From assembly GCA_942490685.1 (NCBI GenBank), contig CALNXW010000016.1, positions 2,341,703-2,405,702 on the forward strand: a stretch of 64,000 bases of DNA. Reading direction: 5' to 3'. Below the pieces are notes generated by a model. That model made no database searches and had not been told where the DNA came from. It was given only the letters and a program-made list of their open reading frames with translations. Positions 1 through 64,000 of this stretch are shown here, in pieces; positions within the stretch are counted from its first letter, which is position 1, and each line of letters starts with the position of its first letter. A program made the translations under genes and the position numbers. This stretch comes from an uncultured bacterium (lineage in GTDB: Bacteria; Bacteroidota; Ignavibacteria; Kapaibacteriales; UBA2268).

Positions 1-62
1 CGTAATATTCGAGATAAGATAACAGAAGAAATGACAAAGCTTTTTAAATCATAGGTGCTTAC

Positions 63-1115
63 ATGTCAATAATCAACAAAATGAGTTTTCTGGATAAATA
101 TCTTACCTTATGGATATTTCTGGCAATGGCAGCGGGAGTTTTTCTAGGTTATACTTTTCCGGGAATTTCTACTTTTTGGGATAGTTTCAGCATAGGCACA
201 ACAAATATCCCAATCGCAATTGGACTTATCTTAATGATGTATCCGCCTCTTGCGAAAGTAAAATATGAAGAGCTTGGAAAAGTATTCAGAAATGTAAAGA
301 TTCTAACACTTTCAATGGTGCAAAACTGGATAATAGGTCCGGTGCTGATGTTTCTGCTTGCTGTAATTTTTCTTCAAGACTATCCGCATTATATGGCAGG
401 TTTGATCCTAATAGGACTGTCACGCTGCATCGCCATGGTGATTGTCTGGAATGATCTGGCTAAAGGTGATACAGAATACGCTGCAGGCTTAGTAGCATTC
501 AACTCGATATTCCAGATTATATTCTTCTCTGTTTACGCTTACATATTTATAACTGTTCTTCCGGAATGGTTCGGCCTAGAATCATTTGAAGTAGATATTA
601 CAATCGGCCAAATTGCTGAAAGTGTAGCAATATATCTGGGAATTCCATTCCTTGGAGGCTTTCTGACCAGATTGATATTACGAAAAGCAAAAGACGACAG
701 ATGGTATAATCAAAAATTTATTCCTAAAATCAGTCCAATAACCTTAATAGCATTGCTATTCACAATCTTTGTAATGTTCTCACTAAAAGGAGAGTATATA
801 GTAAAATTGCCGTTTGATGTATTTCGAATTGCAGTTCCTTTGCTGATATACTTTGTTTTTATGTTCCTAGTATCATTCTTTATGGGCAAGGTACTAGGTG
901 CAGACTACAAGAAAACTGCGACACTTTCTTTCACGGCTGCAAGCAACAACTTTGAGCTTGCAATAGCAGTGGCAGTTGCGGTATTTGGAATTAATTCCGG
1001 TGAGGCTTTTGCAGCAGTTATAGGTCCATTGGTAGAAGTACCTGTACTAATCATGCTTGTTAATCTTTCAATATGGATAGGAAAGCGATATTTTGGGGTT
1101 AAAGATTTTGGGTAG
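63..1115 (+). CDS. acr3: Arsenite efflux transporter, ACR3 family (bile acid:Na+ symporter-like fold)
   Basis: The 350-aa polytopic membrane protein has sequence typical of ACR3/ArsB(Bacillus-type) arsenite carriers along its full length. Conserved stretches include [18 protein letters not shown] and [16 protein letters not shown]. No arsR or arsC is visible in the window. Confidence 0.85.
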
Positions 1116-1465
1116 CATATCTACATATTTTAAAATATAGCAATCATAAACTGCTTTAGTGAAGCAAATGGTTTAAAGACTCCTTTTTTAAAAGCGAGTC
1201 TTTTTTATTATAACTCTAAATATTTGCACTTCACTTTCAAAAAGCACCTCAAATAAAACAATTCTTATCAGATAATTCCTAATTATTTCATAAATATATT
1301 AAGTATGCACTGCATACTAAATCTTTTATTTTTTATCTTTTCAGATATATACCTATATTTGCATTCTATTAATAACAGCACATATCCTTTTTATTTATCT
1401 TCATCTATATTAAGATACAAAATTCGTTTTTATGATAAATTATCTACACTAATTGGAGTAATTCA

Positions 1466-2644
1466 GTGAAGCTTTTCCTTATACTTTTTGTTTTCATCAG
1501 TTATTATGCTTCTGCGGAGTATAAAAATGTCTACGATTTTGAGAATACAATAACCGAAATTCGACTGCACAATAATGACTTGTTAATTGCAGCCAAAGGT
1601 CCTATCATTGCTAAAATGGACAGCAATTTCAATGTAACAATACTGCGAGAAAATGATGGGACTGAAAGTCTTGCGTTTTTTAGTGAATATGATGATTCAT
1701 ATTATATATTAAAAACCAATATTGAAAAAAATACCGCACAGGTATTAAAAACTGATAATTTCTCTAACTATGAAACTCTGTATACTAATAACACACTAAA
1801 CATTTTTGACATGCATGTTGATCAAGCAGGAATTTTACTTTCTGTAGTGAATCCGGATCCTCAAAATTACTACAATGCTTTAGTGAAAGTTGAAAATAGT
1901 AATCTCAGTGTAATAAAAATTTCTAAAAATATTGCTTTTGATATCACAAGAATTTCTGATACAGAAATCATTGCTTTAGGAATTGGTGGTAGTAATTCTA
2001 TTATTTACTCAGATGATAATGGAGTTACTTTCTCAGAATTTCCAATGACTGAAAATACATTAGAAAGACTTCAAGTCTATAACAATGATATTTATGTATC
2101 ATCTCGTGATGGAAGATTGTTAAAGTCTACAAACAAAGGAATATCTTGGGAAACCATTTTTGATGATTCTAATTACAATGGCAGTGCATCAATGTATATT
2201 AAAAATTCTGATACGATTTACTTTTGTCCCTCAATTACTAATATAAAATCTGTTTTATATCGTACCAACAACGGAGGCGAATCATGGGAAGCGCTAAAGA
2301 CTTTTGATTCAGATATGATTTTCTCTGTCACTTTCGATGCAGATAAAGCTTATTTAGGAACTTTTACCGGAAAAATTATTTATAATGACAATATCACTTC
2401 TGTAAATGAATGGCAAGTTTTAGACTCAAAACCTTTACTTGTTTCTCCAAATCCGGCAAGTCACTTTTTAAATATTCCTAATAATCAGTCAATCGAATCT
2501 TATAAAATAGTAGATATACTTGGAAATGATGTAACAAGCCAAGTAAAATTAGAAGGTAAATCATTCAATATATCCACTCTCTCCTCAGGTAGATACACAC
2601 TCATACTAAATAACACAACTACAAATTTTGTTGTTAACAGATAA
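1466..2644 (+). CDS. Secreted BNR/Asp-box repeat protein with T9SS C-terminal sorting domain
   Basis: It has a GTG start followed by a signal-peptide-like N-terminus. Asp-box motifs (SxDxGxTW-like) occur at SDDNGVTFSE, TNKGISWETI and NNGGESWEAL. The C-terminal ~70 aa (SPNPASHFLNIP...GRYTLIL) matches the Por/T9SS CTD pattern. Confidence 0.6.
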   Translation: MKLFLILFVFISYYASAEYKNVYDFENTITEIRLHNNDLLIAAKGPIIAKMDSNFNVTILRENDGTESLAFFSEYDDSYYILKTNIEKNTAQVLKTDNFSNYETLYTNNTLNIFDMHVDQAGILLSVVNPDPQNYYNALVKVENSNLSVIKISKNIAFDITRISDTEIIALGIGGSNSIIYSDDNGVTFSEFPMTENTLERLQVYNNDIYVSSRDGRLLKSTNKGISWETIFDDSNYNGSASMYIKNSDTIYFCPSITNIKSVLYRTNNGGESWEALKTFDSDMIFSVTFDADKAYLGTFTGKIIYNDNITSVNEWQVLDSKPLLVSPNPASHFLNIPNNQSIESYKIVDILGNDVTSQVKLEGKSFNISTLSSGRYTLILNNTTTNFVVNR

Positions 2645-2678
2645 GATATTTGTTTAAATTATAGCCGCAAAAGAATCT

Positions 2679-3806
2679 GTGCTTCTTCTGCGGTTTGTTT
2701 TTTTATTTGTCTATTCTATTATGTATAAAACTCTAATCTATATTTTTATATTAGTTGCAACTTTCACAGCTACTCAAGCCAAAGACTCTTTATGCACCAT
2801 AGACAAACTATATTTCGGTCAAGTGCAATTTGATAATGACTCTTTGGAAAACAAGAGTTATGAGTTTTATATGCATCTGCCGGTAGGAATGGAAAGTACT
2901 TTCTATTTTAGGGAGTTAGCTGATAAAAAATACAGAAAGCTATTCCTCAATGTTGCTGACAACATAAGTACAAGTTCTTATTATAAGGATTCCATCACTA
3001 CTAGATTTCACTTCGGAGATGCAGAGATTACTCTGGATACAAATTATTCTCTTGAAATGCTATCGGCAGATATGAAAATAAGAAGAAAATTCTCCAAGGG
3101 AATAGGTTCTTATGATAGAGATGACAGCATCCGAATTATAATGATGTCTCAAGATCCTGAGGAGATTGCAGAAACTATCAAAGTGCTGGAAACAAATTAT
3201 ATAATCCCCAGACCACTTGACAGAATGAATGATTACTGGGCTACAGTAAGCGTACTTCCCGGAAGAAATGAGTTTAGTTTCCAAGGAAATTATTTTTCTT
3301 ATATGGGCAAGTTCGATTCAGAACCCTACCCCTTTTTAACATTTACTTTCCCTAATATATCAGTTGTGTATGACAAAAACGGCTTCAGAAGATATTCCTA
3401 TCAAGCAGCTGCGATTCCATTATTGGGTGGCATAGCTGCTCTAAGTCCTCTCATTGATCATGAATCTTCAGTGCTATTTTGGGCACCCGGTTTCATATTC
3501 GGCTTCTTGTCGGCAATATCAAATCCCGGTGTAGACTTCCATATTTCAGGAATAGACAATTATTTTTCGTTTTACTGCAAGTTAAACTGGGACATACTAA
3601 TAGTTGAAGTACCGGATATTAAAGATTATAAACAACCTGACAACTTCTTTGTCGAGCCAAAAATTGGCTTTAGATATTTGAATGTAAGAGGGTTTGGTTT
3701 TGAGGCATTTGCAGGTTATAGAATATGGAATTTCCCATTGACTTTAAGTCATGAACATGCATTTGCAGGAGTTGCAATAATAATTCCAATAGCAGACTTA
3801 GATTAG
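2679..3806 (+). CDS. Hypothetical secreted protein
   Basis: Long ORF with a hydrophobic N-terminus; the real start is probably at MYKTLIYIFILVATFTATQA. No recognisable motif. Confidence 0.35.
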   Translation: MLLLRFVFLFVYSIMYKTLIYIFILVATFTATQAKDSLCTIDKLYFGQVQFDNDSLENKSYEFYMHLPVGMESTFYFRELADKKYRKLFLNVADNISTSSYYKDSITTRFHFGDAEITLDTNYSLEMLSADMKIRRKFSKGIGSYDRDDSIRIIMMSQDPEEIAETIKVLETNYIIPRPLDRMNDYWATVSVLPGRNEFSFQGNYFSYMGKFDSEPYPFLTFTFPNISVVYDKNGFRRYSYQAAAIPLLGGIAALSPLIDHESSVLFWAPGFIFGFLSAISNPGVDFHISGIDNYFSFYCKLNWDILIVEVPDIKDYKQPDNFFVEPKIGFRYLNVRGFGFEAFAGYRIWNFPLTLSHEHAFAGVAIIIPIADLD

Positions 3807-3956
3807 AGAATCTTATACTTTATATCCGATATATATTTTATTCAAAGGATTGAATTTTTATCCTTCCTGTTTGATATATGACAGACAGTTGTCACACATC
3901 AATACTTAAGTTTGTATAGTTATTTGAAACACTATATATAAACTTAGAGTACAACA

Positions 3957-4532
3957 ATGAAAAATATCTATATCTATCTTTTTGATGGTTTCTCTGACTG
4001 GGAACTATCTTACTTAACTCCTGAAATAAACAAAGATGCTAATTTCAATCTCTGTTTTTTTAGTGATGATGGCCAATCAGTTAAGTCAATGGGCGGACTT
4101 CAAATTTCGCCTACACATGGTTTGGCAGAAGTTAAAACCAGTGAAGTCGAAATGCTTATCCTTCCGGGCGGAACAGCTTGGGAAAAAGGTGAAATTACTT
4201 CTATACATGATTTGGTGCATGATCTGAATCAAAATAAGAAATCAATTGCTGCCATATGCGCAGCTACCAACTATCTTGCTAATTTAGGATTTCTTGACAA
4301 AATTGAACATACTGGTAATGACTTAAATTATCTAAAAGCTGTAGCTCCGAATTACAAAGGAGAGCAATTTTATCAACAAAAGTTAGCAGTTAGCAGCAAT
4401 AATATAATTACTGCAAGCGGAATTGCTCCTATTGAGTTTGCAAAAGAAGTCTTTACAAAAATTGAATTATTCCCTGCCGAACAGATAGAAGCTTGGTATA
4501 ATCTATTTAAGCATGGAATCTGGAACGGATAA
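3957..4532 (+). CDS. DJ-1/PfpI family protein (class I glutamine amidotransferase-like fold)
   Basis: 191 aa. The N-terminus IYIYLFDGFSDWE and the nucleophile-elbow-like segment IAAICAATNYL are typical of DJ-1/PfpI. Confidence 0.55.
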   Translation: MKNIYIYLFDGFSDWELSYLTPEINKDANFNLCFFSDDGQSVKSMGGLQISPTHGLAEVKTSEVEMLILPGGTAWEKGEITSIHDLVHDLNQNKKSIAAICAATNYLANLGFLDKIEHTGNDLNYLKAVAPNYKGEQFYQQKLAVSSNNIITASGIAPIEFAKEVFTKIELFPAEQIEAWYNLFKHGIWNG

Positions 4533-4700
4533 AAAAGCAGTACTGAATTTCTCTATACAGCAGCGACATTTTATTTACTAAATGTCGCTTTTTTTGTAAC
4601 TCAATACAAATATTAACGTCTAATTTATCTTAAACAGTAAGTAATATTTTATTACTTATAAGCTTATTTATTTTGCAATATATATATATCTTTTATAACT

Positions 4701-5798
4701 TTGGCCTCCTTTAAACCAACAATCATTCTTTTTAAATTCGGCAAGGGATCTCTTATGAAACTCAAACATTTATTTACATCATTATTTGTGCTATCACTTC
4801 TATTCTCTCTGAATAGCTGTCAGGACACTCCAAACAGCCCAACTCCGAGCAGAGAAGATATTTATTGGAGCAAAGTTGAAAACAAATTTCCTAATCATTC
4901 TTGGGTTAAATCTCTATACAAGAACAATATCGATGGCAAACATCATTTAAGTTTGCTTAGAAAAGATACAAATATTGTTGATATTTATGTATCTGATGAC
5001 GGATTTGACTGGGAATTACGAGAAACTATAAAACCTGCGAAATTGAATTTTGAATTCGGATTTGCAGAAGAGTTTTCCGGCAAGTTTGACGATATCTTAA
5101 TAGGTAAGAATGATGTGATCTTTTACAAAATTAGTGGTCGACTTTTCAGATCTCTCTCAAACTTTGAAAATTTCGAAGAAATCAAATCCAATATAAATTA
5201 TAAAGACTCCCACTTAGATTATGAATTCTTTGATGATATAATATTTGATAAGGATGGAACAATTTATTCAGGAATGACTTTGAAATCAACAGATAACGGG
5301 AATACTTGGCAGGAATTAGCGAGCGGGCTTAAATATGTACACAAAGCTAACACCCTATTCAAAGACCAAAGTATTGTCGTTTTATACGATGACGGGTATT
5401 ATCTAAGCCCAGATAAGGGAATTAATTGGACTAAGATTAAGTACCCAAAAGTAAATGAAAATGCAGACTTTATAACTTATTATAAACCTGAAGATGTGTT
5501 AAATTCCAACCCTTCACCGATAGAGATTAAAAAACCTGAAAAAGGGAATATGGTATTATATTATATGACAGAAGACAGTACTCTTATTTCTAATATCTGT
5601 GGCAATAATACAGTCGGCAAAAAGGAATGGGAATACTCGACATCATTTAATTTGTATACATCATCTGATTTTGGTGAAAATTGGGATTTTCAGTTCTGTG
5701 TTCGTGATGCTTGGAAAATTAATTATATAGAAGAATCAGGATACTTCTATATAACCACTCCTGTTGGTATTCTACGAAATAAGAAACCTGTGAAATAG
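4701..5798 (+). CDS. BNR/Asp-box lipoprotein, paralog 1 of a 5-gene tandem family
   Basis: Probable start at M19 (MKLKHLFTSLFVLSLLFSLNSC, lipobox). Asp-box motifs at STDNGNTWQEL, SPDKGINWTKI and SSDFGENWDF. C-terminal GILRNKKPVK. Confidence 0.6.
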   Translation: MASFKPTIILFKFGKGSLMKLKHLFTSLFVLSLLFSLNSCQDTPNSPTPSREDIYWSKVENKFPNHSWVKSLYKNNIDGKHHLSLLRKDTNIVDIYVSDDGFDWELRETIKPAKLNFEFGFAEEFSGKFDDILIGKNDVIFYKISGRLFRSLSNFENFEEIKSNINYKDSHLDYEFFDDIIFDKDGTIYSGMTLKSTDNGNTWQELASGLKYVHKANTLFKDQSIVVLYDDGYYLSPDKGINWTKIKYPKVNENADFITYYKPEDVLNSNPSPIEIKKPEKGNMVLYYMTEDSTLISNICGNNTVGKKEWEYSTSFNLYTSSDFGENWDFQFCVRDAWKINYIEESGYFYITTPVGILRNKKPVK

Positions 5799-5809
5799 GG
5801 AATAAAAAC

Positions 5810-6868
5810 ATGAAAAAACTAAGTTTAATATTGATTTTAGCTGCTGTGATTTTGGGAGTTTATGGGTGTAGTGAAGAATCTGAATCAAGAGATATACCAG
5901 CTAATTCACATAAATTAGAAATGTTAGGTGATAAAGAGCTTACGCTCTATTCCATTTATTACAATGATTATGATAACAACTATTATTTACTTGGATATGA
6001 CAGTGCAAATTATAAATATAATGTATACAAATCCGAAAATGATGGTAAAGATTTTGACTTATGTTTAACATTAGATGCTGACATTTACGAAAATCGACTA
6101 GTTCGACCTGATATTGTGATTGGTAAAGATGGATATGTTTTCCTTTCTACCTCAGGTATTTTGTTCAGATACCCTCCTGATTTATCCGAAAAAGTAGATT
6201 TAATAGAAACCGGAAAAAGTGCCGAAGGTTTAGAATCGCCTTACTTTAATCTACGCGGAGGTCATGGCTTAATTGCGGTAGATTCTGATGGAATCTTGTA
6301 TAAAGATTTAAAATATAAATCCACTGATAATGGACTAACATGGATTTTGGCAGCTGATGACAAAGACGATAAAGAAGAAAATGAAGATGATGGTTGGGCA
6401 GCTTCTTCTCCTCAATTACTTATAAAAAACAACATTTTACTATATTATTCCAGATCAATCCAACCTTCTTTTAAAATCAGTACTGACCAGGGTTATTCAT
6501 GGAGTGAAGAATTCCAGGTTAGTTCATCAATCGATTCTTTACACTGTGCTTTTTATGATATTCACAATATTACAAATGCTAACCCTAAACCTTTCATAAT
6601 TAAAAAACATGCTAAGGGCGATACAAAAGTAATCGGGATTGATAAATATGGCAATATCTTATCTGAAAAATTAGGGAGTAATATAGATTTTGACTATAAG
6701 TTTTACGATTCTAAATATACTTATATTTACTCTTCTAGTAATATGGGTGAAACTTGGAATTATCAATTTTATCTATTTGAGTATCAAAGATTTTTCACTC
6801 CATCTGGATACATATATTTTGAGACATGGGAACAAGGTATCAAACGCAATAAAACTCCACTTAAATAA
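5810..6868 (+). CDS. BNR/Asp-box lipoprotein, paralog 2
   Basis: Signal peptide plus lipobox MKKLSLILILAAVILGVYGCS. Asp-boxes at STDNGLTW, STDQGYSW and SSNMGETW. C-terminal GIKRNKTPLK. Confidence 0.65.
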   Translation: MKKLSLILILAAVILGVYGCSEESESRDIPANSHKLEMLGDKELTLYSIYYNDYDNNYYLLGYDSANYKYNVYKSENDGKDFDLCLTLDADIYENRLVRPDIVIGKDGYVFLSTSGILFRYPPDLSEKVDLIETGKSAEGLESPYFNLRGGHGLIAVDSDGILYKDLKYKSTDNGLTWILAADDKDDKEENEDDGWAASSPQLLIKNNILLYYSRSIQPSFKISTDQGYSWSEEFQVSSSIDSLHCAFYDIHNITNANPKPFIIKKHAKGDTKVIGIDKYGNILSEKLGSNIDFDYKFYDSKYTYIYSSSNMGETWNYQFYLFEYQRFFTPSGYIYFETWEQGIKRNKTPLK

Positions 6869-6880
6869 AGGAAAATTTGA

Positions 6881-7927
6881 ATGAAAAAACTAAGTTTAAT
6901 ATTGATTTTAGCTGCTGTGATTTTGGGAGTTTATGGGTGTAGTGACGACATCGATGGAATATCTCCTGTTAAAAGCGCAAATTCTGAAAAAGTAGAACAT
7001 GTGCTTAAACACTGTGCTTCGATAAGTATTATTGATTATAATAAAATGGAAGATACTTATTATATGATTGCCTTTGAATATAATTCTATGAAACTAATTT
7101 TATATACTTCTAAAACTGGTGAAGATTGGACACTTTTAAAAGATATGAGCAAAGATTACAAATATTTTGATCTTTTTAGAGGTGGAGAGGACATACAAAG
7201 CTTGAAGATGTCACAAAAAGGAAATCTATTTATCCAATACAAAAATACATTCTTCAGTGTTATGAATGATTTTGAAATATTAAACAATTTAAATTACTTA
7301 GCAAAGTATGAATACAAAGGCAATATTATTGTAGATTTTTCTGATATCAATATAGATGATGATGGCGTTATTTATTCAGGTTGCTATCTAAAATCAACTG
7401 ATGAAGGTTTTAATTGGACATTCATTGAAACTCCTTTCGAGAATGGTGATTATTTCTATAAAACTTATATCTACGGTAATATGATCATTGCTGATTTTAA
7501 AGATTGTATATGGAAAAGTGAAGATAAAGGCGAAACTTGGATTAAAGTGCTAGATAAAAAAACATCAGAGTCACCAACTGAGTTATATTATTACAAGCTA
7601 GAAAACATCCCTACAAATAAACAAGTCGAGTATAAAATTACCAGACCTGAAGAAGGCATATTCAATATTATAAAAATGCTCGACAATGGGCTTATAATTG
7701 CAAATTGGGAAGGATACAAAGAAAATGACTACTTCCCTGGTTATGCTAGTAATTGCAATATACACACTTCTACAGATAATGGCGAAACATGGAATTACGA
7801 ATTGAGCTTTATGGATACTTACACAAGTAGTTATAGTGGATCACCCGCAATTTATTATACAAAATCAGGTTACATTTATGCCAAAACAGGTGATGGTATA
7901 GTGCGCAATATAAAACCTATAAAATAG
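6881..7927 (+). CDS. BNR/Asp-box lipoprotein, paralog 3
   Basis: Its 5' 60 nt (signal peptide) are identical to paralog 2. Asp-boxes at STDEGFNW, SEDKGETW and STDNGETW. Confidence 0.65.
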   Translation: MKKLSLILILAAVILGVYGCSDDIDGISPVKSANSEKVEHVLKHCASISIIDYNKMEDTYYMIAFEYNSMKLILYTSKTGEDWTLLKDMSKDYKYFDLFRGGEDIQSLKMSQKGNLFIQYKNTFFSVMNDFEILNNLNYLAKYEYKGNIIVDFSDINIDDDGVIYSGCYLKSTDEGFNWTFIETPFENGDYFYKTYIYGNMIIADFKDCIWKSEDKGETWIKVLDKKTSESPTELYYYKLENIPTNKQVEYKITRPEEGIFNIIKMLDNGLIIANWEGYKENDYFPGYASNCNIHTSTDNGETWNYELSFMDTYTSSYSGSPAIYYTKSGYIYAKTGDGIVRNIKPIK

Positions 7928-7938
7928 AGAGAATCAAA

Positions 7939-8973
7939 ATGAAAAAACTCATTTTATTATTTATTATTTCAGTAGTTATGTTAGGTATTTCTGCATGCGA
8001 AGATGACTCTGTCCAACCGGATACATTTTCCAGTGCAGATAAATTAGAAATTGCATTTGAAGGCTATGACTTCATTTTAGATATATTCCAGAATAATTAC
8101 GATGACAATTACTACGCAATTTTGGTAAACAGAGATACTGTGCAATACAACATCTTTAAATCTACTGATCTTGGTGCAACATGGCAATTAGAGGATGTAT
8201 TTACAAAGTCAATGATTTCTCCTACATTGGATAAATTTTATGATACACCAACCATTATATACGGAAAAGATGATTATACTTTCTTTTATTTGCACAACAA
8301 AATATTCAGGAAAGCAAAAAATCAATCAAAATTTGATCTTTTAAACATTAAGATAGATACAGAAGATAGGACTTATTATGATCAATTTGGTTATCAGTTT
8401 AACTTTGTTGATAAAGATGGGATTCTATTTGCTTCAGATTTTGTTAAGTCTTCAGATAATGGGGAAACTTGGACAGATATCAACAAACCATATAACACAT
8501 CAGTATATTCAACAGCAATTGACAATTATATAGTTGTAAAAGCCGATAATTCTGAACCTGAATATCAATATTATGTCAGTGCTGATAAGGGAGAATCATG
8601 GACAGAATCAACTTTTGATTACTCTAGAAATGATAATAACTCTGAATACCTTAGGTTTTACAATGATGAATACATCGCATATAATTTAGAACCAAAGCAG
8701 ATTAAAAAGCCTAGCAAGGAAGAATTATATATATACGATATAACTAAGAACAATACTGTAATAGCTTACGAAACAGGATATTTTGATCATGACAAAGACA
8801 ATTTCGGTGATTTCAGCATCTATACGTCAAAAGATGACGGAGAAAACTGGAAATTCCATTTCTCTTTTGACAGTCGTACCGGAAGTTTTTACACTAAATC
8901 AGGCTACATCTATTTTAACTCAACAAGTTACAATTATCATGGTATCAAACGCAACAAAACTCCACTTAAATAA
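7939..8973 (+). CDS. BNR/Asp-box lipoprotein, paralog 4
   Basis: Lipobox GISAC. Asp-boxes at STDLGATW, SSDNGETW, SADKGESW and SKDDGENW. Highly similar to paralog 5. Confidence 0.65.
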   Translation: MKKLILLFIISVVMLGISACEDDSVQPDTFSSADKLEIAFEGYDFILDIFQNNYDDNYYAILVNRDTVQYNIFKSTDLGATWQLEDVFTKSMISPTLDKFYDTPTIIYGKDDYTFFYLHNKIFRKAKNQSKFDLLNIKIDTEDRTYYDQFGYQFNFVDKDGILFASDFVKSSDNGETWTDINKPYNTSVYSTAIDNYIVVKADNSEPEYQYYVSADKGESWTESTFDYSRNDNNSEYLRFYNDEYIAYNLEPKQIKKPSKEELYIYDITKNNTVIAYETGYFDHDKDNFGDFSIYTSKDDGENWKFHFSFDSRTGSFYTKSGYIYFNSTSYNYHGIKRNKTPLK

Positions 8974-8985
8974 AGGAAAATTTGA

Positions 8986-10020
8986 ATGAAAAAACTAAGT
9001 TTAATATTGATTTTAGCTGCTGTTATTTTGGGAGTTTATGGGTGCGACGAAGAGCCAAGTAGACCAAGCATATATTCCAGTGCAGATAAGATAGAAACTG
9101 CATTTGCAGGGTATGACTACATTGCAGATATTTTTCAAAATAACTACGATGATAATTATTATGCTATTTTGCTAAATCATGGCACAAAGCAATACGACAT
9201 TTTTAAATCCACAGATCTTGGTGCTACCTGGAAATTAGAAGATATATTCACGATGGATATGTTTGATTCAACGATGAATGCGTTTTATGATGCTCCCACC
9301 ATTATTTACGGGAAGGATGACTATGTTAATTTTTTTTCAGCACCTAATATTTATAGAAAACACAAAAGCGACTCAAAATTTAAAACTTTAAAAACTAAAA
9401 TAGTATCGGAAGACAGCACTTATTATTCGCAAATTGGATCTCAGTATAAATATATTGATAAAGACGGTGTCCTTTACGCTTCAGCTTACGCTAAGTCCTC
9501 AGACAATGGAGAGACCTGGATTAAGATTAAAAGACCATTTGATCATACATCTTTTTCAACAGCAATTGATAATTATATTATTATAGATGCAGAAATATCA
9601 ATCTCTGAATATAAATATTTTACAAGTTCTGATAAAGGTAAGTCATGGACAGGATCTACTTTTGATTATTCTCCGAATGAGAAGAACTCCAAATATTATA
9701 AATTTTACAATAACGAATATATTGCTTATAATAAAGAACCACGTCTGATTAAAAAACTGGAAATGGGCGACTTATATATTTACGATATAAACAGTAACAA
9801 CACTGTTATAGCGTCCAGATCAGGTTATTTTGAACACGAAGAAGACAATCATGGTTTATTCAGCATCTATACGTCCAAAGATGACGGAGAAAACTGGAAA
9901 TTCCATTTCTCTTTTGACAGTCGTACCGGAAGTTTTTACACAAAATCAGGTTACATTTATTTCAACTCTACAATGCGAGACTATCGTGGTATCAAACGCA
10001 ACAAAACTCCAATTAAATAA
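8986..10020 (+). CDS. BNR/Asp-box lipoprotein, paralog 5
   Basis: Same conserved signal peptide as paralogs 2 and 3. Its C-terminal 40 aa are nearly identical to paralog 4. Confidence 0.65.
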   Translation: MKKLSLILILAAVILGVYGCDEEPSRPSIYSSADKIETAFAGYDYIADIFQNNYDDNYYAILLNHGTKQYDIFKSTDLGATWKLEDIFTMDMFDSTMNAFYDAPTIIYGKDDYVNFFSAPNIYRKHKSDSKFKTLKTKIVSEDSTYYSQIGSQYKYIDKDGVLYASAYAKSSDNGETWIKIKRPFDHTSFSTAIDNYIIIDAEISISEYKYFTSSDKGKSWTGSTFDYSPNEKNSKYYKFYNNEYIAYNKEPRLIKKLEMGDLYIYDINSNNTVIASRSGYFEHEEDNHGLFSIYTSKDDGENWKFHFSFDSRTGSFYTKSGYIYFNSTMRDYRGIKRNKTPIK

Positions 10021-10100
10021 AATGTTTAATATCAAACCAAACAGCAGCAGAATCACTTAAATCCTGCTGCTGTTTTATTATAAAATAAATTATCATATTC

Positions 10101-12092
10101 CTATAAAGGTAATGTAAAATAGAACTGAGAGCCTTTGCCTTCTTGGCTTTCTACCCAAATATTACCACCATGTTTATCTACAAATTCTTTGCATAAGATA
10201 AGCCCCAGGCCTGTCCCCTTTTCATCGTTTGTGCCCGGCATGGATACCGATGAAGCCAATTTGAAAAGCTTACTTCTTACTTCCTCATTCATCCCAACTC
10301 CTGTATCAGCAATGCAAATTTGCACATAGTTTTTGTTTGCCTCAGATATTTCTTTAGAACTTATTACAATTTCACCGCCTTCTTCCGTGAATTTGATAGA
10401 ATTGGATATCAAATTTCTAAAAATGGTAGTAAGCATATTTATATCAGCATTTAAAGATATCTTAGAATCAAGATTATTTCTTATTTCTATATTTTTAGCA
10501 TTAGCTGCCAAGGATAAAGTATTTTTTACATTATTACACAAAAAGTCCAGGTTTACTTCTGTAGGATTAAAAGATATTTCACCTTTTTGAGAGCGCGACC
10601 ATTGCAGAAGATTCTCGATTAGGTTGACTAAGTTTTTGGAACTATTCCTCATTAATTCCAGATATTCTTTTTTATCAGCATCACTAAACTTATCAAAATC
10701 TGTATATAGCGAATCTGTCAGCATATTAAAACTGCCAATAGGGCTTTTTAGGTCATGCGCAATAATAGAAAAGAATTTATCTTTAAGCGAGTTAGATTTT
10801 TTAAGCTCAGTTTCTGACTCTTTTAATCTCTTAATGGCTAAAGTCCTTTCAGTGTTATCATGTGAAACAAGCAAAGCTCGGTTATTACTAATTTTGGAGA
10901 CACGTGCTTGGAACCACAGAAGCTTTTCGTTGATTTCTAAAGGATAATCAAAAGTCTGCACTTCACCAGTAGTAACTGCATCTCTAATGTTTTTGACGAC
11001 TAGGTCAGCTAACTCAATATTCAAAATATCATGAGCATATTTACCAATTAGCTCTTTCCTTGGCAAAATCAATAGAGATTCATTAGTAGGAGCAACATTA
11101 AGGTATTTTCCTTCCTCATTATATTCAATAATGATGTCATGCATAGCACCAAAAATAGCCTGCAGCTGTCTTTCATTTTCTTTAGCTTTAAGATATGTTT
11201 TAATAAGCAAACCGATTAGAGAAGAAATAAAAAGAGCACTTATGTATAGAAAGATAATAAGCGATTTATCAATCAGAGCAACCATATTCCATCCATTTTT
11301 AGGTACTGCGGCTATCAGCCAGCTACCGGTTGGCAAAGCCATTTCAATGATAACAGGATTTTGGTTAAAAAGTGTGGAATCACCCCAGAATACTTCCCCA
11401 TTGGCTCCGAGTCCATCCTTTCCCTTTATTGCATATCTAATCTCGCCTTCAGTGTCATAAAGTTTTGCTTCTTTTAGAAGATTATCTCTTCTGACTACTA
11501 TATCGGTAATTCCCCAGAAAGATCCCTCGTTTTTTCCGCTTTTGTAAAAAATCGGAGTATAGCTGACAAATGCTATTCCTCCTTCTACAAGCTCTACAGG
11601 TCCTGCAACAAATGTATTATGAGTCTCAATGGTTTTCTCAACGATTTCTCTTCTACCCGGGTGTGCCAGCAAATTAAGTCCAACTGCTTTTTCATGCCCT
11701 TTAAATGGATAGATAGAATTAATGATGCCGTTTTTTGCGATAGACATTGTGTTTATTGTCGAGTCCTTTTGAATTAGCTCTTTGGCAAGATCCTGAAAGA
11801 CCTGATGATTGATTTCTGGATTTAAAGAAATATAAGCCGCAACACCCTTGGTATAGTATATTCTGGAATAGAGAGCTTTCTCCAATAGAGATTTCTTGAA
11901 GCTGAGCATTTCATATACTTTCTCTCTTTCACTTTTCTTTATTTTACTCTGAGCGTATTCAGAGTATTCCATGATAGCCCATACGGAAGACAGTAAAATA
12001 GCAAATGCTATTAAGACTGGCATATAATTAGATAATTTCTTCTTCAACTTAGCCACAATTTCTTTTTCTAATATCAAAAAAAACAATAACAC
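10101..12092 (-). CDS. Sensor histidine kinase with extracytoplasmic sensor domain (orphan; no adjacent response regulator)
   Basis: An N-terminal TM segment is followed by a ~230-aa periplasmic region and a second TM. The PAS-like segment is followed by an H-box (IIAHDLKSPIG). HATPase_c N/G boxes are present (IVISSKEIS...GVGMNEE...GTGLGL). Confidence 0.8.
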   Translation of the reverse strand: MLLFFLILEKEIVAKLKKKLSNYMPVLIAFAILLSSVWAIMEYSEYAQSKIKKSEREKVYEMLSFKKSLLEKALYSRIYYTKGVAAYISLNPEINHQVFQDLAKELIQKDSTINTMSIAKNGIINSIYPFKGHEKAVGLNLLAHPGRREIVEKTIETHNTFVAGPVELVEGGIAFVSYTPIFYKSGKNEGSFWGITDIVVRRDNLLKEAKLYDTEGEIRYAIKGKDGLGANGEVFWGDSTLFNQNPVIIEMALPTGSWLIAAVPKNGWNMVALIDKSLIIFLYISALFISSLIGLLIKTYLKAKENERQLQAIFGAMHDIIIEYNEEGKYLNVAPTNESLLILPRKELIGKYAHDILNIELADLVVKNIRDAVTTGEVQTFDYPLEINEKLLWFQARVSKISNNRALLVSHDNTERTLAIKRLKESETELKKSNSLKDKFFSIIAHDLKSPIGSFNMLTDSLYTDFDKFSDADKKEYLELMRNSSKNLVNLIENLLQWSRSQKGEISFNPTEVNLDFLCNNVKNTLSLAANAKNIEIRNNLDSKISLNADINMLTTIFRNLISNSIKFTEEGGEIVISSKEISEANKNYVQICIADTGVGMNEEVRSKLFKLASSVSMPGTNDEKGTGLGLILCKEFVDKHGGNIWVESQEGKGSQFYFTLPL

Positions 12093-12157
12093 AATTTACA
12101 TTCTTTGACTTAAATATGTATCTTATATTTTAATCTCGTTGAACAGAGAAGCATCTG

Positions 12158-13441
12158 TCAAAAGCTTATTTGCTTTGTTTTCATAGATTTAAGCATTACA
12201 TATATTGACAATATAAGTAAGAATATTCCTACTGCAAACACGCCCGTGTAATCAAGATATTCTAATAGCCAAATACCAAATAGTGGACCAAATATTGCTC
12301 TAAAGCCAACCATTGATAGATGTATTGACTGATACTCTGCTGCATCTTCATTTTTGCAAAAATATGCTGAACCAATATTCCATAAAAGAGGCATTGTGCC
12401 CGCAAAAAGACCATTGAAAGTAAAAGATACTATCAATAGCCAGTAGAAAGTATATGCACCCCATTGAACGTTATATGGCATATATTCAGTTAGAGCCATA
12501 AAAAGTAAGTGCAATGCAAGAGTTGCAAAAGTGAATGCTCCAAATTTTCTGGGATCAATTTTATCAATGAGTTTCCCAAAAAACGGAAGGGAGACAATCG
12601 CTATTAGATTATAAGAATTTTTATAAAAAGCCAGGCTTTTATAACTTAGATCAAGCTCTTTTGCTAAAAACAGAGATATAACAGCCACGGTCATCATAAA
12701 AGACAATCCATAGAGCATAAAACCAAGCTCAAAATCTCTGTAAGGTTTATTTTTTTTGATTATGTTCAGAAGATTAGGAAAAGAAGCTTTTACAGAATCT
12801 AAAACAGACCTTTGTTTATCATGCCCCGCCATATAGTCTTTTTTAACAGCAGAAGAGAGAAGGAATACAGAAACTATACCAACAACCGCAATAAAAGGAT
12901 AGACATAAGTAAAGGCAAAATTATCAATTTCCAGAAGCTCCCCAAAAGTGAAGGTCGCAATAAGCATTATCACTTTATTTGCACTTGTTGCATAGCTGTA
13001 TAAAGTACCAAAATGCTCAGTTTTATAGTTATTCTTCAGTATACTGTTTATTATTGGATTTATTACCGGAAGAGCCAGATAGTAGCAGAGGAACATGCTA
13101 AGAAGTGCAGCATGAAAGAATATCATTTGATCTGGAGGAAGAAGCTCATTTGGGAAAAAAGCAGCACCTAGTAAAGGCAATCTGGTCAAAAGAGCTACTA
13201 TCCTTAGTATGTTTTTCTTTTTATACTTCTTGATGATCTCATGAATAAAAACGGAAAACACAAATACTATCATGCTAAACTGAAACAGCACTGCCAGTAA
13301 GAACTCAGAACCGTTCAAACTTTTAATAAATACGAATTCGTTTAAAACAACTACACCCAGCACTATGCCTTCTATTACAGAATAGATGAAATGAAGGATA
13401 AATATCTTTCTCTCATCTTTGCCCAGCTCTCTTAGTTTCAA
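12158..13441 (-). CDS. MFS-type transporter
   Basis: Multi-TM protein with the MFS pattern. The ORF track extends it to 13561, but that extension overlaps the tRNA at 13535-13607. The real start must lie downstream, possibly the TTG at ~13441 (LKLRELG...). Start uncertain. Confidence 0.55.
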   Translation of the reverse strand: MKLRELGKDERKIFILHFIYSVIEGIVLGVVVLNEFVFIKSLNGSEFLLAVLFQFSMIVFVFSVFIHEIIKKYKKKNILRIVALLTRLPLLGAAFFPNELLPPDQMIFFHAALLSMFLCYYLALPVINPIINSILKNNYKTEHFGTLYSYATSANKVIMLIATFTFGELLEIDNFAFTYVYPFIAVVGIVSVFLLSSAVKKDYMAGHDKQRSVLDSVKASFPNLLNIIKKNKPYRDFELGFMLYGLSFMMTVAVISLFLAKELDLSYKSLAFYKNSYNLIAIVSLPFFGKLIDKIDPRKFGAFTFATLALHLLFMALTEYMPYNVQWGAYTFYWLLIVSFTFNGLFAGTMPLLWNIGSAYFCKNEDAAEYQSIHLSMVGFRAIFGPLFGIWLLEYLDYTGVFAVGIFLLILSIYVMLKSMKTKQISF

Positions 13442-13534
13442 AATATTCTTCCCGTTTAATAGTAAATAGTATTTAAAATTGAACACATACAACGAAAAAA
13501 AGCAACTTCTTATTTTGAAGTTGCCTTTATTTTG

Positions 13535-13607
<73 letters not shown>

Positions 13608-13727
13608 GTGATTATGTGATACAAATATAGGTAAAATTTAGACAAAATAAAAATCTTTCTCGATAATTTCTTTTTTTTACTTTTTACTATATTACCGGAT
13701 ATTGAATATTATAATCTGAGAAATACA

Positions 13728-16700
13728 ATGGAATTTACCAGAGAGCAAAAATTAGCATTTACAGCTGACAGACACTTAGTAATAAGTGCAAACGCAGGAT
13801 CGGGTAAAACCAGAATTCTGGTGGAGAGATTTTTGCAGATTTTAGAGCATGAATCCACTCTCAATGATAACCCTGAAAATATTATTGCAATCACTTTTAC
13901 TAAAAAGGCTGCATCGGAAATGTTTGCCAGAATTATTAGCTCTTTAGGTAAAATGATTAAAGAAGAAAAAGATTCTGAGAAGCGATATAAATTCAGGCGA
14001 ATAAGATCTCGCATTTTCCAGGCTAAAGTATCTACAATACACAGCTTTTGCTGCAGTTTGCTCAGAGACTATGCTGTTGAAGCTGACATTTCTCCAAATT
14101 TTCAGGAGCTTAGCGAAACAGACAAATTTCTACTCTATAGAGACGCAAAACTAAATGCTATCGAAGATATAATAACAGAACAAAATAATGATTTGAGTTT
14201 AGAGTTTAAGGAACTTCTAAGCAGAAATAAGATGTATCTCATCGAATCAATTATCGATACTATCTTAGCTAACAGATATGAATATATGCAGATGAAAGAA
14301 CTCTTCGATGAAGAGAGTCACAACCCTTTCGAAGCTAAAGAAAACAATCAAATTATTAAATCTGTTTTTGATAGATATAGAAAAGGGATTCTTCTCATTC
14401 TGAATGCGCTGAAAAATATTAGCATAGAAGATCTTACTGCAAAAGAGGGCAAGGACTTGCCTATAATCCAATCTTCTGTCTTGCCAAAGGCTGAAACAGA
14501 AATAAACAATTACGATGACAACCCTATAGAAGCTCTTAGAAACTGTCTTGAATCTATGGCATTGGACAAAAAAATTGGGAGATCTCTCTGGTACAAACTA
14601 GTCACTAAGAAAACGAGCTACTCTGCCAAAGAAGAAGAACAAATAGAAGCTACTATAAAATTGATAGAAAAAGACATTAAAGCTTTCAATAATACCTCAG
14701 CAAATGAAAACTTCCCTCATTTACAAAAGGCTGTATACCATTTTATTGACCATCTTTTATATATCGCTGATAAAGAAAAGGAAGAAAGAGGACTTTTAGA
14801 TTTTGATGATTTAATATTGCGCGCAAAGTCCTTACTTAGTGATCCAAATATCAGAGATATGGTTATGGCAAAGGTGGATCATATAATGGTAGATGAGTTC
14901 CAGGATACAAACCAATTGCAATATGACATCCTACAGGATTTAATTCCCGAACTAAAGCAATATGCTCCCGAAACAAATACTAAGGCGAACTTATTTATTG
15001 TCGGCGATGGGAAGCAGAGTATCTATGCATTCAGAAACGCTGATGTCAGAGTATTTAATGCAGCATCAGCAAGAATAGCAGAACTTAACAGTAAAAAGAT
15101 GGCAGCTGGCAAGCTTATTACTAATATGGTCAACTTCCAAGGGGAGCACCTTGACTATATCGATAATGAAAACAACGGAATGCTCTCTCTAAACGCATCA
15201 TTCAGACTCTCCCCTGTTGTAGCTGCATTTGTAAATAAAATTTGCGGCAGTATCATGGATACATCTGTCTCAGAGTTTGAAGTAGCTTATGAAGACCTGG
15301 TTTTTGCTAAAAACAGTTCTGCCATTAAAAAAGAGATATCAGACAGATTCCCACACTACCTCTTTGATTCACCAAATCAAATTTTTGAAGCCGATGATTC
15401 GAGACACGGATCTGTTGCATTTGTAATTCATAAGGAAGAGAAAGAAGACGAAATTGAAGAAGAAACTGAATCTGCTGATAAACTTGAGGCAACAAAGCTA
15501 ATCAGGTATATCAAATCTAAAATTAAAGGTAAAGAGCCATATCAAGTATTTGAAAATGACACCTTTAGAAATGCTGATTATAAAGATGTAGGTATACTAA
15601 TTCGCTCCAGAAGTAAATTAAGCGAGCTAATGAATGCATGTATAGAAGAAAAAGTACCATTTGTACTTCATGCAGGCTCAGGGCTATATCAATTGCAGGA
15701 AGTGCAGGACATGATTGCACTACTAAAATTTTTGTATAATCCTAATGATGACATTGCATGCATAGGTGTTTTGCGTTCCCCATTTTTTGCCCTGTCTGAC
15801 AAAGAATTATATAATATCTATCAAGCAGAAAAACATGACACTTTCTGGAATAAGGCCATACGTTATTCAACAAATAAAGAAGCTACCAAAACTTTTACAG
15901 AAGCATTCCAATACCTTCGGAAAATACTTTCTGTCAGCGGCAGACTCTCTCCTACTGAATTAATAAGCAAACTCATCTATGATAGAGCGTATTTCGAAAA
16001 AATATCCGAAGATAAAGCTATAGATCAGATTAAAGCTTCAATAGAAAAATTTGTTTCTCATATCCGAGGATTTGAAGAAAAAGGCTTTGCAGATATTTAT
16101 GATCTTATGCAAGAACTGAATCTTCTGCTTGAAATCAGCAGTGACGGAGAAGCTTCTGTATCTTCTGAAAATGCTATAAACATAATGACATTCCATGCTT
16201 CTAAAGGACTTGAATTCCCTATTGTTGCTCTTTATGGCACAAACAACAAAACCGGAAGACCAAGCAGCGTTTACTTTACTAAAAACTTTGGTGTAGCTTT
16301 CAAAGATAAAAGAGTCAATGAAGCTACAGGGCTGCTGGAACCAGTAGATAATATTTACACTCTGATCAGCAGAGAACTGAAAAATCAAGCTGAAGATGCT
16401 GAAGATAAAAGACTCTTATACGTGGCTTTGACCAGAGCTAAAGATCATCTGATCATATCTGCAAATATTTCTCATACCAGCAAAAAAGTAGTTACCCTTC
16501 AATCTTTTGCTAAAAATATTTTTGATGTTCTTCTTAGTGAAAATACACAGGATTATTCAGGTAATTCTCTCTATAAAACATTCTACGAAAGTGAGCTTTC
16601 TCAAGCGAATATAACAAAACAAGAGCTTTCATTTTTGGAAAATAATGAGCTCAATAATATGTTGATTGCATATCATATTCCATTTATTTACGAAGTTGAG

Positions 16701-17513
16701 GCAACAGAAAGTAGTTTTGATATAGAATCTGACATAAATGAGGGCGAACAAGAGGAGTCTGCATTTATTCCTGCCAGATACCATAATGAAGTTTTCTCTG
16801 CTTCTAAGATAATGACTTATAAAACTGACGCATCAGATTATGAGATGAAATATCTTGTTGGACTCAGTCCAAAAGAGAAATATTTCAATCCTAATAATGA
16901 TAAAGAAAATGACGAGCTAAGCGGCAATGTCTTAGGTATCTATATTCATGAAGCTATGGCAAAACTAAACAGCTGGTGGCAAGAAAAACAAGTAATAAGA
17001 GAAGAATTGGAAAAGATTATAAGTGTACTTCTCAAAAGACAAAAAAGCTTTAGCGAAGAAAATTTAAAACAAGTAGCAGATCTTTGCGTAAACATTGTGT
17101 CTACAGATTATATTCAGGAGCACAGCGCTCAACTTGAAGAAGCAAAGTTTGAATTAGAGTTAAATATTCCAATTGAAATTCATTACTTAACAGGAAGCAT
17201 AGACTGCCTTATAAAGGACGAAAACAATAATCTTATAATATGGGACTGGAAGACTAACAAAATTGCTGAATATAGCAATATAGAGAGTCTTGCTTCTCAT
17301 TATAAACATCAAATGTCAATTTATGCTTATTTAGTTTATTTGATCAATAAAAATCAGGAAACATATACAGCAAAACTACTCTTTACAGATTATGTTTCCA
17401 GAAGTGAAAACAACAACTGGATATACTCATTTGAATGGACTAAAGAAGAAATCATCGAAGTTGGCAAAGATATGTTTAACACCATTGTGGAGCTAAGCAA
17501 TAAATATTACTAA
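13728..17513 (+). CDS. UvrD/PcrA-family ATP-dependent helicase with C-terminal PD-(D/E)XK (RecB-like) nuclease domain (AddA-like)
   Basis: Walker A at ANAGSGKTRIL. Helicase motifs at VDEFQDTN and TFHASKGLEFPIV...VALTRAK. C-terminal IDCLIKDE...IWDWKTNK matches a RecB-family nuclease motif. No addB-like partner is adjacent. Confidence 0.8.
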   Translation: MEFTREQKLAFTADRHLVISANAGSGKTRILVERFLQILEHESTLNDNPENIIAITFTKKAASEMFARIISSLGKMIKEEKDSEKRYKFRRIRSRIFQAKVSTIHSFCCSLLRDYAVEADISPNFQELSETDKFLLYRDAKLNAIEDIITEQNNDLSLEFKELLSRNKMYLIESIIDTILANRYEYMQMKELFDEESHNPFEAKENNQIIKSVFDRYRKGILLILNALKNISIEDLTAKEGKDLPIIQSSVLPKAETEINNYDDNPIEALRNCLESMALDKKIGRSLWYKLVTKKTSYSAKEEEQIEATIKLIEKDIKAFNNTSANENFPHLQKAVYHFIDHLLYIADKEKEERGLLDFDDLILRAKSLLSDPNIRDMVMAKVDHIMVDEFQDTNQLQYDILQDLIPELKQYAPETNTKANLFIVGDGKQSIYAFRNADVRVFNAASARIAELNSKKMAAGKLITNMVNFQGEHLDYIDNENNGMLSLNASFRLSPVVAAFVNKICGSIMDTSVSEFEVAYEDLVFAKNSSAIKKEISDRFPHYLFDSPNQIFEADDSRHGSVAFVIHKEEKEDEIEEETESADKLEATKLIRYIKSKIKGKEPYQVFENDTFRNADYKDVGILIRSRSKLSELMNACIEEKVPFVLHAGSGLYQLQEVQDMIALLKFLYNPNDDIACIGVLRSPFFALSDKELYNIYQAEKHDTFWNKAIRYSTNKEATKTFTEAFQYLRKILSVSGRLSPTELISKLIYDRAYFEKISEDKAIDQIKASIEKFVSHIRGFEEKGFADIYDLMQELNLLLEISSDGEASVSSENAINIMTFHASKGLEFPIVALYGTNNKTGRPSSVYFTKNFGVAFKDKRVNEATGLLEPVDNIYTLISRELKNQAEDAEDKRLLYVALTRAKDHLIISANISHTSKKVVTLQSFAKNIFDVLLSENTQDYSGNSLYKTFYESELSQANITKQELSFLENNELNNMLIAYHIPFIYEVEATESSFDIESDINEGEQEESAFIPARYHNEVFSASKIMTYKTDASDYEMKYLVGLSPKEKYFNPNNDKENDELSGNVLGIYIHEAMAKLNSWWQEKQVIREELEKIISVLLKRQKSFSEENLKQVADLCVNIVSTDYIQEHSAQLEEAKFELELNIPIEIHYLTGSIDCLIKDENNNLIIWDWKTNKIAEYSNIESLASHYKHQMSIYAYLVYLINKNQETYTAKLLFTDYVSRSENNNWIYSFEWTKEEIIEVGKDMFNTIVELSNKYY

Positions 17514-17643
17514 GCTACAGCATTCAAAAATAATTCAAAGCAAACTGATGTTCTTGAATAGATAATCCTAAAATATGTTTTATTTTTTAATGCAAATGAG
17601 CAAAATTATTCTTATTTTTAATATTATTAAATAGATAAAATAT

Positions 17644-20600
17644 TTGAAAGAGGTACAAATGCGCAGATTACTTTTGTTTATTATTTTAGGTTTCTCATTT
17701 CCAATGCTAACAGCTAAATCAGATGAAGCCTTGGCTAGAAAATATTTTTTAGAAAATGACTTAAAGAATGCCTATAAAGAATATAAAAAACTAGAAAGCA
17801 AATCTATAGAAGCTTTCACTGCCATAAATGAAATCTCGGAATATCAGGCAATTTTAAACAACAATCTATCTGAGTTGGAAGAAATATATGAACAATTAGA
17901 TGATCCATCACCATTTTTATATTTTCTTGTCAATTCTCATATCTTCAGAGCTGATCACAGATATCCGCTAGAAGATAAAATAGAATTCTTTGAAGGATGC
18001 CTTGAAAACAAAAATTTGCATCCGCAGCTTGTAGCTCTAATCAAAGAATCACTTAGTGATTTTTACTTACGGGTTAACGACTTTGACAAAAGTTTAAAAA
18101 TTAAACAAGACTTGGGAACTGTTGATCACTGGAGCCTCATCGGGCCTTTTGAAAACATTTCAGGATCAGGTTTTGATAAGCAACATGGTCCATTAGCTAA
18201 CCCTCAAAATGATTCAAAGTTTGTTGCCAAAAACAATATAGAAATTACCTGGTTTGATTATCATGAAACTTTCCCAGGAAATTGGATTGATATCGCTGAA
18301 AATATTTACATAGGCGGAGCTCTTTGCTATGCACAGAGTTTTGTTTATAGCGATAAAGATCAGGAAGTTGTGCTTGGATTCGGCTTTTCCGGTTCTGCAA
18401 AATTATGGCTGAACGACCATCTTCTCTTTAAAGAAAAAAGAGAAATCAATAATGGTATGGATAACTATTTATTGACCGCTAAACTGCATAAAGGCTATAA
18501 TAGAGTATTGGTGCAGCTTGGAACTGCAGAAAATCATTTATCCAACTTTTTGCTTCGTTTCTTAGATAAAGATTTAAAGCCATTACCTAAATTTGAATCA
18601 AAATCACAATATCAAGATTATAAAAAGTCAGACAATTATAAGTCCGAAAGAATACCAAACTTTGCTATTGAATATTATGATAAGAACTTCAAAGGAAAAG
18701 ACTCTGAGCTGATAATGTTTTCTCTTTTGTCTAATTATATGTTCTTCAATGGCCAATTACTTGAACATAGAATTCGCTTAGAAGACTTACTTGAAAAGTA
18801 TCCTGATAACTATAGCCTCTTATCATGGGAAAGCCGAAATTTATCCAGCAATCCTGATTTGGAAAGCAGTTATCTAATGAAAAAAGAATACTTACAAGAC
18901 GATAAGTTTCAAACAGTACTATCTGAAATTGGCAGACTCGAAGATGTTCTCAAAAAAGAAGATTGGGACAGAGCTTTGGAAGTATTGGATTCTTTATCAG
19001 CTGAGGGAGCTTCTGATTATTACCTCTATAACTTAAGGGCTTCCATTCTAAACAGTAATAAAGAATATGCCAAATACAATGAGCTGATTTTAGATATGCA
19101 TGATAAATACCCAACTGACCTTACTTTGACTAAAAAAGCTCAGTCAATTTATCAATACGATAAGAAGATGTTAGAAGAAGCATATGAGCTGTATGAAGAT
19201 TATTTGGATGACTATTATGTAGAATCTATGACATATTCTTTGGCTCAGCATTATTGGAAAACAGACAGAAGAGATGATGCAGAAAAGCTTTTTAACAAAA
19301 TGCTGAAATATTCAGATCGTGCTATAAATGTACTTAACCAAATTGCAGGTTTCTACAACCAGCAAGCTCTCTATGATACTGCATTAGAATATTATTATGA
19401 AATATATCGTCGCAACCCGCTTGATGCAGGTGTTTGTTCTGACATTGCAGAGTGTTACAGAGAAAAAGATGTAAAAGACAGTGCTATCAAATTTTATGAA
19501 CTATCAGTAAAGTATTACCCTGGTAATTTTGACGATAGAACATCACTTAGAAAACTAAGGGGTGAAGAAGATATCTTTGATAAATTTACAGAACCCGATA
19601 TAGATTTAATTGTTAAAAATTCGAAAGGTGCAGAAGAGTACCCTGATGAAAACGCAATTTTCCTTTTAATAGAGAACCATAACGTTTTATACAAAAGCGG
19701 CGCTCAGGAACAAATTCGTTACTTAGTAGCAAAGCCTCTGACTCAGACCGGTGTTGATATGCTAAAAGAAAGTAACTTTGGCTATGGTACAGACATTTTG
19801 AAAGCAGAAGTTAGAAAACAAGACGGAAGCATTGTTCAGGCTGACAATATGGTAGGTAATGTTGTATTCACTAAGCTTGAGCCAGGCGATGTAGTTTACT
19901 TGAAAACTAAATCAACAAGCTATATAGATGGATCTTTAGCGGGATATTATGTAACAAATACAATATTTAACTCAGTACTTCCATTAGAAACTTCTACAAC
20001 AAAATTGCTAAAAGAAGATGGAATTGATATAACATATAAAATGACAGGTTCTGATCTGAAACCTGAGATAGAAAAAATTGACAATATGACTATGTACACT
20101 TGGTCTTTATCCAAGCTTCCTAAGATCGAACCTGAAACTATGATGCCACCACTTAATGAAGTTTGCACTATGCTTCATATATCAAGCATAAAAGACTGGG
20201 ATTATGTTTCTAAATGGTATTATGATGTTTCTAACCCTAAAACGGAAGTAAGCTATGATGTGAAACAAAAAGTTGAAGAACTTTTTGATGGTAAAGAGAA
20301 TCTTAGCGCAAGAGAAAAAGTCAAAATTATTTATAAATACATTACTGAGGAAATTAGATACAGCTCTGTTCCTTTTAGACAAACTGGTCTTATCCCTCAG
20401 AATCCGACAAAAACAATAGACGCAAAAATTGGTGACTGCAAAGATGTTTCCGTACTTTTCGTGACTCTATGCAAAGCTGTAGGTTTGGATGCCGAAATAG
20501 TTCTAATTAGTAACCGTGAAAACGGAGAAAATTCTTTAGCGCTACCTTCTATAGGATTCGAACATGTTATAGGTAAAATCAAGCTTGATGATAAGACCTA

Positions 20601-21375
20601 CTTTGTAGAGCTAACTAGTGATGTTGTGCCTTTCGGAACATTTTACGGCTCTTCAAAAAAATCCTTTGGATTGGAAATCAACAACTATAAAAAGAATGAT
20701 TTGATAAGAGTAGATCCTGACTCAAGGCCTAAAAATGCAATTAGCAGATCAATTACTGCCAAAATTGAAAAATCCAACTTAATAATAGAAAGTCATTCTA
20801 CTAAAATAGGTGGTCCAGCAGCTTCTATGCGCGGACGCTACAGAGATTTGACGTCTGATTTTCAGAGAAAAACACTGACAAAAAGCATCAGTGAAGATTA
20901 TAGTTCAATAGAACTTCTGGATTTTAAATTTGAAAAGAATCTAAAAGATTTATCTGATTCTGTAAACTATTCTTACTCATATAAAGTCAAAAAGCCTTTC
21001 ACAGAAATTAAGAACATGAAGATCATGAAGTTCCCTTGGATTGATGTTTTAGTAGCTGGCGATGTGACGGCAAATGACGAGAGAAAATATCCAATTGCAC
21101 TATGGAAATATCTGAATACAGATGAGGAATTCAGCAGAGTAGAACTTGAAATACCTAAAGGTATGAAAGTTTCAGAGATTCCAGAATCAATCTCTCTAAA
21201 ATCTGATTTTGCAGATTATGAAGTATCTTACAAATTAGAAGGTAATAATCTTGTAGGTATCAGAAAAGTGGTATTCAAAAATGATGTAGTGCCTGCTGAG
21301 AAGTATGGTGAATTTAAAAAATTCTACGATCAAATGGTAGAAAGCGATAACCAGCAAATCGCATTAGAAAATTAA
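17644..21375 (+). CDS. Secreted TPR-repeat / transglutaminase-like cysteine protease family protein (DUF3857-type architecture)
   Basis: Signal peptide. Long TPR-like alpha-helical N-terminal half. Transglutaminase core Cys-His-Asp context (KIGDCKDVSVLFVTLCKAVG ... FEHVIG ... ELTSD). Confidence 0.65.
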   Translation: MKEVQMRRLLLFIILGFSFPMLTAKSDEALARKYFLENDLKNAYKEYKKLESKSIEAFTAINEISEYQAILNNNLSELEEIYEQLDDPSPFLYFLVNSHIFRADHRYPLEDKIEFFEGCLENKNLHPQLVALIKESLSDFYLRVNDFDKSLKIKQDLGTVDHWSLIGPFENISGSGFDKQHGPLANPQNDSKFVAKNNIEITWFDYHETFPGNWIDIAENIYIGGALCYAQSFVYSDKDQEVVLGFGFSGSAKLWLNDHLLFKEKREINNGMDNYLLTAKLHKGYNRVLVQLGTAENHLSNFLLRFLDKDLKPLPKFESKSQYQDYKKSDNYKSERIPNFAIEYYDKNFKGKDSELIMFSLLSNYMFFNGQLLEHRIRLEDLLEKYPDNYSLLSWESRNLSSNPDLESSYLMKKEYLQDDKFQTVLSEIGRLEDVLKKEDWDRALEVLDSLSAEGASDYYLYNLRASILNSNKEYAKYNELILDMHDKYPTDLTLTKKAQSIYQYDKKMLEEAYELYEDYLDDYYVESMTYSLAQHYWKTDRRDDAEKLFNKMLKYSDRAINVLNQIAGFYNQQALYDTALEYYYEIYRRNPLDAGVCSDIAECYREKDVKDSAIKFYELSVKYYPGNFDDRTSLRKLRGEEDIFDKFTEPDIDLIVKNSKGAEEYPDENAIFLLIENHNVLYKSGAQEQIRYLVAKPLTQTGVDMLKESNFGYGTDILKAEVRKQDGSIVQADNMVGNVVFTKLEPGDVVYLKTKSTSYIDGSLAGYYVTNTIFNSVLPLETSTTKLLKEDGIDITYKMTGSDLKPEIEKIDNMTMYTWSLSKLPKIEPETMMPPLNEVCTMLHISSIKDWDYVSKWYYDVSNPKTEVSYDVKQKVEELFDGKENLSAREKVKIIYKYITEEIRYSSVPFRQTGLIPQNPTKTIDAKIGDCKDVSVLFVTLCKAVGLDAEIVLISNRENGENSLALPSIGFEHVIGKIKLDDKTYFVELTSDVVPFGTFYGSSKKSFGLEINNYKKNDLIRVDPDSRPKNAISRSITAKIEKSNLIIESHSTKIGGPAASMRGRYRDLTSDFQRKTLTKSISEDYSSIELLDFKFEKNLKDLSDSVNYSYSYKVKKPFTEIKNMKIMKFPWIDVLVAGDVTANDERKYPIALWKYLNTDEEFSRVELEIPKGMKVSEIPESISLKSDFADYEVSYKLEGNNLVGIRKVVFKNDVVPAEKYGEFKKFYDQMVESDNQQIALEN

Positions 21376-21397
21376 TAGTATAGAAAGATCTATTACT

Positions 21398-21438
21398 GAA
21401 TGAGGCTGACTCTTCGCAGAGTCAGCCTCATTTTTTAT
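21398..21438. terminator. Bidirectional rho-independent terminator between convergent genes
   Basis: Perfect 14-bp stem GAATGAGGCTGACTC/GAGTCAGCCTCATT with a 6-nt loop, followed by TTTTT. Confidence 0.75.
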
Positions 21439-21466
21439 ATATTAGAGCCTTTTAATAAGGGAAGTA

Positions 21467-22404
21467 TTATTTTGCTAATCTTTTCTTAAAGTCTTCAATT
21501 GTTTTTTTCAGACCTTCAAGTCGATTAACTTTTGGTTCCCATTTCAATATTTCTTTAGCTTTAGTAATATCAGGTTGTCTGACTTTCGGATCATCTGCCG
21601 GAAGATCTTCGAAAATTATCTTACTCTGCGAACCTGTAAGATCCACAATCTCTTCAGCCAGCTGAAGCATAGTAAGCTCATCAGGATTACCAATATTTGT
21701 CGGGTTCACTTCATCAGACATTAACAGACGGAAAATACCTTCTATTAGATCATCTACATAACAGACAGAACGTGTTTGTTTTCCATCTCCATAGACTGTT
21801 ACGTCCTGACCTGAGAAAGCCTGAGTGATGAAATTAGGAATAGCGCGTCCATCTTGCAGTCTCATTCGTGGGCATAAGTATTAAAGATCCTAACGATGCG
21901 AGTTTCCACTCCGTGATATCTGTTATAAGCCATAGTCATAGCTTCTGCAAATCGTTTAGCTTCATCATACACACCACGGAAACCAACCGGATTCACATTT
22001 CCCCAGTAAGTTTCAGGTTGAGGATGAATAAGTGGATCACCATAAGTTTCAGATGTAGACGCCAGTAAGAACCTAGCGTTTTTAGCTTTTGCCAGACCTA
22101 AAGTTTTGTGAGTGCCTAAAGATCCCACCTTAAGTGTTTGGATAGGCAGCTTCAAATAATCTATTGGTGATGCCGGTGAAGCAAAATGTAATATATAATC
22201 CAACTCCCCCGGTACATACACATAATTAGTAACATCATGCTGAATAAATTCAAATTTCGGATTGCCCATTAGATGAGCAATATTGTCAGGAGAACCCGTT
22301 ACAAAGTTATCCATGCAAATAACTTCATCGCCGTTTGCAATAAACTTATCACAAAGGTGTGATCCCAGGAATCCTGCTCCGCCTGTAATTAGAACTCTTG
22401 CCAT
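21467..22404 (-). pseudogene. uxs: UDP-glucuronate decarboxylase (UDP-xylose synthase, NAD-dependent SDR), interrupted by a 1-nt frameshift
   Basis: The N-terminal ORF ([19 protein letters not shown] ... RIFNTYAHE*) and the C-terminal ORF ([13 protein letters not shown]...) together cover a complete UXS-like protein. On the coding strand the junction reads TAT GCC CAC GAA TGA. Inserting one G gives TAT GGC CCA CGA ATG, i.e. the expected ...[13 protein letters not shown]. Confidence 0.75.
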
Positions 22405-22706
22405 TATTTTTATCTTTAGCTTTTTCAAAAGAAACAATCTAACATTTTTTTTGCAATTTTTTAGGCTATCTCTTCTAAATTCTATTGGAATAGAAACTTC
22501 TGAGATTTATTCACAATAATTCAAATATTTTACCCGTTTGTACGAATAATATTTAAGTCCTGTTTAATTGATAATTTATATCCATAACAGATTTGAATAC
22601 ATCCAGTCAGCTCTCCGTATTGCGTAGCTCACAAAATCCGGAAAACGATACAATATTTTTATATAAATAAACAATTGTTTGAATAAATAACGATAAGGGA
22701 TGAATT

Positions 22707-23984
22707 ATGTCACTTTTAAAGAAAAAATTGGAAGAAGTTCTACCTCCTCAAATTGAATCTATTAAGCAGTTTTTGAAAGAAAAAGGCGATCAGGTTGTTT
22801 CTCAAGTTACATTAGCTCAGGTATACGGAGGTATGAGAGGCGTTAAAGCATTGGTTTGTGACACTTCTGAAGTGCCACCTGAAAAAGGTCTAATTATAAG
22901 AGGCATTGAATTAAAAGATTTGGAAGATAAACTGCCGGAAGAGATTTATTGGTTATTACTTACAGGAAGTCTGCCAAATAAAGAAGAACTAAAAGACTTG
23001 CAGCAAGATTTAGCAAGCAGAATGGATGTGCCTGATTATGTATGGAAAGTATTAGATAATATGCCAAATGATTCTCATCCGATGGCTATGTTTAATACTG
23101 CAATTTTGGTCATGCAAAATGAATCTAAATTTGCAAAAGCATACAACGTTGGTATAGCAAAAACTGAATATTGGAAGCCAACATTAGAAGATGCTCTTGA
23201 TATTATTGCCAAATTACCGAATATTGCTGCCTATGTTTACCGTAAAAGATTTAATAAAGGCGAAAGAATCGAAGGTGATAAATCTTTAGATTGGTCAGGT
23301 AATTATGTTAAAATGCTCGGATTAGGAACAGGCAAAGGTGAATTTTCTCAGCTTATGAGACTGTATCTTACTCTCCATTCGGATCACGAAGGTGGTAACG
23401 TAAGTGCTAATACTTCTGCGACTATTAACTCTGCTCTCTCTGATTTATATTATTCTCTATCCGGTGGATTAAATGGTCTTTCAGGTCCACTGCACGGATT
23501 AGCAAATCAAGAATGCCTAAAATGGGTTCTTGAAACTATGAACAGATTCGGCGGTACTCCAACTGAAAAAGAACTTGAAGAATTTGCTTGGGATACACTT
23601 AATTCCGGCAAAGTAATTCCTGGTTATGGTCATGCTGTGCTTAGAATCACTGACCCAAGATTTGCAGCATTTTTGCGCTTCGGGCAGAAACACATGAGCG
23701 ATGATCCTGTATTTGCTACAGTTGAAAGAGTCTTCAATGTAGTACCTGAAGTCCTTAAACAAGTTAAGAAAATAAAAGACCCTTGGCCAAATGTGGATGC
23801 CGGTTCCGGTGCTTTGCTTTACCATTACGGTCTAAAAGAATTTTCTTATTATACTGTTCTATTCAGTGTATCAAGAGCGCTAGGTATCACAGCACAGGCT
23901 GTAATAAGCAGAGCTTATGGTTTACCTATTACAAGACCTAAGTCGCTTCCTACAGGAAAATACAAAACACTTCTTGACAAATAA
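22707..23984 (+). CDS. gltA: Citrate synthase
   Basis: 425 aa. Signature GYGHAVLRITDPRF, with full-length similarity to citrate synthases. Confidence 0.9.
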   Translation: MSLLKKKLEEVLPPQIESIKQFLKEKGDQVVSQVTLAQVYGGMRGVKALVCDTSEVPPEKGLIIRGIELKDLEDKLPEEIYWLLLTGSLPNKEELKDLQQDLASRMDVPDYVWKVLDNMPNDSHPMAMFNTAILVMQNESKFAKAYNVGIAKTEYWKPTLEDALDIIAKLPNIAAYVYRKRFNKGERIEGDKSLDWSGNYVKMLGLGTGKGEFSQLMRLYLTLHSDHEGGNVSANTSATINSALSDLYYSLSGGLNGLSGPLHGLANQECLKWVLETMNRFGGTPTEKELEEFAWDTLNSGKVIPGYGHAVLRITDPRFAAFLRFGQKHMSDDPVFATVERVFNVVPEVLKQVKKIKDPWPNVDAGSGALLYHYGLKEFSYYTVLFSVSRALGITAQAVISRAYGLPITRPKSLPTGKYKTLLDK

Positions 23985-24110
23985 TTAACAGTAATACATA
24001 CTATCGATTCTATTAATTTATGATAGCTAATATTATTCAATTATCTTAAAAGTCAAGAATATATGCTACTAATAACTCAATAAATTACTATTTTGATAGT
24101 CCTTAGATAT

Positions 24111-24134
24111 GCTTGGGGTGTCAGAACCCCAAGC
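24111..24134 (+). promoter_or_regulatory. Stable hairpin in the gltA-mdh intergenic region (possible attenuator or partial terminator)
   Basis: GCTTGGGGT-gtcaga-ACCCCAAGC is a perfect 9-bp stem 33 nt upstream of the mdh start. No U-tract follows. Confidence 0.3.
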
Positions 24135-24167
24135 TATACTGAACTATAATTATAAGGGGATCTTTTT

Positions 24168-25103
24168 ATGAAAATTACTGTAATAGGCGGAGGACACGTA
24201 GGTGCAACTTGTGCTCAATTGATTGCAAATGATGAATTAGCTAATGAAGTAATTCTTGTGGATATTATTGATGGTGTACCACAAGGAAAATCTTTAGATA
24301 TGTATGAATCAATGCCAATTCGCGAATCAGATACAAAAATCATCGGTACTAACGAATACGATCTTACTAAAGATTCGGATATCGTTATCATCACTGCAGG
24401 TTTAGCAAGAAAACCAGGCATGACTCGCGATGATTTGTTGAAAAAAAATGCGGCAATTGTTTCATCATGTGCTGAAAATGCTTTTAAATTTTCGCCTGAC
24501 GCTTACTACATCATAGTATCTAATCCATTAGATGTGATGACTTACGTAGCATTGAAAAAACTCGGAATTGCAAGAGAAAGAGTAATTGGCATGGCAGGCA
24601 TTCTTGACACTGCTCGCTACCGTAGCTTTATCTCTATGGAATTGGGTGTTTCTATGCAGGATATTCAAGCTTTAATTTTAGGCGGTCATGGAGACACAAT
24701 GGTTCCACTACCTCGTTTTACTACTATTGCAGGTATCCCTTTGACAGATATGATGGACAAAGAAACTATCGACTCTATAGTAGCCAGAGCTGCAGGCGGT
24801 GGCGGAGAAATTGTGAAGTACCTTAAAACTGGTTCTGCATACTATGCTCCTGCTTCAGCTGCTGTTCAAATGGTAGAAGCTATCGTTAAAGATCAAAAGC
24901 GCATCTTACCTTGCTCTGTTCTATTGAAAGGTGAATACGGATATAACGATGTAGTTATCGGTGTTCCTGTTCAGCTTGGAAAAGGCGGATGTGAAAAAAT
25001 CATCGAGCTTAATTTGAATGATGATGAAAAAGCATTGCTTGATAAATCAGCTACTCACGTAGAGCAAACTATCAAAGAAGCAACTGAAATGTTAGGTCTT
25101 TAA
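24168..25103 (+). CDS. mdh: Malate dehydrogenase (LDH-like MDH family)
   Basis: 311 aa. N-terminal Rossmann MKITVIGGGHVGATCA. IVSNPLDVMTYVA matches the LDH/MDH family. Confidence 0.9.
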   Translation: MKITVIGGGHVGATCAQLIANDELANEVILVDIIDGVPQGKSLDMYESMPIRESDTKIIGTNEYDLTKDSDIVIITAGLARKPGMTRDDLLKKNAAIVSSCAENAFKFSPDAYYIIVSNPLDVMTYVALKKLGIARERVIGMAGILDTARYRSFISMELGVSMQDIQALILGGHGDTMVPLPRFTTIAGIPLTDMMDKETIDSIVARAAGGGGEIVKYLKTGSAYYAPASAAVQMVEAIVKDQKRILPCSVLLKGEYGYNDVVIGVPVQLGKGGCEKIIELNLNDDEKALLDKSATHVEQTIKEATEMLGL

Positions 25104-25137
25104 TATTACCTAGATTAAGATAAATATATACGTAAAT

Positions 25138-25170
25138 AAACCCCGCTTGGATCTAATCTGAGCGGGGTTT
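25138..25170. terminator. Bidirectional rho-independent terminator
   Basis: AAACCCCGCT-tggatctaatctg-AGCGGGGTTT, a 10-bp perfect stem between convergent mdh and T9SS-paralog copy 1. Confidence 0.7.
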
Positions 25171-25203
25171 ACTATATATATTTCATTGTCACATTTTAGA
25201 TTC

Positions 25204-26562
25204 CTATTCTACAGCGAAACCAAACATCCTTTTCTCCAATTCATTATCTACAACTAAATAATAGATACCTGTTTTCAGGCTGATTGTATTTATTCTTTTA
25301 GTTGCAAATCCGGAGTTTGGATCATATTCAATATCGTCATCAAGATTCTTTATTAGCTGCCCCATGTAGTTATATATTTTAAAATCTACACTAGCTCTAG
25401 TGCTGGGCTTTAAATAAAACTTTACATTAGTGTAAGTTTTTGCAGGGTTAGGATATACTTTTATTGGTACTATTGAGGGGAAAGCCTCAACTGAATTTCC
25501 ATTTGGAATATATTCAACCACTTTGGAATAAGTTTGCCCATTTTCTTCAAAAATTCCGGAAAGCCAAGTGCTGTTTCTTCCGGAGTTTTGGACTCTGTAC
25601 ACGACTTTGAACCCTTCATGCTCCAGATGTTCGTAGTTATAACTATCTATCCGCTTGTATTTTACGATACCTTTTTTAAGAGTATAAATTGAAACATAAA
25701 TATTACCTTCACCATCAAAAGTTGCATCAGGTTCTAACAAATATTTGCCGTCAGAAATTACTACATCAGGGTGATATTCTAATAAGCTGGTTTTAGATAA
25801 ATCTATTACTTCAAAATCGTGTGTGATCAAATTAAATATCGCTATTCTTTGTTGAGGTCCAATAAACAGTAATGTATCTCCGCTAATGCGAAGTCTTCTT
25901 GTTGCTAACCATGTCAAATTATTAGCGCCGATTATAGAATCAACATCAATCGTCCATCTTTCCTGATCGGAGTAATAATAGATCTTCTGTTCTGCATGAC
26001 CCAAGTAGAGAAATCCTTGATCATAAGGAAGAAAATTAGCCGGTCCGAGATTCCATTTATGGATGTGTACAGAATCTAAAGGTAAAGAGTCTAATTTCAA
26101 AGTTCGATCATCAAAAGTATAAATATTTCCCCAGAATCCGCTGAACCAAAACTTATGATTATTATAACCGGTTGTATTTTTAAAATCAAATTTTGAAGAT
26201 ATTTGTAATGCATTATAAACAATAGTAGTATCATCATTAAAAAAGCAAAAGTAAGAACTGTCTTTTGTACCAAAAGAAGTCATCTTGATATTTTCGCCGA
26301 AATGAGTAAACTCTGGGATAATATACTCAATCTCATATTTTTTTTCAGATGTTTCGAAAGTATCAATAATTTCCCAAGTTCTGTTTTGCTCGTCTACTAC
26401 AGCAAAATCATTTCGTCCAAAGAAATACAACTGTCCTGAAGAATCTATTAAAGCTTTCCAAAACTCAAATCCATCTCTAAACTCATAAGGTTCATCGTAA
26501 TGTTGTGAGAATATGGAAGTGTATCCTAAGAACATAAAAAACAAAAGTAGTATAGATTTCAT
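25204..26562 (-). CDS. T9SS-CTD secreted protein, family copy 1
   Basis: The real start is likely MKSILLLFFMFLGYTSIFSQ (signal peptide); the ORF track over-extends to 26640. The C-terminal ~80 aa is a Por/T9SS sorting domain (VYPNPAKTYTNVKF...TGIYYLVVDNELEKRMFGFAVE). It is >98% aa-identical to copy 2. Confidence 0.7.
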   Translation of the reverse strand: MKSILLLFFMFLGYTSIFSQHYDEPYEFRDGFEFWKALIDSSGQLYFFGRNDFAVVDEQNRTWEIIDTFETSEKKYEIEYIIPEFTHFGENIKMTSFGTKDSSYFCFFNDDTTIVYNALQISSKFDFKNTTGYNNHKFWFSGFWGNIYTFDDRTLKLDSLPLDSVHIHKWNLGPANFLPYDQGFLYLGHAEQKIYYYSDQERWTIDVDSIIGANNLTWLATRRLRISGDTLLFIGPQQRIAIFNLITHDFEVIDLSKTSLLEYHPDVVISDGKYLLEPDATFDGEGNIYVSIYTLKKGIVKYKRIDSYNYEHLEHEGFKVVYRVQNSGRNSTWLSGIFEENGQTYSKVVEYIPNGNSVEAFPSIVPIKVYPNPAKTYTNVKFYLKPSTRASVDFKIYNYMGQLIKNLDDDIEYDPNSGFATKRINTISLKTGIYYLVVDNELEKRMFGFAVE

Positions 26563-26644
26563 AATATCTTTTTTTAGTATATGAGTATAAATAATTAAAT
26601 AATAACCGAATACATTCCAAATAGTTACATATAACCCCAAAAAA

Positions 26645-26673
26645 ACACCCAGGTTGAAAAAACTGTGGGTGTT
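26645..26673 (-). terminator. Terminator hairpin repeated behind each T9SS paralog unit
   Basis: ACACCCAGG-ttgaaaaaa-CTGTGGGTGT. On the minus strand it is followed by a T-run. It recurs at ~31668-31696 and ~33167-33195 as part of the repeated unit. Confidence 0.5.
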
Positions 26674-26703
26674 TAATTAGGGAATTGTTCTCATTTTAGA
26701 TTT

Positions 26704-28062
26704 CTACTCTACAGCGAAACCAAACATCCTTTTCTCCACTTCATTATCTACAACTAAATAATAGATACCTGTTTTCAGGCTGATTGTATTTATTCTTTTA
26801 GTTGCAAATCCGGAGTTTGGATCATATTCAATATCGTCATCAAGATTCTTTATAAGCTGCCCCATGTAGTTATATATTGTAAAATCTACACTAGCTCTAG
26901 TGCTGGGCTTTAAATAAAACTTGACATTAGTGTATGTTTTTGCTGGGTTAGGAAATACTTTTATTGGTACTATTGAGGGGAAAGCCTCAACTGAATTTCC
27001 ATTTGGAATATATTCAACCACTTTGGAATAAGTTTGCCCATTTTCTTCAAAAATTCCGGAAAGCCAAGTGCTGTTTCTTCCGGAGTTTTGGACTCTGTAC
27101 ACGACTTTGAACCCTTCATGCTCCAGATGTTCGTAGTTATAACTATCTATCCGCTTGTATTTTACGATACCTTTTTTAAGAGTATAAATTGAAACATAAA
27201 TATTACCTTCACCATCAAAAGTTGCATCAGGTTCTAACAAATATTTGCCGTCAGAAATTACAACATCAGGGTGATATTCTATTAAGCTGGTTTTAGATAA
27301 ATCTATTACTTCAAAATCGTGTGTGATCAAATTAAATATCGCTATTCTTTGTTGAGGTCCAATAAACAGTAATGTATCTCCGCTAATGCGAAGTCTTCTT
27401 GTTGCTAACCATGTCAAATTATTAGCGTCGATGATAGAATCAACATCAATCGTCCATCTTTCCTGATCGGAGTAATAGTATATCTTCTGTTCTGCATGAC
27501 CCAAGTAGAGAAATCCTTGATCATAAGGAAGAAAATTAGCCGGTCCGAGATTCCATTTATGGATGTGTACAGAATCTAAAGGTAAAGAGTCTAATTTCAA
27601 AGTTCGATCATCAAAAGTATAAATATTTCCCCAGAATCCGCTGAACCAAAACTTATGATTATTATAACCGGTTGTATTTTTAAAATCAAATTTTGAAGAT
27701 ATTTGTAATGCATTATAAACAATAGTAGTATCATCATTAAAAAAGCAAAAGTAAGAACTGTCTTTTGTACCAAAAGAAGTCATCTTGATATTTTCGCCGA
27801 AATGAGTAAACTCTGGGATAATATACTCAATCTCATATTTTTTTTCAGATGTTTCGAAAGTATCAATAATTTCCCAAGTTCTGTTTTGCTCGTCTACTAC
27901 AGCAAAATCATTTCGTCCAAAGAAATACAACTGTCCTGAAGAATCTATTAAAGCTTTCCAAAACTCAAATCCATCTCTAAACTCATAAGGTTCATCGTAA
28001 TGTTGTGAGAATATGGAAGTGTATCCTAAGAACATAAAAAACAAAAGTAGTATAGATTTCAT
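26704..28062 (-). CDS. T9SS-CTD secreted protein, family copy 2
   Basis: Differs from copy 1 at about five residues. The ORF-track extension to 28110 runs into the IS30 end. Confidence 0.7.
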   Translation of the reverse strand: MKSILLLFFMFLGYTSIFSQHYDEPYEFRDGFEFWKALIDSSGQLYFFGRNDFAVVDEQNRTWEIIDTFETSEKKYEIEYIIPEFTHFGENIKMTSFGTKDSSYFCFFNDDTTIVYNALQISSKFDFKNTTGYNNHKFWFSGFWGNIYTFDDRTLKLDSLPLDSVHIHKWNLGPANFLPYDQGFLYLGHAEQKIYYYSDQERWTIDVDSIIDANNLTWLATRRLRISGDTLLFIGPQQRIAIFNLITHDFEVIDLSKTSLIEYHPDVVISDGKYLLEPDATFDGEGNIYVSIYTLKKGIVKYKRIDSYNYEHLEHEGFKVVYRVQNSGRNSTWLSGIFEENGQTYSKVVEYIPNGNSVEAFPSIVPIKVFPNPAKTYTNVKFYLKPSTRASVDFTIYNYMGQLIKNLDDDIEYDPNSGFATKRINTISLKTGIYYLVVDNEVEKRMFGFAVE

Positions 28063-28083
28063 AATATCTTTTTTTAGTATATG

Positions 28084-29222
28084 GCCACATTCAACCAATA
28101 AATGCAACAAAGTTTAAAATAATAAATTTTTCTTTCTTGTAATAGGATTATCGAAATCAAGTCTCTTTCTTGGTCTGTTATTAAGTATGTTCTGCACGAA
28201 GCTCACAAATTTATCTTCCAGTAAAGTAAAGTCCGTTTTCTTAGGTATATATTGTCTTATAAGCCCGTTTAGATTCTCATTTGCACCTCTCTGCCACGGC
28301 TTATACGGATGAGCAAAGTAGAAATCAACTCCTAATATTTCTGCAATTAAAGAGTGATAAGCGAACTCTTTTCCATTATCTGCTGTAATAGTATGAATAT
28401 TGTCTCTTTCGTCGTAAAGTAGCTCTATAGTAGCATTTACGATATCTTCGGCACTTCTGCTTTTTGTTTTTTTCATCCACAGCATCCCGGAAGCCCGGTC
28501 GTTTATAGTTACTATTGCCCCCTTATGATTCTTGCCTATAATTGTGTCTATTTCTAAATCTCCAAATCGTTTTCTTTCCTCCACTATAGTCGGTCTTTCG
28601 TCAATATCACGTCGATTTACTATTGTCCCCCGACTTTTGTATTGGCTGCCACGTTTTTGATACCTCCTGCCTTTACGGCGAAGATGCAAGTGCAAATCCT
28701 GACCGTTTGCTTTGCATTTCCAAATATGCTGATATATACTTTCGTGAGAAACGCAAGGGATATCGTTCTTTCGGCAGAATCCAACTATTTGCTCAGGACT
28801 GTAATCCAGCTCCAGATAATACCTAATTGTCGCTTTTACAGAATCTGTCATATACGTACGCTTGTGTTTCCATTTCTGCCGAGTTTCGTAGTACTTTTGT
28901 GCATTTTTGCTGCTATAAATACCTGTACGCTCGTTAGTATTACGTTTTATTTCCCTGATGACAACTGATTTGTCTTTGCCAATCGTCTCAGCTATGTAAG
29001 TAATTGATTTTCCTTTTGCTAACAAGCATTCTATTGTATATCTTTGTTCTCTGGTGATATGTGCCATTGCAACCCTCTTGTTTGGACGCTGGAAGGAAAA
29101 AATGCGCATATTTTCCATCAAAACACGGAAGGCAGATTTTTTCTGCTTTCCTGTTTTGAAAAATTTATGCTTTTCTTCTATAACGTCTCATCTAAGTGTT
29201 GCATTTATTACTTGAATTTAGA
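28084..29222 (-). mobile_element. IS30-family insertion sequence (~1.14 kb)
   Basis: Single transposase ORF. Imperfect terminal inverted repeats: ATTCAACCAATAAATGCAAC on the left, ATTCAAGTAATAAATGCAAC on the right (reverse complement). A candidate 3-bp target-site duplication ATG sits at 28081-28083 and 29223-29225. The uninterrupted target sequence is visible in the copy-1 leader (tatATGagtataaat). Boundaries are accurate to about 5 bp. Confidence 0.7.
28114..29121 (-). CDS. IS30-family DDE transposase
   Basis: N-terminal HTH (MAHITREQRYTIECLLAKGKSITYIAETIG) followed by an rve/DDE catalytic domain (LEIDTIIGKNHKGAIVTINDRASG...). Confidence 0.85.
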   Translation of the reverse strand: MMENMRIFSFQRPNKRVAMAHITREQRYTIECLLAKGKSITYIAETIGKDKSVVIREIKRNTNERTGIYSSKNAQKYYETRQKWKHKRTYMTDSVKATIRYYLELDYSPEQIVGFCRKNDIPCVSHESIYQHIWKCKANGQDLHLHLRRKGRRYQKRGSQYKSRGTIVNRRDIDERPTIVEERKRFGDLEIDTIIGKNHKGAIVTINDRASGMLWMKKTKSRSAEDIVNATIELLYDERDNIHTITADNGKEFAYHSLIAEILGVDFYFAHPYKPWQRGANENLNGLIRQYIPKKTDFTLLEDKFVSFVQNILNNRPRKRLDFDNPITRKKNLLF

Positions 29223-29316
29223 ATGAGTATAAATAATTAAATAATAACCGAATACTGTTCTTTCCCTCTGAAAATTGACCCGTTTTTGTCAGCAAAATTG
29301 ACCCACCCCAATATAA

Positions 29317-30069
29317 TTATTTATTTATAATATCCTTCACTCTAAAACTTTTTCCATTGATAAAAAACGGATAGCAGTGATGCAAAAGTCTGTCTAAAAT
29401 GGCAGATGCGACCACGTCATCCTGGAATATATCACCCCATTTGTCAAAGGACTTGTTCGATGTAATAATCGTAGATTTTCGTTCGTATCTTGCAGCAATC
29501 AGCCTGAAGAAAAATGATGCAGTTTTCTTTGTAAGCTCAAGATAGCCGAGTTCGTCGATTATAAGCAGATCAAGCCGGTCTAATGTGTTTAGCAGTCTTT
29601 GCAGTTGACCAATCATTTCTGCTTCGGCAAAAGCTTTCATTAGCTGCTCTGTTGTGTAAAATGCAACTCTTTTTCTCTGCTGACAGGCTTTAATCCCAAT
29701 GGATATGGCAAGATGCGTTTTGCCAACACCCGGAGGTTCGAGAAAGATAATATTTTTTGCCTCATCCATAAATTGCAGTTGCGTGAGTTCTCTCAAAAGC
29801 TTTTCGTCAATCTTTGGTTGAAAAGAAAAATCAAAGCTCTCAAAATGCTTTATTTGAGGGAATCCGGCTGTTTGTACTCTTCTGTTGATAGAGCGGTCAA
29901 GCTTCGAGATTACTTCTTCCTGCATGATTTTAAAGAGAAATTCTGCATAACTAAGCTTGGCTTTAGCTGCATTTTCCACCTCTAACTTATAATTCTGTCT
30001 AATCCAAGGCAGAGTCAGCGTTTTAAGATATTCATCTAATTTGTCGTGGGTCTGCATTTTAACCTCCAA
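29317..30069 (-). CDS. istB: IS21-family helper ATPase IstB
   Basis: Walker A PPGVGKTHLAISIG, a DnaA/DnaC-like AAA+ fold. It overlaps the istA stop. Confidence 0.9.
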   Translation of the reverse strand: MEVKMQTHDKLDEYLKTLTLPWIRQNYKLEVENAAKAKLSYAEFLFKIMQEEVISKLDRSINRRVQTAGFPQIKHFESFDFSFQPKIDEKLLRELTQLQFMDEAKNIIFLEPPGVGKTHLAISIGIKACQQRKRVAFYTTEQLMKAFAEAEMIGQLQRLLNTLDRLDLLIIDELGYLELTKKTASFFFRLIAARYERKSTIITSNKSFDKWGDIFQDDVVASAILDRLLHHCYPFFINGKSFRVKDIINK

Positions 30070-31528
30070 AATGATTGTTGTAATAATCCAGATTTCGCAC
30101 GATATTGACTTCTTCTATTGTTTTGTTTATCATGGTTTCTATGCGTACAGGCTCTACTGGAGCATCTTTAGCATTATTCTCTACATAAGCTCTTACAAAC
30201 TTTGAGTTAAAGATGTTATAATCACGGCATTTAAGAAAAGCTGCTTCCATATCTTTATGCTCAAAATACATAGCTGTATCCATGATTCTTGTAAGGTGAT
30301 ATGCAGGATTTATTCTCTTTTGTGCATATAGTTTGTCCAAAAACCAGGCAAAATCAGGGAATTTCTTGCTAAAACTCATAGACAAACGTTTCCAACTTCC
30401 TTTTTCTATGCTGTGATTCTTATAGTGAGAGTCCAGCATGATAATTTTACCTTTCTCTAAACTGAGCTTGTGACGGGCTATGAGCTTGCTTTTTGTTGAA
30501 TATACTTCGATATAGCTGCCTTTAGAGACTTTGACCCAAACCTGCTTGCCAACAAATAAATATGGCACGCTGTATCGGCTTCCCATAAATGAAATCAGGC
30601 AGTCTGCACTTACTTTGCGAACTTCTTCTTTGACGCTTACATAGCGTGATTCCGGCAGAATTGATAAGTATTCTTTCTCTTTTGCAAAAAGCTCGATAGG
30701 TTTTGCTTTTGTTGTCGAATGCACTCTGGAATTGACTTTATCCTGAAAATCCTTTAGTTTTTGGCAGAAATCTTCGAAGGATTCATATTCATTGCCTTTG
30801 ATAAAATGATCTTCGAGGTATGCAAAAGGGCGTTCTACCTTGCCTTTTGACCAAGGATGTGCAGGTAGAGAGCGAGTTGGCTTAAAGCCGTAATGTCCGC
30901 AAAATGCCAAATATCGCTTATTCCATTGGAAGTTATCCTTTGAGGCATTTGTTACAAAGCTTGTTGCGTTGTCTGTTTGAATTTGCTCACAAACGCCACC
31001 GGATTCGATGATGGAATTTTCCAACGCTTCCAATATACTCGCCATAGTATCACTGAGAGCCGCTTCCAACACACGATGCCGACTGAAACCATGGATATAC
31101 TGATATACATATAATTTGACTAACTTACCGCCAATCATTACTGTATAAGGACTCCAGTCATATTGTGCCTGAAAGCCGGGAGACGTTTCGTAAGGCTTGA
31201 ATGATGGCTTTTCTTGCGCTGACATCTTCTCACAATACCTGTAAAAAGCACTTTGAGAGCCGGTATAGCCTTTTGCTCGAATATCAGCTAATACTCTGCT
31301 TTTACGAAGTCTTTTCTTATTTAAACTCTCAGAAATGTATTCCTCAAACGGCATCAGAAAAGGATTTGCACTGCACTCGCGCGTATATTGTGGAGCAGAA
31401 TCCTTCTTTAGAGCTGATTTAACCGTATTGCGACTAACATTAAGCAGCTTAGCAATCTTGCGTGTACCCAAATCAGGGTTATGATTTTTCAAATTTCGGA
31501 TAGTTACCCAATCTTCCACTGTTATCAC
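30059..31528 (-). CDS. istA: IS21-family transposase IstA
   Basis: 489 aa. N-terminal HTH plus a DDE integrase core, with the typical istA-istB overlap. Confidence 0.9.
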   Translation of the reverse strand: MITVEDWVTIRNLKNHNPDLGTRKIAKLLNVSRNTVKSALKKDSAPQYTRECSANPFLMPFEEYISESLNKKRLRKSRVLADIRAKGYTGSQSAFYRYCEKMSAQEKPSFKPYETSPGFQAQYDWSPYTVMIGGKLVKLYVYQYIHGFSRHRVLEAALSDTMASILEALENSIIESGGVCEQIQTDNATSFVTNASKDNFQWNKRYLAFCGHYGFKPTRSLPAHPWSKGKVERPFAYLEDHFIKGNEYESFEDFCQKLKDFQDKVNSRVHSTTKAKPIELFAKEKEYLSILPESRYVSVKEEVRKVSADCLISFMGSRYSVPYLFVGKQVWVKVSKGSYIEVYSTKSKLIARHKLSLEKGKIIMLDSHYKNHSIEKGSWKRLSMSFSKKFPDFAWFLDKLYAQKRINPAYHLTRIMDTAMYFEHKDMEAAFLKCRDYNIFNSKFVRAYVENNAKDAPVEPVRIETMINKTIEEVNIVRNLDYYNNHFGG

Positions 31529-31730
31529 CTATTTCCCTCCTGCATTTGAAGTCAATCTTATGCAGGATTAGTTAGCAAATGGTGGGTCAATTTTCAGCGG
31601 GAAAAGTGGGTCAATTTTCGGAGGGAATTGAGAAATACATTCCAAATAGTTACATATAACACCCAAAAAAAACACCCAGGTTGAAAAAACTGTGGGTGTT
31701 TAATTAGGGAATTGTTCTCAATTTAGATTC

Positions 31731-33089
31731 CTATTCTACAGCGAAACCAAACATCCTTTTCTCCAATTCATTATCTACAACTAAATAATAGATACCTGTT
31801 TTAAGGCTGATTGTATTTATTCTTTTAGTTGCAAATCCGGAGTTTGGATCATATTCAATATCGTCATCAAGATTCTTTATTAGCTGCCCCATGTAGTTAT
31901 ATATTTTAAAATCTACACTAGCTCTAGTGCTGGGCTTTAAATAAAACTTGACATTAGTGTATGTTTTTGCTGGGTTAGGATATACTTTTATTGGTACTAT
32001 TGAGGGGAAAGCCTCAACTGAGTTTCCATTTGGAATATATTCAACCACTTTGGAATAAGTTTTTCCGTTTTCTTCAAAAATGCCAGAAAGCCAAGTGCTG
32101 TTTCTTCCGGAGTTTTGGACTCTATACACAACTTTGAACCCTTCATGCTCCAGATGTTCGTAGTTATAACTATCTATCCGCTTGTATTTTACGATACCTT
32201 TTTTGAGAGTAAAAATTGAAACATAAATATTACCTTCACCATCAAAAGTTGCATCAGGTTCTAACAAATATTTGCCGTCAGAAATTACTACATCAGGGTG
32301 ATATTCTAATAAGCTGGTTTTAGATAAATCTATTACTTCAAAATCGTGTGTGATCAAATTAAATATCGCTATTCTTTGTTGAGGTCCAATAAACAGTAAT
32401 GTATCTCCGCTAATGCGAAGTCTTCTTGTTGCTAACCATGTCAAATTATTAGTGTCGATTATAGAATCAACATCAATCGTCCATCTTTCCTGATCGGAGT
32501 AATAATAGATCTTCTGTTCTGCATGACCCAAGTAGAGAAATCCTTGATCATAAGGAAGAAAATTAGCCGGTCCGAGATTCCATTTATGGATGTGTACAGA
32601 ATCTAAAGGTAAAGAGTCTAATTTGAAAGTTCGATCATCAAAAGTATAAATATTTCCCCAGAATCCGCTGAACCAAAACTTGTGATTATTATAACCGGTT
32701 GTATTTTTATATTTGAATTTCGATGACAATTGATATTTATTTATCACAATAGTAGTATCATCATTAAAAAAGCAAAAGTAAGAACTGTCTTTTGTACCAA
32801 AAGAAGTCATCTTGATATTTTCGCCGAAATGAGTAAACTCTGGGATAATATACTCAATCTCATGTTTTTTTTCAGATGTTTCAAAAGTATCAATAATTTC
32901 CCATGTTCTGTTTTGCTCGTCTACTACAGCAAAATCATTTCGTCCAAAGAAATACAACTGTCCTGAAGAATCTATTAAAGCTTTCCAAAACTCAAATCCA
33001 TCTCTAAACTCATAAGGTTCATCGTAATGTTGTGAGAATATGGAAGTGTATCCTAAGAACATAAAAAACAAAAGTAGTATAGATTTCAT
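31731..33089 (-). CDS. T9SS-CTD secreted protein, family copy 3
   Basis: Near-identical to copies 1 and 2, with a variable patch (TTIVINKYQLSSKFKYKNTTG versus TTIVYNALQISSKFDFKNTTG). The ORF-track start at 33176 is over-extended. Confidence 0.7.
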   Translation of the reverse strand: MKSILLLFFMFLGYTSIFSQHYDEPYEFRDGFEFWKALIDSSGQLYFFGRNDFAVVDEQNRTWEIIDTFETSEKKHEIEYIIPEFTHFGENIKMTSFGTKDSSYFCFFNDDTTIVINKYQLSSKFKYKNTTGYNNHKFWFSGFWGNIYTFDDRTFKLDSLPLDSVHIHKWNLGPANFLPYDQGFLYLGHAEQKIYYYSDQERWTIDVDSIIDTNNLTWLATRRLRISGDTLLFIGPQQRIAIFNLITHDFEVIDLSKTSLLEYHPDVVISDGKYLLEPDATFDGEGNIYVSIFTLKKGIVKYKRIDSYNYEHLEHEGFKVVYRVQNSGRNSTWLSGIFEENGKTYSKVVEYIPNGNSVEAFPSIVPIKVYPNPAKTYTNVKFYLKPSTRASVDFKIYNYMGQLIKNLDDDIEYDPNSGFATKRINTISLKTGIYYLVVDNELEKRMFGFAVE

Positions 33090-33231
33090 AATATCTTTTT
33101 TAATATATGAGTATAAATAATTAAATAATAACCGGACACATTCCAAATAGTTACATATAACACCCAAAAAAAACACCCAGGTTGAAAAAACTGTGGGTGT
33201 TTAATTAGGGAATTGTTCTCAATTTAGATTT

Positions 33232-34629
33232 CTACTCTACAGCGAAACCAAACATTTTTGACTCAACGCCATTATTGATATGTAGATAATAAATTCCTGT
33301 GCGATACTTTGATGACTGTATTGTTTTGGTTGCATAAAATCTGCTGTTGTCATATTCCACTTCTTTATCCAATTTGTCCACCTGATTGCCCATATAGTCA
33401 TAAATCGTAAATTCAAGATCATCTATCAAATCAGGGCGAATGTAAAACTGCACTTTAGTTTGAGTTTTTGTCGGATTTGGATATGTGCGCAAAGTTATCA
33501 TTGACGGAACCGATTCTACTGAATTACCTTCAGGGAAGTAAGGAATTGCAACCCAGTTTGTATCAGAGTTCGGATTTTTATAAGGGCCGTATAACCAAAC
33601 ATAGTCAAAAGGTGTAGAAATAACTGATCTAGACTCGAATAAAAGCTCTGATTTTAGTTCTTTGCATATCCTGTCTTTATCCACCCTGAAAACAGCCGGT
33701 GCACTTTTCCCAAAAGAATAGTATGATAAATATATATCATGATTACTACCTATATGAATATATCCTGGAATCTTTTTATCTTTTGCCAAATCTTCTTCAA
33801 GATGTTTTCCTACTATTCCTTTTGTAAGGTCTATAAACTCTGTTTCATATGTCTTCAAATCAAATATTACCACATGCACCCTTGTGTCTAAAATATAAAG
33901 CTTATCATCTCTCAATTCTACATTATACAAATCGCTGTATTTCGGAGACGCTACTTTAAAAATTGAATCTGCATTGATAGTATAGCTTGTATCTTTGGAA
34001 AAGAAATGTAATTCCTTCCTGTTCTGAGTAAAATACAGCAATCCATTTTGGTATGAATTAATTGCTGAACCAAAAGTATGATATGTCTTAACTATTGTTC
34101 CGTCTATTGGAATAGAATCAATTTCAAGAGTATTCTCATCAAAGCTTAGTAAAAATTTGATATTCCCAAAAAACCAATATTTGCCATCTGAATACTCAGC
34201 ATCAATTATATATTTGTAATGTGGATGCAATTCCCCCTCTCTATATAACCAGGACAAAGTAGTATCCTGATTTTTAAACAGCAAATATGGTTTAAGACTA
34301 TCCTGTCCGTAATATCCAATTATCTTTGGTGCAACAATTGCCATATGAGATTTATTACTATAACCAATTGGATTGTATAAATACGACTCGCAAGTTGTAT
34401 CTTTTAAAGCAAAATGAGTATGTCTTACTAAAGTGTCAGACAAATCCTTATAGCTATGTAGTGGAGTGTGACCGGCGATGTAGCATATATTAGAAGAATC
34501 CATGTAAAATCTTTCGAAAGGATTTCTCTTGAGTTTAGTAAAATATGGCTTACCATAATAATCACTTAGCAAAATAGAAGGAAAACTTATCGTAAATAAA
34601 ATAAAGAGTATTATTGTTCTCATCTGCAC
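33232..34629 (-). CDS. T9SS-CTD secreted protein, diverged family copy 4
   Basis: Same architecture and a homologous C-terminal sorting domain (TYPNPTKTQTKVQFYI...TGIYYLHINNGVESKMFGFAVE), but a diverged body. Confidence 0.65.
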   Translation of the reverse strand: MQMRTIILFILFTISFPSILLSDYYGKPYFTKLKRNPFERFYMDSSNICYIAGHTPLHSYKDLSDTLVRHTHFALKDTTCESYLYNPIGYSNKSHMAIVAPKIIGYYGQDSLKPYLLFKNQDTTLSWLYREGELHPHYKYIIDAEYSDGKYWFFGNIKFLLSFDENTLEIDSIPIDGTIVKTYHTFGSAINSYQNGLLYFTQNRKELHFFSKDTSYTINADSIFKVASPKYSDLYNVELRDDKLYILDTRVHVVIFDLKTYETEFIDLTKGIVGKHLEEDLAKDKKIPGYIHIGSNHDIYLSYYSFGKSAPAVFRVDKDRICKELKSELLFESRSVISTPFDYVWLYGPYKNPNSDTNWVAIPYFPEGNSVESVPSMITLRTYPNPTKTQTKVQFYIRPDLIDDLEFTIYDYMGNQVDKLDKEVEYDNSRFYATKTIQSSKYRTGIYYLHINNGVESKMFGFAVE

Positions 34630-34653
34630 ACCTTTAGTTTCTTTTATAAAGTT

Positions 34654-34680
34654 GAGCCGACTCTTAGTTAAAGTCGGCTC
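34654..34680 (-). terminator. Hairpin terminator downstream of the Cys-rich gene fragment
   Basis: GAGCCGACT-cttagttaa-AGTCGGCTC, a 9-bp perfect stem. It lies between the reconstructed stop at 34693 and the copy-4 start. Confidence 0.45.
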
Positions 34681-34692
34681 GGAAATATTTAT

Positions 34693-34900
34693 TTATTCGC
34701 AAATAACATTACATTCAACTTCTACAGGCACAGGAGGGATTAAATCCATAGAATTTACTATAACTGTTCTAGGACAACCTCCTTCAATTCCTTTAGTAAC
34801 CCCCTGATACTCGGTAGCTAGCTGCATATGTCCAAATTCGTTCGGTTTGTAACATAGTTTATATTCATATTCACAAATACCAGTTTTTTCAGTACATTGG
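34693..34900 (-). pseudogene. C-terminal fragment of a Cys-rich secreted protein gene split by IS21 copy B
   Basis: Reading the minus strand in frame across the IS gives ...KVSQ|CTEKTGICEYEYKLCYKPNEFGHMQLATEYQGVTKGIEGGCPRTVIVNSMDLIPPVPVEVECNVICE*. The frame continues exactly from ORF 37257..37724 once the IS and one copy of the ATTGG duplication are removed. Confidence 0.7.
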
Positions 34901-35005
34901 TCTCAATTCCCTCCGAAAATTGACCCACTTTTCCCGCTGAAAATTGACCCACCATTTGCTAACTAATCCTGCATAAGATTGACTTCAAATGCAGGAGGGA
35001 AATAG

Positions 35006-36476
35006 GTGATAACAGTGGAAGATTGGGTAACTATCCGAAATTTGAAAAATCATAACCCTGATTTGGGTACACGCAAGATTGCTAAGCTGCTTAATGTTAG
35101 TCGCAATACGGTTAAATCAGCTCTAAAGAAGGATTCTGCTCCACAATATACGCGCGAGTGCAGTGCAAATCCTTTTCTGATGCCGTTTGAGGAATACATT
35201 TCTGAGAGTTTAAATAAGAAAAGACTTCGTAAAAGCAGAGTATTAGCTGATATTCGAGCAAAAGGCTATACCGGCTCTCAAAGTGCTTTTTACAGGTATT
35301 GTGAGAAGATGTCAGCGCAAGAAAAGCCATCATTCAAGCCTTACGAAACGTCTCCCGGCTTTCAGGCACAATATGACTGGAGTCCTTATACAGTAATGAT
35401 TGGCGGTAAGTTAGTCAAATTATATGTATATCAGTATATCCATGGTTTCAGTCGGCATCGTGTGTTGGAAGCGGCTCTCAGTGATACTATGGCGAGTATA
35501 TTGGAAGCGTTGGAAAATTCCATCATCGAATCCGGTGGCGTTTGTGAGCAAATTCAAACAGACAACGCAACAAGCTTTGTAACAAATGCCTCAAAGGATA
35601 ACTTCCAATGGAATAAGCGTTATCTGGCATTTTGCGGACATTACGGCTTTAAGCCAACTCGCTCTCTATTCTGCACATCCTTGGTCAAAAGGCAAGGTAG
35701 AACGCCCTTTTGCATACCTCGAAGATCATTTTATCAAAGGCAATGAATATGAATCCTTCGAAGATTTCTGCCAAAAACTAAAGGATTTTCAGGATAAAGT
35801 CAATTCCAGAGTGCATTCGACAACAAAAGCAAAACCTATCGAGCTTTTTGCAAAAGAGAAAGAATACCTGTCAATTCTTCCGGAATCACGCTATGTAAGC
35901 GTCAAAGAGGAAGTTCGCAAAGTAAGTGCAGACTGCCTGATTTCATTCATGGGATGCCGCTACAGCGTGCCATATTTGTTTGTTGGCAAGCAGGTTTGGG
36001 TCAAGGTCTCTAAAGGCAGCTATATCGAAGTATATTCAACAAAAAGCAAGCTCATAGCCCGTCACAAGCTCAGTTTAGAGAAAGGTAAAATTATCATGCT
36101 GGACTCTCACTATAAGAATCACAGCATAGAAAAAGGAAGTTGGAAACGTCTGGCTATGAGTTTTAGCAAGAAATTCCCTGATTTTGCCTGGTTTTTGGAC
36201 AAACTATATGCACAAAAGAGAATAAATCCTGCATATCACCTTACAAGAATCATGGATACAGCTATGTATTTTGAGCATAAAGATATGGAAGCAGCTTTTC
36301 TTAAATGCCGTGATTATAACATCTTTAACTCAAAGTTTGTAAGAGCTTATGTAGAGAATAATGCTAAAGATGCTCCGGTAGAGCCTGTACGCATAGAAAC
36401 CATGATAAACAAACCAATAGAAGAAGTCAATATCGTGCGAAATCTGGATTATTACAACAATCATTTTGGAGGCTAA
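35006..36476 (+). pseudogene. istA: IstA transposase, copy B, disrupted by a +1 frameshift
   Basis: The two ORFs 35006..35746 and 35586..36476 together equal copy A IstA. Copy A reads ctctacctgcaca where copy B reads ctctattctgcaca (one extra base), breaking the frame at ...GFKPTRSL|PAHPWSKG. Confidence 0.8.
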
Positions 36477-37218
36477 AATGCAGGCATACGACAAATTAGA
36501 TGAATATCTCAAAACGCTGACTCTGCCTTGGATTAGACAGAATTATAAGTTAGAGGTGGAAAATGCAGCTAAAGCCAAGCTTAGTTATGCAGAATTTCTC
36601 TTTAAAATCATGCAGGAAGAAGTAATCTCGAAGCTTGACCGCTCTATCAACAGAAGAGTACAAACAGCCGGATTCCCTCAAATAAAGCATTTTGAGAGCT
36701 TTGATTTTTCTTTTCAACCAAAGATTGACGAAAAGCTTTTGAGAGAACTCACGCAACTGCAATTTATGGATGAGGCAAAAAATATTATCTTTCTCAATCC
36801 TCCGGGTGTTGGCAAAACGCATCTTGCCATATCCATTGGGATTAAAGCCTGTCAGCAGAGAAAAAGAGTTGCATTTTACACAACAGAGCAGCTAATGAAA
36901 GCTTTTGCCGAAGCAGAAATGATTGGTCAACTGCAAAGACTGCTAAACACATTAGACCGGCTTGATCTGCTTATAATCGACGAACTCGGCTATCTTGAGC
37001 TTACAAAGAAAACTGCATCATTTTTCTTCAGGCTGATTGCTGCAAGATACGAACGAAAATCTACGATTATTACATCGAACAAGTCCTTTGATAAATGGGG
37101 TGATATATTCCAGGATGACGTGGTCGCATCTGCCATTTTAGACAGACTTTTGCATCACTGCTATCCGTTTTTTATCAATGGAAAAAGTTTTAGAGTGAAG
37201 GATATTATAAATAAATAA
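36466..37218 (+). CDS. istB: IS21-family helper ATPase IstB (copy B)
   Basis: 250 aa, with about three substitutions relative to copy A. Confidence 0.9.
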   Translation: MEAKMQAYDKLDEYLKTLTLPWIRQNYKLEVENAAKAKLSYAEFLFKIMQEEVISKLDRSINRRVQTAGFPQIKHFESFDFSFQPKIDEKLLRELTQLQFMDEAKNIIFLNPPGVGKTHLAISIGIKACQQRKRVAFYTTEQLMKAFAEAEMIGQLQRLLNTLDRLDLLIIDELGYLELTKKTASFFFRLIAARYERKSTIITSNKSFDKWGDIFQDDVVASAILDRLLHHCYPFFINGKSFRVKDIINK

Positions 37219-37279
37219 TTATATTGGGGTGGGTCAATTTTGCTGACAAAAACGGGTCAATTTTCAGAGGGAAAGAACA

Positions 37280-37724
37280 ATTGGCTTACTTTATAAGTAA
37301 GTCTTGGACCTCCTGTATGATTATCAATATATCTATATGGATCTGTCCAACAGCTTGAGCTTGTAACAACAACTATATTATCATCTCCCATATACGGCTC
37401 ATCACACGGATATAGATCCATTCCAGGAAAAGACTCCAATATAGGAGCAACTAATCTTGCAACTTCTGACATTATTATATCATAATCATGCAAAAATACT
37501 TCTTTTGCGAAGTTTAAATCACACTCAAGAGAGTTTGTTGCAAAGTACCAGTTTTTAATGTAAATATATGGTAGAGATAGTGGAGTTCCTTCTCCTCTAT
37601 CAACCCAACAGTATTCTATCCAAAGTTCACAGCAATCTGTTAAATCTCTTATTTTCATAAAGCCACCATAATTTGGATAGCCTGCCGGACAATCCTGTGC
37701 ATCAGAATTACTTGAAAAAAACAC
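37280..37724 (-). pseudogene. N-terminal part of the Cys-rich secreted protein gene split by IS21 copy B
   Basis: The ORF-track protein (155 aa, many Cys: DCPAGY, CCELWIEYCW, CDEPYMGDD, SSCW) ends with 7 aa (LFFPSEN) encoded by the IS terminus. The upstream frame has a signal-peptide-like VVALLFLVFFSSNSDA, but the only ATG upstream (MKYYFKPSL) is in another frame. So the start is GTG, or there is an additional frameshift. Confidence 0.6.
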
Positions 37725-38122
37725 TAAAAATAATAGTGCTACAACGAAGGTTTGAAATAATATTTCATAATTTATACCTCTAAGTATAATGTAACAAATC
37801 TATTCAATACTTTATTGAATAGTAGCAATCGGGCTAAGCAAGCTGCCACTTGCTTAGCCTAGTTTTTTACAATTAACATATTTTGACTATGTTAATTATC
37901 AACGTCAGTTAACTGAACCGATTTAAATATACAGATTGATTTTATTATTTCCAAGATATTATTTCTTTTTTCTTGCTATTTTTTTTTTTGATTTCATTAT
38001 TTATCTATATCATACCTACCAATTTCACATGTTTTTTATACTCATTGAATATTATATATTTAAATTTGCATATCTCACAAAACTGTTTTATATCATATAT
38101 ATTAATATGACAATTCGAGAAT

Positions 38123-38845
38123 GTGATGCACACAAAACTTATCACTAATGCAGAAGTATCTGCCCACCAGGCAGACTATCTAAAACGACTAAAGCTCAGC
38201 AGCTTCTTTGATATAATGCAGGATGGCGCGTACAAAAATGCAGATGATTATGGCTATGGCTTCTATGATATGGAAAACAAAGGTCTTATTTGGGTGATCT
38301 CCAGAATAAAAGTAGTGTGGGAAAATGATGCTTATTTTGAAGACAAACTCAAATTCTCTACTTGGGCAAAAGGGCTTGAAAGATTATTTTTTAGGCGTGA
38401 CTATCTGCTGGAATCAGAATCTAATGTAGTTGCCAAAGCAACAGCACTTTGGCTAATCGTAGAAGAAAAAACAAGACGACCACAAAGGCCAAGCGTACTT
38501 ACTAATTACCATACAAAATTTATTGATGAAAGCATTCTGGATGAAATTCCAAGGAAAATTGACATTTTAGAAGACACCGATTTTGTTTTTAGCAAAACAG
38601 TAAGGCATTGTGACATAGATCTAAATGGTCACATGAATAATGAGAGATATGTGGAGCTTGCATTAGACACTCTCCCCAAAGAATACTTTGAAAGAAAACT
38701 AAAAACATTCGAAATCGAATTTAAACAAGAGTCTAAGTTTGGTGATGAATTAATCATGACCAGAAAAATTTTAGACAATTCAGTTTATGTTAGAGCGTGT
38801 AATGACATAGGGGAATGCGTATTTGCTTCAATATTTGAGTATTGA
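38123..38845 (+). CDS. Acyl-[acyl-carrier-protein] thioesterase (FatA/B-like, PF01643 type)
   Basis: 240 aa with a double hotdog fold. Matching segments include LIWVISRIKVVWENDAYFEDKLKFSTWA and the catalytic region CDIDLNGHMNNERYVE. Confidence 0.75.
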   Translation: MMHTKLITNAEVSAHQADYLKRLKLSSFFDIMQDGAYKNADDYGYGFYDMENKGLIWVISRIKVVWENDAYFEDKLKFSTWAKGLERLFFRRDYLLESESNVVAKATALWLIVEEKTRRPQRPSVLTNYHTKFIDESILDEIPRKIDILEDTDFVFSKTVRHCDIDLNGHMNNERYVELALDTLPKEYFERKLKTFEIEFKQESKFGDELIMTRKILDNSVYVRACNDIGECVFASIFEY

Positions 38846-39043
38846 TGTAGTTAATGATAGTCTAATGCTGCAGGGTATTCTCAGTAAGCTACAACATGCT
38901 GCTGCACTTTTTCCGTTTACGTCAGAAAGCAATAATTTTCAAGGTCTGAAAGTTGATAAATTCTGTGGACATCATCTTTTTTCTGATAGAGAGAATAGTA
39001 TAACAAGTAACAATATAGTTCACACACTAATAAATTAACGCAC

Positions 39044-40003
39044 ATGAAAAGAATAGGTATTTTAACTAGCGGGGGCGATGCTCCTGGCATGAATGCTCAC
39101 GTAAGAGCAGTAGTTCGCACAGGACTATCCAGAGGTGTAGAAGTCTATGGAATTATTGGCGGTTATTCCGGCATGATTGAAGGTAACTTCGAAAAGCTTG
39201 GAAGAAAAGAAACTGCTAATATTATAGCTCGCGGCGGTACTATATTAAAAACAAGCCGCTCAAAAGAGTTTATGAATGCCGGCGGACGTGCTGCTGCTGC
39301 AGACAGCATCAGAGAAGCTGGGATTGAAGGTATTGTAGCTTGCGGCGGTAACGGCACTCTTCAGGGAGCTCATGCCCTTTGGGAAGAGCACGGAATTCCT
39401 ATTGTAGGCACTCCCGGCACAATTGACAATGATCTTTACGGCACTTACTACACTATAGGCTACGACACTGCTCTTAATACTGCTGCCGGGGCAATTGACA
39501 GGATTCGCGACACAGCCGATTCGCACGGTAGAGTATTCTTGATTGAAGTTATGGGCCGACATGCAGGATTTATTGCCATGGATGTTGGTATCGCTACAGG
39601 TGCTGAATTTATAGCTGTGCCTGAATCACTTACAAACATGGATACACTATATCAAAGAATATTGAAACAAGGCAAAACGCGCAGAACAATAGTTATAGTT
39701 GGCGAAGGTGATGAAAACGGTGGTGCAAACAAAATGGCTGAAGTGCTTCAGGAAAAATATGATATCAACCCAAAAGTAACTATACTTGGCCATATTCAGC
39801 GTGGTGGCAGCCCTACTGTGAGAGATAGAGTTCTTGCCAGCCATCTGGGCGTGGAAGCAGTACACGCTCTTCTTGATGGAAAAACTGATGTGATGATAGG
39901 TAGAAAATATCACGAAATCCAGTACACCCCACTCAAAGATACCTGGACTAAAAAGAAAGAACTATGGAAATACTTAATTGATCTTTCTGAAATATTGATA
40001 TAA
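39044..40003 (+). CDS. pfkA: ATP-dependent 6-phosphofructokinase
   Basis: 319 aa. IGILTSGGDAPGMNA, IGGDGS-like GGNGTLQGA, and MGR/IVIVGEG motifs. Confidence 0.9.
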   Translation: MKRIGILTSGGDAPGMNAHVRAVVRTGLSRGVEVYGIIGGYSGMIEGNFEKLGRKETANIIARGGTILKTSRSKEFMNAGGRAAAADSIREAGIEGIVACGGNGTLQGAHALWEEHGIPIVGTPGTIDNDLYGTYYTIGYDTALNTAAGAIDRIRDTADSHGRVFLIEVMGRHAGFIAMDVGIATGAEFIAVPESLTNMDTLYQRILKQGKTRRTIVIVGEGDENGGANKMAEVLQEKYDINPKVTILGHIQRGGSPTVRDRVLASHLGVEAVHALLDGKTDVMIGRKYHEIQYTPLKDTWTKKKELWKYLIDLSEILI

Positions 40004-40024
40004 TAATAGATATCGTAATTGACT

Positions 40025-40065
40025 AAAATCTCTATTCTTCAAGTTGAAGAATAGAGATTTTTTTA
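40025..40065 (+). terminator. Rho-independent terminator of pfkA
   Basis: AATCTCTATTCTTCAA-gt-TGAAGAATAGAGATT, a 16-bp perfect stem followed by TTTTT. Confidence 0.8.
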
Positions 40066-40230
40066 GTAATTACGTCTATATATCTATTATATAGCCACAT
40101 TCATAAGTTCACTGAGCGACCGCAGGGAGTCGAAGTGTATCGCATACATCTGTAGTTAATTTGATATGGGTGGAATAATAGATGCTAATTTTGCGTTTAG
40201 ACTCGCATGGCTCGCTCAACGAACTTTAAA

Positions 40231-40268
40231 TTAAAAAAAAAGAGTAGGTCTATAGAGAACTACTCTTA
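40231..40268 (-). terminator. Rho-independent terminator of the 40283..41686 gene
   Basis: On the minus strand AAGAGTAG-ttctctatagac-CTACTCTT is followed by TTTTTTTTT. Confidence 0.65.
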
Positions 40269-40282
40269 CTGAAATTGTTTTT

Positions 40283-41686
40283 TTACTTACCCACAACAAA
40301 CTTCCCGGTATAGGTTTTATCTGAAAATTCAAGTTTAATAAAATATGTACCGGCAGATAAATTAAATTCTGCCAGATTGATATTTATATTAGCACTATTA
40401 GAAATCATAGATTTTGTAATACAAAGATTTCCAGTCAAATCCATAACTTTGAGTGTATAATCACCGATCACAGCATCATCTAACTCTATATTGATCTCAT
40501 CATTTGCAGGATTTGGGTAAATTCGAGTTGGATTTAATTTAGCTTCCTCCACTCCAATTTGGATGTAGTGATATAGTAACACAGTATCATTTGGAGTAAC
40601 ATCATCTGCTAAATACATACCAGCCTGAGCAAATTCACCTCTGCCGTAGCCACATAAAGCATGGGTTTTGTTAGGCATCTCAAACTTTTGAAGAAACGTA
40701 GTATCCCCTACCCTTCCTACGTAAACAGTTTTCGATTCTTCATATACAGCCTGAACAGGATGAGTAGCCTCGAAGTCAAGTACTATCAGTTCCGGAGGTA
40801 AATCTGTCTCTTCATTTTGATATGTAAATCTGTATTCTTCTAATTTATCAAGATTAAACCTTTCAATTTTGCCATTATCCGCATAAGATACTGCGGCTGT
40901 ATTATCATGTACTTCCAAATTTTTTGGAGTCCCGTCTAATTCTATTCTGCCGATCAAACCTAAATACTCATCGCTATATACTTCCAAAATAGCTTTGCCA
41001 TCTTCATTTTCTCCTAAAACGACTAATTTAGATTTATTGAAAGATGCATAAGTAAATTTGTGACTATATTTCACATCTACTATCTTATAAGGCAGCTTTT
41101 TGTTTGCAAGCATTTGATTATCTTTGAGCAGAACTATTTCATCTTGTGCTCCGCTTGTTATGCAAGCAGCAATGCAGTCTTTAGAGACTCTTACAAAATC
41201 AGCCTGAAAATTCATAATTGGACTTACTTCAAGCTCTTTAGTGTCATAGCCTCTACTTATATTACTGACTTTTATGATCTGTGAGTTATTAAGAAAATAC
41301 ATTTCTGCATCCTCGTATTGATCTTGATAGTCAAGTACAAAGAAATCTCCATTAAAAGGATAGCTAAAAGCTCCCATCTCAAAATCGTGGATTTTTTTTA
41401 CACTGCCAAAGAACTGATCAACATCTTCATACTCACCAGGATTAATAATTGGGGCTATGAACTGTTGACTAATCCATGCAGAAGGGTACTCGTCACCTTC
41501 ATCGAACTGTCCATTCCCGTTTTGGTCGATGCCCTCGCATAATATTAACAAGAATTCTCGACTTATTGTCTTAACACAGAAAGGTTTAGACCCAACTTTC
41601 AACTTTGCTCGAAATAAATCTTGCTTAGCCTGTGCATAGAATGAAGAAACAAATAAAAACACTAGTAGTAATACTATTTTTTTCAT
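40283..41686 (-). CDS. Secreted protein with T9SS C-terminal sorting domain
   Basis: Signal peptide, then a C-terminal ~80 aa CTD (RIYPNPANDEINIELD...GTYFIKLEFSDKTYTGKFVV). Confidence 0.65.
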   Translation of the reverse strand: MKKIVLLLVFLFVSSFYAQAKQDLFRAKLKVGSKPFCVKTISREFLLILCEGIDQNGNGQFDEGDEYPSAWISQQFIAPIINPGEYEDVDQFFGSVKKIHDFEMGAFSYPFNGDFFVLDYQDQYEDAEMYFLNNSQIIKVSNISRGYDTKELEVSPIMNFQADFVRVSKDCIAACITSGAQDEIVLLKDNQMLANKKLPYKIVDVKYSHKFTYASFNKSKLVVLGENEDGKAILEVYSDEYLGLIGRIELDGTPKNLEVHDNTAAVSYADNGKIERFNLDKLEEYRFTYQNEETDLPPELIVLDFEATHPVQAVYEESKTVYVGRVGDTTFLQKFEMPNKTHALCGYGRGEFAQAGMYLADDVTPNDTVLLYHYIQIGVEEAKLNPTRIYPNPANDEINIELDDAVIGDYTLKVMDLTGNLCITKSMISNSANININLAEFNLSAGTYFIKLEFSDKTYTGKFVVGK

Positions 41687-41849
41687 AACTCAAATCCAGT
41701 ATTATATGACACATTTATTTATAAACACATAAGTATAGGCTTGGTTACATTAAATATATTATTTATTACTCTTTGTTTTATTTTATAATCAAAAAAGGCA
41801 GCCCTTAAAAAAAGAACTGCCTTTAAATCATCTATTATTAAAGCTTGGA

Positions 41850-42926
41850 TTATCCGATTTCCCAGAAATCTTCCCCTTTCATTAATTCTTCCAAATTACC
41901 TTCGCCAAGTTTATCTTTAGCTGCCTGGATTTGCTCAGTTACCAAATCATTGTATGTTGGTTTTTCTAAATCTAAGAATACACCAAACGGACGAGGAACG
42001 TTTTCATGATAAGTCATGTTCGCCAAGATAAATGCAAGCATTGTATCTTTTTCGTTATGAACCATCAAGTCATTAACAGAATGTTTGCCATCTGTCAAAG
42101 AAACAACAGTTGGAGTAAATCCGTCTAATTTGATACCTTTATCTTTGTTAACACCAAAGATCATTGGTTTACCATGCTCAAGCTGAACAGTATTTTCTGC
42201 TCTAGCATCTTTAGCAGCAAAATTATCAAATGCGTGATCATTAAAGATAACACAGTTTGCATATACTTCGCAGAAAGAAACACCTCTGTGAGCATTAGCT
42301 CTTTCAAAAAGCATTTTCAAATCTTTAGGATCTTTATCGATACCGCGAGCAAAGAAAGTAGCTCCTGAGCCTAAAGCTAATGCAGGAGGATTGAACGGGT
42401 GATCAACAACACCAAAAGGAGAAGATTTAGTTTTTTGACCAGGCTGAGAAGTAGGTGAATACTGCCCTTTAGTCAAAGAGTAAATCTCATTGTTGAACAT
42501 AAGAATGTTCAAATCAATATTTCTACGGCACGCATGGATCATGTGGTTACCACCGATACTCATACAGTCACCATCACCAGTAGCAACCCAAACTGACATA
42601 TCAGGACGAGCTGTTTTCAAGCCTGAAGCAATCGCTAAGGCACGACCGTGAATTGAGTGAAAACCGTAAACATCCATATAATAAGGGAAACGGCTGGAAC
42701 AACCGATACCTGAGATAAACGCGATTTTTTCTTTAGGAATACCCAATTCAGGCATTATTTTTTGTACCTGACTTAAGATGGCATAACCACCGCAACCTGC
42801 ACACCAGCGTACATCGATACCTGCTTTGAAATCAGAAGCTTTATAATCTAAAGTTCCAATATGGGGCTTATTTACTATATCATCAACATGTGTAAACATC
42901 TTATTTGCCCTCCTGTAACAATTCAT
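41850..42926 (-). CDS. korB: 2-oxoacid (2-oxoglutarate):ferredoxin oxidoreductase, beta (TPP-binding) subunit
   Basis: WCAGCGGYAIL matches the Cys cluster and TPP-binding region of OFOR beta subunits. It is translationally coupled (overlapping) with the alpha subunit gene. Confidence 0.85.
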   Translation of the reverse strand: MNCYRRANKMFTHVDDIVNKPHIGTLDYKASDFKAGIDVRWCAGCGGYAILSQVQKIMPELGIPKEKIAFISGIGCSSRFPYYMDVYGFHSIHGRALAIASGLKTARPDMSVWVATGDGDCMSIGGNHMIHACRRNIDLNILMFNNEIYSLTKGQYSPTSQPGQKTKSSPFGVVDHPFNPPALALGSGATFFARGIDKDPKDLKMLFERANAHRGVSFCEVYANCVIFNDHAFDNFAAKDARAENTVQLEHGKPMIFGVNKDKGIKLDGFTPTVVSLTDGKHSVNDLMVHNEKDTMLAFILANMTYHENVPRPFGVFLDLEKPTYNDLVTEQIQAAKDKLGEGNLEELMKGEDFWEIG

Positions 42927-44739
42927 TTACTCTATCTTCTATTTCGTGTGCTTTAAGCGGCTTACCAATTACTTTAGTATATTTGATAACGTCTCTCATA
43001 TATTTAGAGCGAATCAAAGTAGCAAGGTGGCCTGTATTTAACTCAGGCAAAAGCACTCTGTCAAATTTAGAAAGTACATCACCCAAGTTTTTAGGGAATG
43101 GATTTAAATAGCGCAAGTGAGCATAAGAAACTTTTTTGCCTTCGGCTCTAAGTTTGTCAAATGCATCTTTGATTGCACCATAAGTACCGCCCCAGCCTAA
43201 GATTAGCAAATCGCCTTCCTGTTCGCCTTCTACATGAAGATCAGGAATAGAATTTGCAATTCTTTCCACTTTTTCAGCTCTGTAATTAATCATTTTTTCG
43301 TGGTTTTTAGGATCATGAGATACTAAACCTGTAATATCTTCTTTTTCCAAACCGCCGATTCTGTGTTCCAAACCTTCAGTTCCCGGAATAGCCCACATGC
43401 GAGCAAGTGTTTCAGGGTCACGTTTGTAAGGAGCAAAAGTTTCTTTATCAGTAGCAAATTCAACTTTGATATCAGGGATTTCATTCATTGAAGGAATTCT
43501 CCAAGGATTAGTACCCTGAGCAATGTAGCCGTCAGTCAAAAGAATTACAGGAGTCATATATTCTACAGCAATTCTAGAAGCTTCTACAGTTACATCAAAG
43601 CAATCAGCAGCACTGCTTGCACAAAGGATAGGCATTGGCGCTTCGCCGTGTCTGCCATACATAGCCATAAGCAAGTCAGACTGCTCAGGTTTAGTTGGAA
43701 GACCAGTAGAAGGGCCGGCTCTTTGCACGTCTACAATAACTAGTGGTAATTCAAGAATTACTGCTAAGCCCATTGCTTCAACTTTCAAAGAAAGACCAGG
43801 GCCACTAGTAGTAGTCACAGCTAAGTTACCACCATAAGCAGCACCAATAGCAGAGCAAATACCTGCGATTTCATCTTCTGCCTGGAATGTTTTCACACCC
43901 ATTTGTTTATATTCAGATAAAAAGTGCAAAATTTCAGTAGCCGGAGTGATAGGGTAAGATCCCAAGAAAAGCGGCAAATTAGCTTTTTTGGAAGCAGCAA
44001 CCATACCAAGAGCTACAGCATTATTACCGGTAATATTGCGATAGAAACCTTTTTGAAGGTTAGCGTTTTTGATTTTATATTGAGTATCAAATTTATCGCT
44101 TGCGTTAGCATAATCAAATCCGGCTTTTAAAACTTTAAGGTTAGAATCCAAAATTTCAGGTTTTTTACCAAATTTGGAGTGCAACCATTTTTCAGTTGGT
44201 TCTAGTGGTCTGTCAAACAACCAGTAAGTAATGCCAAGAGCAAAGATATTTTTTGTTCTTGATACATTTTTGCCAGACATACCGGAATCAGCCAATAGAT
44301 CTTTAACTTCGTTAGTCATGTCTATAGCATAGACTTTGTAGTCACCAAGTGAACCGTTTTCTAAAGGACTTATATCGTATTTAGCTAATTCTAAGTTTTT
44401 CTTACCGAAACCGGCAGTATTGCAGATAATAATTCCGCCTTTTTTCACCTGAGGTAGATTTACTTTGAGCGATGAGGCATTCATAGCTACAAGTACATCT
44501 ATTTCACTACCCGGAGTGTTTACTTTTTTAGAACCAAATTGAATTTGGTAAGCACTCACACCGTATAAAGTACCTTCCGGAGCGCGAATTTCTGATGGAT
44601 AATCAGGAAATGTGTTAACATCATTACCCACAATACCGGACGTATTTGAGAACTGCGTGCCGCTAAGCTGCATGCCATCCCCGGAGTCGCCGGCGAACCT
44701 TATCGTTACCTCATCGAGGTATTCTACTTTTTGTTCCAT
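42901..44739 (-). CDS. korA: 2-oxoacid (2-oxoglutarate):ferredoxin oxidoreductase, alpha subunit
   Basis: 612 aa. Two-subunit OFOR alpha architecture with a PFOR-like domain I and domain III. Confidence 0.85.
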   Translation of the reverse strand: MEQKVEYLDEVTIRFAGDSGDGMQLSGTQFSNTSGIVGNDVNTFPDYPSEIRAPEGTLYGVSAYQIQFGSKKVNTPGSEIDVLVAMNASSLKVNLPQVKKGGIIICNTAGFGKKNLELAKYDISPLENGSLGDYKVYAIDMTNEVKDLLADSGMSGKNVSRTKNIFALGITYWLFDRPLEPTEKWLHSKFGKKPEILDSNLKVLKAGFDYANASDKFDTQYKIKNANLQKGFYRNITGNNAVALGMVAASKKANLPLFLGSYPITPATEILHFLSEYKQMGVKTFQAEDEIAGICSAIGAAYGGNLAVTTTSGPGLSLKVEAMGLAVILELPLVIVDVQRAGPSTGLPTKPEQSDLLMAMYGRHGEAPMPILCASSAADCFDVTVEASRIAVEYMTPVILLTDGYIAQGTNPWRIPSMNEIPDIKVEFATDKETFAPYKRDPETLARMWAIPGTEGLEHRIGGLEKEDITGLVSHDPKNHEKMINYRAEKVERIANSIPDLHVEGEQEGDLLILGWGGTYGAIKDAFDKLRAEGKKVSYAHLRYLNPFPKNLGDVLSKFDRVLLPELNTGHLATLIRSKYMRDVIKYTKVIGKPLKAHEIEDRVNELLQEGK

Positions 44740-45218
44740 TTGGATTTTAAAACCTTCTTACTTGTTTGTTTAACTAAAGAACTGATGAAGACTTAACTCG
44801 TAAATTAGCAAAAAAGCCAGTAAAGTCAAGCAGTTTATTATCTATAAAGTTATTCTAATGATTTTGTTCATATATCATAACATTTAAGTAAGACCTAAAA
44901 ATCTGCCTATTGATTGCTATTCAATTACCTTTATATGTCAGACCTTGTCATCAGAAAGTCGTATTCCACCTCCACGCCCTTGCGGAGCGCCCCTCTATGG
45001 GCAGAGATTAAATACCAAAAGTCTAAACCTTGACTTATGATTTAAGCACTAAAGACATATTCGAATCATAAGTTTTCAAATGACAAATCTAAAAAAAAAA
45101 GGCATACTAAAATGTTTTCCCTATTTGTAGATTTGTGTGCTTTTAAATCTAAGAAAAAAACAAATATCTGTATGCCTTTTTTTCAAAAAAAATGCTATAT
45201 CAATGCATATTATGAGGT

Positions 45219-46214
45219 TTAGACAAGACTATAATTTGTAAGAGCTTTCATATACTGCGCTCTTTCAAACTGAGTAGCATTCTTTTCTTTCTGCTTACTC
45301 ATGCTGCCCTGCATTTGCTCGATTGAGTCATACTCTTTATTATGCATCCATGTTTGCATATCATTAAGCACTGTTCCGATATGGCTTATACCATATTTAA
45401 GCAATGCTGAACTCATCATTGTAACATTAGCGCCTACCATCATAAGTTTAAGCACATCTTCTGCTGTGTGCACACCACCCGTTGCTGCAAAATCTAAATT
45501 TAATCTGTATTTCAATATTGCTATCCAACGCAAAGCAAGTCTGATTTCAGAAGAATCACTAAGCACGATACTTGGTTCTACTTCAAGTTCATCAAGATTA
45601 ATATCAGGCTGATAAAATCTATTAAATAAAACTAAAGAATTTGCACCTGCTTCTTCGAATTTTTTAGCAGTGCTTGCCATATTTGTAAAATAAGGGCTTA
45701 GTTTTACAGCTACCGGAATATTCACATGTTTTTTAACTGCGTGTAATATATCTAAGTAAGATTTCTCAAGCTGATCTGCAGACAAATCAAACTCAGTAGG
45801 TACATTATAGATATTAAGCTCAATTGCATCAGCTCCTGCACCTTCCATATGTTTTGCATATTCTGCCCATGAGCCGGGGGAAGAAGCATTTAGAGAAGCA
45901 ATTACCGGAATGTCCACTGCTTCTTTTGCTCTAACAATGTGTTTAATATATTCATCGGGGCCAAGTCTATACTCATCCGGTTCCGGGAAAAACGATAATG
46001 CTTCAGGAAAGCTCTCAGTGCCTTGTGTCGTATGATAATGTAAGCTTTTTTGCTCTAGAGTTAGCTGCTCTTCAAATAAAGAATAAAGCACTACAGCACC
46101 GGCGCCGGCATCTTCCATTGCTTTGATATTATCAATCGATTCGGAAAGCGGATTAGCAGAAACAACCAATGGATTTTTAAGTTCCATGCCTAGATAGTTT
46201 GTCTTAAGATTCAT
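45219..46214 (-). CDS. Dihydroorotate dehydrogenase-like TIM-barrel flavoprotein (PyrD family fold; physiological substrate not assignable)
   Basis: VAVKLSPYFTN and TGGVHTAEDVLKLMMVGANVTMMSSALL resemble class 1 DHOD FMN-binding motifs. Confidence 0.6.
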   Translation of the reverse strand: MNLKTNYLGMELKNPLVVSANPLSESIDNIKAMEDAGAGAVVLYSLFEEQLTLEQKSLHYHTTQGTESFPEALSFFPEPDEYRLGPDEYIKHIVRAKEAVDIPVIASLNASSPGSWAEYAKHMEGAGADAIELNIYNVPTEFDLSADQLEKSYLDILHAVKKHVNIPVAVKLSPYFTNMASTAKKFEEAGANSLVLFNRFYQPDINLDELEVEPSIVLSDSSEIRLALRWIAILKYRLNLDFAATGGVHTAEDVLKLMMVGANVTMMSSALLKYGISHIGTVLNDMQTWMHNKEYDSIEQMQGSMSKQKEKNATQFERAQYMKALTNYSLV

Positions 46215-46503
46215 TACGTAAACCTCTAATTTATTTTATCAATAGTTTTAATTACTACAATAAAAAAACGGGCAATATGAAAAATATTGCCCGCTTATTT
46301 AACTTTTATCAAAATTTACCGGAACCTTTTTGCTATATGGCTATGAATAGCTTTATTAGTCTCTTATTTCTTAATCGGGTTGGTTTCTTTTTTAAATATA
46401 ATAAATATACTTTTTCGAATTTATCAGATGTAATTTAAGAAAAGACAGTTTCTTATTGTCTACACTCTCTCCTCTGATACCCGCATCGTTTAATACTAAT
46501 CCG

Positions 46504-47316
46504 TTATTTCTTATTAAAATATTCCTGTATTTTGATAAGATCAGGGTCTTTCATTGATTTGTAGGGTTCTTTGATTGTATAAGTAGCGGTAGACTCCAAA
46601 TATGGATCTACCTGAAGACCAAACGCCTTCGTTACCTCTAAATAAAACTGATTTAAATCAGTTTTATAGAATCTATTATAGATTTGCTTTAGTTTTAAAA
46701 ACTCTTTATCAATCCGACTTTCAGATGTTTCATCATTGTCAAATATAGAATTTAGAAAAATCAATCTTATATCTGCTGGTGCATATATTTGATTAATACA
46801 ATAATTAAGTATCAAAACTAAAGCAGTATATTTACTACTGCGCATTATTACTGATTGGAAAACACTAGGATCGATATAGCTAGTTGGAAAAGTAACAGAA
46901 CCAGACTGTTTTGATTCAAAGTGTCTTGAAGACAATCCATAAAGAGCTGATAATAAAGTATCAGCACTATTATTCTCATAGGATAATAAAAATGGAATAA
47001 TATCAGAATCAGATTCAAAAAATACATTTACTCCTTCTAAAAGCATGTTGTATCTTTCAAAAAACATATTCTTATCGATCATAAAATTTAAATTATTATT
47101 TAATATTATACAAGTATCTGAACTATTCAGATTAGGCATTTGACTAATTGGTAATGACGGCTTTTTCAATAAATGCAAAGCGTAAAAATCCTCAACCAAC
47201 GCCCATTTGCTTATAAACTCTTTACTTTCAAAATTTTGACTTGTCTGCTGTTCTCCCAGTGATATACAAGTGAGACTAACTAAGAAAATCATACTTGATA
47301 AAAAAAGGTACTTCAT
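46504..47316 (-). CDS. Hypothetical secreted protein
   Basis: 270 aa with a signal peptide (MKYLFLSSMIFLVSLTCISLG). No recognisable motif. Confidence 0.4.
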   Translation of the reverse strand: MKYLFLSSMIFLVSLTCISLGEQQTSQNFESKEFISKWALVEDFYALHLLKKPSLPISQMPNLNSSDTCIILNNNLNFMIDKNMFFERYNMLLEGVNVFFESDSDIIPFLLSYENNSADTLLSALYGLSSRHFESKQSGSVTFPTSYIDPSVFQSVIMRSSKYTALVLILNYCINQIYAPADIRLIFLNSIFDNDETSESRIDKEFLKLKQIYNRFYKTDLNQFYLEVTKAFGLQVDPYLESTATYTIKEPYKSMKDPDLIKIQEYFNKK

Positions 47317-47444
47317 TATGTTACTTCATTTTATATGATTAAAAGCTACACTAAAATTTCACTTTTCAATTTGATAAAAAAAACGGACAATACCAAAAAC
47401 TGATATTGTCCGCTGTATTTATCTGATAAATGTACTATCTAAAC

Positions 47445-50400
47445 TTAGTCTCTATCAGCTAAGTATTTGTACATTTCATATCTTTCTGTAACGTTATCCT
47501 GAGCCATTGCATAATATTTAGCAGCAATTTCAGGATTAGCTTTAGTAAGCATTCTGAAACGGTTTTCCATGTTCATAAAGTCTTTAACATCCATTTTTGG
47601 AGGTTTAGAATCTAATTTGAATGGATTTTTGCCTTCTAGAGTCAAAGTTGGATTGTATCTGTAAAGCAACCACTGACCTGAATCAACTACAGCTTTTTGA
47701 TGCTTCAATGGAGAAGACATATCGATACCGTGAGCGATACAGTGTGAGTATGCTAAGATAATAGAAGGTCCGTCATAAGCTTCTGCTTCTAAGAAAGTCT
47801 TAAGAGTATGGCTGTCATTTGCACCAAGTGCAACAGAACCAACGTAAACAGTACCATAGCTCATTGCCATCATACCAAGATCTTTCTTACGAGTCGGTTT
47901 ACCACCGGCAGAGAATTTAGCAATTGCACTAAGTGGAGTAGCTTTAGAAGTCTGACCACCTGTGTTAGAGTAAACTTCTGTATCCATAACTAGGATATTA
48001 ACGTTTTGGCCTGTAGCAATTACGTGATCAAGACCACCGTAACCAATATCATAAGCCCAACCGTCACCACCAACGATCCATACAGATTTTTTAACTAAGT
48101 AATCAACAAAAGTAAGAAGTCGTTTAGCTTCGTATTTGTTGTTACCAACAAGTTTATCTTTAACTGCAGCAACTCTTTCTCTTTGCTCAGCAATACCTTT
48201 TTCATCTTTTTGGTCTGCATTTAAGATAGCATCAACCAAATCCTGTCCTAAATCACCAGCTAATTCAGTAATCATTTGTTTAGCCATAGCTTCTTGTTTG
48301 TCAATTGCCAAACGGAAACCAAGACCAAATTCAGCATTATCTTCAAATAGTGAGTTAGACCAAGCCGGGCCACGTCCATTTTGATCAAATGTCCATGGAG
48401 TAGTAGGAAGGTTACCACCATAAATTGAAGAACAACCTGTAGCGTTAGCCACTACAGCTCTGTCGCCAAATAACTGAGAAACTAATTTAACATAAGGAGT
48501 TTCACCGCAACCTGCGCAAGCGCCGGAGAATTCGAACAATGGTCTTTGCATCTGCTGCTGACGAATAGCATCTACTTTAAGAGTAGTTCTGTCCGGATCA
48601 GGAATGCTTAAGAAGAAGTCCCAGTTCGCAGCTTCAGACTTACGGATTGGCGGCTGTGGAGCCAAATTAATCGCTTTAAGAGCAGTATTAGTTTTATTTT
48701 TAGCAGGACAAACTTCAACACAAACGCCGCAACCTGTACAATCTTCAGGAGCAACTTGTACTGTATATTTCATGCCTTTGAATGCTTTATCAGAAGAATC
48801 AGTAGATTTAAATGTTTCAGGTGCATTTTCCAATACTGCGCCGTCATAAGCTTTAACACGGATAGCAGCGTGAGGGCAAACCATAGAACATTTACCGCAC
48901 TGGATACAAACAGCTTCATCCCATACAGGAATTTCTAACGCGATAGAGCGTTTTTCCCACTGAGAAGTACCAGTCGGGAAAGTACCATCTTTAGGGAAAG
49001 CACTTACAGGAACATCATCGCCTTTACCTGCAATCAAGTGAGATAAAGTATTTTTAACGAACTCAGGAGCTTTGTCAGATACGTCATTGCAAATATCAAA
49101 TTCAGAAGTAACAGTATCTTTAACTTCGATTTCGTGTAAGTGTTCCAAAGTATTGTCAACAGCTTTAAGGTTCATGTTTACAATTTCATCACCTTTTTTG
49201 CCGTATGTTTTCTTGATAGAATCTTTAATAGCTGCAATAGCTTCATCGCGTTTCAATACACCGGAGATTGCAAAGAAGCAAACCTGCATTACAGTATTGA
49301 TTCTACGACCCATACCTGAATTTTCAGCTACAGTTTGAGCGTCAATTGCATATACTTTGATTTTTTTATCGATAATGATTTTCTGAGTAGTTTTAGGAAG
49401 TTTATTCCATACTTCAGCAGGATCACCAGGGATATTAATCAAGAAAGTACCACCTTCTTTGATATTCTCTAACATATTGTATTGCTCTAAGAATACTGTT
49501 TGGTGGCAAGCAATGAAGTTAGCAGAAGTAATAAGGTATTCAGAACGAATAATCTCAGGCCCGAATCTTAAGTGAGAAGTAGTCAAAGAGCCTGCTTTTT
49601 TAGAGTCATATACAAAATAACCTTGCGCATAGTTATCAGTGTTTTCACCAATAATTTTGATTGAGTTTTTGTTTGCACCAACTGTACCATCAGAACCCAA
49701 ACCAAAGAATATAGCACGGATTACATTTTCTTTTTCAATATCAAAAGATTTATCATAATCTAAAGAAGTGTTAGAAACGTCGTCTTTGATACCAACAGTG
49801 AAGTGGTTTTTAGGAGTTTCCAAAGATAAGTTATCGTAGATAGCTTTAACCATTGCAGGAGTAAACTCTTTAGAAGAAAGACCGTAACGACCTCCAACTA
49901 CTTTAGGGAAGTTTGTCAAATTACCATAGCCACTGTTGATGCCTTCAAAGATAGCATTAAGCACATCGTTATATAAAGGTTCTCCAACTGCGCCCGGCTC
50001 TTTAGTTCTATCCATCACTGCAATTTTCTTAACAGTAGCAGGAAGAACTTCCATAAAGCGTTTGATATCAAACGGACGGTAAACTCTAACGTTTACTAAA
50101 CCAATATTTTCGCCTTTAGCAGATAAATAGTCTATCGTTTCACGAACAGTTTGCTCAGCAGAACCCATAATCACGATTACTTTTTCAGCAGTATCTGAGC
50201 CATGGTATTCCATTAATTTGTACTGACGGCCTGTTAGAGAAGCAAATTTGTCCATTTGTTTTTGGATGATATCCGGGCAAGCTTCATAGAATCCGTTTAC
50301 AGTTTCTCTATTTTGGAAGAAAACGTCTGGATTTTGAGCAGTACCACGAATTACCGGATGATCAGGAGAAAGAGATCTTTCTCTGTGAGCAGTCACTAAA

Positions 50401-50996
50401 TCATCATTAATCATTTCTTTCATTACATTATCTTGTAAAAGCTCAATTTTCGCAACTTCATGAGAAGTACGGAAACCGTCAAAGAAATGTAGGAATGGAA
50501 TTCGAGATTCTAAAGTGGAAGCCTGAGCTATTAGAGCCATATCCATTACTTCTTGAACAGAATTGGAACCAATGAAAGCAAAACCTGTTGCTCTTGCAGC
50601 CATAATGTCACTGTGATCACCAAAAATGGAGAGTGCATGAGTAGCCAAGGAGCGAGCTGTGATATTGAACACTGTAGGTGTCAATTCGCCTGCTATTTTG
50701 TACATATTTGGTATTTTAAGTAGCAAACCTTGAGATGCTGTAAAAGTTGTAGTCAAAGCACCAGCTTGCAAAGAACCGTGAACAGCACCGGCTGCACCAC
50801 CTTCACTTTGCATTTCGCATACTACCGGCACATTGCCCCAAATATTTTTGATACCTTTTGCAGCCCATTCATCAGCCCATTCGCCCATATTAGATGACGG
50901 TGTGATTGGGTAAATCCCGCATACCTCGTTCACACGGTACATCGTATAAGCAGCTGCCTCGTTTCCATCAATAGTCGCATATACTTTCTGACTCAT
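47445..50996 (-). CDS. nifJ: Pyruvate:ferredoxin (flavodoxin) oxidoreductase, single-chain PFOR
   Basis: 1183 aa. The N-terminus MSQKVYATIDGNEAAAYTMYR...YPITPSS is classic PFOR. Ferredoxin-type CxxCxxCxxxCP motifs occur at CIQCGKCSMVCP and CTGCGVCVEVCP. A TPP domain follows. Confidence 0.95.
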   Translation of the reverse strand: MSQKVYATIDGNEAAAYTMYRVNEVCGIYPITPSSNMGEWADEWAAKGIKNIWGNVPVVCEMQSEGGAAGAVHGSLQAGALTTTFTASQGLLLKIPNMYKIAGELTPTVFNITARSLATHALSIFGDHSDIMAARATGFAFIGSNSVQEVMDMALIAQASTLESRIPFLHFFDGFRTSHEVAKIELLQDNVMKEMINDDLVTAHRERSLSPDHPVIRGTAQNPDVFFQNRETVNGFYEACPDIIQKQMDKFASLTGRQYKLMEYHGSDTAEKVIVIMGSAEQTVRETIDYLSAKGENIGLVNVRVYRPFDIKRFMEVLPATVKKIAVMDRTKEPGAVGEPLYNDVLNAIFEGINSGYGNLTNFPKVVGGRYGLSSKEFTPAMVKAIYDNLSLETPKNHFTVGIKDDVSNTSLDYDKSFDIEKENVIRAIFFGLGSDGTVGANKNSIKIIGENTDNYAQGYFVYDSKKAGSLTTSHLRFGPEIIRSEYLITSANFIACHQTVFLEQYNMLENIKEGGTFLINIPGDPAEVWNKLPKTTQKIIIDKKIKVYAIDAQTVAENSGMGRRINTVMQVCFFAISGVLKRDEAIAAIKDSIKKTYGKKGDEIVNMNLKAVDNTLEHLHEIEVKDTVTSEFDICNDVSDKAPEFVKNTLSHLIAGKGDDVPVSAFPKDGTFPTGTSQWEKRSIALEIPVWDEAVCIQCGKCSMVCPHAAIRVKAYDGAVLENAPETFKSTDSSDKAFKGMKYTVQVAPEDCTGCGVCVEVCPAKNKTNTALKAINLAPQPPIRKSEAANWDFFLSIPDPDRTTLKVDAIRQQQMQRPLFEFSGACAGCGETPYVKLVSQLFGDRAVVANATGCSSIYGGNLPTTPWTFDQNGRGPAWSNSLFEDNAEFGLGFRLAIDKQEAMAKQMITELAGDLGQDLVDAILNADQKDEKGIAEQRERVAAVKDKLVGNNKYEAKRLLTFVDYLVKKSVWIVGGDGWAYDIGYGGLDHVIATGQNVNILVMDTEVYSNTGGQTSKATPLSAIAKFSAGGKPTRKKDLGMMAMSYGTVYVGSVALGANDSHTLKTFLEAEAYDGPSIILAYSHCIAHGIDMSSPLKHQKAVVDSGQWLLYRYNPTLTLEGKNPFKLDSKPPKMDVKDFMNMENRFRMLTKANPEIAAKYYAMAQDNVTERYEMYKYLADRD

Positions 50997-51673
50997 ACAA
51001 GGAACTCCTAAACGTAATAAATGTATAAAAATGTCGTATATTGAGATCGTTTTAAATTCTGTCAGGGAAAGCGTATAATTCCCGTCCTCAAATTAACAAA
51101 ATTTTTTACAAATATCCACATCTTATATACAGAATCCGAATATTAAATAGGATTTCATTTACAAAGCTAAGTCTATTAAATTTGAGACATTTGAAAATAT
51201 TTCTATACTATCCTATAAACTCAATATAATTTGTTACTTCTTATATTTCGTATACTAATTTTAGTTTTATGTAATCTTATTTAAAATTCAAAATATTCGT
51301 AATGCTTATTTTAGAAGGATGTACATCTTCATCAGTGAAGAGATACTAGTTAAGGCAACCTATGTGGTGTGTTGAGAATAACCAGCATTTAGCTTGTAGT
51401 TATTTGTAGTGCTATCTGTAAAAATTACAAAACACACTCATAATAAAAATAGAGATAATTTATTCATTTTATTTTTCTATATTCGTTAACATAATAGATA
51501 TAATCATTCTTTTAAATTTTCTAGAATTTTCATTTGTATTCTTGAAAATTGAGTGTTTACACCCCACTGATAACGCGTTGAATATTAAGAGTACTTCTAT
51601 GTTTAGACAAATTCGAAATGAATAATGAGGTCAAAAAACAAACTAACTTCGTTCCTTTAGAATGTGTTTAAAA

Positions 51674-52303
51674 CTATTTTATTTCTAGGCTTCCACGATC
51701 CACTTTATCTTGTATCCTTGTTAAATGGAAGGACAGTTTAAATAGGAAAAGATACGCACCATAATCACTTAGAGTAAATAATTTTGAAGAATTTAATTTA
51801 TCTCTCGAATACTTCTTATTACTATGATTATTAATCCTATCCAGGAATACGATAGAATCATCTATTACATCTTCGAACTTTGGTAAATAAAATATTTGTG
51901 TAATTTCTTGTCTTTTTATTGATCCTACATGTTGTTTAATTGCTTCTTCTGGCTTCTCATTTTTTATTAGTATATCTTGATATTTCTTCAAGTTAAAGAT
52001 AGGTGCATAAATAATATGAGAAGGAAAGAATCGTTTGTTTGCTAAATCCATATCGCATGTGTTCGATATTACCATACAAGGAGCTTCTTTAATTGTAGTG
52101 TCAGGGAGATTAACAACTAGCAAATTGTTCAATCCATCACCTTGATATATGACATTATCCCCAACTAGATTCTTAGAATAAATTCTTTTGTCCATATTTT
52201 CAGGGAATCTTGACAATTCCTGATAAAGGATTCTCTCTGAATTCGAAGATAAATACTTCGGTAAATATAACTGTAAATCCTCTAAAGTCATATCAAATCC
52301 CAA
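51674..52303 (-). CDS. Hypothetical protein, third gene of an overlapping three-gene operon
   Basis: 209 aa, no recognisable motif. Its start overlaps the upstream gene by 16 nt. Confidence 0.5.
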   Translation of the reverse strand: MGFDMTLEDLQLYLPKYLSSNSERILYQELSRFPENMDKRIYSKNLVGDNVIYQGDGLNNLLVVNLPDTTIKEAPCMVISNTCDMDLANKRFFPSHIIYAPIFNLKKYQDILIKNEKPEEAIKQHVGSIKRQEITQIFYLPKFEDVIDDSIVFLDRINNHSNKKYSRDKLNSSKLFTLSDYGAYLFLFKLSFHLTRIQDKVDRGSLEIK

Positions 52304-52593
52304 AAATTGTCATCTACGATATCAATTATATCTGGATCAATATCTTTTGTATTGCTTATTAGTTTTTGAGCAAAAGTTACAATTGTCTCAGATTTATCAT
52401 GTTTAGAAAAAGCATCATAATCGTAAGTTTTAAAACCATTATCATTCCATTTGGAAATATCAGCCAATCTTTCTGCATTATAATCTGCATGTTGTGCCAC
52501 TTCTGTAATATTTGCTTCATACGGCAACGGAGTCACACATGTACTAGCAGTTACAGTAAGGAAAAACAAATTTTGTTTTGTTATTAACTCCAT
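52288..52593 (-). CDS. Hypothetical small acidic protein, middle gene of the three-gene operon
   Basis: 101 aa with an acidic C-terminus (DIDPDIIDIVDDNFWDLI). Its start is 2 nt from the upstream stop. Confidence 0.45.
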   Translation of the reverse strand: MELITKQNLFFLTVTASTCVTPLPYEANITEVAQHADYNAERLADISKWNDNGFKTYDYDAFSKHDKSETIVTFAQKLISNTKDIDPDIIDIVDDNFWDLI

Positions 52594-52594
52594 T

Positions 52595-53299
52595 TCAATA
52601 CTCCGGATTTAGTGTATTCAAAAAATCTTGATTCAATAGATTATAAAAGACAGATTTTTCAGTATCATGTATTAAAGAAATCAAGTTCTCTTTCTTAACA
52701 AAAAAATTCGATACATCATTAATTGAAATTGTATCGATGTCTATAAATGAACCCTGTTTTCCATCGTATTCCTGGTTGTTAGCAATTTGTAAAATGCTTT
52801 TAAATTGCTCTTCTACTATTTCAGTTTTAATCACAGTATTTTTATAATTAATTGGTTCCTGTTTTAGCGAAATATTCAAATCAATATTTTCAAAAATATT
52901 ATTTTCGAAAAAATTGATGTATCGAAGCCCTATTCTTTCAACATTATTAATTATGTTTAGAGTCTTTACTTCATCAATAATACTGATTATTTCGGAAAAT
53001 AGTGCATTCCAACCCAAATATTTAGGATAACAGCTTATACTTAAAACTTCTGGACCAATTTGAACAGCCAGTTGAGAGTTTGCAATTTTATAATGAGGTT
53101 TAAACCTAAAGTTAGGATCTTTTGCTCTTAGAGCCTCTGGAATCTGTAAAATTGGTAAATTTTCAGCATTCGGGAACTTGTCCTGTAAAACACCATATAT
53201 CATACCAAAAATTGCATTTGAAGGAATTCTTGATGTAAACCTTAGTTCAAAAAGAGCTTCTATAATTGGACATGGCTGTATTGATTTTGGATTGCCCAT
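52595..53299 (-). CDS. Hypothetical protein, first gene of the three-gene operon
   Basis: 234 aa. The N-terminal PIIEALFELRF is reminiscent, from memory only, of the uncharacterised TIGR04255 family. No catalytic motif recognised. Confidence 0.5.
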   Translation of the reverse strand: MGNPKSIQPCPIIEALFELRFTSRIPSNAIFGMIYGVLQDKFPNAENLPILQIPEALRAKDPNFRFKPHYKIANSQLAVQIGPEVLSISCYPKYLGWNALFSEIISIIDEVKTLNIINNVERIGLRYINFFENNIFENIDLNISLKQEPINYKNTVIKTEIVEEQFKSILQIANNQEYDGKQGSFIDIDTISINDVSNFFVKKENLISLIHDTEKSVFYNLLNQDFLNTLNPEY

Positions 53300-53452
53300 G
53301 ATAACCAGTTTTATTGTTTATAAATACTTTCTTGTAACAATATACGAATTAGTATAATAAATCGTACAAAATGGGGATAAATAGTACCAAATCTTTAAGG
53401 CATAGTACGATTTAGATTAAAAAAAGGTTCATAAACAAACCAAAAGTATAAA

Positions 53453-53746
53453 ATGTTTTTTTCCACAAAGCATCCTGAATTTTGTAGTTCTTTTCTTTCC
53501 TTTTCTGAGCGTTATCACACAATTCAAAAGATATTTCAAACTTATCTTGGTAAAATTCAAGTATATCAAAAATTTAAAATATTTGATATGGGTATGATTA
53601 TCTATGTAAATGGAAAAGAAAGGTTTGTTGTCACAGAAGTTGAAAGATCCATCGACATATCAAATTTGGAATCAGGTGTTTATTTCTTGATAATAGTTGA
53701 TAATCTAGGAAATCCTTATCGTTCCAAATTTATAGTAGAAAGATAA
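53453..53746 (+). pseudogene. Remnant of a T9SS-CTD protein gene (C-terminal sorting domain only)
   Basis: The last ~50 aa (IYVNGKERFVVTEVERSIDISNLESGVYFLIIVDNLGNPYRSKFIV) match the T9SS CTD. The upstream part is unrelated, non-secreted-looking sequence. Confidence 0.5.
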
Positions 53747-53790
53747 ATTTATCCACTGAACGGGATAGACTAACTAAAATACAGCAAAAA

Positions 53791-53850
53791 GAAGTGGGTC
53801 AACCTCCCACTTCTATTATATATATATTTGCGTGTGGGAATTCCTCCCAC
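53791..53850. terminator. Tandem hairpins between convergent lexA and the CTD remnant
   Basis: GAAGTGGG-tcaacct-CCCACTTC is a perfect 8-bp stem. GTGGGA-attcc-TCCCAC is a 6-bp stem. T-runs follow on the lexA (minus) strand. Confidence 0.6.
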
Positions 53851-53856
53851 TATCAT

Positions 53857-54492
53857 TTAGATTTTACTGAGTTTACCCACAATTACCCCCAATATTTGCA
53901 AATCGGGTTCTGTGTCACCATTTATTACTGAAAATCCTTTTCCTGCCGGGTGAAGCTCAAAGCCGAATAAGTTGCTCACATACTCTCTTACTATGTACCG
54001 CTCCCCTATTTTCGCGGCTATAAGTTTTCCGTTTTCAGGTTCAACCGATTTATCTACAATAACAACATCCCCCGGCGAAAGATCTTTTTTCAGCATTGAT
54101 TTGTCTATAATAAAGATAGCGAGAGCTTCGCCTGATAAACCGAAATAAGTTTTATCTACAGCCATGGCAGCACCTGTATACTCTTTCGGCGTATTGTACA
54201 ATTTTAGCCCTTCTGTTTGCTTGATAGCCACCTCTTCAGTGGTTTTTCTTCCGGCTTTTTTAACAATTTTTATACCACGGGAAGCCCCTTTGGCAATCCT
54301 TTTGATATATCCTTTTTTCTCTAATGCAGTAAGCACCTGATGCACTCCATTAGTGGATGCAAAGCCGAATTCATTGCATATATCCTTGATTGTAGGCGGC
54401 ATATTATCGCGCTTTATGATGCGTTTGATAAAATTGAGTATCTCTCTTTGCCTGTCTGTGAGCTGGTTTTTCTTTCTTCTACCGACTGCCAT
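53857..54492 (-). CDS. lexA: LexA-type repressor (winged-helix LexA DNA-binding domain plus S24 self-cleaving peptidase domain)
   Basis: The N-terminus LTDRQREILNFIKR...GVHQVLTALEKKGYIKR...SRGI matches the LexA DNA-binding domain. The C-terminal S24 domain has a Ser-Lys dyad context (IIDKSM ... GKLIAAKI). Confidence 0.85.
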   Translation of the reverse strand: MAVGRRKKNQLTDRQREILNFIKRIIKRDNMPPTIKDICNEFGFASTNGVHQVLTALEKKGYIKRIAKGASRGIKIVKKAGRKTTEEVAIKQTEGLKLYNTPKEYTGAAMAVDKTYFGLSGEALAIFIIDKSMLKKDLSPGDVVIVDKSVEPENGKLIAAKIGERYIVREYVSNLFGFELHPAGKGFSVINGDTEPDLQILGVIVGKLSKI

Positions 54493-54769
54493 GTCTTGAA
54501 ATCCGATTTATTCAACAAAAGAGTATATAATTGTATTGACGAATATCGTCCTGAAAGAGTATTCAGTAAAAATTATGCCAATTTAAAAAAGTATTATTGC
54601 AATATTTTCATAGTGCTATTCTGCAAACATATAATAATGTCAATACAAATCGTTAATTTGGCTTTTTTTGCATATTTTCGAGCATTTTCGAGTGGATAAG
54701 TATTTTTCAAAAATTCTAAAAACTTTTTTTCTGATAAAGTGGTGATTTGTGTTATTTGCATACATCGAT

Positions 54770-54795
54770 GTGGGAGAAAGTGGGGTAAACACCCA
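54770..54795 (+). promoter_or_regulatory. Candidate MraZ operator: GTGGG repeats with 10-bp phasing upstream of mraZ
   Basis: The sequence GTGGGagaaaGTGGGGtaaaCACCC lies 45-70 nt upstream of the mraZ ATG. In E. coli MraZ binds phased GTGGG repeats in its own promoter. Confidence 0.4.
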
Positions 54796-54840
54796 TAGTA
54801 TTCCACAAAATTGTGCCGGCAAATAATTTGACAATCTGAT

Positions 54841-55290
54841 ATGGCTTTTTTTAAAGGACAAGAACTTTACTCTCTTGACAGTAAGGGTAGGGTCAATATC
54901 CCAGCTAAAATGCGAAAAGGGATATCGCCCGAGGCTAATGGCACCTTTACCGTTACACGTGGTAAGGATAAGTGTATAGAAGCTTATCCTCTCGACGAAT
55001 GGAAGAAGTATGAAGAGAGGTTCGAATCCCTTAACCAATACGACCCAAAAAACAGACGATTCCTAAGGATGATTCTGATGTGGTCTGAAGAGGTTAATCT
55101 GGATAGCCAACAAAGGATTTCTGTTCCTAAAAAACTTTTAGAATATGCAGGAATAGATAAAAAAGTCCTTATTTGCGGGATGGGTGACCATATAGAATTG
55201 TGGGATCCTGAAGAATTTGAGAAATATTTAGATAGCGAAGAAATAAGCTATGAAGAAGTTTCCGGTACTGTGATGGGAGAAACATTTTAA
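54841..55290 (+). CDS. mraZ: Transcriptional regulator MraZ
   Basis: 149 aa. Duplicated MraZ/SpoVT-AbrB fold with the characteristic LDSKGRVNIPAKMR. Confidence 0.9.
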   Translation: MAFFKGQELYSLDSKGRVNIPAKMRKGISPEANGTFTVTRGKDKCIEAYPLDEWKKYEERFESLNQYDPKNRRFLRMILMWSEEVNLDSQQRISVPKKLLEYAGIDKKVLICGMGDHIELWDPEEFEKYLDSEEISYEEVSGTVMGETF

Positions 55291-56300
55291 TGGGGAAAAA
55301 GAAAACATCACAGCACAAGTCAAGCAAAACTAGAATTGACAAAAGCATGGCGGTAGAGTACAATTATCACTTACCGGTTATGCTTAAGGAAACAATAGAT
55401 TTTCTGGTTACAGACACAAATGGTATTTATATAGACGGAACGCTCGGAGGTGGTGGGCATGCAGCCGAGATATTGTCAAAGTTAGATTCTGGGGGGAATT
55501 TAAGAGCCTTTGACAAACACATCACAGCTATCGAGCATTGCAATGCAAGATTTAGTGATGAACTCAAAAGAGGAACCTCGAGTCGTCTCCGTTTATATAA
55601 TTACTGCTATTCTAAGGTCTGCACCTTCGATGAAATTAGGGGGCAAATATCAGGTCTCTTGTTGGATCTTGGCGTTTCCTCAAAGCAGTTAGACACAGAC
55701 TCTCTCGGACTTAGTTACAGAGTAGATTCCAAACTCGATATGAGATTTGGAGATACTGGTTTGACGGCAGGGGACCTGTTATCTACCATTACAGAACCCG
55801 AACTTATCGACATTCTCCGAAATTACGGCGAAGAGCCTATGGCGAAACGAATCGCCCACAGCATCATCCAAAGAAGAAATTCCAACACAATGAACACTAC
55901 TTTTGATTTGCGCGAAGCTGTCGAAGAACGAGTGCCTCAATCGCTGCATTTTAAGGCCTTGTCACGTGTTTTTCAAGCTATTCGAATTGCGGTAAATCAA
56001 GAGCTGAAAGTGCTCGAAGATACGCTCAAAGGCATTATTCCTATGCTCGCTCCGGGTGGAAGGATTGTAATACTCTCCTACCATTCACTGGAAGACAGGA
56101 TTGTAAAAAATATTTTTAAAGAGCATTCCAAAAAGCCTAAAGTGAACAGGCAACATCCAGATTTTGACAAAGTTAAGCACACTCCGCCTCTAACTTTGCT
56201 CACACCTAAACCCATGCTCCCAAGTGAGCATGAAATCCAAATAAATCCTCGTGCACGCAGCGCTAAGCTCAGAGTAGCTGAAAAGACTGTAGTGGAGTAG
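55290..56300 (+). CDS. rsmH: 16S rRNA (cytosine1402-N4)-methyltransferase RsmH
   Basis: HLPVMLKETIDFL...GIYIDGTLGGGGHA is the SAM-dependent MTase N-terminal signature. The real start may be M20 (MAVEYNYHLPVML). No ftsL or ftsI follow. Confidence 0.9.
   Translation: MGKKKTSQHKSSKTRIDKSMAVEYNYHLPVMLKETIDFLVTDTNGIYIDGTLGGGGHAAEILSKLDSGGNLRAFDKHITAIEHCNARFSDELKRGTSSRLRLYNYCYSKVCTFDEIRGQISGLLLDLGVSSKQLDTDSLGLSYRVDSKLDMRFGDTGLTAGDLLSTITEPELIDILRNYGEEPMAKRIAHSIIQRRNSNTMNTTFDLREAVEERVPQSLHFKALSRVFQAIRIAVNQELKVLEDTLKGIIPMLAPGGRIVILSYHSLEDRIVKNIFKEHSKKPKVNRQHPDFDKVKHTPPLTLLTPKPMLPSEHEIQINPRARSAKLRVAEKTVVE
56272..56294 (+). repeat. Left copy of the 21-23 bp direct repeat flanking the three-Cys/TcmP cassette (the last codons of rsmH)
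   Basis: AGTAGCTGAAAAGACTGTAGTG recurs at 58421-58443 as AGTAGCTGAAAAGACTGTGGTG, one mismatch. Confidence 0.8.
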
Positions 56301-56308
56301 GATCCTAA

Positions 56309-57058
56309 TTATAAATAAAAACTATTATATATGCTTGAAGGAAATTCCTGCCATACCTGGCCATCAATTTCTTTTCCATTGGACTTTTTATTTCGCTTAA
56401 TTTTATCAGCTCCCCAAGTACCCCATTGTTTGAAGAAGAATGCTACATTTTTCTTCTCGCATTGTTGTTTAATATTTAGTACCCATTCTTTATCCATTGG
56501 TCTGGCTTGTACCCCACTTTCACCACCAACAATGACCCAATCTATTCCTTCAAGATTTAACTCTCCTAAATCCTCCAATAGAGGTTCCACTGAAAGAAAT
56601 TTTACTGATGCTTTCATATCTCTAAGATAATCGATTCTTGGTATGCCTTCTTTTCTATTTTCGACAGTTACTCCTAGCCAAATATTTTTGGGAATACTTC
56701 TTTGAGTTAAGTATTCTGCCATAGCTTTAGCACGCTTAGTTAGAATCTGATAAGTATGTTGAGGAGTGTTTTCTATTACATCAAAAATTTGATCCAGATA
56801 TTCTTTTGGCATTTTTTCGTGGAAAATATCACTCATTGAGTTCACGAAATATACTGTAGGCTTCTTTCTTTTATAAGGATCTAATAATCTACTTGGTACA
56901 AGTTGAAACTCAAAACCATTTTCATATCCTTCGACATTCATTGCTTTAAGCCTTCTAGCCATAGTTTCTGCATAGCAGTTTTTGCATCCTGAACTCACTT
57001 TTGTGCATCCGGCTGACGGATTCCAAGTTTGTTCAGTCCATTCTATTTTATGAGCCAT
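56309..57058 (-). CDS. Phage Gp37/Gp68-family (DUF5131-like) three-Cys-motif protein
   Basis: The probable start M29 (MAHKIEWTEQTWNPSAGCTKVSSGCKNCYAE) gives ~250 aa. W-N-P followed by C-x6-C-x2-C matches the family signature as I recall it. The ORF track extends the start to 57142. Confidence 0.6.
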   Translation of the reverse strand: MAHKIEWTEQTWNPSAGCTKVSSGCKNCYAETMARRLKAMNVEGYENGFEFQLVPSRLLDPYKRKKPTVYFVNSMSDIFHEKMPKEYLDQIFDVIENTPQHTYQILTKRAKAMAEYLTQRSIPKNIWLGVTVENRKEGIPRIDYLRDMKASVKFLSVEPLLEDLGELNLEGIDWVIVGGESGVQARPMDKEWVLNIKQQCEKKNVAFFFKQWGTWGADKIKRNKKSNGKEIDGQVWQEFPSSIYNSFYL

Positions 57059-57177
57059 GATTCTTTCCCCCCCAGGTGTGAATTTTGAATCTATTTTGGC
57101 AAAATTATCAATATTATTTTTAAAGGCGATTGAAAAACACAATATTGCAAGTCTTTTTAAAACAATAAAGTTGTATT

Positions 57178-58305
57178 TTATTTTTTTTCTTGTAATATAA
57201 ATCGTACCTTTCTTTTATCATTACCAATATAATTCCCCTTATTAGAGCCTTTATCTAATGATATGACTTCCAATCTTTTTTCATTATTGAAAGTTTTTAA
57301 AATCTCATTAGTATGTTTTGGCAACATATCATTTTTTAATCCAAATTCAAAAAGATCATGATTAGTTACTATCTCTGTATTTGTCAAATATTCTTCAAGT
57401 TTGTCTTTATATGTAATTTTTTTTAAACTGAATAATTGCGTTGTTTTATTTTGATTATATCCTTTGCCTTCTTCATTGTCCATTTTCCATTTTGCTTCAA
57501 GCATAGCTTTATGCCCCTGTTTATTTGGAGAAAAGAACATCAAACAATAGAATTTATTTGTTTCCTTTTCAATGTGAAAGTAAGAAATCCAACGATTGGG
57601 AAATTTTGATTTGAAGCGATTACTTAAGCTTTCTATGAACACTAATGCTGACGTATGTTGTTTTAATTTCTCTGGAAAAAGATAATCAATCAATTTCTTT
57701 AATGGCAAAAAACCTTTGTTTTCTTTTTCTTGAACGGTGTATGCAAACCTATACATTTGATCTATTGGTAGAAAAAGCAAAAGCTCGGCTTTATCATTAT
57801 TTAAAACTTTTTCTAGAAAATCTATAGTTATATCTTTGTATCCAAATGGATCTATAAATAAAAGTGCACGTTCATTTTTTTTCAATCCATATAGACTAGA
57901 CAATACTTTAGGAATTAATTCTGTAAACTCTCGCCTTGTAAACTTATATTCTACTTTAGGATTTTCAAATCTTGAAACACAAAAATTTTGGACACGTTCA
58001 ATTTTCCATTTGTCTTCTTCTATTGTAGACTTTTGACTATCATTAAAATGGAAATAAATATTAGGTATAGATTTAAATTTTTCTAAATGTTCCTTTACAA
58101 CATTAACAGCTATCAATGGACTACCTTCTTGGCTATCTTCATAAATACCTTCACCTGCGAATAAATCATATAAATACACATTCTTAATATTTTTCGCATA
58201 ATCTACGATATTTAGATATACAGATAAATAATATTTATAAAGCTCGACTTTAGCAACTGAATGTGACGGTAGTATTGCAGAATCTCCTTTCTTTTTCACT
58301 TTCAT
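57178..58305 (-). CDS. Putative three-Cys-motif partner protein (TcmP-like), co-oriented immediately upstream of the Gp37/Gp68-like gene
   Basis: 375 aa, 36-bp gap to the downstream gene. Size and genomic pairing fit the TcmP (TIGR04474) / DUF5131 pair. Sequence-level membership could not be verified without an HMM. Confidence 0.4.
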   Translation of the reverse strand: MKVKKKGDSAILPSHSVAKVELYKYYLSVYLNIVDYAKNIKNVYLYDLFAGEGIYEDSQEGSPLIAVNVVKEHLEKFKSIPNIYFHFNDSQKSTIEEDKWKIERVQNFCVSRFENPKVEYKFTRREFTELIPKVLSSLYGLKKNERALLFIDPFGYKDITIDFLEKVLNNDKAELLLFLPIDQMYRFAYTVQEKENKGFLPLKKLIDYLFPEKLKQHTSALVFIESLSNRFKSKFPNRWISYFHIEKETNKFYCLMFFSPNKQGHKAMLEAKWKMDNEEGKGYNQNKTTQLFSLKKITYKDKLEEYLTNTEIVTNHDLFEFGLKNDMLPKHTNEILKTFNNEKRLEVISLDKGSNKGNYIGNDKRKVRFILQEKK

Positions 58306-58420
58306 CTAACACCCCTCATTATCTCAATATTAATTATTACACGATACAATACAATATAATATTATTATTTATTAAATTCTAAGCAATAATCCTTATTATT
58401 ATAATTTTTTTATTTATCAC

Positions 58421-58443
58421 TAGTAGCTGAAAAGACTGTGGTG
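58421..58443 (+). repeat. Right copy of the rsmH-3'-end direct repeat
   Basis: See the 56272..56294 entry. Confidence 0.8.
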
Positions 58444-58455
58444 CTGTGGTATGCT

Positions 58456-58487
58456 TACCGCAAGCTAAAGCATGCGGTTGCACTGTA
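58456..58487 (+). repeat. REP-like palindromic element, left copy 1
   Basis: TACCGCAAGCTAAAGCATGCGGTTGCACTGTA. Its reverse complement recurs at 59257-59285. Confidence 0.65.
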
Positions 58488-58643
58488 GATCATTATCCAC
58501 TTTGTTTTTGGTTTTATTAGTATATATCTATTTAAATATCAGTAGCAATAAGCATTGAGACACGTGCCGCAAACTACACTTTCCTACGACGATACTTTGG
58601 ATAAACTTTTCGCTTTGTTTGCGGCTATCGAGCTTGTCGAGAT

Positions 58644-58670
58644 GCAGTGAAATTGTGCGGTTGCACTGTA
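58644..58670 (+). repeat. REP-like element, left copy 2 (shares the core TGCGGTTGCACTGTA)
   Basis: GCAGTGAAATTGTGCGGTTGCACTGTA, internally palindromic (CAGTG...CACTG). Confidence 0.55.
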
Positions 58671-58710
58671 AATACAATTTATGTTTATTTGAATCATCTT
58701 ATATTCTAGT

Positions 58711-59241
58711 TTGAAGAAACTATATTACTTCTATTCTCCAATTGTTTTTGATATTATTAATATGGAACTAAATAATAAGATTTGGCATGTAACTTGGGTT
58801 ACTCGTAATAGTCGTATCAGTGAAAGAATGATACTGGCGCGAGTAAAGCTTGAGAATCCAGTCACACTGACTGATGAAATGCGTAATATTGTTGCAGAAA
58901 GTATCAAATTAAAGATTAAAGAAGAATCAATAAAGATTTATGCTCTTAATGTTCTAATGGATCATGTTCATATTATAATTCAATCGTCTGAAACTGAACT
59001 TGAAGAAATTGTGCGTAAGTTAAAAGGCTATTCCTCTTATCAAATATCCAAAACTTTGGGTTACACATCAAAAGGTCAAGGCAAACAAACTAAAATCTGG
59101 GCTACCAGCTTCAGCAAAACTTTAATCAGAGATAAAAAGCATCTTTTAGAATCAATCAACTACATTAAAAATAACCACCTAAAACATAATGTTACTCCAT
59201 GTAAAGCACTCTTGTTTTTCTCACAGAGTCCAATAAAGTAA
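58711..59241 (+). CDS. HUH-family Y1 transposase (IS200/IS605 TnpA-like; REP-associated tyrosine transposase candidate)
   Basis: HuH motif HVHIIIQ. Conserved KGYSSYQIS and a C-terminal catalytic Tyr context (SINYIKNNH). The real start is probably M18 (MELNNKIWHVTW), giving ~159 aa. Confidence 0.75.
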   Translation: MKKLYYFYSPIVFDIINMELNNKIWHVTWVTRNSRISERMILARVKLENPVTLTDEMRNIVAESIKLKIKEESIKIYALNVLMDHVHIIIQSSETELEEIVRKLKGYSSYQISKTLGYTSKGQGKQTKIWATSFSKTLIRDKKHLLESINYIKNNHLKHNVTPCKALLFFSQSPIK

Positions 59242-59256
59242 TATTAAAATATATAA

Positions 59257-59285
59257 GAGTGCAACCGCATGCTTTAGCTTGCGGA
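59257..59285 (-). repeat. REP-like element, right copy (inverted)
   Basis: GAGTGCAACCGCATGCTTTAGCTTGCGGA is the reverse complement of left copy 1, 27 of 28 positions. Confidence 0.65.
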
Positions 59286-59694
59286 GCTTTATCAAGAGCT
59301 TCATGTCTCAGATCTGTACTTAGGTGAAACTTGACGCTATTTACTGTTCCCTATAGCTCAAAGTTTCGAACTGGTCAATATTCCCAAGCATAGCGAAAAG
59401 TTAATCTTAGGCTCAGTCTAAGAAAAGTGCAGCTTACAAAGCTTTGAATAACCTAAAAAATCAGATGACATAAATATTAATTATTCACCACAGTGCAATC
59501 CCTGAGTATATATATTTGATATATAATAACTAGATTCTAACAGTCTCATACAATCATCATTATGAAAGCTATTGACTTGAGTGGACTTACACCGTATCTT
59601 TGTATATATAAACTCATGACAAGAAGAATTTTGGCCAAGGTTCGAAGTATAGTTTGGAAGAAGAAAAATATATCAAAAATATAGGAAAAAAAAG

Positions 59695-60567
59695 ATGATT
59701 GATCTAAACACAGTTAAGGTTCTATACAAATATAGAACTTTTGAGAGCAAATTTGACAGACGTCTACTTTGGCTTAACGAATTATTTTTTGCCAAGAAGC
59801 ATATGCTGAATGATCCTTTCGACTTAGGACTTGAGCCTGATTATTCTCAGACAACAAAAGATCAATGGTGTAAAGTGGCATTAAGAAGTATCAATTCAAA
59901 TCAAGTGTTATCAGATAACCAGAGAGTAAAACTTCTAAAAGAAGAAATAATAAAAATTGATAATGGGACGAGTGATTTGCAAAAGAATCACAAAGAAGCA
60001 ATTTTTGGAAATGCACGAAATGAAAATAAGGAATTCAAAGAAGGAAAGATAAACAAAATGTGCATTCTTTCTCTTGTTGCTGACAACCCAACTAATTCTC
60101 TAATGTGGGCACATTATTCATCCTCACACCAAGGTTTTTGTATAGGATATAACGCCACTGAGCTTTTTAATTATCTTACAACATTGAAAGACCAACATGA
60201 ATTTACTCAATTAGCTGTAAAGTATAAAGACTATTATCCTAAAGTAAATCCATTAACTAGCACAGAATTTTATCTAGACCTACTCTACACAAAATCTATT
60301 GAATGGGATTATGAAGATGAAGTGAGGATAATCAACGAAACCACACATCCGAACCATAATAATGGATTTGCAATTTACTATCCAAATAAACTTGTTCGTG
60401 ATATAACCTTAGGCTTATATTGTTCGGAAGAGAACAGAAACATGGTCGTTAATCGTATTAATGAAATGAATTCACTCCACAATCTTTCTATAAAATTGTA
60501 TCAAATAACAAAAGAAGATTATTCCTACGAGTTTAAAAGAAAAGACATTTCGGAACTCTTAAGTTAA
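59695..60567 (+). CDS. Hypothetical protein, DUF2971-like
   Basis: 290 aa. The N-terminal LYKYRTFES...LNELFFAKKHMLNDPFD resembles the conserved N-terminal block of DUF2971 proteins, from memory only. Confidence 0.4.
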   Translation: MIDLNTVKVLYKYRTFESKFDRRLLWLNELFFAKKHMLNDPFDLGLEPDYSQTTKDQWCKVALRSINSNQVLSDNQRVKLLKEEIIKIDNGTSDLQKNHKEAIFGNARNENKEFKEGKINKMCILSLVADNPTNSLMWAHYSSSHQGFCIGYNATELFNYLTTLKDQHEFTQLAVKYKDYYPKVNPLTSTEFYLDLLYTKSIEWDYEDEVRIINETTHPNHNNGFAIYYPNKLVRDITLGLYCSEENRNMVVNRINEMNSLHNLSIKLYQITKEDYSYEFKRKDISELLS

Positions 60568-60656
60568 GCAGTTAGACTAAGAAGAGACTTTGAAAAAAAG
60601 TCTCTTCTTAACTTCTATATAATCTATTATTACTTACTCCCCACACAACCAATACA

Positions 60657-62345
60657 TTAAAAATCTGTTCCATATTGAAACTTAATGGTTATAGGAAGTC
60701 TTTTTTCTCCGTTGAAAGTTTGGTTTGGACTGAAGCCTCCCAGTGTGGCTATAGCAGTTACAGCTGACTGATCAAATAACTCACCGGCGCTTTTTTCCAC
60801 TTGAATATTTTGAGCATTGCCCTTATTATCTACTTCAAATGAAAGTTCTACATCTGCATCTAACTTCTCTGCTTTAGCTTCTTCAGGATACTGAATCAGT
60901 TTCGGTATTTTATTGCATTGTTTATGGCTGAGCACAGGCAAGCCCATTTTCCCAAAAGGAGCTTTTTCTGCCGGATTATCATAACCAATTCGGTGATCTG
61001 CATAAGGTAATTTTGTCATTACCGTACCTGATGCGTTATATGCGTACCACTTTTGCTTATCCCCTACTATAATATGGAAATTATGTAGAGATTTAATTGG
61101 CTTACCATTCTTAATTGCAGGAGTATATTTAGGACTTATATCTCTTATGACTTTCATAATCTGAGCTTCCATTTCAGCATCTATGCTCTGATTTTTCCAA
61201 CTTTCATCATCAGCATACTTTGCATTAGTAAAATAAGGCTCCCCTATTTCTCCGTTTTCATCAATTTCATAATGGACACTAAATTTTGCTACTTTGTCCC
61301 CGCTTGCCCATTCGTCTGTAAGATTCAATCTGGAAAGAATCTCTTCAGACATAATGTCAAATTCAGAAACCGCATATTTATCAGGTGTTTCGTAGGCTGA
61401 ATTATCCCATGTTTTAAAAGATGTACCTGAATCACAAGCAAACACAAAGAAGAGGCTTGCAATTACAGGTAATAAAAGCATATACTTCAATGCTGAAGTT
61501 CCGGATGATTTCTTTTTATCCATCATTTTGATCCTTTTTATTAGTTTAATACCATTGAAACTATTTGCCAGAGTGGCTACATTTGCGCCCATAGTAATAT
61601 CAAGTAGTGAATTTAAATATTCAGATTTGCTTTCTGTAGCTTTACTTGCTCCTGAATCAGCAATATATTCATGTATAGCTTTCAAGTCTCTTTCAAAAAG
61701 ATAGAAAAACGGGTTCAATATCTGGAATGCTTTCAAAATTTGCATCAAATGGATATCTATATTGTGCCACTGTTTTGCATGTGTTAGCTCGTGGGCTATT
61801 ACAGCATCCCTAGCTGCACTTTCAAAGACAGAACGCGACAGCAATATCTTATTGCAATATGTAAAGGGACTTATATCTCTATCAAGTATATATATCTTTT
61901 TTCCATCTACAGTTGTCATGTTGGCTCTATAAAACAGCATCCATATTTTTATATTTGAATATAAATATCTGCTTAGACCCAAAAGCACAGAAGCAAAGTA
62001 GACATAGAAGAAAATGTGATAAGGGTGCATTTGTATGTCAGTAGCTTCTTTGCTAATTAAAACAGGAGTACCGACCACTTCAGCAACATTTTCTACTTTA
62101 GAATTTATATTTACATATCTTATTTCATTTACGAGCGGGGCACTTGCCTCAAACTCCATAAGAGGAACTGCAAAAGAAGAAATTACAGAAACGATTATAA
62201 CAAACCTGTTTATCTGATGGAAAGTAGTACCTCTCAAAAACAGAAAATAGAGAGCATAAAGTACAGCTAGGCAAGTGGCAACTTCTATAGCATAATTTAT
62301 AAGTTCCATATTACTCTCCCTGCTTATTGTCAATCTCTTTGTCAA
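60657..62345 (-). CDS. BlaR1/MecR1-family M56 metallopeptidase signal transducer with C-terminal TonB-like domain
   Basis: Four N-terminal TM helices. HEXXH zinc motif at VIAHELTHAKQWH. The long C-terminal extracellular region ends in a TonB-C-like segment. Confidence 0.8.
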   Translation of the reverse strand: MTKRLTISRESNMELINYAIEVATCLAVLYALYFLFLRGTTFHQINRFVIIVSVISSFAVPLMEFEASAPLVNEIRYVNINSKVENVAEVVGTPVLISKEATDIQMHPYHIFFYVYFASVLLGLSRYLYSNIKIWMLFYRANMTTVDGKKIYILDRDISPFTYCNKILLSRSVFESAARDAVIAHELTHAKQWHNIDIHLMQILKAFQILNPFFYLFERDLKAIHEYIADSGASKATESKSEYLNSLLDITMGANVATLANSFNGIKLIKRIKMMDKKKSSGTSALKYMLLLPVIASLFFVFACDSGTSFKTWDNSAYETPDKYAVSEFDIMSEEILSRLNLTDEWASGDKVAKFSVHYEIDENGEIGEPYFTNAKYADDESWKNQSIDAEMEAQIMKVIRDISPKYTPAIKNGKPIKSLHNFHIIVGDKQKWYAYNASGTVMTKLPYADHRIGYDNPAEKAPFGKMGLPVLSHKQCNKIPKLIQYPEEAKAEKLDADVELSFEVDNKGNAQNIQVEKSAGELFDQSAVTAIATLGGFSPNQTFNGEKRLPITIKFQYGTDF

Positions 62346-62688
62346 TCATTTTCTTTATCTCCTCTAGCTCCTGGACACTTAAGTCCTTACTCTTCGTAAA
62401 AAATGACATTAGGTTTTTATAAGAACCTGAGAAATAGTTAGAGATAAAACCTTTCATAAAACTACCTGTGTATTCTTCTTTTGAAACCAGTGGATAGTAT
62501 TTATGCGTTTTGCCGAACTCTTCATGAGCTACATACCCTTTACTTTCCAATATCCTTACGATAGTGGAAATAGTTGTATATGCAGGTTTTGGGTCGTCCA
62601 TTTCATTTATAATTTCACGGACAAAAGCTTTTTCTTTACTCCATAGTATCAGCATAACCTGCTCTTCAGCTTTAGTGAGCTCTTTCAT
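62311..62688 (-). CDS. BlaI/MecI/CopY-family transcriptional repressor
   Basis: 125 aa winged helix (LTKAEEQVMLILW...TISTIVRILESKGYV). It overlaps its BlaR1 partner in the typical operon arrangement. Confidence 0.85.
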   Translation of the reverse strand: MKELTKAEEQVMLILWSKEKAFVREIINEMDDPKPAYTTISTIVRILESKGYVAHEEFGKTHKYYPLVSKEEYTGSFMKGFISNYFSGSYKNLMSFFTKSKDLSVQELEEIKKMIDKEIDNKQGE

Positions 62689-63076
62689 ATGACTATTCTC
62701 TCTGACTACTAAAACATTAGTTGATAACTAAAATCAATATACTACTAAGTTTTTAGTTATACAACTATTTTTTTAGTAGTTATAAAATTTTTCTCATTTA
62801 TTGAGTCAATATTCGCAATGTTTGTTTAAATGTAAAAATAGTTATGTCTCTAAATTTTGGGGATTCTAACTTACTTTCCCATTTTTTATGATTCTTCTAT
62901 AAACTATCCACATTTTAAAAATCTTATGTAATATTGAAAAATAATCATTATATTACTAGGTAAAATTGGAGGCGAAGTTTCACCTCTAAATGCTTTGTGC
63001 CATTGCTTTTCTTTACGGCATTTGGCATTAACAGCCTTCTTGAAGGCAATAATATCCTGTGGGGGGAATAAATATT

Positions 63077-64000
63077 ATGATGGAAAGAACGGTAATGGTG
63101 GTTGCATACTATTTTCCGCCATTAGGGCTTAGTGGTGTGCAAAGAACATTAAAGTTCGTAAAATATCTGAGAGAATACGGCTGGAAAGTTATTGTCCTTA
63201 CTACTTCTCCGGGTGATTATTATGCTTATGATGATAGCTTGCTCGAAGAGTGCAATGACGAAAACATTATCATTTACAGAACAGAATCCGGTAATCCTAA
63301 ACCTGCTAAGCAAAAGAAATTCCCTTCTTATACATTGCAGAAAATAGGGAGAGCAGTTCTACAAACTATTTATCAACCTGATTCATGCATCAGATGGAAA
63401 AAACATGCTGTTGAGCTTGGTTCTAAAATTATTGAAGAGCATAATGTCAACGCAATTTTTTCTACCGCGCCGCCTTTTACTGACTTTTTAGTGGCAGATG
63501 AGTTAGCGGTGAAGCATCATAAACCTTTTATTTTAGATTACAGAGACAGCTGGGTAGACAATCCTTTTCATTTTTATGCGACTCCTTTCCATAAAAACTA
63601 TAGCATAAAACTGGAAAAGACAGTACTGACAAGAGCTGAAAAAGTAATCACTACAACCAGACATTCTAAAGAAATTCTGCTGAGAAGGTATAAATTCCTT
63701 TCTCATAATGATATTAAAATTATTAGTCATGGATTTGATCCTGAAGATTTTGCTCCTGCAAATGAACTTAGCCCTGATAAATCAAAATTTGTAATTACAC
63801 ATTCAGGTTTGTTCCAAGATGATCGAACTCCAAAGTATTTCTTTAAAGCGATGACTTCATTCTTGAAAAACCATCCTGACGCAGCTGATAAGTTCGAGGC
63901 TCGTTTCATAGGTCTAATGCGCAAACCACATGAAAAGCTGATAAAGAAATTTAAGCTTGAAAACAATGTCAATCTAGTTGGCTATCTGTCGCATAAAGAT
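63077..64000 (+). CDS. Glycosyltransferase family 4 (GT-B), 5' partial; runs off the window end
   Basis: Open frame from ATG 63077 to the window end (308 codons, no stop). It starts MMERTVMVVAYYFPPLGLSGVQRTLKFVKYL, with the typical GT4 N-domain pattern. It is absent from the ORF track only because no stop falls inside the window. Confidence 0.7.
   Translation, partial: MMERTVMVVAYYFPPLGLSGVQRTLKFVKYLREYGWKVIVLTTSPGDYYAYDDSLLEECNDENIIIYRTESGNPKPAKQKKFPSYTLQKIGRAVLQTIYQPDSCIRWKKHAVELGSKIIEEHNVNAIFSTAPPFTDFLVADELAVKHHKPFILDYRDSWVDNPFHFYATPFHKNYSIKLEKTVLTRAEKVITTTRHSKEILLRRYKFLSHNDIKIISHGFDPEDFAPANELSPDKSKFVITHSGLFQDDRTPKYFFKAMTSFLKNHPDAADKFEARFIGLMRKPHEKLIKKFKLENNVNLVGYLSHKD

Follow-up and report, generated by a model that had tools for sequence, protein, structure and literature searches.

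A tandem array of Asp-box lipoprotein genes with conserved joints and signs of recombination among related loci

The five-gene lipoprotein array described here keeps near-identical sequence at its joints, whereas its gene bodies are old and very divergent. Within the stretch of DNA analysed (the window, 64,000 nt) and in six related loci, we find identical tracts, a mapped recombinant junction, a permuted gene order and a contrast in synonymous divergence (dS) between array and flanking genes. We regard it as probable that homologous recombination at the conserved joints converts, deletes or adds, permutes and exchanges the genes of the array, and we further infer a RecA-type mechanism and a possible selective benefit of the variation.

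In the mechanism that we envision, the joint, made up of ~33 nt at the end of one gene, a spacer of 11-12 nt and 60-65 nt at the start of the next (encoding its signal peptide), would serve as a homology patch in ordinary homologous recombination. Short-patch gene conversion could copy one joint onto another in the same genome; unequal crossover between joints would lose or gain exactly one gene unit and might permute the order; and DNA of related lineages, once recombined in, would leave array genes much younger than the surrounding chromosome. As an outcome, the export signal would stay constant in front of gene units that can replace one another, and strains would differ in the lipoproteins that they make.

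The array and its products

Five consecutive, co-directional lipoprotein genes (G1-G5) occupy window positions 4755-10020 on the + strand (Table 1), separated by spacers of 11, 12, 11 and 12 nt in order. The list of open reading frames starts G1 at a TTG (4701); we prefer the ATG at 4755, since the orthologues, which are the first gene in all related arrays, start there and the promoter-like element overlaps 4701. Terminators stand only at the two ends of the array, the left hairpin marking one boundary of the transcription unit and the right hairpin, whose sequence is found again in locus L002, marking the other. The single promoter-like site lies upstream; its pattern, which we take to be that of Bacteroides promoters, has 8 matches in the window against 3.3 expected. 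Together with the short spacers, these features suggest that G1-G5 are co-transcribed as one operon-like unit.

Table 1. Positions of the array genes, their boundaries and the repeated tracts in the window (related loci are L002 to L007, their genes written in the form L2_b).
Feature	Position	Strand	Remarks
Terminator-like hairpin	4562-4589	+	10-pair stem, then a T run; ends the upstream DJ-1/PfpI gene
Candidate promoter, Bacteroidetes type, TTTG-N20-TAACTTTG	4672-4703	+	sole such match adjoining the array
G1	4755-5798	+	first gene of the array; own signal peptide, distinct from the block
G2	5810-6868	+	Asp-box lipoprotein; mature part 88-89% identical to L2_b/L5_b
Signal-peptide block, copy 1	5810-5874	+	65 nt, same as 6881-6945
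Homogenised junction G2-G3	6836-6939	+	102/104 identical to 8941-9044
G3	6881-7927	+	most diverged paralogue
G4	7939-8973	+	signal peptide diverged, 41/60 to the block; mature part 65% identical to G5
Perfect 65-nt run, G4 part	8830-8894	+	same as G5 9877-9941
Homogenised junction G4-G5	8941-9044	+	G4 3' end, spacer, first 59 nt of the G5 block
G5	8986-10020	+	last gene of the array; mature part 77% identical to L3_c
Perfect 65-nt run, G5 part	9877-9941	+	same as G4 8830-8894
Hairpin terminator	10039-10075	.	16 pairs; between the array and the convergent histidine-kinase gene

In the window and in L002/L003, the neighbours of the array encode an ACR3/SBF protein, a T9SS BNR protein, an unknown protein, DJ-1, a histidine kinase, an MFS protein and a UvrD-type helicase; the T9SS-type sorting domain near the array marks the organism as Bacteroidota-like.

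The first-pass annotation had described five Asp-box paralogues with divergent bodies, and this description stands: pairwise identity is 26-35% in protein, 45-51% in DNA and 35-43% at third positions, except for the pair G4/G5 (64% in protein, 73% in DNA). Each protein has 2-4 strict S-x-D-x-G-x-x-W Asp-boxes, with no variation at S, D, G and W across the alignments, and only G4 passes the gathering score of the Pfam BNR model (PF02012; 31.7 against 27), with G5 at 26.1 and the others at 14-17. A structure model of G5, of the kind proposed at first pass to test for a small beta-propeller, predicts a generic beta-propeller. Foldseek relates this model to sialidases, sortilin and Ycf48 with probability 1.0 at TM-scores of 0.2-0.45, and profile matches to known Asp-box proteins cover the double Asp-box stretch only, ~60 residues. 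Assignment as a GH33 sialidase was rejected, as the FRIP/RIP motif is missing from five of five proteins and BNR_2 scores are 11-18 against a cut-off of 31.4. NCBIfam matches fall far under their cut-offs, and for G1-G5 no family model, whether of a domain or of the full length, attains its curated cut-off. In a set of 15 billion proteins, members of the family come from about six genomes only, all of Kapabacteria type, with full-length relatives only in the six studied loci; for annotation, this adds a lineage-restricted family of Asp-box propeller lipoproteins outside all curated models.

The N-termini are of lipoprotein type, with MKK, 12-14 hydrophobic residues and VYGC, ISAC or LNSC placing the cysteine at residue 20 or 22, and the products may be lipidated; position -2 of the lipobox (Y or N) is atypical. 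In Bacteroidetes, the lipoprotein export signal (LES) consensus has a polar or positive residue and then two acidic ones at +2 to +5 after the cysteine (PMC5080379). G2 (SEESE), G3 (SDDID), G4 (EDDSV) and G5 (DEEPS) fit it, being polar then acidic, whereas G1 (QDTPN), L3_b and some relatives (GKGDS) fit poorly. The array lipoproteins may be exposed at the surface.

Identical tracts, gene turnover and probable exchange between lineages

Three genes had been noted at first pass to share identical starts of 60-63 nt; this holds for G2 and G3 (65 of 65 nt), whereas G5 differs from them at 2 of 60 positions. A 34-nt part of the block occurs in these three places only in the 64-kb window, with 0 expected. 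The near-identity reported for the junctions at 6836-6950 and 8940-9050 was borne out over the 104 nt aligned in Table 1. The first of these consists of 33 nt from the end of G2, the spacer AGGAAAATTTGA (12 nt) and 59 nt from the start of the G3 signal-peptide block, and the second, 2.1 kb away, has the same spacer. Since AGGAAAATTTGA is found in this window only, the spacers of other genomes being of the AGGACAAACATC type, its presence in two junctions is a signature of within-genome conversion. Junction identity is 98-100%, against 35-43% at third positions elsewhere in the same gene pairs, and so far exceeds the level of synonymous sites. The 3' end of G3 with its spacer resembles a G1-type junction (30/36 to L5_a).

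The 3' block shared by G4 and G5 includes a perfect run of a length reached in 0 of 20000 column permutations (maximum 51, mean 19.6). The first-pass reading of this block as recent conversion is, however, only part of the reason for it: in the orthologues L3_c and L4_x the block is likewise conserved, at 85-96%, and must therefore be partly a clade-wide conserved segment.

Comparison of the six loci, all of it between assemblies and mostly MAGs, reveals that arrays hold 3 to 5 genes in differing sets and orders. L002 and L005 have flanks that are 96-99% identical, with a histidine-kinase dS of 0.02, yet they are one whole gene apart (the extra gene c in L002). The b-c junction of L005 equals that of L002 at 23 of 24 informative sites up to -29, the 24th being like neither parent, and equals the c-remnant junction of L002 at -5, -4, -1, +33 and +60 to +64; within the block the sites are mixed, 4 of 6 between +33 and +48 being unlike L002 c-remnant. 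Read from these sites, two L002 junctions have contributed to the L005 junction, a chimaera whose apparent switch lies between -29 and -5, inside the shared 24-nt AACTCCACTTAAATAAAGGACAA. L002 also has a fourth gene start, truncated after the signal block and 15 codons, where it is fused to another gene's 3' end. Order is permuted too, G1-G2-C in L002 as against G1-C-G2 in L006, with identities of 91.5% for C and 93.6% for G2. The arrays are thus not identical among relatives, and the first-pass proposal of gene conversion or unequal crossover is supported by the tracts, the window-specific spacer and the recombinant junction between L002 and L005; neither of the two outcomes named at first pass as refuting it was seen.

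Array genes are also younger than their surroundings by dS, here estimated by simple Nei-Gojobori counting for a genome that is AT-rich. Between the window and L005, six flank genes range from 1.9 to saturated, with G1 at 0.48 and G2 at 0.33, and identity rises abruptly at ~4890 and falls at 6945, where the G3 block ends. Against L006, G2 has a dS of 0.17 while the flanks are saturated; for L004/L006 against L005, flanks are at 0.47-0.93 and array genes at 0.10-0.14. Between lineages whose flanking genes are saturated, array-gene dS is 0.1-0.6, and this is not intrinsic to the array genes, since other pairs of them reach 1-3. The breakpoints vary (the ATG, the 3' block, the 3' edge of the signal-peptide block, the interior of G1), and homologous recombination therefore fits better than a site-specific process. 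With dN/dS of 0.14-0.37, as against 0.02-0.09 in the flanks, the array genes appear functional and under purifying selection, though less constrained, and values below 1 overall give no sign of pervasive diversifying selection. What the comparisons show is variation in gene content; the surface-protein variation suggested at first pass may be its consequence. Taken together, the loci capture three levels, namely patch conversion, unit-precise crossover and exchange between lineages.

Conservation of the block and competing explanations

Across 11 tabulated genes from five loci, the 60-nt block is 52-60/60 identical, as against an identity of 22-31% in the mature parts; in L006/L007, outside this table, three further copies look alike. 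Between the window and L002/L005, equally conserved 60-nt windows outside the array lie only at the tRNA-Met gene and adjoining DNA, and against L003 the block is tied as the most conserved window. It stays at 58-60/60 where lineages are saturated in their flanks and even in some of the neighbouring array bodies, as for the blocks of L3_b and L7_b against the window. Judged from these alignments, conversion inside one genome cannot alone account for the cross-lineage conservation. Homogenisation is not uniform either, as the two blocks of L003 differ at 7 of 60 positions. The locus thus raises the question of what keeps 60 nt of coding sequence at the conservation level of a tRNA gene amid saturated divergence.

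One answer, which we hold tentatively and as clearly weaker than the recombination itself, is that the joint, chiefly the block, acts in cis as an adapter under selection for its DNA or RNA sequence, and that the array is a modular cassette exchange drawing on a gene pool shared by several Kapabacteria lineages. If so, it would resemble an integron without integrase, working through homologous recombination or an unrecognised recombinase, and the constant export signal would also dock incoming gene units. The locus offers a testable case of short conserved coding blocks as docking sites for whole-gene swaps.

A related explanation, which overlaps with homologous recombination and does not exclude it, makes the block, with the junction, a functional nucleic-acid element under direct sequence selection (an element of translation initiation or coupling, a site targeted by a regulatory RNA or protein, or a signal dedicated to recombination); recombination at it would then be a by-product. 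We consider this rather unlikely, although several observations speak for it. Besides the tRNA-like conservation whatever the gene body, the block keeps non-preferred codons (CTA 0.13, AGT 0.16, GTG 0.14, GGG 0.08); its variants are 7 synonymous and 9 non-synonymous, and thus do not follow the pattern of selection on protein; the A18G variant tracks array position (each gene after the G1-type gene, in five loci) and not body type; and it contains the imperfect palindrome CTAAGTTTAATATTGATTTTAG. Against this, the palindrome, at 79% over 14 nt, is a weak one, RNA stability is not unusual (z = 0.31), and there is no Rfam match. Moreover, G1 and G4 work without the block, those of L3_c and L4_a have drifted at 5-8 positions, and frequent exchange with conversion could by themselves keep the pool of blocks similar.

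A dedicated recombinase acting at a fixed 5' site, as in the Mycoplasma vsp/vpma/vsa systems or an integron, seems to us improbable. Conservation of the 5' region across paralogues and species is the hallmark of vpma/vsp (PMC2268961), the block has its weak palindrome, and L005 carries an IS110-family transposase 6 kb upstream of the array. That transposase, however, is found in this strain only, and no recombinase or integrase lies within ~5-10 kb around the array in the window (4.7 kb upstream, up to where the window begins, and ~11 kb downstream) or in L002/L003. In addition to the variable breakpoints, the genes run in one direction, each with its own start codon and spacer, which leaves neither an inversion switch nor silent cassettes.

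Plain tandem duplication with vertical descent, in which amino-acid and codon-bias constraint keeps the signal peptides alike, is very improbable. The signal peptides and the C-terminal GIKRNKTP motif are indeed conserved in protein, and an AT-rich genome narrows codon choice, but third positions of the block are identical at 20/20 (gene bodies, 35-43%), the chance of the same codons in an independent gene for the same 20 residues is ~1e-10 under window codon usage, and the untranslated spacer is identical as well; the near-equal variant classes, the recombinant junction and the permuted order likewise oppose it. Collapsed or mis-joined repeats deserve hardly any credence: one short-read MAG (L004/L006) is broken inside the array, but the repeats are just 65-104 nt, six assemblies made independently show the same architecture, with contigs of 1-3.8 Mb in four cases, and the related arrays are similar, not identical, and therefore not copies of one sequence.

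Comparison with known systems

Lipoprotein families with a constant leader and a variable body are textbook devices of host-associated pathogens such as Mycoplasma and Borrelia. Mycoplasma agalactiae Vpma and M. bovis Vsp, like the array, are lipoprotein gene clusters with divergent mature parts and strain-variable gene content. Members of one family, and even genes of different species, have in common a 5' region that takes in the signal-peptide coding sequence and show no significant homology beyond it (PMC2268961), and the same 5' conservation among paralogues is seen in the 11 tabulated array genes. The two differ in that Vpma/Vsp genes lie in both orientations and switch by Xer1-type site-specific inversions at a single promoter, with an adjacent gene for a tyrosine recombinase, whereas the array is on one strand, tightly spaced and with own starts, and has no recombinase among its neighbours. 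The conserved unit is stop-spacer-start in the array and the 5' UTR in Vpma/Vsp, and the mature proteins are predicted beta-propellers as against repeat-rich extended lipoproteins.

The Erp/Elp proteins of Borrelia burgdorferi (OspE/F-like leader peptide) are multi-copy lipoproteins with a common leader and divergent mature parts (PMC12242104). Unlike the array, a single operon-like unit on the chromosome, they are spread over separate cp32 prophage plasmids of a host-associated pathogen and have unrelated folds. Akins and colleagues reportedly held recombination, in 1999, to be responsible for the Borrelia leader-peptide lipoprotein families.

With BNR/Asp-box propellers (GH33 sialidases, GH74 xyloglucanases, sortilin Vps10, Ycf48) the proteins share the repeated S-x-D-x-G-x-T-W, although the likeness is limited to ~60 residues and excludes the catalytic motif. 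The residues after the cysteine in G2-G5 resemble the LES of Bacteroidetes surface lipoproteins, whose export pathway is not known to operate in Kapabacteria. Integron cassette arrays are likewise co-directional, made of promoter-less, strain-variable units with conserved sequence at each joint; in the array, by contrast, the conserved joint is coding sequence and the breakpoints are not fixed, the flanking genes encode no intI or integrase domain, and the junction showed no attC-like imperfect inverted repeat, no other inverted repeat of significance and no significant fold. Concerted evolution of a tandem gene family matches what we see, with tracts exceeding synonymous-site similarity, a recombinant junction and copy-number differences among relatives. 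The leader/body logic of the pathogens thus recurs in an uncultivated, Bacteroidota-related environmental lineage, in a different architecture: a co-directional, operon-like unit with conserved stop-spacer-start joints.

Layout of the array and its relatives

The array consists of five tandem Asp-box lipoprotein-type genes (G1–G5) with spacers of 11–12 nt, bounded on each side by a hairpin. For G1, the ATG at 4755 is a likelier start than the TTG at 4701 in the ORF list, because orthologues start there and because a promoter-like match of the Bacteroidetes type (TTTG-N20-TAACTTTG at 4672–4703) overlaps 4701. Since no internal terminator of note separates G1–G5, the simplest reading would place all five genes on one transcript. 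The terminator hairpin at the array end, AACAGCAGCAGAATCACTTAAATCCTGCTGCTGTTTT, recurs unchanged, loop included, at ~13355–13395 of the related locus L002, although the surrounding DNA is only ~75% identical. Three out-of-frame ORFs of 64–76 residues crossing gene ends are probably not genes; we judge them to be by-products of a repeated 3' block, which, read in another frame, gives all three the same C-terminal peptide.

Features of the window
Feature	Coordinates	Strand	Remarks
392-residue BNR/Ycf48-like protein	1466–2644	+	T9SS C-terminal sorting domain (Por_Secre_tail)
Conserved gene	2679–3806	+	No Pfam match; starts at CTIDKLYFGQVQF motif
Terminator-like hairpin	4562–4589		3' of DJ-1/PfpI gene; left bound of array
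G1	4755–5798	+	ORF
G2	5810–6868	+	ORF
G3	6881–7927	+	ORF
G4	7939–8973	+	ORF
G5	8986–10020	+	ORF
G3|G4 junction	7892–7938		…AAAACCTATAAAATAG AGAGAATCAAA (G3 3' end, spacer)
Out-of-frame ORFs	6690–6884, 8783–8989, 9830–10060	+	Probably not genes
16-pair hairpin	10039–10075		Lies between G5 and convergent CHASE-PAS histidine-kinase gene; right bound of array
MFS ORF	12158–13561		Start region overlapped by tRNA-Met gene
tRNA-Met gene	13534–13607	−	
UvrD-type helicase	13728–17513	+	PD-(D/E)XK nuclease domain; AddA-like

All five proteins begin with MKK and a hydrophobic stretch, and a Cys comes next at position 20 or 22. In G2–G5 this Cys precedes residues (SEESE, SDDID, EDDSV, DEEPS) that resemble the Bacteroidetes lipoprotein export signal, SDDDD or SDDFE (PMC5080379). 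A T9SS sorting domain in a gene near the array marks the organism as Bacteroidota-like. Surface exposure of the array proteins is plausible. The first-pass annotation described a five-gene Asp-box array with divergent bodies, and this description holds: each protein has 2–4 strict Asp-boxes, and the gene bodies are 26–35% identical in protein, 45–51% in DNA and 35–43% at third positions, apart from G4/G5 (64% protein, 73% DNA). Pfam BNR matches are weak, only G4 passing the cut-off, and no NCBIfam model scores above its cut-off against G1–G5. A sialidase or glycosidase function is unsupported, as the similarity lies at the level of the Asp-boxes only and the RIP motif is absent. The 392-residue BNR/Ycf48-like protein has only one double Asp-box stretch in common with the array proteins (hhalign probability 81%).

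The family is very small: 8 of its proteins turned up among 5.8 billion clusters in a word-indexed search, and an exhaustive profile search against 1.84 billion representatives gave 7 clusters with full-length matches, all others matching at Asp-boxes only. G1-type proteins fall into 4 clusters. All relatives come from syntenic loci. Scans of JGI metagenome contigs with an exact pattern for the signal-peptide block and with a protein pattern gave no match, and exact look-ups of the G3 and G5 products returned no record.

Array maps drawn from mature-part identities (C, further body type)
Locus	Source	Gene order
Window		G1-G2-G3-G4-G5
L002	Candidatus Kapaibacterium sp., OZ223198.1	G1-G2-C-remnant
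L005	Close relative of L002	G1-G2-G2b, then unrelated gene
L006 + L004	Two contigs of GCA_041596115.1	G1-C-G2 ... G4-like, then G5-like
L003 = L001	Kapabacteria bacterium, OY761611.1	G1-G3-like-G5
L007	Logan contig	G1, then G5-like

The surroundings of these loci differ as well. Variability extends to the region upstream of the array, since the place of the 392-residue BNR gene is taken by a ~750 nt spacer in L002 and by an IS110 transposase with an EcoRII-type restriction-modification pair in L005. All loci have the conserved gene at 2679–3806 upstream of DJ-1; by eye, its product resembles an outer-membrane protein. A second, divergent copy of this gene stands downstream of the array in L004 (1395–2456), beside a 293-residue gene also found in L005. 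In L003, DJ-1 and the array are separated by an additional gene for a secreted-looking protein of 189 residues (9182–9751), and synteny breaks exactly at the right end of the array, where CorA and MscS genes (13438–15313) replace the histidine kinase. The AddA-like helicase, whose domains were read from the L005 orthologue, is a general recombination and repair enzyme; in the window as in L002 and L005, it lies ~3.7 kb downstream of the array.

Identical tracts and recombinant joints

The matching tracts of the window include the block, the first ~60–65 nt of genes such as G2, G3 and G5, which codes for the signal peptide, and the joint formed by a gene's 3' end, the spacer and the next block. 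The common start of three paralogs, the near-identical joints and the common 3' block of the fourth and fifth genes, all noticed on first reading, are borne out. Counted from the ATG, G2 and G3 are identical over 65/65 nt (5810–5874 and 6881–6945), and the G5 start differs from theirs at 2 of 60 nt; the joints 6836–6939 and 8941–9044 agree at 102 of 104 positions, whole spacer included; and G4 8830–8894 matches G5 9877–9941 in a perfect 65-nt run, a length reached by none of 20000 permutations. Several block codons are non-preferred, and the probability of an identical codon choice from usage alone is ~1e-10. The block was not found elsewhere in the 64-kb window. Both type-B joints of the window (G2|G3 and G4|G5) carry the spacer AGGAAAATTTGA, every other genome having the AGGACAAAC type, which fits patch conversion within one genome. 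At the G3|G4 joint, the 3' end of G3 and the spacer look like the G1-type joint seen in L002/L005 (30/36, with an AGAGAA spacer) and not like the type B found at the other genes, and G4, which follows, has its own older signal peptide; because of these two features, the window array may have arisen by the joining of two shorter ones.

A near-identical pair of loci captures a recombination product. The flanks of L002 and L005 are 96–99% identical (histidine kinase dS 0.02), and their alignment runs through the first two array genes (a, b), extends 60 nt into the third and then ends; gene c is additional in L002. Behind c, L002 retains a remnant (13159–13266) consisting of a block and 15 codons (MKKLSLILILATFILGIYGCDGTTEPSELPVISDK*) that resemble the third gene of L005, fused to the 3' end of a 296-residue gene, which L005 has in full. 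This remnant is the scar of a deletion begun just after the block. In a three-way comparison with the b|c and c|remnant joints of L002, the L005 b|c joint follows the former at 23 of 24 informative sites up to −29, the 24th matching neither parent, and the latter at −5, −4, −1, +33 and +60 to +64; between +33 and +48, 4 of 6 informative sites mismatch the c|remnant parent. This site pattern therefore places a crossover within the common AACTCCACTTAAATAAAGGACAA, and the L002/L005 difference is a unit-precise gain or loss through recombination between joints. Gene order is also permuted, G1-G2-C in L002 against G1-C-G2 in L006, the two C genes being 91.5% and the two G2 genes 93.6% identical.

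The first-pass annotation had proposed gene conversion or unequal crossover and named recombinant junctions among relatives as a check. Such a junction is found in the chimaeric L005 joint, and the permuted order and the window-only spacer at two joints likewise support the proposal. Recombination at conserved joints is thus the probable mechanism; that the array serves to vary surface proteins is a more tentative suggestion.

Probable exchange between lineages and conservation of the block

In the comparison of the window with L005, dS runs from 1.9 to saturated in six flanking genes, against 0.48 for G1 and 0.33 for G2. In a sliding comparison, identity rises from 60–75% to 76–97% at ~4890, just past the G1 signal peptide and linker, and drops again at 6945, where the G3 block ends. 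G5 and its counterpart in L003 (L3_c) give dS 0.58 with saturated flanks, window G2 and L6_c of L006 give 0.17, and the L004/L006 MAG compared with L005 has flanks at 0.47–0.93 and array genes at 0.10–0.14. Low dS is not intrinsic to array genes, and codon bias as its source is ruled out, because other array pairs reach dS 1–3. The simplest reading of these divergences is that array segments would have been imported repeatedly by homologous recombination. The genes are functional yet less constrained than their neighbours, as dN/dS is 0.14–0.37 against 0.02–0.09 in the flanks.

The block is conserved across loci far beyond the bodies it precedes: it is identical at 52–60 of 60 positions in the 11 genes tabulated (five loci), with three further copies in L006/L007 looking alike, and the mature parts of block-bearing genes are 22–31% identical. 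The block of L2_c in L002 equals that of window G2/G3 over 60 nt (by eye, over the first 65). When the window is compared with L002/L005, the only stretches of 60 nt outside the array to be as well conserved as the block lie at the tRNA-Met gene and the DNA directly adjoining it; against L003, the block ties for most conserved stretch. As the reading frame of the MFS ORF runs through this tRNA gene, its long annotated start is probably too long, as is probably that of a 482-residue ORF in L002 beginning MEQLVARRAHNPKVAGSSPVPAT.

Two explanations of the block may apply: lineages may hold a common pool of blocks through frequent exchange, or the block sequence itself may be under selection. Peptide-level selection is not the cause, since the block variants comprise 7 synonymous and 9 non-synonymous changes, and within-genome conversion cannot yield the pattern, because the two blocks of L003 differ at 7 positions while one of them is 58/60 identical to the window block. 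The variant A18G occurs in every gene after a G1-type gene (five loci), whatever its body type, and in no other tabulated copy; since it follows array position and not body type, it suggests that the upstream part of the joint stays put while bodies are swapped. A structured RNA element at the junction is unsupported, the fold being no more stable than shuffles (z = 0.31) and an Rfam search giving no match at E <= 1, and the block contains only a weak palindrome.

Comparison with known systems

We class the array as a tandem family of surface-lipoprotein-like genes shaped by concerted evolution and cassette exchange. An integron or site-specific shuffling is rejected, as there is no recombinase or integrase among the flanking genes and no attC-like repeat, and the breakpoints vary. 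The closest analogues are, first, the Mycoplasma vpma/vsp loci, in which conservation, both inside a species and across species, covers the 5' UTR and the signal-peptide coding sequence and the remainder is unrelated (PMC2268961), and then the Borrelia Erp/Elp families, named after a common leader peptide (PMC12242104). Unlike these systems, the array is without an adjacent recombinase, inversions or silent copies and is not plasmid-borne; its genes all point the same way and are closely packed as one unit, with the stop, the spacer and the next start making up the conserved element.

Follow-up and report, generated by a model that had tools for sequence, protein, structure and literature searches.

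Tandem genes for secreted beta-propeller proteins, recombination and insertion sequences at a locus of Candidatus Kapaibacterium

PorZ takes part in the attachment complex of the T9SS and occurs in single copy. In Porphyromonas gingivalis this protein (PG1604, PDB 5M11) carries two propellers in about 750-780 residues, whereas the proteins encoded in the stretch of DNA analysed here (64,000 nucleotides, hereafter the window) have one propeller in 452-465 aa, match PorZ with 11% identity and, unlike PorZ, are variable tandem paralogues restricted to Kapabacteria. A propeller homologous at the sequence-profile level is also found in the hybrid two-component sensors of Bacteroides (BT3049, PDB 3v9f; BT4663, 4a2l/4a2m; BT4673, 3ott), but these are not T9SS cargo. 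They combine two propellers with kinase and regulator domains and a transmembrane segment, and the ligands known for them are glycans. The insertion sequences of the locus belong to the IS30 and IS21 families by their canonical transposase genes, their terminal repeats and their target duplications of 3 and 5 bp, and, like elements of these families that disrupt or replace promoters, they separate a gene from the signals upstream of it. The IS21 element ends in ...GAGA instead of the usual ...CA, and no hybrid promoter was evident at the insertions. Upstream of the genes is a TGTAAC(T) box as in ECF promoters with a (T/C)GTAAC -35 element (ECF16 consensus quoted in PMC8315932), TGTAAC being a documented form of that element. 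Here a short GT(C/T) box follows it after 16-17 nt and the distance to the genes is conserved, but this second box reads GTC or GTT where those promoters have CGAA. We describe the anatomy and boundaries of the elements at this locus, and the fold, distribution and recombination history of a lineage-restricted family of secreted proteins.

The original prediction, made from the nucleotide sequence, of three near-identical tandem units and a diverged fourth was borne out by the coordinates and by four genes on the same (minus) strand, which adjoin mdh and citrate synthase on the chromosome of a Candidatus Kapaibacterium (Kapabacteria) genome. Three are A-type genes encoding 452 aa each with a conserved start (ATG/MKSILLL): c1 (25204-26562; open reading frame with translation and AlphaFold2 model), c2 (26704-28062), whose reading frame is intact, and c3 (31731-33089), the most diverged among them. 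The fourth, c4 (33232-34629), is a B-type paralogue with about 28% protein identity to c1-c3 and encodes 465 aa counted from a GTG start, although its true start is likely the ATG at 34623. All four proteins share a Sec signal peptide, one propeller passenger and a T9SS type-A C-terminal domain. This last domain had been predicted correctly, with both profiles scoring above their cutoffs (PF18962 with 37.4 bits, cutoff 27; TIGR04183 with 28.6 bits, cutoff 23); in c1 the Por_Secre_tail match covers residues 369-442.

The passenger had been thought to have no recognisable fold. The AlphaFold2 model contradicts this, showing with confidence (pLDDT 86; 78.9 with 7 aligned sequences and 86.3 with 34) a seven-bladed beta-propeller followed by a C-terminal beta-sandwich. 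The family profile matched the Reg_prop sensor domain of BT3049 with E = 2.7e-16, and best Foldseek matches were PorZ (E = 4e-11) and the BT4663 and BT4673 sensors. The Pfam Reg_prop domain (PF07494) was matched by 6 of 34 family members, and none of the window's own proteins reached its score. The passenger is a seven-bladed Reg_prop-like beta-propeller, nearest to PorZ and the Bacteroides hybrid sensors. In a protein database search of 5.8 billion entries the family formed five clusters, 17 representatives among 1.84 billion proteins fell below 1e-30, and all genomes that could be located were Kapabacteria or Chlorobiota MAGs.

Every gene of the array comes complete with a leader and an intrinsic terminator of its own and thus forms a self-contained unit, repeated with a start-to-start period of 1500-1502 bp. 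As expected from the predicted leader of about 80 nt and terminator hairpin, the spacers of 141-143 nt consist of a hairpin with a U7-8 terminator and a 78-nt leader. The intact minus-strand spacer between c2 and c1 (26563-26703) contains the terminator hairpin at about 26643-26674 with its U-run, the 78-nt leader and a motif TGTAACT-N16-GTTATT (26601-26629). In the intact spacer between c4 and c3 (33090-33231, minus strand) the hairpin is located at about 33171-33202 and the motif at 33127-33155. Only the distal part of the c3-to-c2 spacer (31634-31730, minus strand) is joined to c3, with the c3 hairpin at about 31670-31701 and an orphaned TGTAACT half-site at 31648-31654. The 1.5-kb repeat begins within the last ~25 nt of c4, in a 3' coding end conserved between A and B genes (ATGTTTGGTTTCGCTGTAGA, then the stop codon), and similarity to the other spacers ends about 15 nt past the c1 stop codon. 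Downstream of c1 there is a strong hairpin (25122-25183, minus strand; fold energy -28 kcal/mol, z = -5.1) which differs from the terminators between the copies, is common to c1 and the convergent mdh, and lies where the repeat array ends distally.

An identity above 98% had been claimed for all of c1-c3. At the DNA level it holds for c1 and c2 only (99.0%, 14 differences), while c1/c3 and c2/c3 reach 97.3% (37 differences) and 96.8% (43 differences), respectively. The differences are indeed clustered, with 16 of the 37 between c1 and c3 falling in codons 115-127 (binomial tail 2e-15), a hyper-divergent tract of 39 nt in c3. Shared states form a mosaic, c1 agreeing with c2 at 33 sites, c1 with c3 at 10 and c2 with c3 at 4. 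Because synonymous changes cluster in the variable tract as well as non-synonymous ones, its sequence points to an imported conversion tract, for which a donor is absent from the window.

Copy number differs among Kapabacteria assemblies. Next to three A and one B gene in the window, the syntenic locus of assembly L002 has one A and two B genes plus the remnant of a third B-type copy, L001 has two A genes, L004 one A gene and L005 three copies. Over the first ~700 nt the lone gene of L004 agrees with copy a of L001, and the 140 nt upstream are also closer to copy a (13 versus 30 differences), whereas from about nt 1000 and into the downstream flank it matches copy b (1 versus 39 differences); by its sequence it is clearly a crossover chimera. 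Because copy numbers vary in four other assemblies and one gene is such a chimera, unequal recombination both enlarges and reduces these arrays. The lineage-specific copy numbers support the notion of an expanding family, but loss of copies through unequal crossover is just as clear.

Of two old subfamilies A (452 aa) and B (465 aa), the A gene has been brought to three copies here through unequal homologous recombination, the repeat starting in the ~25 nt of 3' coding sequence shared by A and B and reaching ~15 nt beyond the stop codon of c1. The copies then diverged by 1-3% in the mosaic pattern typical of gene conversion. Concerted evolution, in which continuing gene conversion keeps the copies of an old, not recently expanded array almost alike, might also account for the mosaic, for spacers homogenised up to c4 and for paralogues grouping by their own genome in every case. 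We regard this as rather improbable, since the nearest relative has one A-type copy at the syntenic locus and has duplicated the B type instead, a single clean junction of the repeat falls at the shared 3' microhomology, and two close MAGs whose copies are 98% identical differ in copy number, one of them carrying the chimera. Gene conversion and expansion by unequal recombination are not mutually exclusive.

After array formation, three independent simple transpositions (IS21-A, IS30 and IS21-B) followed. The IS30-family element (28084-29222, minus strand, 1139 bp; NF033563 with 290 bits, cutoff 80), of which the window holds one copy only, encodes a transposase at 28114-29121 (minus strand) and has 21-bp inverted repeats (28089-28109 and 29197-29217) and a 3-bp ATG target duplication (28081-28083 and 29223-29225). 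It is inserted 21 bp upstream of the c2 ATG, and these 21 bp (28063-28083) are the only native upstream DNA still attached to c2. IS21-A (29256-31633, minus strand, 2378 bp) has reiterated terminal repeats, intact istA (30059-31528, minus strand) and istB (29317-30069, minus strand) genes (NF033546 with 223.7 bits, cutoff 160; NF038214 with 272.8, cutoff 200) and a 5-bp AATAC duplication (29251-29255 and 31634-31638), and, in leader coordinates, interrupts the sequence 51 bp before the c2 ATG. Profiles, positions and excision all agree with the families, duplications and distances (about 20 and 50 bp) originally proposed: when the two elements were removed in silico, each with one of its duplication copies, the resulting spacer equalled the uninterrupted spacers within 1-2 nt. 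The insertions had been described as nested, but they are adjacent, with 33 bp of c2 leader between them (29223-29255, minus strand; 100% identical to 26581-26613) that carry the start of the predicted 5' UTR and, of the motif, the GTTATT half.

The window contains another IS21 copy, in inverted orientation, that the original prediction had missed. This IS21-B (34901-37279, plus strand) is 98.9% identical to IS21-A, and its istA is frameshifted (G to AA opposite 30864/30865 of IS21-A). With its own 5-bp ATTGG duplication (34896-34900 and 37280-37284) it entered a small neighbouring gene for a Cys-rich secreted protein, now split into a 3' fragment (34693-34900) and a 5' fragment (37280-37770), both on the minus strand. 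Removal of IS21-B and one duplication copy gave an ORF colinear with a 227-aa orthologue (L002, 5955-6638), against which a 2-nt (TA) insertion after codon 2 of the 5' fragment was read by eye. An epimerase gene at about 21865 has another frameshift.

IS21-A and IS21-B bracket c3 and c4, and inverted, nearly identical copies around a 3267-bp segment could be read as a composite transposon that imported or mobilised these two genes. We consider this highly implausible: each IS21 has its own matched duplication while the outer flanks are unlike, each insertion breaks recognisable native sequence, istA of IS21-B is frameshifted, and the locus is syntenic with that of L002, which is without insertion sequences. 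Assemblers are also known to stumble over near-identical repeats, here of 1.5 kb, and over insertion sequences present in several copies, and the frameshifts in the epimerase and Cys-rich genes might be read errors. A mis-join or an artificially expanded single gene is nevertheless very improbable, as every copy has private SNPs in a consistent mosaic, each insertion has a perfect target duplication and its excision gives back native sequence, three distinct products stand in the database from one 3.28-Mb contig, and analogous arrays occur in four other assemblies.

The intact leaders carry the bipartite motif TGTAACT-N16-GTY, which is conserved across five lineages. Its only matches in the window were in the two intact leaders (0.03 expected). 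In L001, L002, L004 and L005 it precedes family genes by 68-101 nt, and in L008 it precedes a distant member of the family, its second half being GTC in most other lineages and GTT in this genome. The motif also occurs upstream of an unrelated lipoprotein operon at 4595. A generic sigma-70 scan was uninformative, with 51 sites in this AT-rich DNA versus 42 expected, so an insertion sequence may conceivably have an outward promoter. Of the ten window ORFs scanned, none encodes an ECF sigma factor, which counts against the promoter reading, as does the GTT. From its conservation and resemblance we infer that the motif is a candidate ECF-like promoter. The view that the insertions occupy the promoter region agrees with this, as IS21-A splits the 16-nt spacer of the motif and IS30 lies about 20 nt downstream of the second half.

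With the motif split by IS21-A and the predicted 5' UTR interrupted by IS30, c2 is probably silenced, or would at best be weakly read through from the co-oriented IS30 transposase gene; silencing and read-through, as originally proposed, are a fair pair of alternatives. It is possible, if less likely, that the elements drive c2 by an outward promoter or by istAB or IS30 read-through, turning ECF-like control into constitutive expression. All three insertion-sequence genes share one strand with c2, and the IS30 transposase stop (28114) is about 52 nt from the c2 ATG, with no terminator-like site found between them. Against this, inspection and scan gave no convincing outward -35/-10 pair at the IS30 end, a hairpin followed by a T-rich tract is present in the IS30 5' region (29127-29151), and transposase promoters are typically weak. 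The intact frame of c2 and the absence of excess non-synonymous change would be consistent with expression: its specific substitutions (CDS positions 582, 585, 630, 781, 801, 1109, 1184, 1209, 1324 and 1356) affect 4 codons non-synonymously and 6 synonymously and give no sign of relaxed constraint, and therefore either the insertions are recent or c2 is still in use.

Overall, we give a probability of roughly three in four to a locus of recombination-amplified genes for secreted propellers, subjected to three insertion-sequence transpositions, in which c2 is most likely silenced or weakly read through. In three independent lineages, recent paralogues vary at residues 113-131 and 212-217. The 39-nt tract of c3 corresponds to the loop that follows strand D in blade 2; recent paralogues of other Kapabacteria vary in this loop too, as well as in its counterpart after blade 4, and from strand topology the two loops would be on one face of the propeller. 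This suggests diversification of a binding surface, and a surface or ligand-binding role with selection on the loops may be inferred, although the clustered synonymous changes in the tract speak against such selection. The locus itself represents well-documented but ordinary genome turnover.

The four minus-strand genes c1 to c4, each encoding a putative signal peptide, a propeller passenger and a type-A C-terminal domain of the type IX secretion system (T9SS), form an array between mdh (24168-25103, plus strand), which is convergent with c1, and a second, inverted IS21 copy (IS21-B). Genes c1 (25204-26562), c2 (26704-28062) and c3 (31731-33089) each encode 452 aa from an ATG conserved among homologues (MKSILLL), and c4 (33232-34629) encodes 465 aa from a GTG, with the likely true ATG at 34623. 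No further paralogues were found in the window by tblastn. DNA identity was 99.0% for c1/c2, 97.3% for c1/c3 and 96.8% for c2/c3, so the value of more than 98% originally given for copies 1-3 holds only for the first of these pairs; c4 showed about 28% protein identity to c1-c3. The start-to-start period was 1500, 1501 and 1502 bp (the last after subtracting the insertion sequences), and RNA folding resolved each spacer of 141-143 nt into a hairpin AAACACCCA...UGGGUGUUU, a run of U7-8 and a 78-nt leader. Folding was used to detect these inter-copy terminators because a consensus terminator scan missed them, their loops exceeding the limit of the scanner. The hairpin 3' of c1 differed from the inter-copy ones, being stronger and common to the convergent mdh. 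Homology between the units starts in the last ~25 nt of c4 (ATGTTTGGTTTCGCTGTAGAgtag), a stretch common to c4 (B-type subfamily) and the A-type genes c1-c3, and ends ~15 nt past the c1 stop codon.

Assembly collapse or mis-join would be another explanation for the c1-c3 repeats. Against it, private SNPs are present in each copy, the target duplications of the insertion sequences are perfect and their in-silico excision gives back native sequence, three different products of a single 3.28-Mb contig are on public record, and analogous arrays exist in four other assemblies. Overall, the original prediction of a tandem array with insertions in the c2 leader was borne out, with two small corrections concerning the identity range and the word "nested", which should read "adjacent".

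All four proteins had a signal-peptide-like N-terminus and exceeded the curated cutoffs for the T9SS type-A sorting domain (c1: PF18962 37.4 bits, cutoff 27, and TIGR04183 28.6, cutoff 23; c4: 31.8 and 23.8 bits, respectively), and PF18962 matched 34/34 aligned family members. The N-terminus MKSILLLFFMFLGYTSIFSQ follows the charged, hydrophobic, small-residue pattern of Sec signal peptides at a position conserved across homologues, and the structural model places a helix at residues 2-14. For the passenger, previously described as lacking a recognisable fold, AlphaFold2 predicted an all-beta structure in which residues ~20-355 form seven blades of four strands each and residues 364-451 a beta-sandwich, with a pLDDT of 78.9 from 7 sequences and 86.3 from the 34-sequence alignment. 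In Foldseek, the best matches were PorZ (5m11, E = 4e-11) and two Bacteroides sensors, BT4663 and BT4673, through their Reg_prop domains. By sequence alone the family profile matched BT3049 (3v9f_A, E = 2.7e-16), and PF07494 (Reg_prop) was matched directly by 6/34 family members, with no match in c1 and c4 at E <= 0.1. Based on the model, the Foldseek ranking, the 3v9f profile match and the direct PF07494 matches, the passenger is considered Reg_prop-like in both its sequence profile and its fold. PorZ itself is a protein of about 750-780 aa in which two propellers in tandem are joined to a C-terminal domain, whereas the window proteins have one propeller (452 aa in c1); as identity in the structural alignment was also only 11%, they are not considered PorZ orthologues. 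A binding role at the cell surface seems plausible for the family. T9SS cargo genes are dense in this region, since the domain is also carried by a plus-strand gene at 1466-2644, whose unrelated passenger has BNR/Ycf48-like propeller matches, and by a minus-strand gene at 40283-41686 encoding a 467-aa protein with a likewise unrelated passenger that has no Pfam match. The alignment of the latter protein to the family was limited to the C-terminal domain.

Upstream of c2, an element of 1139 bp (28084-29222), ending 21 bp before the c2 ATG, showed all characters of the IS30 family (a single DDE transposase, terminal inverted repeats, a 2-3 bp duplication and a length of ~1-1.7 kb). Its 21-bp inverted repeats are 90% matched, the duplication is a 3-bp ATG, and the transposase is intact, covering the full NF033563 profile with 290.3 bits (cutoff 80). 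The second element, IS21-A (29256-31633, 2378 bp), likewise showed the characters of the IS21 family, namely overlapping istA/istB, reiterated terminal repeats and a 4-8 bp target duplication. Its istA and istB are intact and overlap by 11 nt (IstA: NF033546 223.7 bits, cutoff 160; IstB: NF038214 272.8 bits, cutoff 200), repeats of the type GGGTCAATTTTC are reiterated at both IS21 ends, and the 5-bp duplication, AATAC here, is present at both IS21 copies. The two elements are separated by 33 bp of c2 leader (29223-29255) and lie side by side, not one within the other. Their boundaries are fixed by in-silico excision, minus one duplication each, which rebuilds the native spacer and matches the uninterrupted spacers within 1-2 nt. 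A hairpin with a 10-bp stem and T-rich flanks on both strands was observed at 29127-29151, within the untranslated 5' region of IS30 and directly upstream of the transposase start. This hairpin may shield the transposase gene from transcription that enters the element from outside, and if so, read-through from IS21-A towards c2 would be limited as well.

The earlier description of the insertion sequences was largely correct, with the omission of IS21-B (34901-37279). This copy is inverted relative to IS21-A and 98.9% identical to it (24 mismatches, one indel), has its own ATTGG duplication, and carries an istA frameshifted by a G-to-AA change. When it is excised, an ORF is restored that is colinear over its whole length with a Cys-rich secreted-protein gene of 227 aa occupying the corresponding position in a related genome. 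Because each element has its own matched duplications and excision restores the native sequence, the three insertions are independent simple transpositions. The inverted IS21 pair flanks c3 and c4, an arrangement also compatible in outline with a composite transposon; the outer flanks are however AATAC and ATTGG, each IS having its own matched pair, and the same matched duplications rule out an inversion between the two copies. The c3-c4 segment was therefore neither imported as a composite transposon nor is it now inverted. A third IS family is represented in the window by an IS200-like Y1 transposase ORF of 176 aa (58711-59241, plus strand), and a Y1 transposase was also seen close to the array in the related-genome locus L001.

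Two further genes of the window appear as split reading frames. Fragments of the Cys-rich secreted-protein gene lie at 34693-34900 and 37280-37770 (minus strand), split by IS21-B, the orthologue being the 227-aa ORF at 5955-6638 of the related-genome locus L002. Reading by eye further showed a 2-nt TA insertion after codon 2 of the window copy (ATGAAA-TA-TTATTTCAAACC). Unless TA is a read error, this gene would be a pseudogene with two lesions. At 21467-22437 (minus strand) a gene for a NAD-dependent epimerase/dehydratase is split into ORFs of 191 aa and 132 aa, apparently by a 1-nt deletion in TATG(G)CCCACGAATG, and its orthologue in L002 is one intact gene of 312 aa. The split reflects either a genuine pseudogene or an indel introduced by the assembly, and bears on the trust that can be placed in single-base frameshifts of this assembly.

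Between species the spacers have diverged beyond alignment, and one bipartite motif, TGTAACT-N16-GT(C/T), is kept. Among the T9SS-gene leaders of the window it was present only in the two intact ones (26601-26629 and 33127-33155), and 2 matches were found in the window where 0.03 were expected. In the related-genome loci L001, L004, L002 and L005 the motif precedes family genes by 68-101 nt, and in L008, another such locus, it precedes a distant family member by 70 nt. It was found upstream of family genes in five lineages. The motif pairs a conserved GTAAC-type -35 box with a short -10 box 16-17 nt away, as expected of ECF promoters. As TGTAAC is documented as a -35 box of ECF sigma factors (PMC8315932), we interpret the motif as a candidate ECF-type promoter. 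No sigma-70 r2/r4 match indicative of an ECF sigma gene was found among ten window ORFs scanned. A sigma-70 consensus scan gave promoter-like sites that were not enriched over shuffles (51 found, 42 expected), and the Bacteroidetes-type -7 box TAnnTTTG was absent from every leader examined. The motif was also observed as TGTAACT-N16-GTCTAA at 4595-4623, directly after a hairpin and T-run terminator and 106 nt upstream of a five-gene operon starting at 4701. The region (4560-10020, plus strand) encodes five back-to-back paralogous lipoproteins of 365/352/348/344/344 aa that are 26-64% identical, with LGVYGC-type lipoboxes and 11-13-nt spacers. The lipoproteins are unrelated to the propeller family, and the common bipartite motif suggests that the operon and the T9SS-gene array might share a regulon.

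In c2 this putative promoter is disrupted. IS21-A inserted inside the 16-nt spacer of the motif, leaving TGTAACT at 31648-31654 and GTTATT in the 33-bp island, and IS30 inserted into the predicted c2 5' UTR, ~20 nt further downstream than GTTATT, in agreement with the original placement of both insertions in the promoter region. By inspection, no replacement -35 box was created at the IS21 end. We consider it probable, at about 60%, that c2 is silenced or strongly down-regulated, judging from its leader. The main rival is that c2 expression is now driven by the insertion sequences. Weak read-through from the co-oriented IS30 transposase is possible, as only ~52 nt without a terminator-like site separate its stop codon from the c2 ATG; no convincing outward promoter was seen at the IS30 end, and we regard IS-driven expression as rather doubtful compared with silencing. 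Gene c2 still has an open reading frame over its full length, and its private changes, which affect 4 codons non-synonymously and 6 synonymously, show no relaxation; the insertions in its leader are probably recent.

The family is very small, with five clusters at 90% identity in a set of 5.8 billion proteins and 17 representatives below 1e-30 among 1.84 billion, and all located genomes encoding it are Kapabacteria or Chlorobiota MAGs. A scan of JGI metagenomes for other strains found no relatives, and exact-sequence look-up of P0001 found no contig. One paper, a hot-spring CAZyme survey (PMC8857248), contains both "Kapabacteria" and "type IX secretion". The window array, which adjoins mdh and citrate synthase, has one B-type and three A-type genes, and the syntenic L002/L003 has two B-type genes (98% identical) and one A-type gene. 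In a Mur ligase/SNF context, L001 has two A-type genes (90% identical, 1500 bp apart) and L004 one, while L005 has three copies (64-94% identical) in a different context. Paralogues grouped by genome in every case.

Comparison of two closely related MAGs, with two copies in L001 (8501-11359) versus one in L004 (10001-11359), was informative on copy loss. Over its first ~700 nt the L004 gene corresponds to L001 copy a (the upstream 140 nt showing 13 differences to a and 30 to b), and from nt ~1000 onwards, including the downstream flank, to copy b (1 versus 39 differences). Such a 5'-a/3'-b chimera has the signature of unequal crossover between tandem copies. Nucleotides 701-800 of the same gene differ from both L001 parents (15 and 17 differences) and represent another variable patch. 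At 9687-10000 of L002, a third B-type leader with the first ~105 nt of a B-type coding sequence is fused upstream of the A-type gene; it carries the TGTAACT motif at 9790, is ~95% identical to the intact copy, and is what is left of a B-type copy lost by deletion within the array. The chimera, the remnant and the repeat junction at the c4 3' end, common to both gene types, support gain and loss of copies by unequal homologous recombination. The "expanding family" first proposed is therefore right about copy gain and only half the story, because arrays also contract.

Differences between the copies were not evenly distributed. Between c1 and c3, 16/37 differences were concentrated in codons 115-127, a stretch of 39 nt (binomial tail 2e-15), with synonymous changes and codons altered at several nucleotides among them. 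Such a pattern resembles a conversion tract brought in from elsewhere rather than point mutation in place. A donor was absent from the window, where tblastn detected no other paralogue, and c4 is too divergent to have served as one. A diversity-generating retroelement was rejected as the source because the substitutions are not adenine-specific and some are synonymous or multi-nucleotide. Informative sites form a mosaic, with c1 = c2 at 33, c1 = c3 at 10 and c2 = c3 at 4. Residues 113-131 and 212-217 differ between recent paralogue pairs in three independent lineages. In the model each segment follows the fourth strand of a blade (113-117 and 202-206) and opens with a short helix, and hence they are equivalent inter-blade connections; by topology only, both loops may lie on one face. 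It is conceivable, though we think it improbable, that the paralogue arrays serve to vary a surface-exposed binding protein, whereby loops ~113-131/212-217 would be re-patterned by short conversion tracts among tandem and dispersed copies, the family would be under one ECF-type stress promoter, and promoterless copies such as c2 would act as silent donor cassettes. If true, this would resemble antigenic-variation cassettes, but in T9SS cargo of free-living Kapabacteria, and phage or predator recognition might drive it.

All components of the locus are of known kinds: its secreted proteins are T9SS cargo bearing a propeller of Reg_prop-like type, its mobile elements belong to the IS30 and IS21 families, its array varies by unequal crossover, and insertion sequences interrupt a candidate promoter. 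None of its mechanisms is new. The original interpretation holds largely for the insertion sequences and the promoter region, fails for the passenger fold, and was incomplete regarding the second IS21 and array contraction. A Reg_prop/PorZ-like propeller fold and a candidate regulatory motif can now be given to a family that was unannotated. The locus represents a clean, fully resolved case of lineage-specific turnover of a secreted-protein family in an uncultured phylum-level lineage, showing copy gain and loss by unequal crossover, short apparent conversion tracts at recurrent, presumably surface-exposed loops and two different insertion sequences disrupting a candidate promoter.

Follow-up and report, generated by a model that had tools for sequence, protein, structure and literature searches.

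A cysteine-rich gene on the minus strand of the window, the 64,000-nucleotide stretch of DNA that was analysed, is very probably a dead gene carrying two lesions, whose ancestor encoded a protein of 229 aa, predicted to be secreted and disulfide-rich and perhaps an extracytoplasmic partner of a type IX secretion system (T9SS) cargo. The features on which this reading is based are listed in Table 1.

Table 1. Coordinates of the interrupted gene, the IS21-family elements and the downstream partner gene in the window.
Feature	Position	Strand	Remarks
IS21-family copy A	29256..31633	-	2378 bp; intact istA and istB; duplication GTATT
Downstream partner gene	33232..34629	-	463 aa from ATG at 34623; intact here
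Hairpin GAGCCGACT / AGTCGGCTC	34654..34680	-	Between cysteine-rich stop and partner start; read from sequence
Cysteine-rich gene, 3' fragment	34693..34900	-	Last 68 residues and stop
Left ATTGG copy, target-site duplication	34896..34900	.	With 34895-34894 rebuilds CAA-TGT (Gln-Cys) codons
IS21-family copy B	34901..37279	+	2379 bp; imperfect terminal inverted repeats 34901-34926 and 37254-37279
istA, copy B	35006..36476	+	Two ORFs, 35006-35746 and 35586-36476
istB, copy B	36466..37218	+	250 aa; IstB_IS21 AAA+ helper; PF01695 E 2e-76
Right ATTGG copy, target-site duplication	37280..37284	.	5 bp
Cysteine-rich gene, 5' fragment	37285..37768	-	ATG 37768-37766; putative signal peptide; first ~139 mature residues

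Reconstruction across the IS21-family insertion

Deletion of positions 34901-37284, comprising the element and one ATTGG copy, produces a single open minus-strand frame that reaches beyond 37768 on its upstream side, ends with the stop at 34693 and joins the 5' fragment in frame to the 3' fragment. An earlier note on this DNA had proposed that an IS21 copy flanked by ATTGG repeats splits one Cys-rich gene, and that removing the element with one repeat restores its frame; both proposals hold. The insertion point lies between a Gln and a Cys codon, at about residue 163/164 of the precursor. In the public annotation the 5' fragment is represented only by a 155-aa GTG-start ORF (P0001), and the 3' fragment by a separate 44-aa protein (P0005).

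Full-length relatives (P0002, P0004 and P0003) were identified with phmmer among 1.84 billion representative proteins. These uninterrupted sequences cover both fragments, with E-values of 2.5e-39 to 2.9e-32 over aligned positions 1-206; P0002, of 227 aa, was matched at E 2.5e-39 over positions 1-206 of 206. Intact relatives are 227-247 aa long and align end to end, with zero gap at the junction in P0002, P0003, P0004, P0006, P0008, P0009 and L008:5992-6681, so that homologues do align across the join, on which the earlier note had made the single-gene reading depend. Cys164 is invariant in all aligned relatives, and its TGT codon is formed by the join alone. As the earlier note had suggested looking for, an uninterrupted gene is found at the equivalent locus of relatives: L001 and L008 represent the empty site, with PFK, acyl-ACP thioesterase, an intact gene of 227/229 aa and T9SS proteins, and the window has the same gene order (39044-40003, 38123-38845, the pseudogene and 33232-34629). 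Both fragments belong to a single gene. The idea that they are unrelated ORFs falling into frame by accident once the IS is removed can draw on a prior chance of 1 in 3 for an in-frame join and on the two public entries, but retains a negligible probability, because single relatives span the junction without a gap, which excludes a chance fusion, an invariant Cys is encoded across it and the intact syntenic gene exists in L001 and L008. JGI metagenomes did not yield any exact match to a 26-mer across the repaired junction. Logan contig L012, which comes from a sample with an identical partner gene, begins 42 nt short of the IS junction and is silent on the occupied versus empty allele.

The identity of the inserted element, given as IS21 in the earlier note, is borne out by its domains and ends. 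The intact 489-aa IstA of copy A matches PF00665 (rve, 5e-8) and PF22483 (Mu-transpos_C_2, 5e-16), and the IstA fragments of copy B carry the same domains. IstB_IS21 (PF01695) is matched at 2e-76 over 233/238 positions in both copies, and the istB start overlaps the istA end. The terminal inverted repeats agree at 20 of their first 26 positions, and sites resembling GAAAATTGACCCAC occur twice per element end, with eight in the window against 0.43 expected; those of copy B lie at 34915-34928, 34939-34952, 37229-37242 and 37252-37265. Shared with the IS21 family are thus the consecutive istA (N-terminal HTH, rve and Mu-transposase C-terminal domains) and istB, the length of ~2.4 kb, the imperfect terminal inverted repeats, the repeated subterminal sites at both ends and the 5-bp target duplication. 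IS21-family ends usually begin TG, whereas the left end of this element begins TC. Copies A and B are 98.95% identical, lie in inverse orientation and have the same termini but different 5-bp duplications (GTATT vs ATTGG), which fixes the element ends independently. Relative to copy A, the istA of copy B is broken by one extra T at 35669; copy B is therefore probably non-autonomous and mobilisable in trans only, with copy A as the probable source of the transposase acting on it.

The second lesion and the ancestral precursor

A 2-nt insertion after codon 2, within 37760-37762, throws the ATG at 37768-37766 out of frame: the window reads ATGAAATATTATTTCA (ATGAAAT[AT]TATTTCA) where three relatives have ATGAAATTATTTCA behind AGAGG. 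All intact relatives begin MKLF... at an ATG preceded by an AGAGG-type motif, as in the window, which places the true start 8 nt beyond the gene end originally assigned. Of the two explanations first offered for the N-terminus, a GTG start or a second frameshift, the frameshift stands and the GTG start falls, since the homologous ATG is the start codon in relatives and the window differs from them by two added nucleotides. Judged from its sequence, the gene is dead through two independent lesions, the IS21-family insertion and the 2-nt insertion. The latter might in principle be an assembly error. It is improbable, though, that the IS is the sole real lesion of a gene functional until the insertion, with the N-terminal frame fault due to an assembly or sequencing error or to a non-ATG start: the AT-richness of the region and an open upstream frame that meets no stop ahead of the GTG favour this view, but the two nucleotides lie outside a homopolymer, atypically for a sequencing error, and the GTG at 37724, the only canonical in-frame start, would delete the entire hydrophobic core of the predicted signal peptide in a family whose every relative uses the homologous ATG.

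The ancestral precursor has 229 aa (MKLFQTFVVALLFLVFFSSNSDA|QDCP...), of which ~205 would remain in the mature protein; the length of ~215 aa estimated earlier fits the GTG-start reading only. All motifs quoted from the fragments in the earlier note recur in the reconstruction, but its figure of about 20 cysteines was too high. The count is 13, with 12 conserved in nearly all relatives, and members of the family have 13, 12 or 10. P0009 has lost two cysteines together (mature 98 and 154), a joint loss that fits a disulfide pair. The repaired N-terminus reads MK + LFQTFVVALLFLVFF + SSNSDA|Q, with an h-region of mean Kyte-Doolittle value 2.6 by rule-based reading and, by the same rules, small residues at -1 and -3 of the putative cleavage site, where relatives have AKA|E, SEA|Q and similar. 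A lipobox (L-[AS]-[GA]-C) is absent in every member, the first Cys following D/E 2-3 residues past the predicted cleavage (…DAQDC…, …AKAEDC…), and none of seven members matched the Por_Secre_tail / TIGR04183 sorting domain (Pfam, NCBIfam). The earlier description of a secreted, disulfide-rich protein is in keeping with this signal-peptide-like N-terminus, the conserved cysteine scaffold and the lack of any known family. Following these sequence rules, the product would take the Sec route, lose its signal peptide to signal peptidase I and acquire about six disulfides during extracytoplasmic folding.

Neither sequence nor predicted fold gave a match for the family in Pfam, NCBIfam or the PDB; comparison with the toxin, immunity and defence families of Pfam, NCBIfam and PADLOC was likewise negative, and PADLOC and PHROGs returned nothing meaningful. 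CblD, suggested by weak PDB sequence matches (E 0.2), was rejected as chance. An AF2 model built from seven sequences reached pLDDT 80 in one of five models. Pseudogene formation by IS insertion and frameshift is a routine event, and what is unusual is the orphan family to which this otherwise ordinary pseudogene belongs. The practical gain is a corrected annotation, in which the 155-aa and 44-aa hypothetical proteins of the public record become pieces of a single 229-aa gene.

A rare family paired with T9SS-sorted proteins

A set of 1.8 billion representative proteins contains about eight members of the cysteine-rich family, every one from a Kapabacteria-type MAG. The family divides into two subfamilies with ~24% identity between them and different neighbourhoods (PFK/thioesterase vs DHBP synthase or FBPase). 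The relatives were detected by exhaustive phmmer and missed by a word-indexed protein search, which returned the truncated self-ORF alone when queried with the reconstruction; a degenerate family search of JGI metagenomes yielded zero relatives. The family is very rare, undescribed and fast-evolving.

In six of six independent contexts the cysteine-rich gene is followed immediately, on the same strand, by a gene for a Por_Secre_tail protein of 448-506 aa. The partner protein consists of a signal peptide, a beta-rich N-terminal region of ~380 aa and a T9SS type A C-terminal sorting domain, the latter detected in the window proteins and in the L001, L002, L003 and L005 partners (PF18962 1.8e-7 to 3.4e-9; TIGR04183 above cut-off). 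Homology among the partners of different loci extends past the sorting domain. No known domain and no catalytic, binding or peptidase signature was found in the partner N-terminal region, a word-indexed search with this domain returned only itself, and the AF2 model of the partner (pLDDT 43.6) was too poor for use. With three to four partner paralogues beside a single cysteine-rich gene, the two components do not occur in a one-to-one ratio. In this genome the partner gene and its tandem paralogues are intact and the cysteine-rich half is lost. A hairpin separates the two genes in five of seven loci, occupying the same position in L001, L003, L007 and L008 as in the window, and its location implies that the cysteine-rich gene and its partner may not be co-transcribed; a terminator scan did not call the hairpin at 34654-34680.

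The pair diverges far more than the genes around it. Between L001 and L008, two closely related genomes, identity is 99.7% for PFK and 95.8% for the thioesterase against 49% for the cysteine-rich protein, and nucleotide identity drops from 92-100% to 41-65% at a breakpoint ~150-200 nt inside the cysteine-rich gene, the low identity persisting through the partner gene. The window and L001 agree at 95% in MDH, 94% in citrate synthase and 94% in PFK, against 38% in the cysteine-rich protein and 43% in the partner, and the second subfamily follows the same pattern (DHBP synthase 86%, cysteine-rich protein 34%, partner 45%). The divergence rate of the cysteine-rich family is about tenfold that of the neighbouring genes, at protein identities (38-49%) where synonymous sites are saturated. 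The island, which contains tandem duplications and has taken up three IS insertions, is also a rearrangement hot spot.

Proposed function and comparison with known systems

Gene order and co-divergence suggest, tentatively, that the cysteine-rich protein binds to the N-terminal domain of the downstream T9SS-sorted protein. The two would form a fast-diversifying extracytoplasmic or cell-surface pair, such as pressure from phages, predators or competitors tends to shape. The family is notable for its ~8 members without sequence or fold relatives, its constant pairing with a homologous T9SS cargo gene and the recombination-like breakpoint inside the gene. More speculatively, the pair may constitute an undescribed, Kapabacteria-specific two-component extracytoplasmic module in which a new disulfide-rich fold is joined by a new T9SS cargo domain and strong diversifying selection acts on their cognate interaction. 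Such a module, if real, could serve for example in self/non-self recognition, as a phage-receptor system, or as an effector of the T9SS together with its immunity factor in the periplasm; on this view the island would have been hit repeatedly by IS elements because loss or variation of the module was selected for. Should the pair turn out to be a cognate binding system, type IX secretion would also gain a new accessory module, from an uncultured lineage that has been little studied, and co-diversification a tractable case.

Co-divergence would also fit a cognate inhibitor and its target. The cysteine-rich protein might accordingly be a periplasmic inhibitor, immunity or holding factor that keeps a harmful downstream T9SS cargo inactive in transit, with no surface complex, a reading we regard as rather unlikely. 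It draws on a potempin-like gene order, with a small secreted ORF directly upstream of a T9SS cargo (PMC9890683), and on the predicted signal peptide without a T9SS sorting domain, a combination that should leave the protein in the periplasm, where the cargo passes. There is little likelihood that the protein acts alone, for instance as a disulfide-stabilised bacteriocin-like toxin or an adhesin, and that the adjacency merely reflects a shared variable island. The hairpin in five of seven loci suggests separate transcripts and the island is prone to rearrangement through its duplications and IS insertions, but adjacency is kept in two ~24%-identical subfamilies in different genomic neighbourhoods, which is hard to explain without a functional link, and no toxin or bacteriocin family was matched.

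Two kinds of known system offer a comparison for the pair. Potempins are described (PMC9890683) as outer-membrane lipoproteins of 98-132 residues that inhibit peptidases; their genes lie directly ahead of those for the T9SS-secreted KLIKK peptidases of Tannerella forsythia. The shared element is a small exported protein encoded directly upstream of a T9SS-sorted cargo in a T9SS-using lineage, whereas the protein described here has ~205 mature residues, no lipobox and 12-13 conserved Cys. It also lacks sequence or fold similarity to anything solved, and its partner has no peptidase signature; the resemblance is one of gene order only. With polymorphic hypervariable loci, such as toxin/immunity cassettes and surface-antigen islands, the pair shares an identity that falls from ~97% to ~50% at a breakpoint in the first gene, a conserved N-terminal stretch of ~60 residues followed by a variable remainder and downstream gene, and lineage-specific tandem duplications. 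It differs in that no toxin/immunity domain was detected and the whole cysteine scaffold is conserved, which argues that the same fold is diversifying and is not being swapped for unrelated C-terminal domains.

Reconstruction of an interrupted cysteine-rich gene

Deletion of 34901-37284 yields a single minus-strand open frame with its stop at 34693. The earlier note had described a cysteine-rich gene interrupted by an IS21-family element and exactly reconstructable, and both its observation and its interpretation proved essentially correct, save for corrections to the cysteine count, the N-terminal lesion and the gene start. All the motifs it quoted are present in the reconstructed protein, which contains 13 cysteines instead of the claimed ~20. 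Across the junction, intact relatives align without a gap (…YKVSQ|CTEKTGICEY… in the window versus …NKVSK CTSESGFCKY… in homolog P0003), which answers the refutation test set in the note and identifies the two fragments as parts of one gene. All family members share the cysteine that directly follows the junction; in its TGT codon the final T of the ATTGG duplication is joined to GT from the other fragment. No such codon exists before the repair, which makes the reconstruction exact.

An uninterrupted gene (227/229 aa) occupies the insertion site in two syntenic relatives, L001 (equivalent to L009, from a 'Candidatus Kapaibacterium sp.' MAG) and L008 (from a 'Chlorobiota bacterium' MAG). Both loci share the gene order of the window, running from 2-oxoacid:ferredoxin oxidoreductase through PFK, acyl-ACP thioesterase and the intact gene to T9SS-sorted proteins, and the longer locus, L001, extends on to malate dehydrogenase and citrate synthase. 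A secreted 467-aa protein with a C-terminus (…RIYPNPANDEINIEL…) resembling a T9SS sorting domain is encoded in the window between PFK and the oxidoreductase; L001 has in its place a 514-aa protein with no Pfam match.

For the N-terminus, either a GTG start or a second frameshift had been proposed. The sole ATG encodes MKYYFKPSL followed by a stop, and the signal-peptide frame is shifted relative to it. DNA alignment of the start regions of L001, L008 and L007 (AGAGG/TGAGG…ATGAAATTATTTCA) with that of the window (AGAGG…ATGAAAT[AT]TATTTCA) reveals a 2-nt insertion in the latter, removal of which gives MKLFQTFVVALLFLVFFSSNSDAQDCP…, colinear with MKLFHTLLAVLLFVAIVSIDAKAEDCP… of homolog P0002. The frameshift is upheld and the GTG at 37724, used as start in the public annotation, is rejected; the gene start moves to 37768. 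Because of the insertion relative to these relatives, and because a GTG start would remove the hydrophobic core, the gene is taken to carry two independent lesions, the IS insertion and a 2-nt insertion, the latter possibly an assembly error.

These comparisons show a gene inactivated by an IS21-family insertion and a 2-nt frameshift. Pseudogenes made by an IS in this way are ordinary; what the analysis adds is a corrected annotation and the recognition of an orphan family that is very rare and, within a hypervariable island, closely paired with T9SS cargo. Public collections hold the fragments as two proteins and not as a pseudogene: P0001 (155 aa, 7 residues of them IS-encoded) and P0005 (44 aa).

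Coordinates of features (window positions unless a relative's locus is named)
Feature	Position	Strand	Remark
tRNA gene	13535-13607	minus	Sole Rfam match in window at gathering threshold
Citrate synthase	22707-23984		Synteny with L001
Malate dehydrogenase	24168-25103		Synteny with L001
T9SS-sorted proteins	25204-34629	minus	Synteny with L001, L008
Near-identical array members	25204-26640, 26704-28110, 31731-33176	minus	
Partner of cysteine-rich gene	33232-34629	minus	
IS-free intergenic units	26540-26720, 33070-33250		
IS30-family element	28084-29222		Transposase 28114-29121
IS21 copy A	29256-31633		
Intergenic hairpin	34654-34680; L001:8685-8763; L003:8712-8883; L007:778-848; L008:6682-6750		
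Cysteine-rich gene fragments	37285-37768, 34693-34900	minus	P0001 37257-37724; P0005 34693-34827
ATTGG duplication	34896-34900, 37280-37284	plus	
IS21 copy B	34901-37279		
2-nt insertion	within 37760-37762		
Sole ATG	37768-37766	minus	
Terminator-like hairpin	37831-37860	plus	
Acyl-ACP thioesterase	38123-38845		Synteny with L001, L008
PFK	39044-40003		Synteny with L001, L008
Secreted 467-aa protein	40283-41686	minus	
2-oxoacid:ferredoxin oxidoreductase genes	41850-44739		Synteny with L001, L008
Eighth family member	L008:5992-6681		
Identity switch point	L001:8086-8285		Versus L008

The two copies of the inserted element

Copy B, the 2379-bp element within the gene, is flanked by the ATTGG duplication; copy A, in the opposite orientation, is 98.95% identical (24 mismatches, 1 indel) and has its own 5-bp duplication, GTATT. 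The copies share their first and last bases and differ in flanks and duplications, which fixes the element boundaries and duplication size independently of the gene reconstruction. By its sequence the element is a member of the IS21 family; its IstA carries rve and Mu-transpos_C_2 domains, and its IstB matches IstB_IS21 (2e-76). Its terminal inverted repeats match imperfectly, at 20 of the 26 outermost positions, and each end bears two GAAAATTGACCCAC-like sites, of which the window holds 8 against 0.43 expected by chance. Copy B is probably defective and dependent on copy A, because an extra T at 35669 breaks its istA into ORFs of 246 and 296 aa, whereas IstA of copy A is intact (489 aa); with its termini intact, copy B could be moved in trans by copy A. 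Just upstream of the cysteine-rich gene start lies a strong hairpin resembling a terminator (12 pairs followed by AGTTTTTT), which would now end transcripts running on from the istAB genes of copy B; before the IS arrived, the ~12 kb upstream of this hairpin held no plus-strand gene.

A rare family and its T9SS-sorted partner

A word-indexed protein search with the reconstructed protein returned the truncated self-ORF alone, and an exhaustive phmmer search of 1.84 billion representative proteins identified P0002 (227 aa, E 2.5e-39, query 1-206 aligned), P0003 (191 aa, N-terminus incomplete), P0004 (239 aa) and P0006 (247 aa). Two more, P0008 and P0009, came from a profile search and an eighth, in L008, from a genome scan, giving a family of ~8 members, all in Kapabacteria-type MAGs. 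The window protein is ~40% identical to one of its two subfamilies and ~24% to the other; the two co-occur in one MAG (L008 and L010). No family member matched Pfam, NCBIfam, PADLOC or PHROGs, and the family had no match in the PDB by sequence profile (best E 0.2) or in JGI metagenomes.

By the -3/-1 rule, the N-terminus is consistent with a signal peptide of the Sec/SPase I type (mean h-region Kyte-Doolittle score 2.6), and neither a lipobox nor a T9SS sorting domain was found in the cysteine-rich proteins. Subfamily 1 has 13 cysteines and subfamily 2 has 12, with A in place of the second C of the CC motif; P0009 has 10 and lacks both C98 and C154 (mature numbering), a joint loss expected of a bonded pair. 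This bookkeeping fits a disulfide scaffold, and we infer that the ancestral product would have been exported through Sec, lost its signal peptide to SPase I and owed its stability to some six disulfides. AF2 modelling from an alignment of 7 sequences gave one model with pLDDT 79.9 and pTM 0.78 (the other four, 49-60), predicted to be mostly beta with two helices; Foldseek found no significant PDB neighbour for it (TM below 0.25), and a BFVD fold search found no neighbour.

Every recovered context (window, L001, L002, L003/L004 and L005, with L007 and L008 partial) places after the cysteine-rich gene, on the same strand and across a 37-186 nt spacer, a gene for a protein of 448-506 aa that ends in a type A sorting domain for T9SS. 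These partners are mutually homologous outside the sorting domain (L001a versus L005 over 390 aa; L002 versus window paralogues over 246 aa), and both subfamilies keep the pairing although one lies near PFK/thioesterase and the other near DHBP synthase or FBPase. A search for an enzyme signature in the partner found none. Aromatic residues dominate its invariant positions and DS motifs recur, a pattern that would fit a binding scaffold of beta repeats better than an enzyme; its structure model (pLDDT 43.6) was unusable. In five of seven loci a stable hairpin, not conserved in sequence, separates the cysteine-rich gene stop from the partner start, and may be a terminator, attenuator or mRNA-stability element setting the two-gene expression ratio.

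Divergence of the island and possible function

The two paired genes diverge far more quickly than those around them. Between L001 and L008, PFK is 99.7% and thioesterase 95.8% identical, against 49% for the cysteine-rich protein and 41-65% nucleotide identity for the partner. Likewise, between the window and L001 (malate dehydrogenase 95%, citrate synthase 94%, PFK 94%, oxidoreductase 89%, thioesterase 80%) the cysteine-rich protein falls to 38% and the partner to 43% and 64%, and between the subfamily 2 loci L003 and L005 (DHBP synthase 86%) to 34% and 45%. Sliding nucleotide comparison of L001 and L008 gives 92-100% from PFK and thioesterase across the intergenic region and on through the opening ~150-200 nt of the cysteine-rich gene, which encode the signal peptide and the DCPEGY…CCELWAEYC block, followed by a sharp drop to 41-65% that persists through the partner gene. 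The switch point resembles a breakpoint left by recombination at the edge of a hypervariable cassette.

The T9SS-sorted proteins of the window are four paralogues encoded in tandem at intervals of ~1500 bp, three of them 94-98% identical mutually and the fourth, the partner, ~29% identical to those three. L001 has three such paralogues, the duplicated type (two copies, 98% identical) being other than that of the window; different partner paralogues have therefore been amplified in each lineage. The window island has received three IS insertions in ~9 kb. Its IS30-family element (~1139 bp, ~3-bp overlap at the ends; 335-aa transposase with HTH_38 and rve) lies 33 bp from IS21 copy A, both within one ~140-bp intergenic unit of the array.

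As the most likely function we tentatively propose that the cysteine-rich protein would bind, as a cognate partner, the N-terminal domain of the T9SS cargo encoded next to it, and that the two would make up an extracytoplasmic or surface pair in rapid co-diversification. By analogy with potempins, it might instead act on the cargo as a periplasmic inhibitor or immunity factor, a rival against which the partner's lack of an enzyme signature counts; another rival would make it an independent secreted toxin or adhesin merely sharing a variable island. Compared with the potempin/KLIKK-peptidase pairs of Tannerella (PMC9890683), the window pair is alike in gene order, which favours the inhibitor reading, but protein similarity is absent, the cysteine-rich protein bearing none to potempins.

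Follow-up and report, generated by a model that had tools for sequence, protein, structure and literature searches.

[quoted passage not shown] The question is raised by positions 51–60.6 kb of the window, the 64-kb stretch of DNA analyzed here. The first-pass annotation read this region as one accessory island built around mraZ-rsmH, holding either a duplicated mraZ-rsmH fragment or part of a dcw cluster split by insertions. Its gene inventory is borne out: every gene that it named was recovered in place with Pfam, NCBIfam and PADLOC profiles.

The lexA-like gene (minus strand) and the divergent mraZ-rsmH pair (plus strand) form a block at 53.86–56.30 kb, flanked by two variable regions, slots A and B. 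This trio is collinear in four closely related Candidatus Kapaibacterium genomes (L002–L005), at 83–97% identity, with PFOR upstream in three of the four (L002, L004 and L005), and has a GC content of 39–43%. The contents of its flanks vary from genome to genome among these close relatives, comprising accessory, mobile and defence-type cargo, as had been suspected. The trio is core, separating two independent variable slots. Our best explanation, to which we assign a probability of about 0.72, is that the region is a mosaic of a conserved regulatory core and two recombination/insertion hot spots. The accessory-island reading survives in the variable cargo on both sides and in the low-GC flanks, while a single island around mraZ-rsmH does not, given the conservation, PFOR adjacency and core-like GC content of the trio.

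Slot A (51340–53800, edges approximate) extends from the PFOR promoter region to the 3′ end of the lexA-like gene; homology with L002, L004 and L005 stops ~190–370 bp beyond the start of PFOR. In L002 and L004 a 665-bp spacer takes up the slot, and L005 has DUF5685 and a 727-aa T9SS gene there. In the window it carries an accessory three-gene operon on the minus strand (51674–53299), consisting of orf209 (51674–52303), orf101 (52288–52593) and a TIGR04255-family gene (52595–53299; NCBIfam, 1.1e-35), with a GC content of 29–30%. The operon is missing from L002–L005 and has no PADLOC match; orf209 matches phrog_4575 and the TIGR04255 protein phrog_5464. On the plus strand, positions 53453–53746 encode the C-terminal sorting-domain remnant of a truncated T9SS gene (Por_Secre_tail 3.5e-5, below the Pfam cutoff), whose last 54 aa match the end of the 727-aa L005 protein (L005:6274–8457; C-terminus) at 74% identity. 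Between this remnant and the stop of the lexA-like gene, a terminator scan found two GC-rich hairpins (53790–53814 and 53834–53850) that are likely bidirectional terminators. The low-GC, phage-associated TIGR04255 operon would have come in here, deleting most of the T9SS gene. The 2-kb segment 51001–53000, at slot A, has the most deviant tetranucleotide composition in the 64 kb (z = 3.5, GC 27.7%), and composition supports a foreign origin for part of the 51–60.6 kb region.

Slot B (56.3–60.6 kb) lies 3′ of rsmH, at a point where synteny breaks down in all close relatives. It begins with two minus-strand genes, encoding a three-Cys DUF5131 protein (56309–57142; DUF5131 2.5e-108, PADLOC PDC-M30B 6e-117) and TcmP (57178–58305; TIGR04474 8.9e-41, PADLOC PDC-M30A 1.7e-88), the latter gene with a GC content of 27%. 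L004 has DUF5131 in the corresponding place (87% aa identity), and L002, L003 and L005 lack it. The pair is bounded by a 22-nt direct repeat on the plus strand, for which 0 chance matches are expected: copy 1 (AGTAGCTGAAAAGACTGTAGTG, 56273–56294) is the current 3′ end of rsmH and of the L002/L004 type, and copy 2 (AGTAGCTGAAAAGACTGTGGTG, 58422–58443), left over from the former 3′ end of rsmH, is of the L005/L003 type with the GTGGTG variant. Insertion of this 2.1-kb cassette, duplicating the last 22 nt of rsmH, would have given rsmH a new end. As in the PADLOC candidate system PDC-M30, the two genes adjoin each other, and their products match the HMMs over nearly the full length. What sets the arrangement here apart is that a duplicated 22-nt stretch from the 3′ end of a housekeeping gene encloses it; no integrase or recombinase is encoded inside the repeats.

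The cassette would sit upstream of an older REP/RAYT unit (58458–59284, plus strand), after which a DUF2971 gene follows. The unit includes an ORF (58711–59241, probable ATG start at 58763) for an IS200-like, REP-associated Y1 transposase (Y1_Tnp 1.6e-12). The REP-like repeats noted at first inspection are present, as perfect 27-nt inverted arms around the transposase (58458–58484 and 59258–59284) plus a partial third copy (58656–58673). As in known REP/RAYT elements, the Y1 transposase carries an HVH motif and lies between inverted hairpin-forming repeats, although it scores below the NCBIfam RAYT cutoff (REP_Tyr_transpos 2.9e-20; 72.6 vs 80). There are no additional REP-like copies within the 64 kb, and dispersal of the repeat as REP/REPIN is therefore unsupported. 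A homologous unit (80% aa identity) directly follows rsmH in L003. The DUF2971 gene (59695–60567, plus strand; DUF2971 4.9e-9, phrog_1762) matches the PADLOC single-gene candidate PDC-S31 (1.6e-43), is not found in L002–L005 and is followed by a terminator-like hairpin (60578–60610; terminator scan). The PDC-M30 and PDC-S31 matches both represent candidate anti-phage systems only. On the right, slot B ends at two minus-strand core genes, identified with Pfam, for a BlaR1-like sensor with a TonB_C domain (60657–62345) and a BlaI repressor (62311–62688); L005 has both (BlaI 91% and BlaR1 55% identical) and, after them, a further gene in common (93%).

Neither insertion explains why mraZ-rsmH stands apart from the rest of the dcw cluster. 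MraZ (54841–55290, plus strand) matches Pfam MraZ with two domains (7e-35, 119 bits) and TIGR00242 (129 bits, cutoff 98), has DXXXR motifs at residues 13 and 88, and is 93–97% identical in L002–L005. The rsmH gene (55290–56300, plus strand; Methyltransf_5 1.2e-88, 298 bits; TIGR00006 285 bits, cutoff 154), 86–96% identical in the same genomes, encodes the 16S rRNA m4C1402 methyltransferase and closes the two-gene unit. No ftsL or ftsI follows, because the stop of a convergent gene lies 8 nt past the rsmH end. As in the canonical dcw head (Pmra-mraZ-rsmH-ftsL-ftsI-mur...), mraZ and rsmH overlap in a single unit, and phased GTGG(G) repeats lie upstream, an arrangement shared with E. coli, Bacillus and Mycoplasma; in contrast, the unit in the window stops after rsmH, with ftsL, ftsI and mur genes presumably elsewhere, and the same holds for 13 Kapabacteria loci. 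None of these 13 (the window, L002–L006, L029–L033, L035 and L038) has ftsL or ftsI after rsmH, including the insertion-free relatives among them (L002, L003, L005, L006, L029–L033, L035 and L038). A conserved gene order with ftsL-ftsI merely further downstream was looked for and not found. L034 keeps rsmH-murF-mraY together, and murF-mraY forms an isolated pair in another Kapabacteria genome (L159). With 0/13 loci carrying ftsL/ftsI after rsmH and murF-mraY alone elsewhere, the dcw cluster is scattered throughout the lineage. That mraZ-rsmH stands apart from the other dcw genes is an old, lineage-wide trait, not caused by the insertions.

These data bear on the proposal of one horizontally acquired island with a duplicated mraZ-rsmH, or of a dcw cluster recently broken by insertions, which we consider very improbable. 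The accessory genes on both sides, the low GC content of the flanks and the inserted DNA with its target duplication directly abutting rsmH would fit it; the core-like GC content of the trio, the PFOR synteny kept in relatives with empty or different flanks, and the orphan state of mraZ-rsmH throughout the lineage, and of murF-mraY as well, do not. The recent-split form is contradicted by the insertion-free relatives that equally lack ftsL and ftsI. As for duplication, the mur-linked RsmH of L034 is 54–60% identical to the others, and the orphan copies are equally distant from one another. Since these distances are star-like, there is no sign of two paralogous RsmH clades, and a duplicate origin is not indicated by the protein comparison.

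Upstream of mraZ, a block (54691–54795, plus strand) that is near-invariant in five genomes contains GTGG repeats predicted to bind MraZ (GTGGGAGAAAGTGGG at 54770–54784, AGTGGTGA at ~54737 and GAGTGGATAAG at ~54691). The pattern GTGGG-N5-GTGGG, allowing ≤1 mismatch, has 2 matches in the window vs. 0.4 expected, the exact copy being the one upstream of mraZ; it also precedes mraZ in L030, L032, L033 and L034. The predicted repeats match the described GTGG-N6-GTGG repeat type (bioRxiv 10.1101/2022.02.09.479790), and from known family behaviour MraZ most likely binds GTGGG-N5-GTGGG upstream of its own gene.

The divergent neighbor (53857–54492, minus strand) is a LexA-family repressor (LexA_DNA_bind 6.4e-22, Peptidase_S24 1.8e-10) that scores 111.4 with TIGR00498 (cutoff 110.95). 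Its winged-helix DNA-binding domain is intact and its S24 domain degenerate; we refer to the protein as pseudo-LexA. Its best structural relatives are PDB LexA chains (E 4e-16 to 5e-14), and it shares with canonical LexA (E. coli; PDB 1JHH, 3JSO; T. maritima 3K2Z) the LexA_DNA_bind winged helix, the S24 fold and a CTG-N10-CAG-shaped palindromic operator before its own gene. It differs in that its genomic partner is mraZ rather than SOS genes, and in its catalytic residues: alignment to E. coli and PDB LexA shows Ala84-Gly85 replaced by Thr-Glu and Lys156 by Arg, with Ser119 kept. Ala-Gly is absent from 14 of 122 LexA family members (107 are fully canonical); in all 14, Arg takes the place of Lys156, and 7 have also lost Ser119. 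Pseudo-LexA retains the LexA winged helix and an S24-fold dimerization domain, and is most likely unable to self-cleave on RecA*, and so not an SOS switch. The absence of both the Ala-Gly site and the catalytic Lys casts doubt on an SOS repressor role for this ‘lexA’. A comparable loss of Ala-Gly and part of the catalytic dyad is seen in the LexA homolog of Synechocystis sp. PCC 6803, a regulator of non-SOS genes in which Ala-Gly and the catalytic Ser are missing (PMC7567884); that homolog belongs to another lineage, lost Ser instead of Lys and has no reported link to mraZ or dcw, and the role of pseudo-LexA is predicted from sequence.

The predicted pseudo-LexA operator is a palindrome at 54551–54566 (CTGAAAGAGTATTCAG, CTGAA-N6-TTCAG); the start of the lexA-like gene is 58 bp away and that of mraZ 274 bp. 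The palindrome is invariant in five close genomes and the only exact copy in the window. The first-pass annotation had called divergent lexA and mraZ unusual, and the pairing is moreover conserved: pseudo-lexA is divergent from mraZ in four deep lineages, with one exact CTGAA-N6-TTCAG between them in the window and in 8/8 other such loci, and in 0/30 other loci examined. In metagenomes, the same box is found at the gene start of a canonical LexA clade. With its CTGAA...TTCAG dyad and 6-nt spacer, it also resembles the LexA box of M. xanthus (CTRHAMRYBYGTTCAGS; PMC9705874), matching 14/17 IUPAC positions. The M. xanthus box, however, goes with an SOS regulon and a LexA that can be cleaved, whereas here the palindrome accompanies a pseudo-protease and, among the DNA examined, is confined to the spacer separating the lexA-like gene from mraZ. 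Promoter prediction performs at chance level in this region, with 36 hits vs. 32 expected.

In Gram-positive bacteria, a LexA box separates lexA from the divergent SOS division inhibitor genes yneA, chiZ, divS and sosA; the inhibitors, small membrane or LysM proteins, are controlled by a LexA that can be cleaved. Here too a division-related gene is divergent from lexA across a LexA-type box, but it encodes a transcription factor, MraZ, and the adjacent LexA is predicted to be non-cleaving. By positional analogy with yneA, chiZ and divS, mraZ could occupy the place of such an inhibitor under a working SOS LexA, with DNA damage derepressing mraZ and MraZ then repressing the dispersed division genes in trans. 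The divergence conserved in four deep lineages with its single palindrome would accord with this, as would an operator-mraZ distance kept at 247–296 bp even where the distance to the lexA-like gene shifts, and the absence of the operator at two pseudo-LexA genes away from mraZ (L036 and L037). In B. subtilis, moreover, overproduced MraZ halts division through repression of ftsL (bioRxiv 10.1101/2022.02.09.479790). Against it, the operator adjoins the lexA-like promoter, not the MraZ boxes or the mraZ start; and because the subfamily lacks Ala-Gly and the catalytic Lys throughout, and Ser in half of its members, RecA-triggered self-cleavage, the SOS signal, is unlikely. We regard such an SOS brake as improbable.

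Another alternative, which departs from our best explanation only by adding control of mraZ, makes pseudo-LexA a dedicated non-SOS local regulator of mraZ-rsmH, the divergent pair being co-regulated in response to another signal. It draws on the same conservation evidence, has a precedent in the non-cleaving Synechocystis LexA (PMC7567884), and agrees with the cell-wall genes adjoining further pseudo-LexA genes (SLT/LysM and Ala-racemase-like genes in L036, NlpC/P60 in L037). Adjacency by itself is no proof of regulation, however, and L006 and L029–L033 have mraZ-rsmH with neither a pseudo-LexA neighbor nor the operator. The operator also lies ~40 bp upstream of the best sigma-70-like mraZ promoter candidate (54607–54635), a placement that is not classical for a repressor. 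Control of mraZ by pseudo-LexA is thus a tentative possibility, somewhat against the balance of the evidence.

Under the mosaic reading, the trio comprises a LexA-derived repressor divergent from a two-gene mraZ-rsmH unit. Pseudo-LexA most likely binds CTGAA-N6-TTCAG and, because this operator overlaps the −35 region of the predicted lexA-like promoter, would repress itself. For the Kapabacteria as a whole, an orphan mraZ-rsmH would be the ancestral state, with the dcw genes scattered in small pieces.

The lexA-like gene (53857-54492, minus strand), mraZ (54841-55290, plus) and rsmH (55290-56300, plus) form a divergent trio, with the lexA-like gene facing away from mraZ-rsmH. RsmH scores 285 bits against TIGR00006 (cutoff 154), with PF01795 covering 306 of 309 positions, and MraZ scores 129 bits against TIGR00242 (cutoff 98), with PF02381 over two stretches and both DXXXR motifs present (DSKGR at residue 13, DSQQR at residue 88). 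An RsmH scan of the genome collection assigns the window to Candidatus Kapaibacterium (Kapabacteria, FCB group), with identities of 96% (locus L005), 90% (L004), 89% (L002), 86% (L003, the complete chromosome OY761611.1) and 57% (L006). Based on tblastn and blastp comparison of the relatives’ ORFs with the window, the trio is collinear in L002-L005 (LexA 83-97%, MraZ 93-97% and RsmH 86-96% identity), and PFOR (47445-50996, minus, in the window) lies upstream of it in L002, L004 and L005. The trio is a conserved core, while its flanks are variable.

Every gene named in the first-pass annotation was recovered by ORF listing and profile searches, including those on either side of the trio. Between PFOR and the lexA-like gene (slot A) are a low-GC operon of orf209, orf101 and a TIGR04255 gene (51674-53299, minus) and a 97-aa T9SS sorting-domain remnant (53453-53746, plus). 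Downstream of rsmH (slot B) are genes for DUF5131 (56309-57142, minus), TcmP (57178-58305, minus), a Y1/RAYT transposase (58711-59241, plus) and DUF2971 (59695-60567, plus), followed by BlaR1-like (60657-62345, minus) and BlaI (62311-62688, minus) genes. Composition analysis separates these slots from the core: the trio has a GC content of 39-43%, similar to PFOR, with 28-30% for the slot A genes, 27% for TcmP and 31-32% for RAYT and DUF2971. Tetranucleotide frequencies point the same way, positions 51001-53000 being the most deviant 2-kb stretch in the 64 kb (z = 3.5). A sigma-70 promoter scan of 53.3-60.7 kb was uninformative, as it returned 36 sites where 32 were expected, and it served solely to name one candidate.

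Slot A is just a 665-bp spacer in L002 and L004; in L005 it is occupied by a gene for DUF5685 and one for a T9SS protein of 727 aa. The window carries the TIGR04255 operon together with only the final ~54 codons of the L005-type T9SS gene (74% identical), indicating that the operon replaced most of that gene. Slot B differs in every genome compared (L002-L005 and the window). It contains a 175-aa ORF, BamD and an AAA_16 protein in L002; a RAYT 80% identical to that of the window, then an acyl-ACP thioesterase and PFK, in L003; a DUF5131 gene (87%) lying tail-to-tail with rsmH, as in the window, in L004; and REPs with a RAYT on the opposite strand, an aminotransferase and an M49 peptidase, then BlaR1/BlaI, in L005. 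The proposal that 51-60.6 kb is an accessory island thus holds for the accessory and candidate-defence flanks, which differ among genomes and appear to have been acquired horizontally, but not for the trio, which is core.

Other differences among these genomes were also noted. The acyl-ACP thioesterase and phosphofructokinase genes that directly follow rsmH-RAYT in L003 (12155-13966) precede rsmH by ~16 kb in the window (38066-40000), a rearrangement with a RAYT/REP unit at the junction. A 270-aa ORF (46504-47316; 28.7% GC, no Pfam or PHROG match) between a DHOD-like gene and PFOR looks like another small insertion, since L002 and L004 have just ~110 bp between these two genes. BlaI is 91% identical between the window (BlaR1/BlaI, 60657-62688) and L005 (15296-17327), as against 55% for the BlaR1-like sensor (M56 plus TonB_C). 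A recombination boundary within BlaR1 was rejected because the divergence is spread along the entire protein; the sensor thus seems to evolve rapidly beside a conserved repressor.

The junction at the end of rsmH records an insertion in some detail. The last 22 nt of rsmH (AGTAGCTGAAAAGACTGTAGTG, 56273-56294) recur at 58422-58443 (AGTAGCTGAAAAGACTGTGGTG), with 0 matches expected by chance, and what lies between the copies is exactly the DUF5131-TcmP pair with the spacer upstream of it. Copy 2 carries the GTGGTG variant with which rsmH ends in L005 and L003. Copy 1 runs on as GTAGTGGAGTAG, a sequence that is the same in L002 and similar in L004; L004 also has DUF5131 at that position. The REP/RAYT unit starts right after copy 2; in L003 it is directly 3’ of rsmH. 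The rsmH 3’ end is therefore a duplicated target, with direct repeats from the target gene flanking the pair. The simplest reading is that a cassette would have inserted at the rsmH 3’ end, duplicating the target and supplying a replacement gene end. Integrative islands likewise duplicate their target and supply a new gene end, but the recombinase carried within such elements has no counterpart here: ORF listing and profile searches found only DUF5131 and TcmP, and no integrase or recombinase, between the repeats.

The adjacent, same-strand TcmP and DUF5131 genes match components A (1.7e-88) and B (6.3e-117) of PADLOC system PDC-M30, and DUF2971 matches PDC-S31 (1.6e-43); both are candidate rather than proven defence systems. 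Several of the accessory proteins have PHROG matches as well, to families without an assigned function. The Y1 transposase (PF01797, 1.6e-12) is flanked by a 27-nt perfect inverted repeat and scores 72.6 against the NCBIfam RAYT model, under its cutoff of 80; no REP copies beyond the RAYT flanks were found within the 64-kb window. This defence cargo is ordinary; its chief interest is that it marks the 3’ flank of rsmH as a hot spot for insertions.

The same junction bears on the absence of the remaining division and cell-wall (dcw) genes. No ftsL or ftsI follows rsmH, as the convergent DUF5131 gene ends 8 nt past the rsmH stop, and a scan of the larger ORFs across the 64 kb revealed no dcw genes. 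The first-pass annotation took mraZ-rsmH for a dcw start that had been duplicated or split by local insertions. Relatives argue otherwise: in five loci with RsmH 51-65% identical (L029-L033), mraZ-rsmH always stands alone, the next gene being unrelated and in most cases convergent, and the same is true of L006, L035 and L038. In L034 a 627-bp gap, in which no credible ftsL lies, separates the pair from murF-mraY downstream; in L159 (GCA_026418625.1, another Kapabacteria genome) murF and mraY are in turn a pair on their own, with unrelated neighbours on both sides (3440-5986), which indicates general fragmentation of the cluster in the lineage. RsmH identities among Kapabacteria genomes are star-like (51-65%), with the mur-linked copy of L034 no outlier, so there is no sign that the orphan RsmHs are paralogs of dcw-linked copies. 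A search of known large contigs with the L034 MurF returned no match belonging to the source genome or to any close relative of it. Orphan mraZ-rsmH is thus lineage-wide, and the apparent truncation reflects dispersal of the cluster, with murF-mraY orphaned as well, rather than local insertions.

A minus-strand run at 25-34 kb, considered as a possible site of dcw genes, was instead found to encode four paralogs of ~470 aa that end in T9SS sorting tails (25204-28110, 31731-34629), split by an IS21-type pair (transposase 30059-31528, IstB 29317-30069) and an IS30-like integrase (28114-29121). Five successive plus-strand ORFs of 344-365 aa at 4701-10020 are apparently a tandem paralog array.

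The LexA-family protein aligns end to end with PDB LexA chains and has both the winged-helix DNA-binding domain (PF01726, 6.4e-22, residues 9-73) and a C-terminal S24 peptidase fold (PF00717, 1.8e-10). The residues for self-cleavage are degenerate. In all five close genomes, E. coli LexA Ala84-Gly85 aligns with Thr-Glu, the exact residues being uncertain in a gappy linker, and in the alignment of the window protein to E. coli LexA there is no Ala-Gly near the linker; the catalytic Lys156 is replaced by Arg (IVRE), while Ser119 is kept (DKSM). Among 122 LexA sequences (the best 120 database homologues plus the window and E. coli proteins), 108 have the Ala-Gly site and 107 have Ala-Gly, Ser and Lys together. 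The other 14 form a separate group in which Ala-Gly is absent or altered and Arg occupies the Lys156 position throughout; seven of them have also lost the Ser. Identity to the window protein is at least 83% in close relatives and then drops to 39% or less, the best matches at that level again being of this pseudo-LexA type. Catalytic residues have therefore been lost in a whole LexA subfamily, whose members are predicted not to self-cleave. The non-SOS LexA of Synechocystis, which likewise lacks the Ala-Gly site and part of the dyad, is a precedent (PMC7567884). The window protein exceeds the TIGR00498 LexA equivalog cutoff by just 0.4 bits (111.4 vs 110.95), a caution against automatic annotation as ‘transcriptional repressor LexA’.

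Pairing with mraZ extends well beyond the close relatives. Three of five distant pseudo-LexAs are divergent from mraZ-rsmH (L034, 39% identity to the window LexA; L035, 33%; L038, 39%). The remaining two are not at mraZ but have neighbours related to the cell wall: that of L036 follows an SLT/LysM protein gene and precedes one resembling Ala racemase, and that of L037 is near NlpC/P60. The lexA-mraZ spacers of the five close genomes have in common a block that does not vary and includes the palindrome CTGAAAGAGTATTCAG (54551-54566), of the form CTGAA-N6-TTCAG. Exactly one copy of this form occurs in the window and in each of the eight fetched loci where a pseudo-lexA is divergent from mraZ, always within the spacer; it was found in none of the 30 other loci examined. 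The distant lineages have ACTGAAAAT(A/T)T(A/T)TTCAGT. The pseudo-LexA subfamily thus co-occurs with mraZ and a single palindrome, the predicted operator.

This site precedes the mraZ start by 247-296 bp and, in three lineages, the lexA-like start by 39-59 bp. The corresponding distance to lexA is 303 bp in L034, owing to inserted REP-like elements; GC-rich palindromes of this kind (CCCCTCC-NN-GGAGGGG) occupy L034 4386-5000, and similar repeat-like sequence may fill its rsmH-murF gap (2275-2900). On the lexA-sense strand, inspection revealed a TATA(C/T)T-like hexamer ~20-30 nt past the operator, which would place the operator over the -35 region, consistent with autorepression. On this sequence evidence, pseudo-LexA probably binds the palindrome and represses its own gene. 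Hairpin pairs at the lexA-like 3’ end in L002 (approximately 8480-8570) and L004 (approximately 5700-5800), GTGGGAAATTTACCCAC and GGGAAT..TACCCAC, are probably terminators and contain GTGGG/CCCAC cores resembling MraZ boxes.

The dyad of the predicted operator equals that of the Myxococcus xanthus LexA box, CTRHAMRYBYGTTCAGS (PMC9705874). A metagenome scan with ACTGAAAATNTNTTCAGT was tried as a regulon finder and yielded no regulon; among the 120 loci listed, none had mraZ and five had LexA, all canonical, and chance matches are estimated to dominate for an AT-rich 16-base pattern. The scan does support the motif as a LexA box: among the matches listed, the 18-mer operator pattern lies directly at the beginning of five LexA genes that are canonical, having Ala-Gly, Ser and Lys intact. 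These come from metagenome contigs L042, L129, L137, L139 and L153 and form a canonical clade (AAGKP / GDSM / ATLKRF) with the box ACTGAAAAT.T.TTCAGT immediately at its own gene start. The shared dyad and the same box at canonical LexA genes suggest that pseudo-LexA keeps an ancestral LexA specificity and has lost the cleavage switch.

The spacer also holds phased GTGG(G) repeats nearer to mraZ than the operator, including GTGGG-N5-GTGGG (GTGGGAGAAAGTGGG, 54770-54784). They match the described type of MraZ-binding repeat, are near-invariant in the close genomes and are also found upstream of mraZ in L030, L032, L033 and L034, suggesting that MraZ may autoregulate through them. Control of mraZ-rsmH by pseudo-LexA is a tentative proposal, and an SOS-type version of such control is improbable. 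We give a probability of roughly 0.3 to the reading in which an undescribed Kapabacteria LexA-derived pseudo-protease (Lys156 to Arg, no Ala-Gly, often no Ser) has kept a Myxococcus-type box and been recruited to mraZ-rsmH, as its dedicated partner or regulator.

The noteworthy feature of this region is a catalytically degenerate LexA subfamily that is stably paired with orphan mraZ-rsmH, with a conserved LexA-type operator, in a lineage with dispersed dcw genes. Some cyanobacterial LexAs are the first clear case in which DNA-binding specificity is kept and self-cleavage lost; the subfamily would be the second, and it bears on the repurposing of SOS repressors. To our knowledge, the signal controlling MraZ remains poorly understood. 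Pseudo-LexA, as a conserved divergent partner that has a conserved operator of its own, is a concrete and testable candidate for the upstream signal in one lineage. Dispersal of the dcw genes across this lineage, with both mraZ-rsmH and murF-mraY orphaned, is also a natural setting for asking if MraZ works in trans where its operon is reduced to mraZ and rsmH. Pseudo-LexA, if the reading is correct, would provide a damage-independent input into MraZ-mediated control of dispersed division and cell-wall genes.
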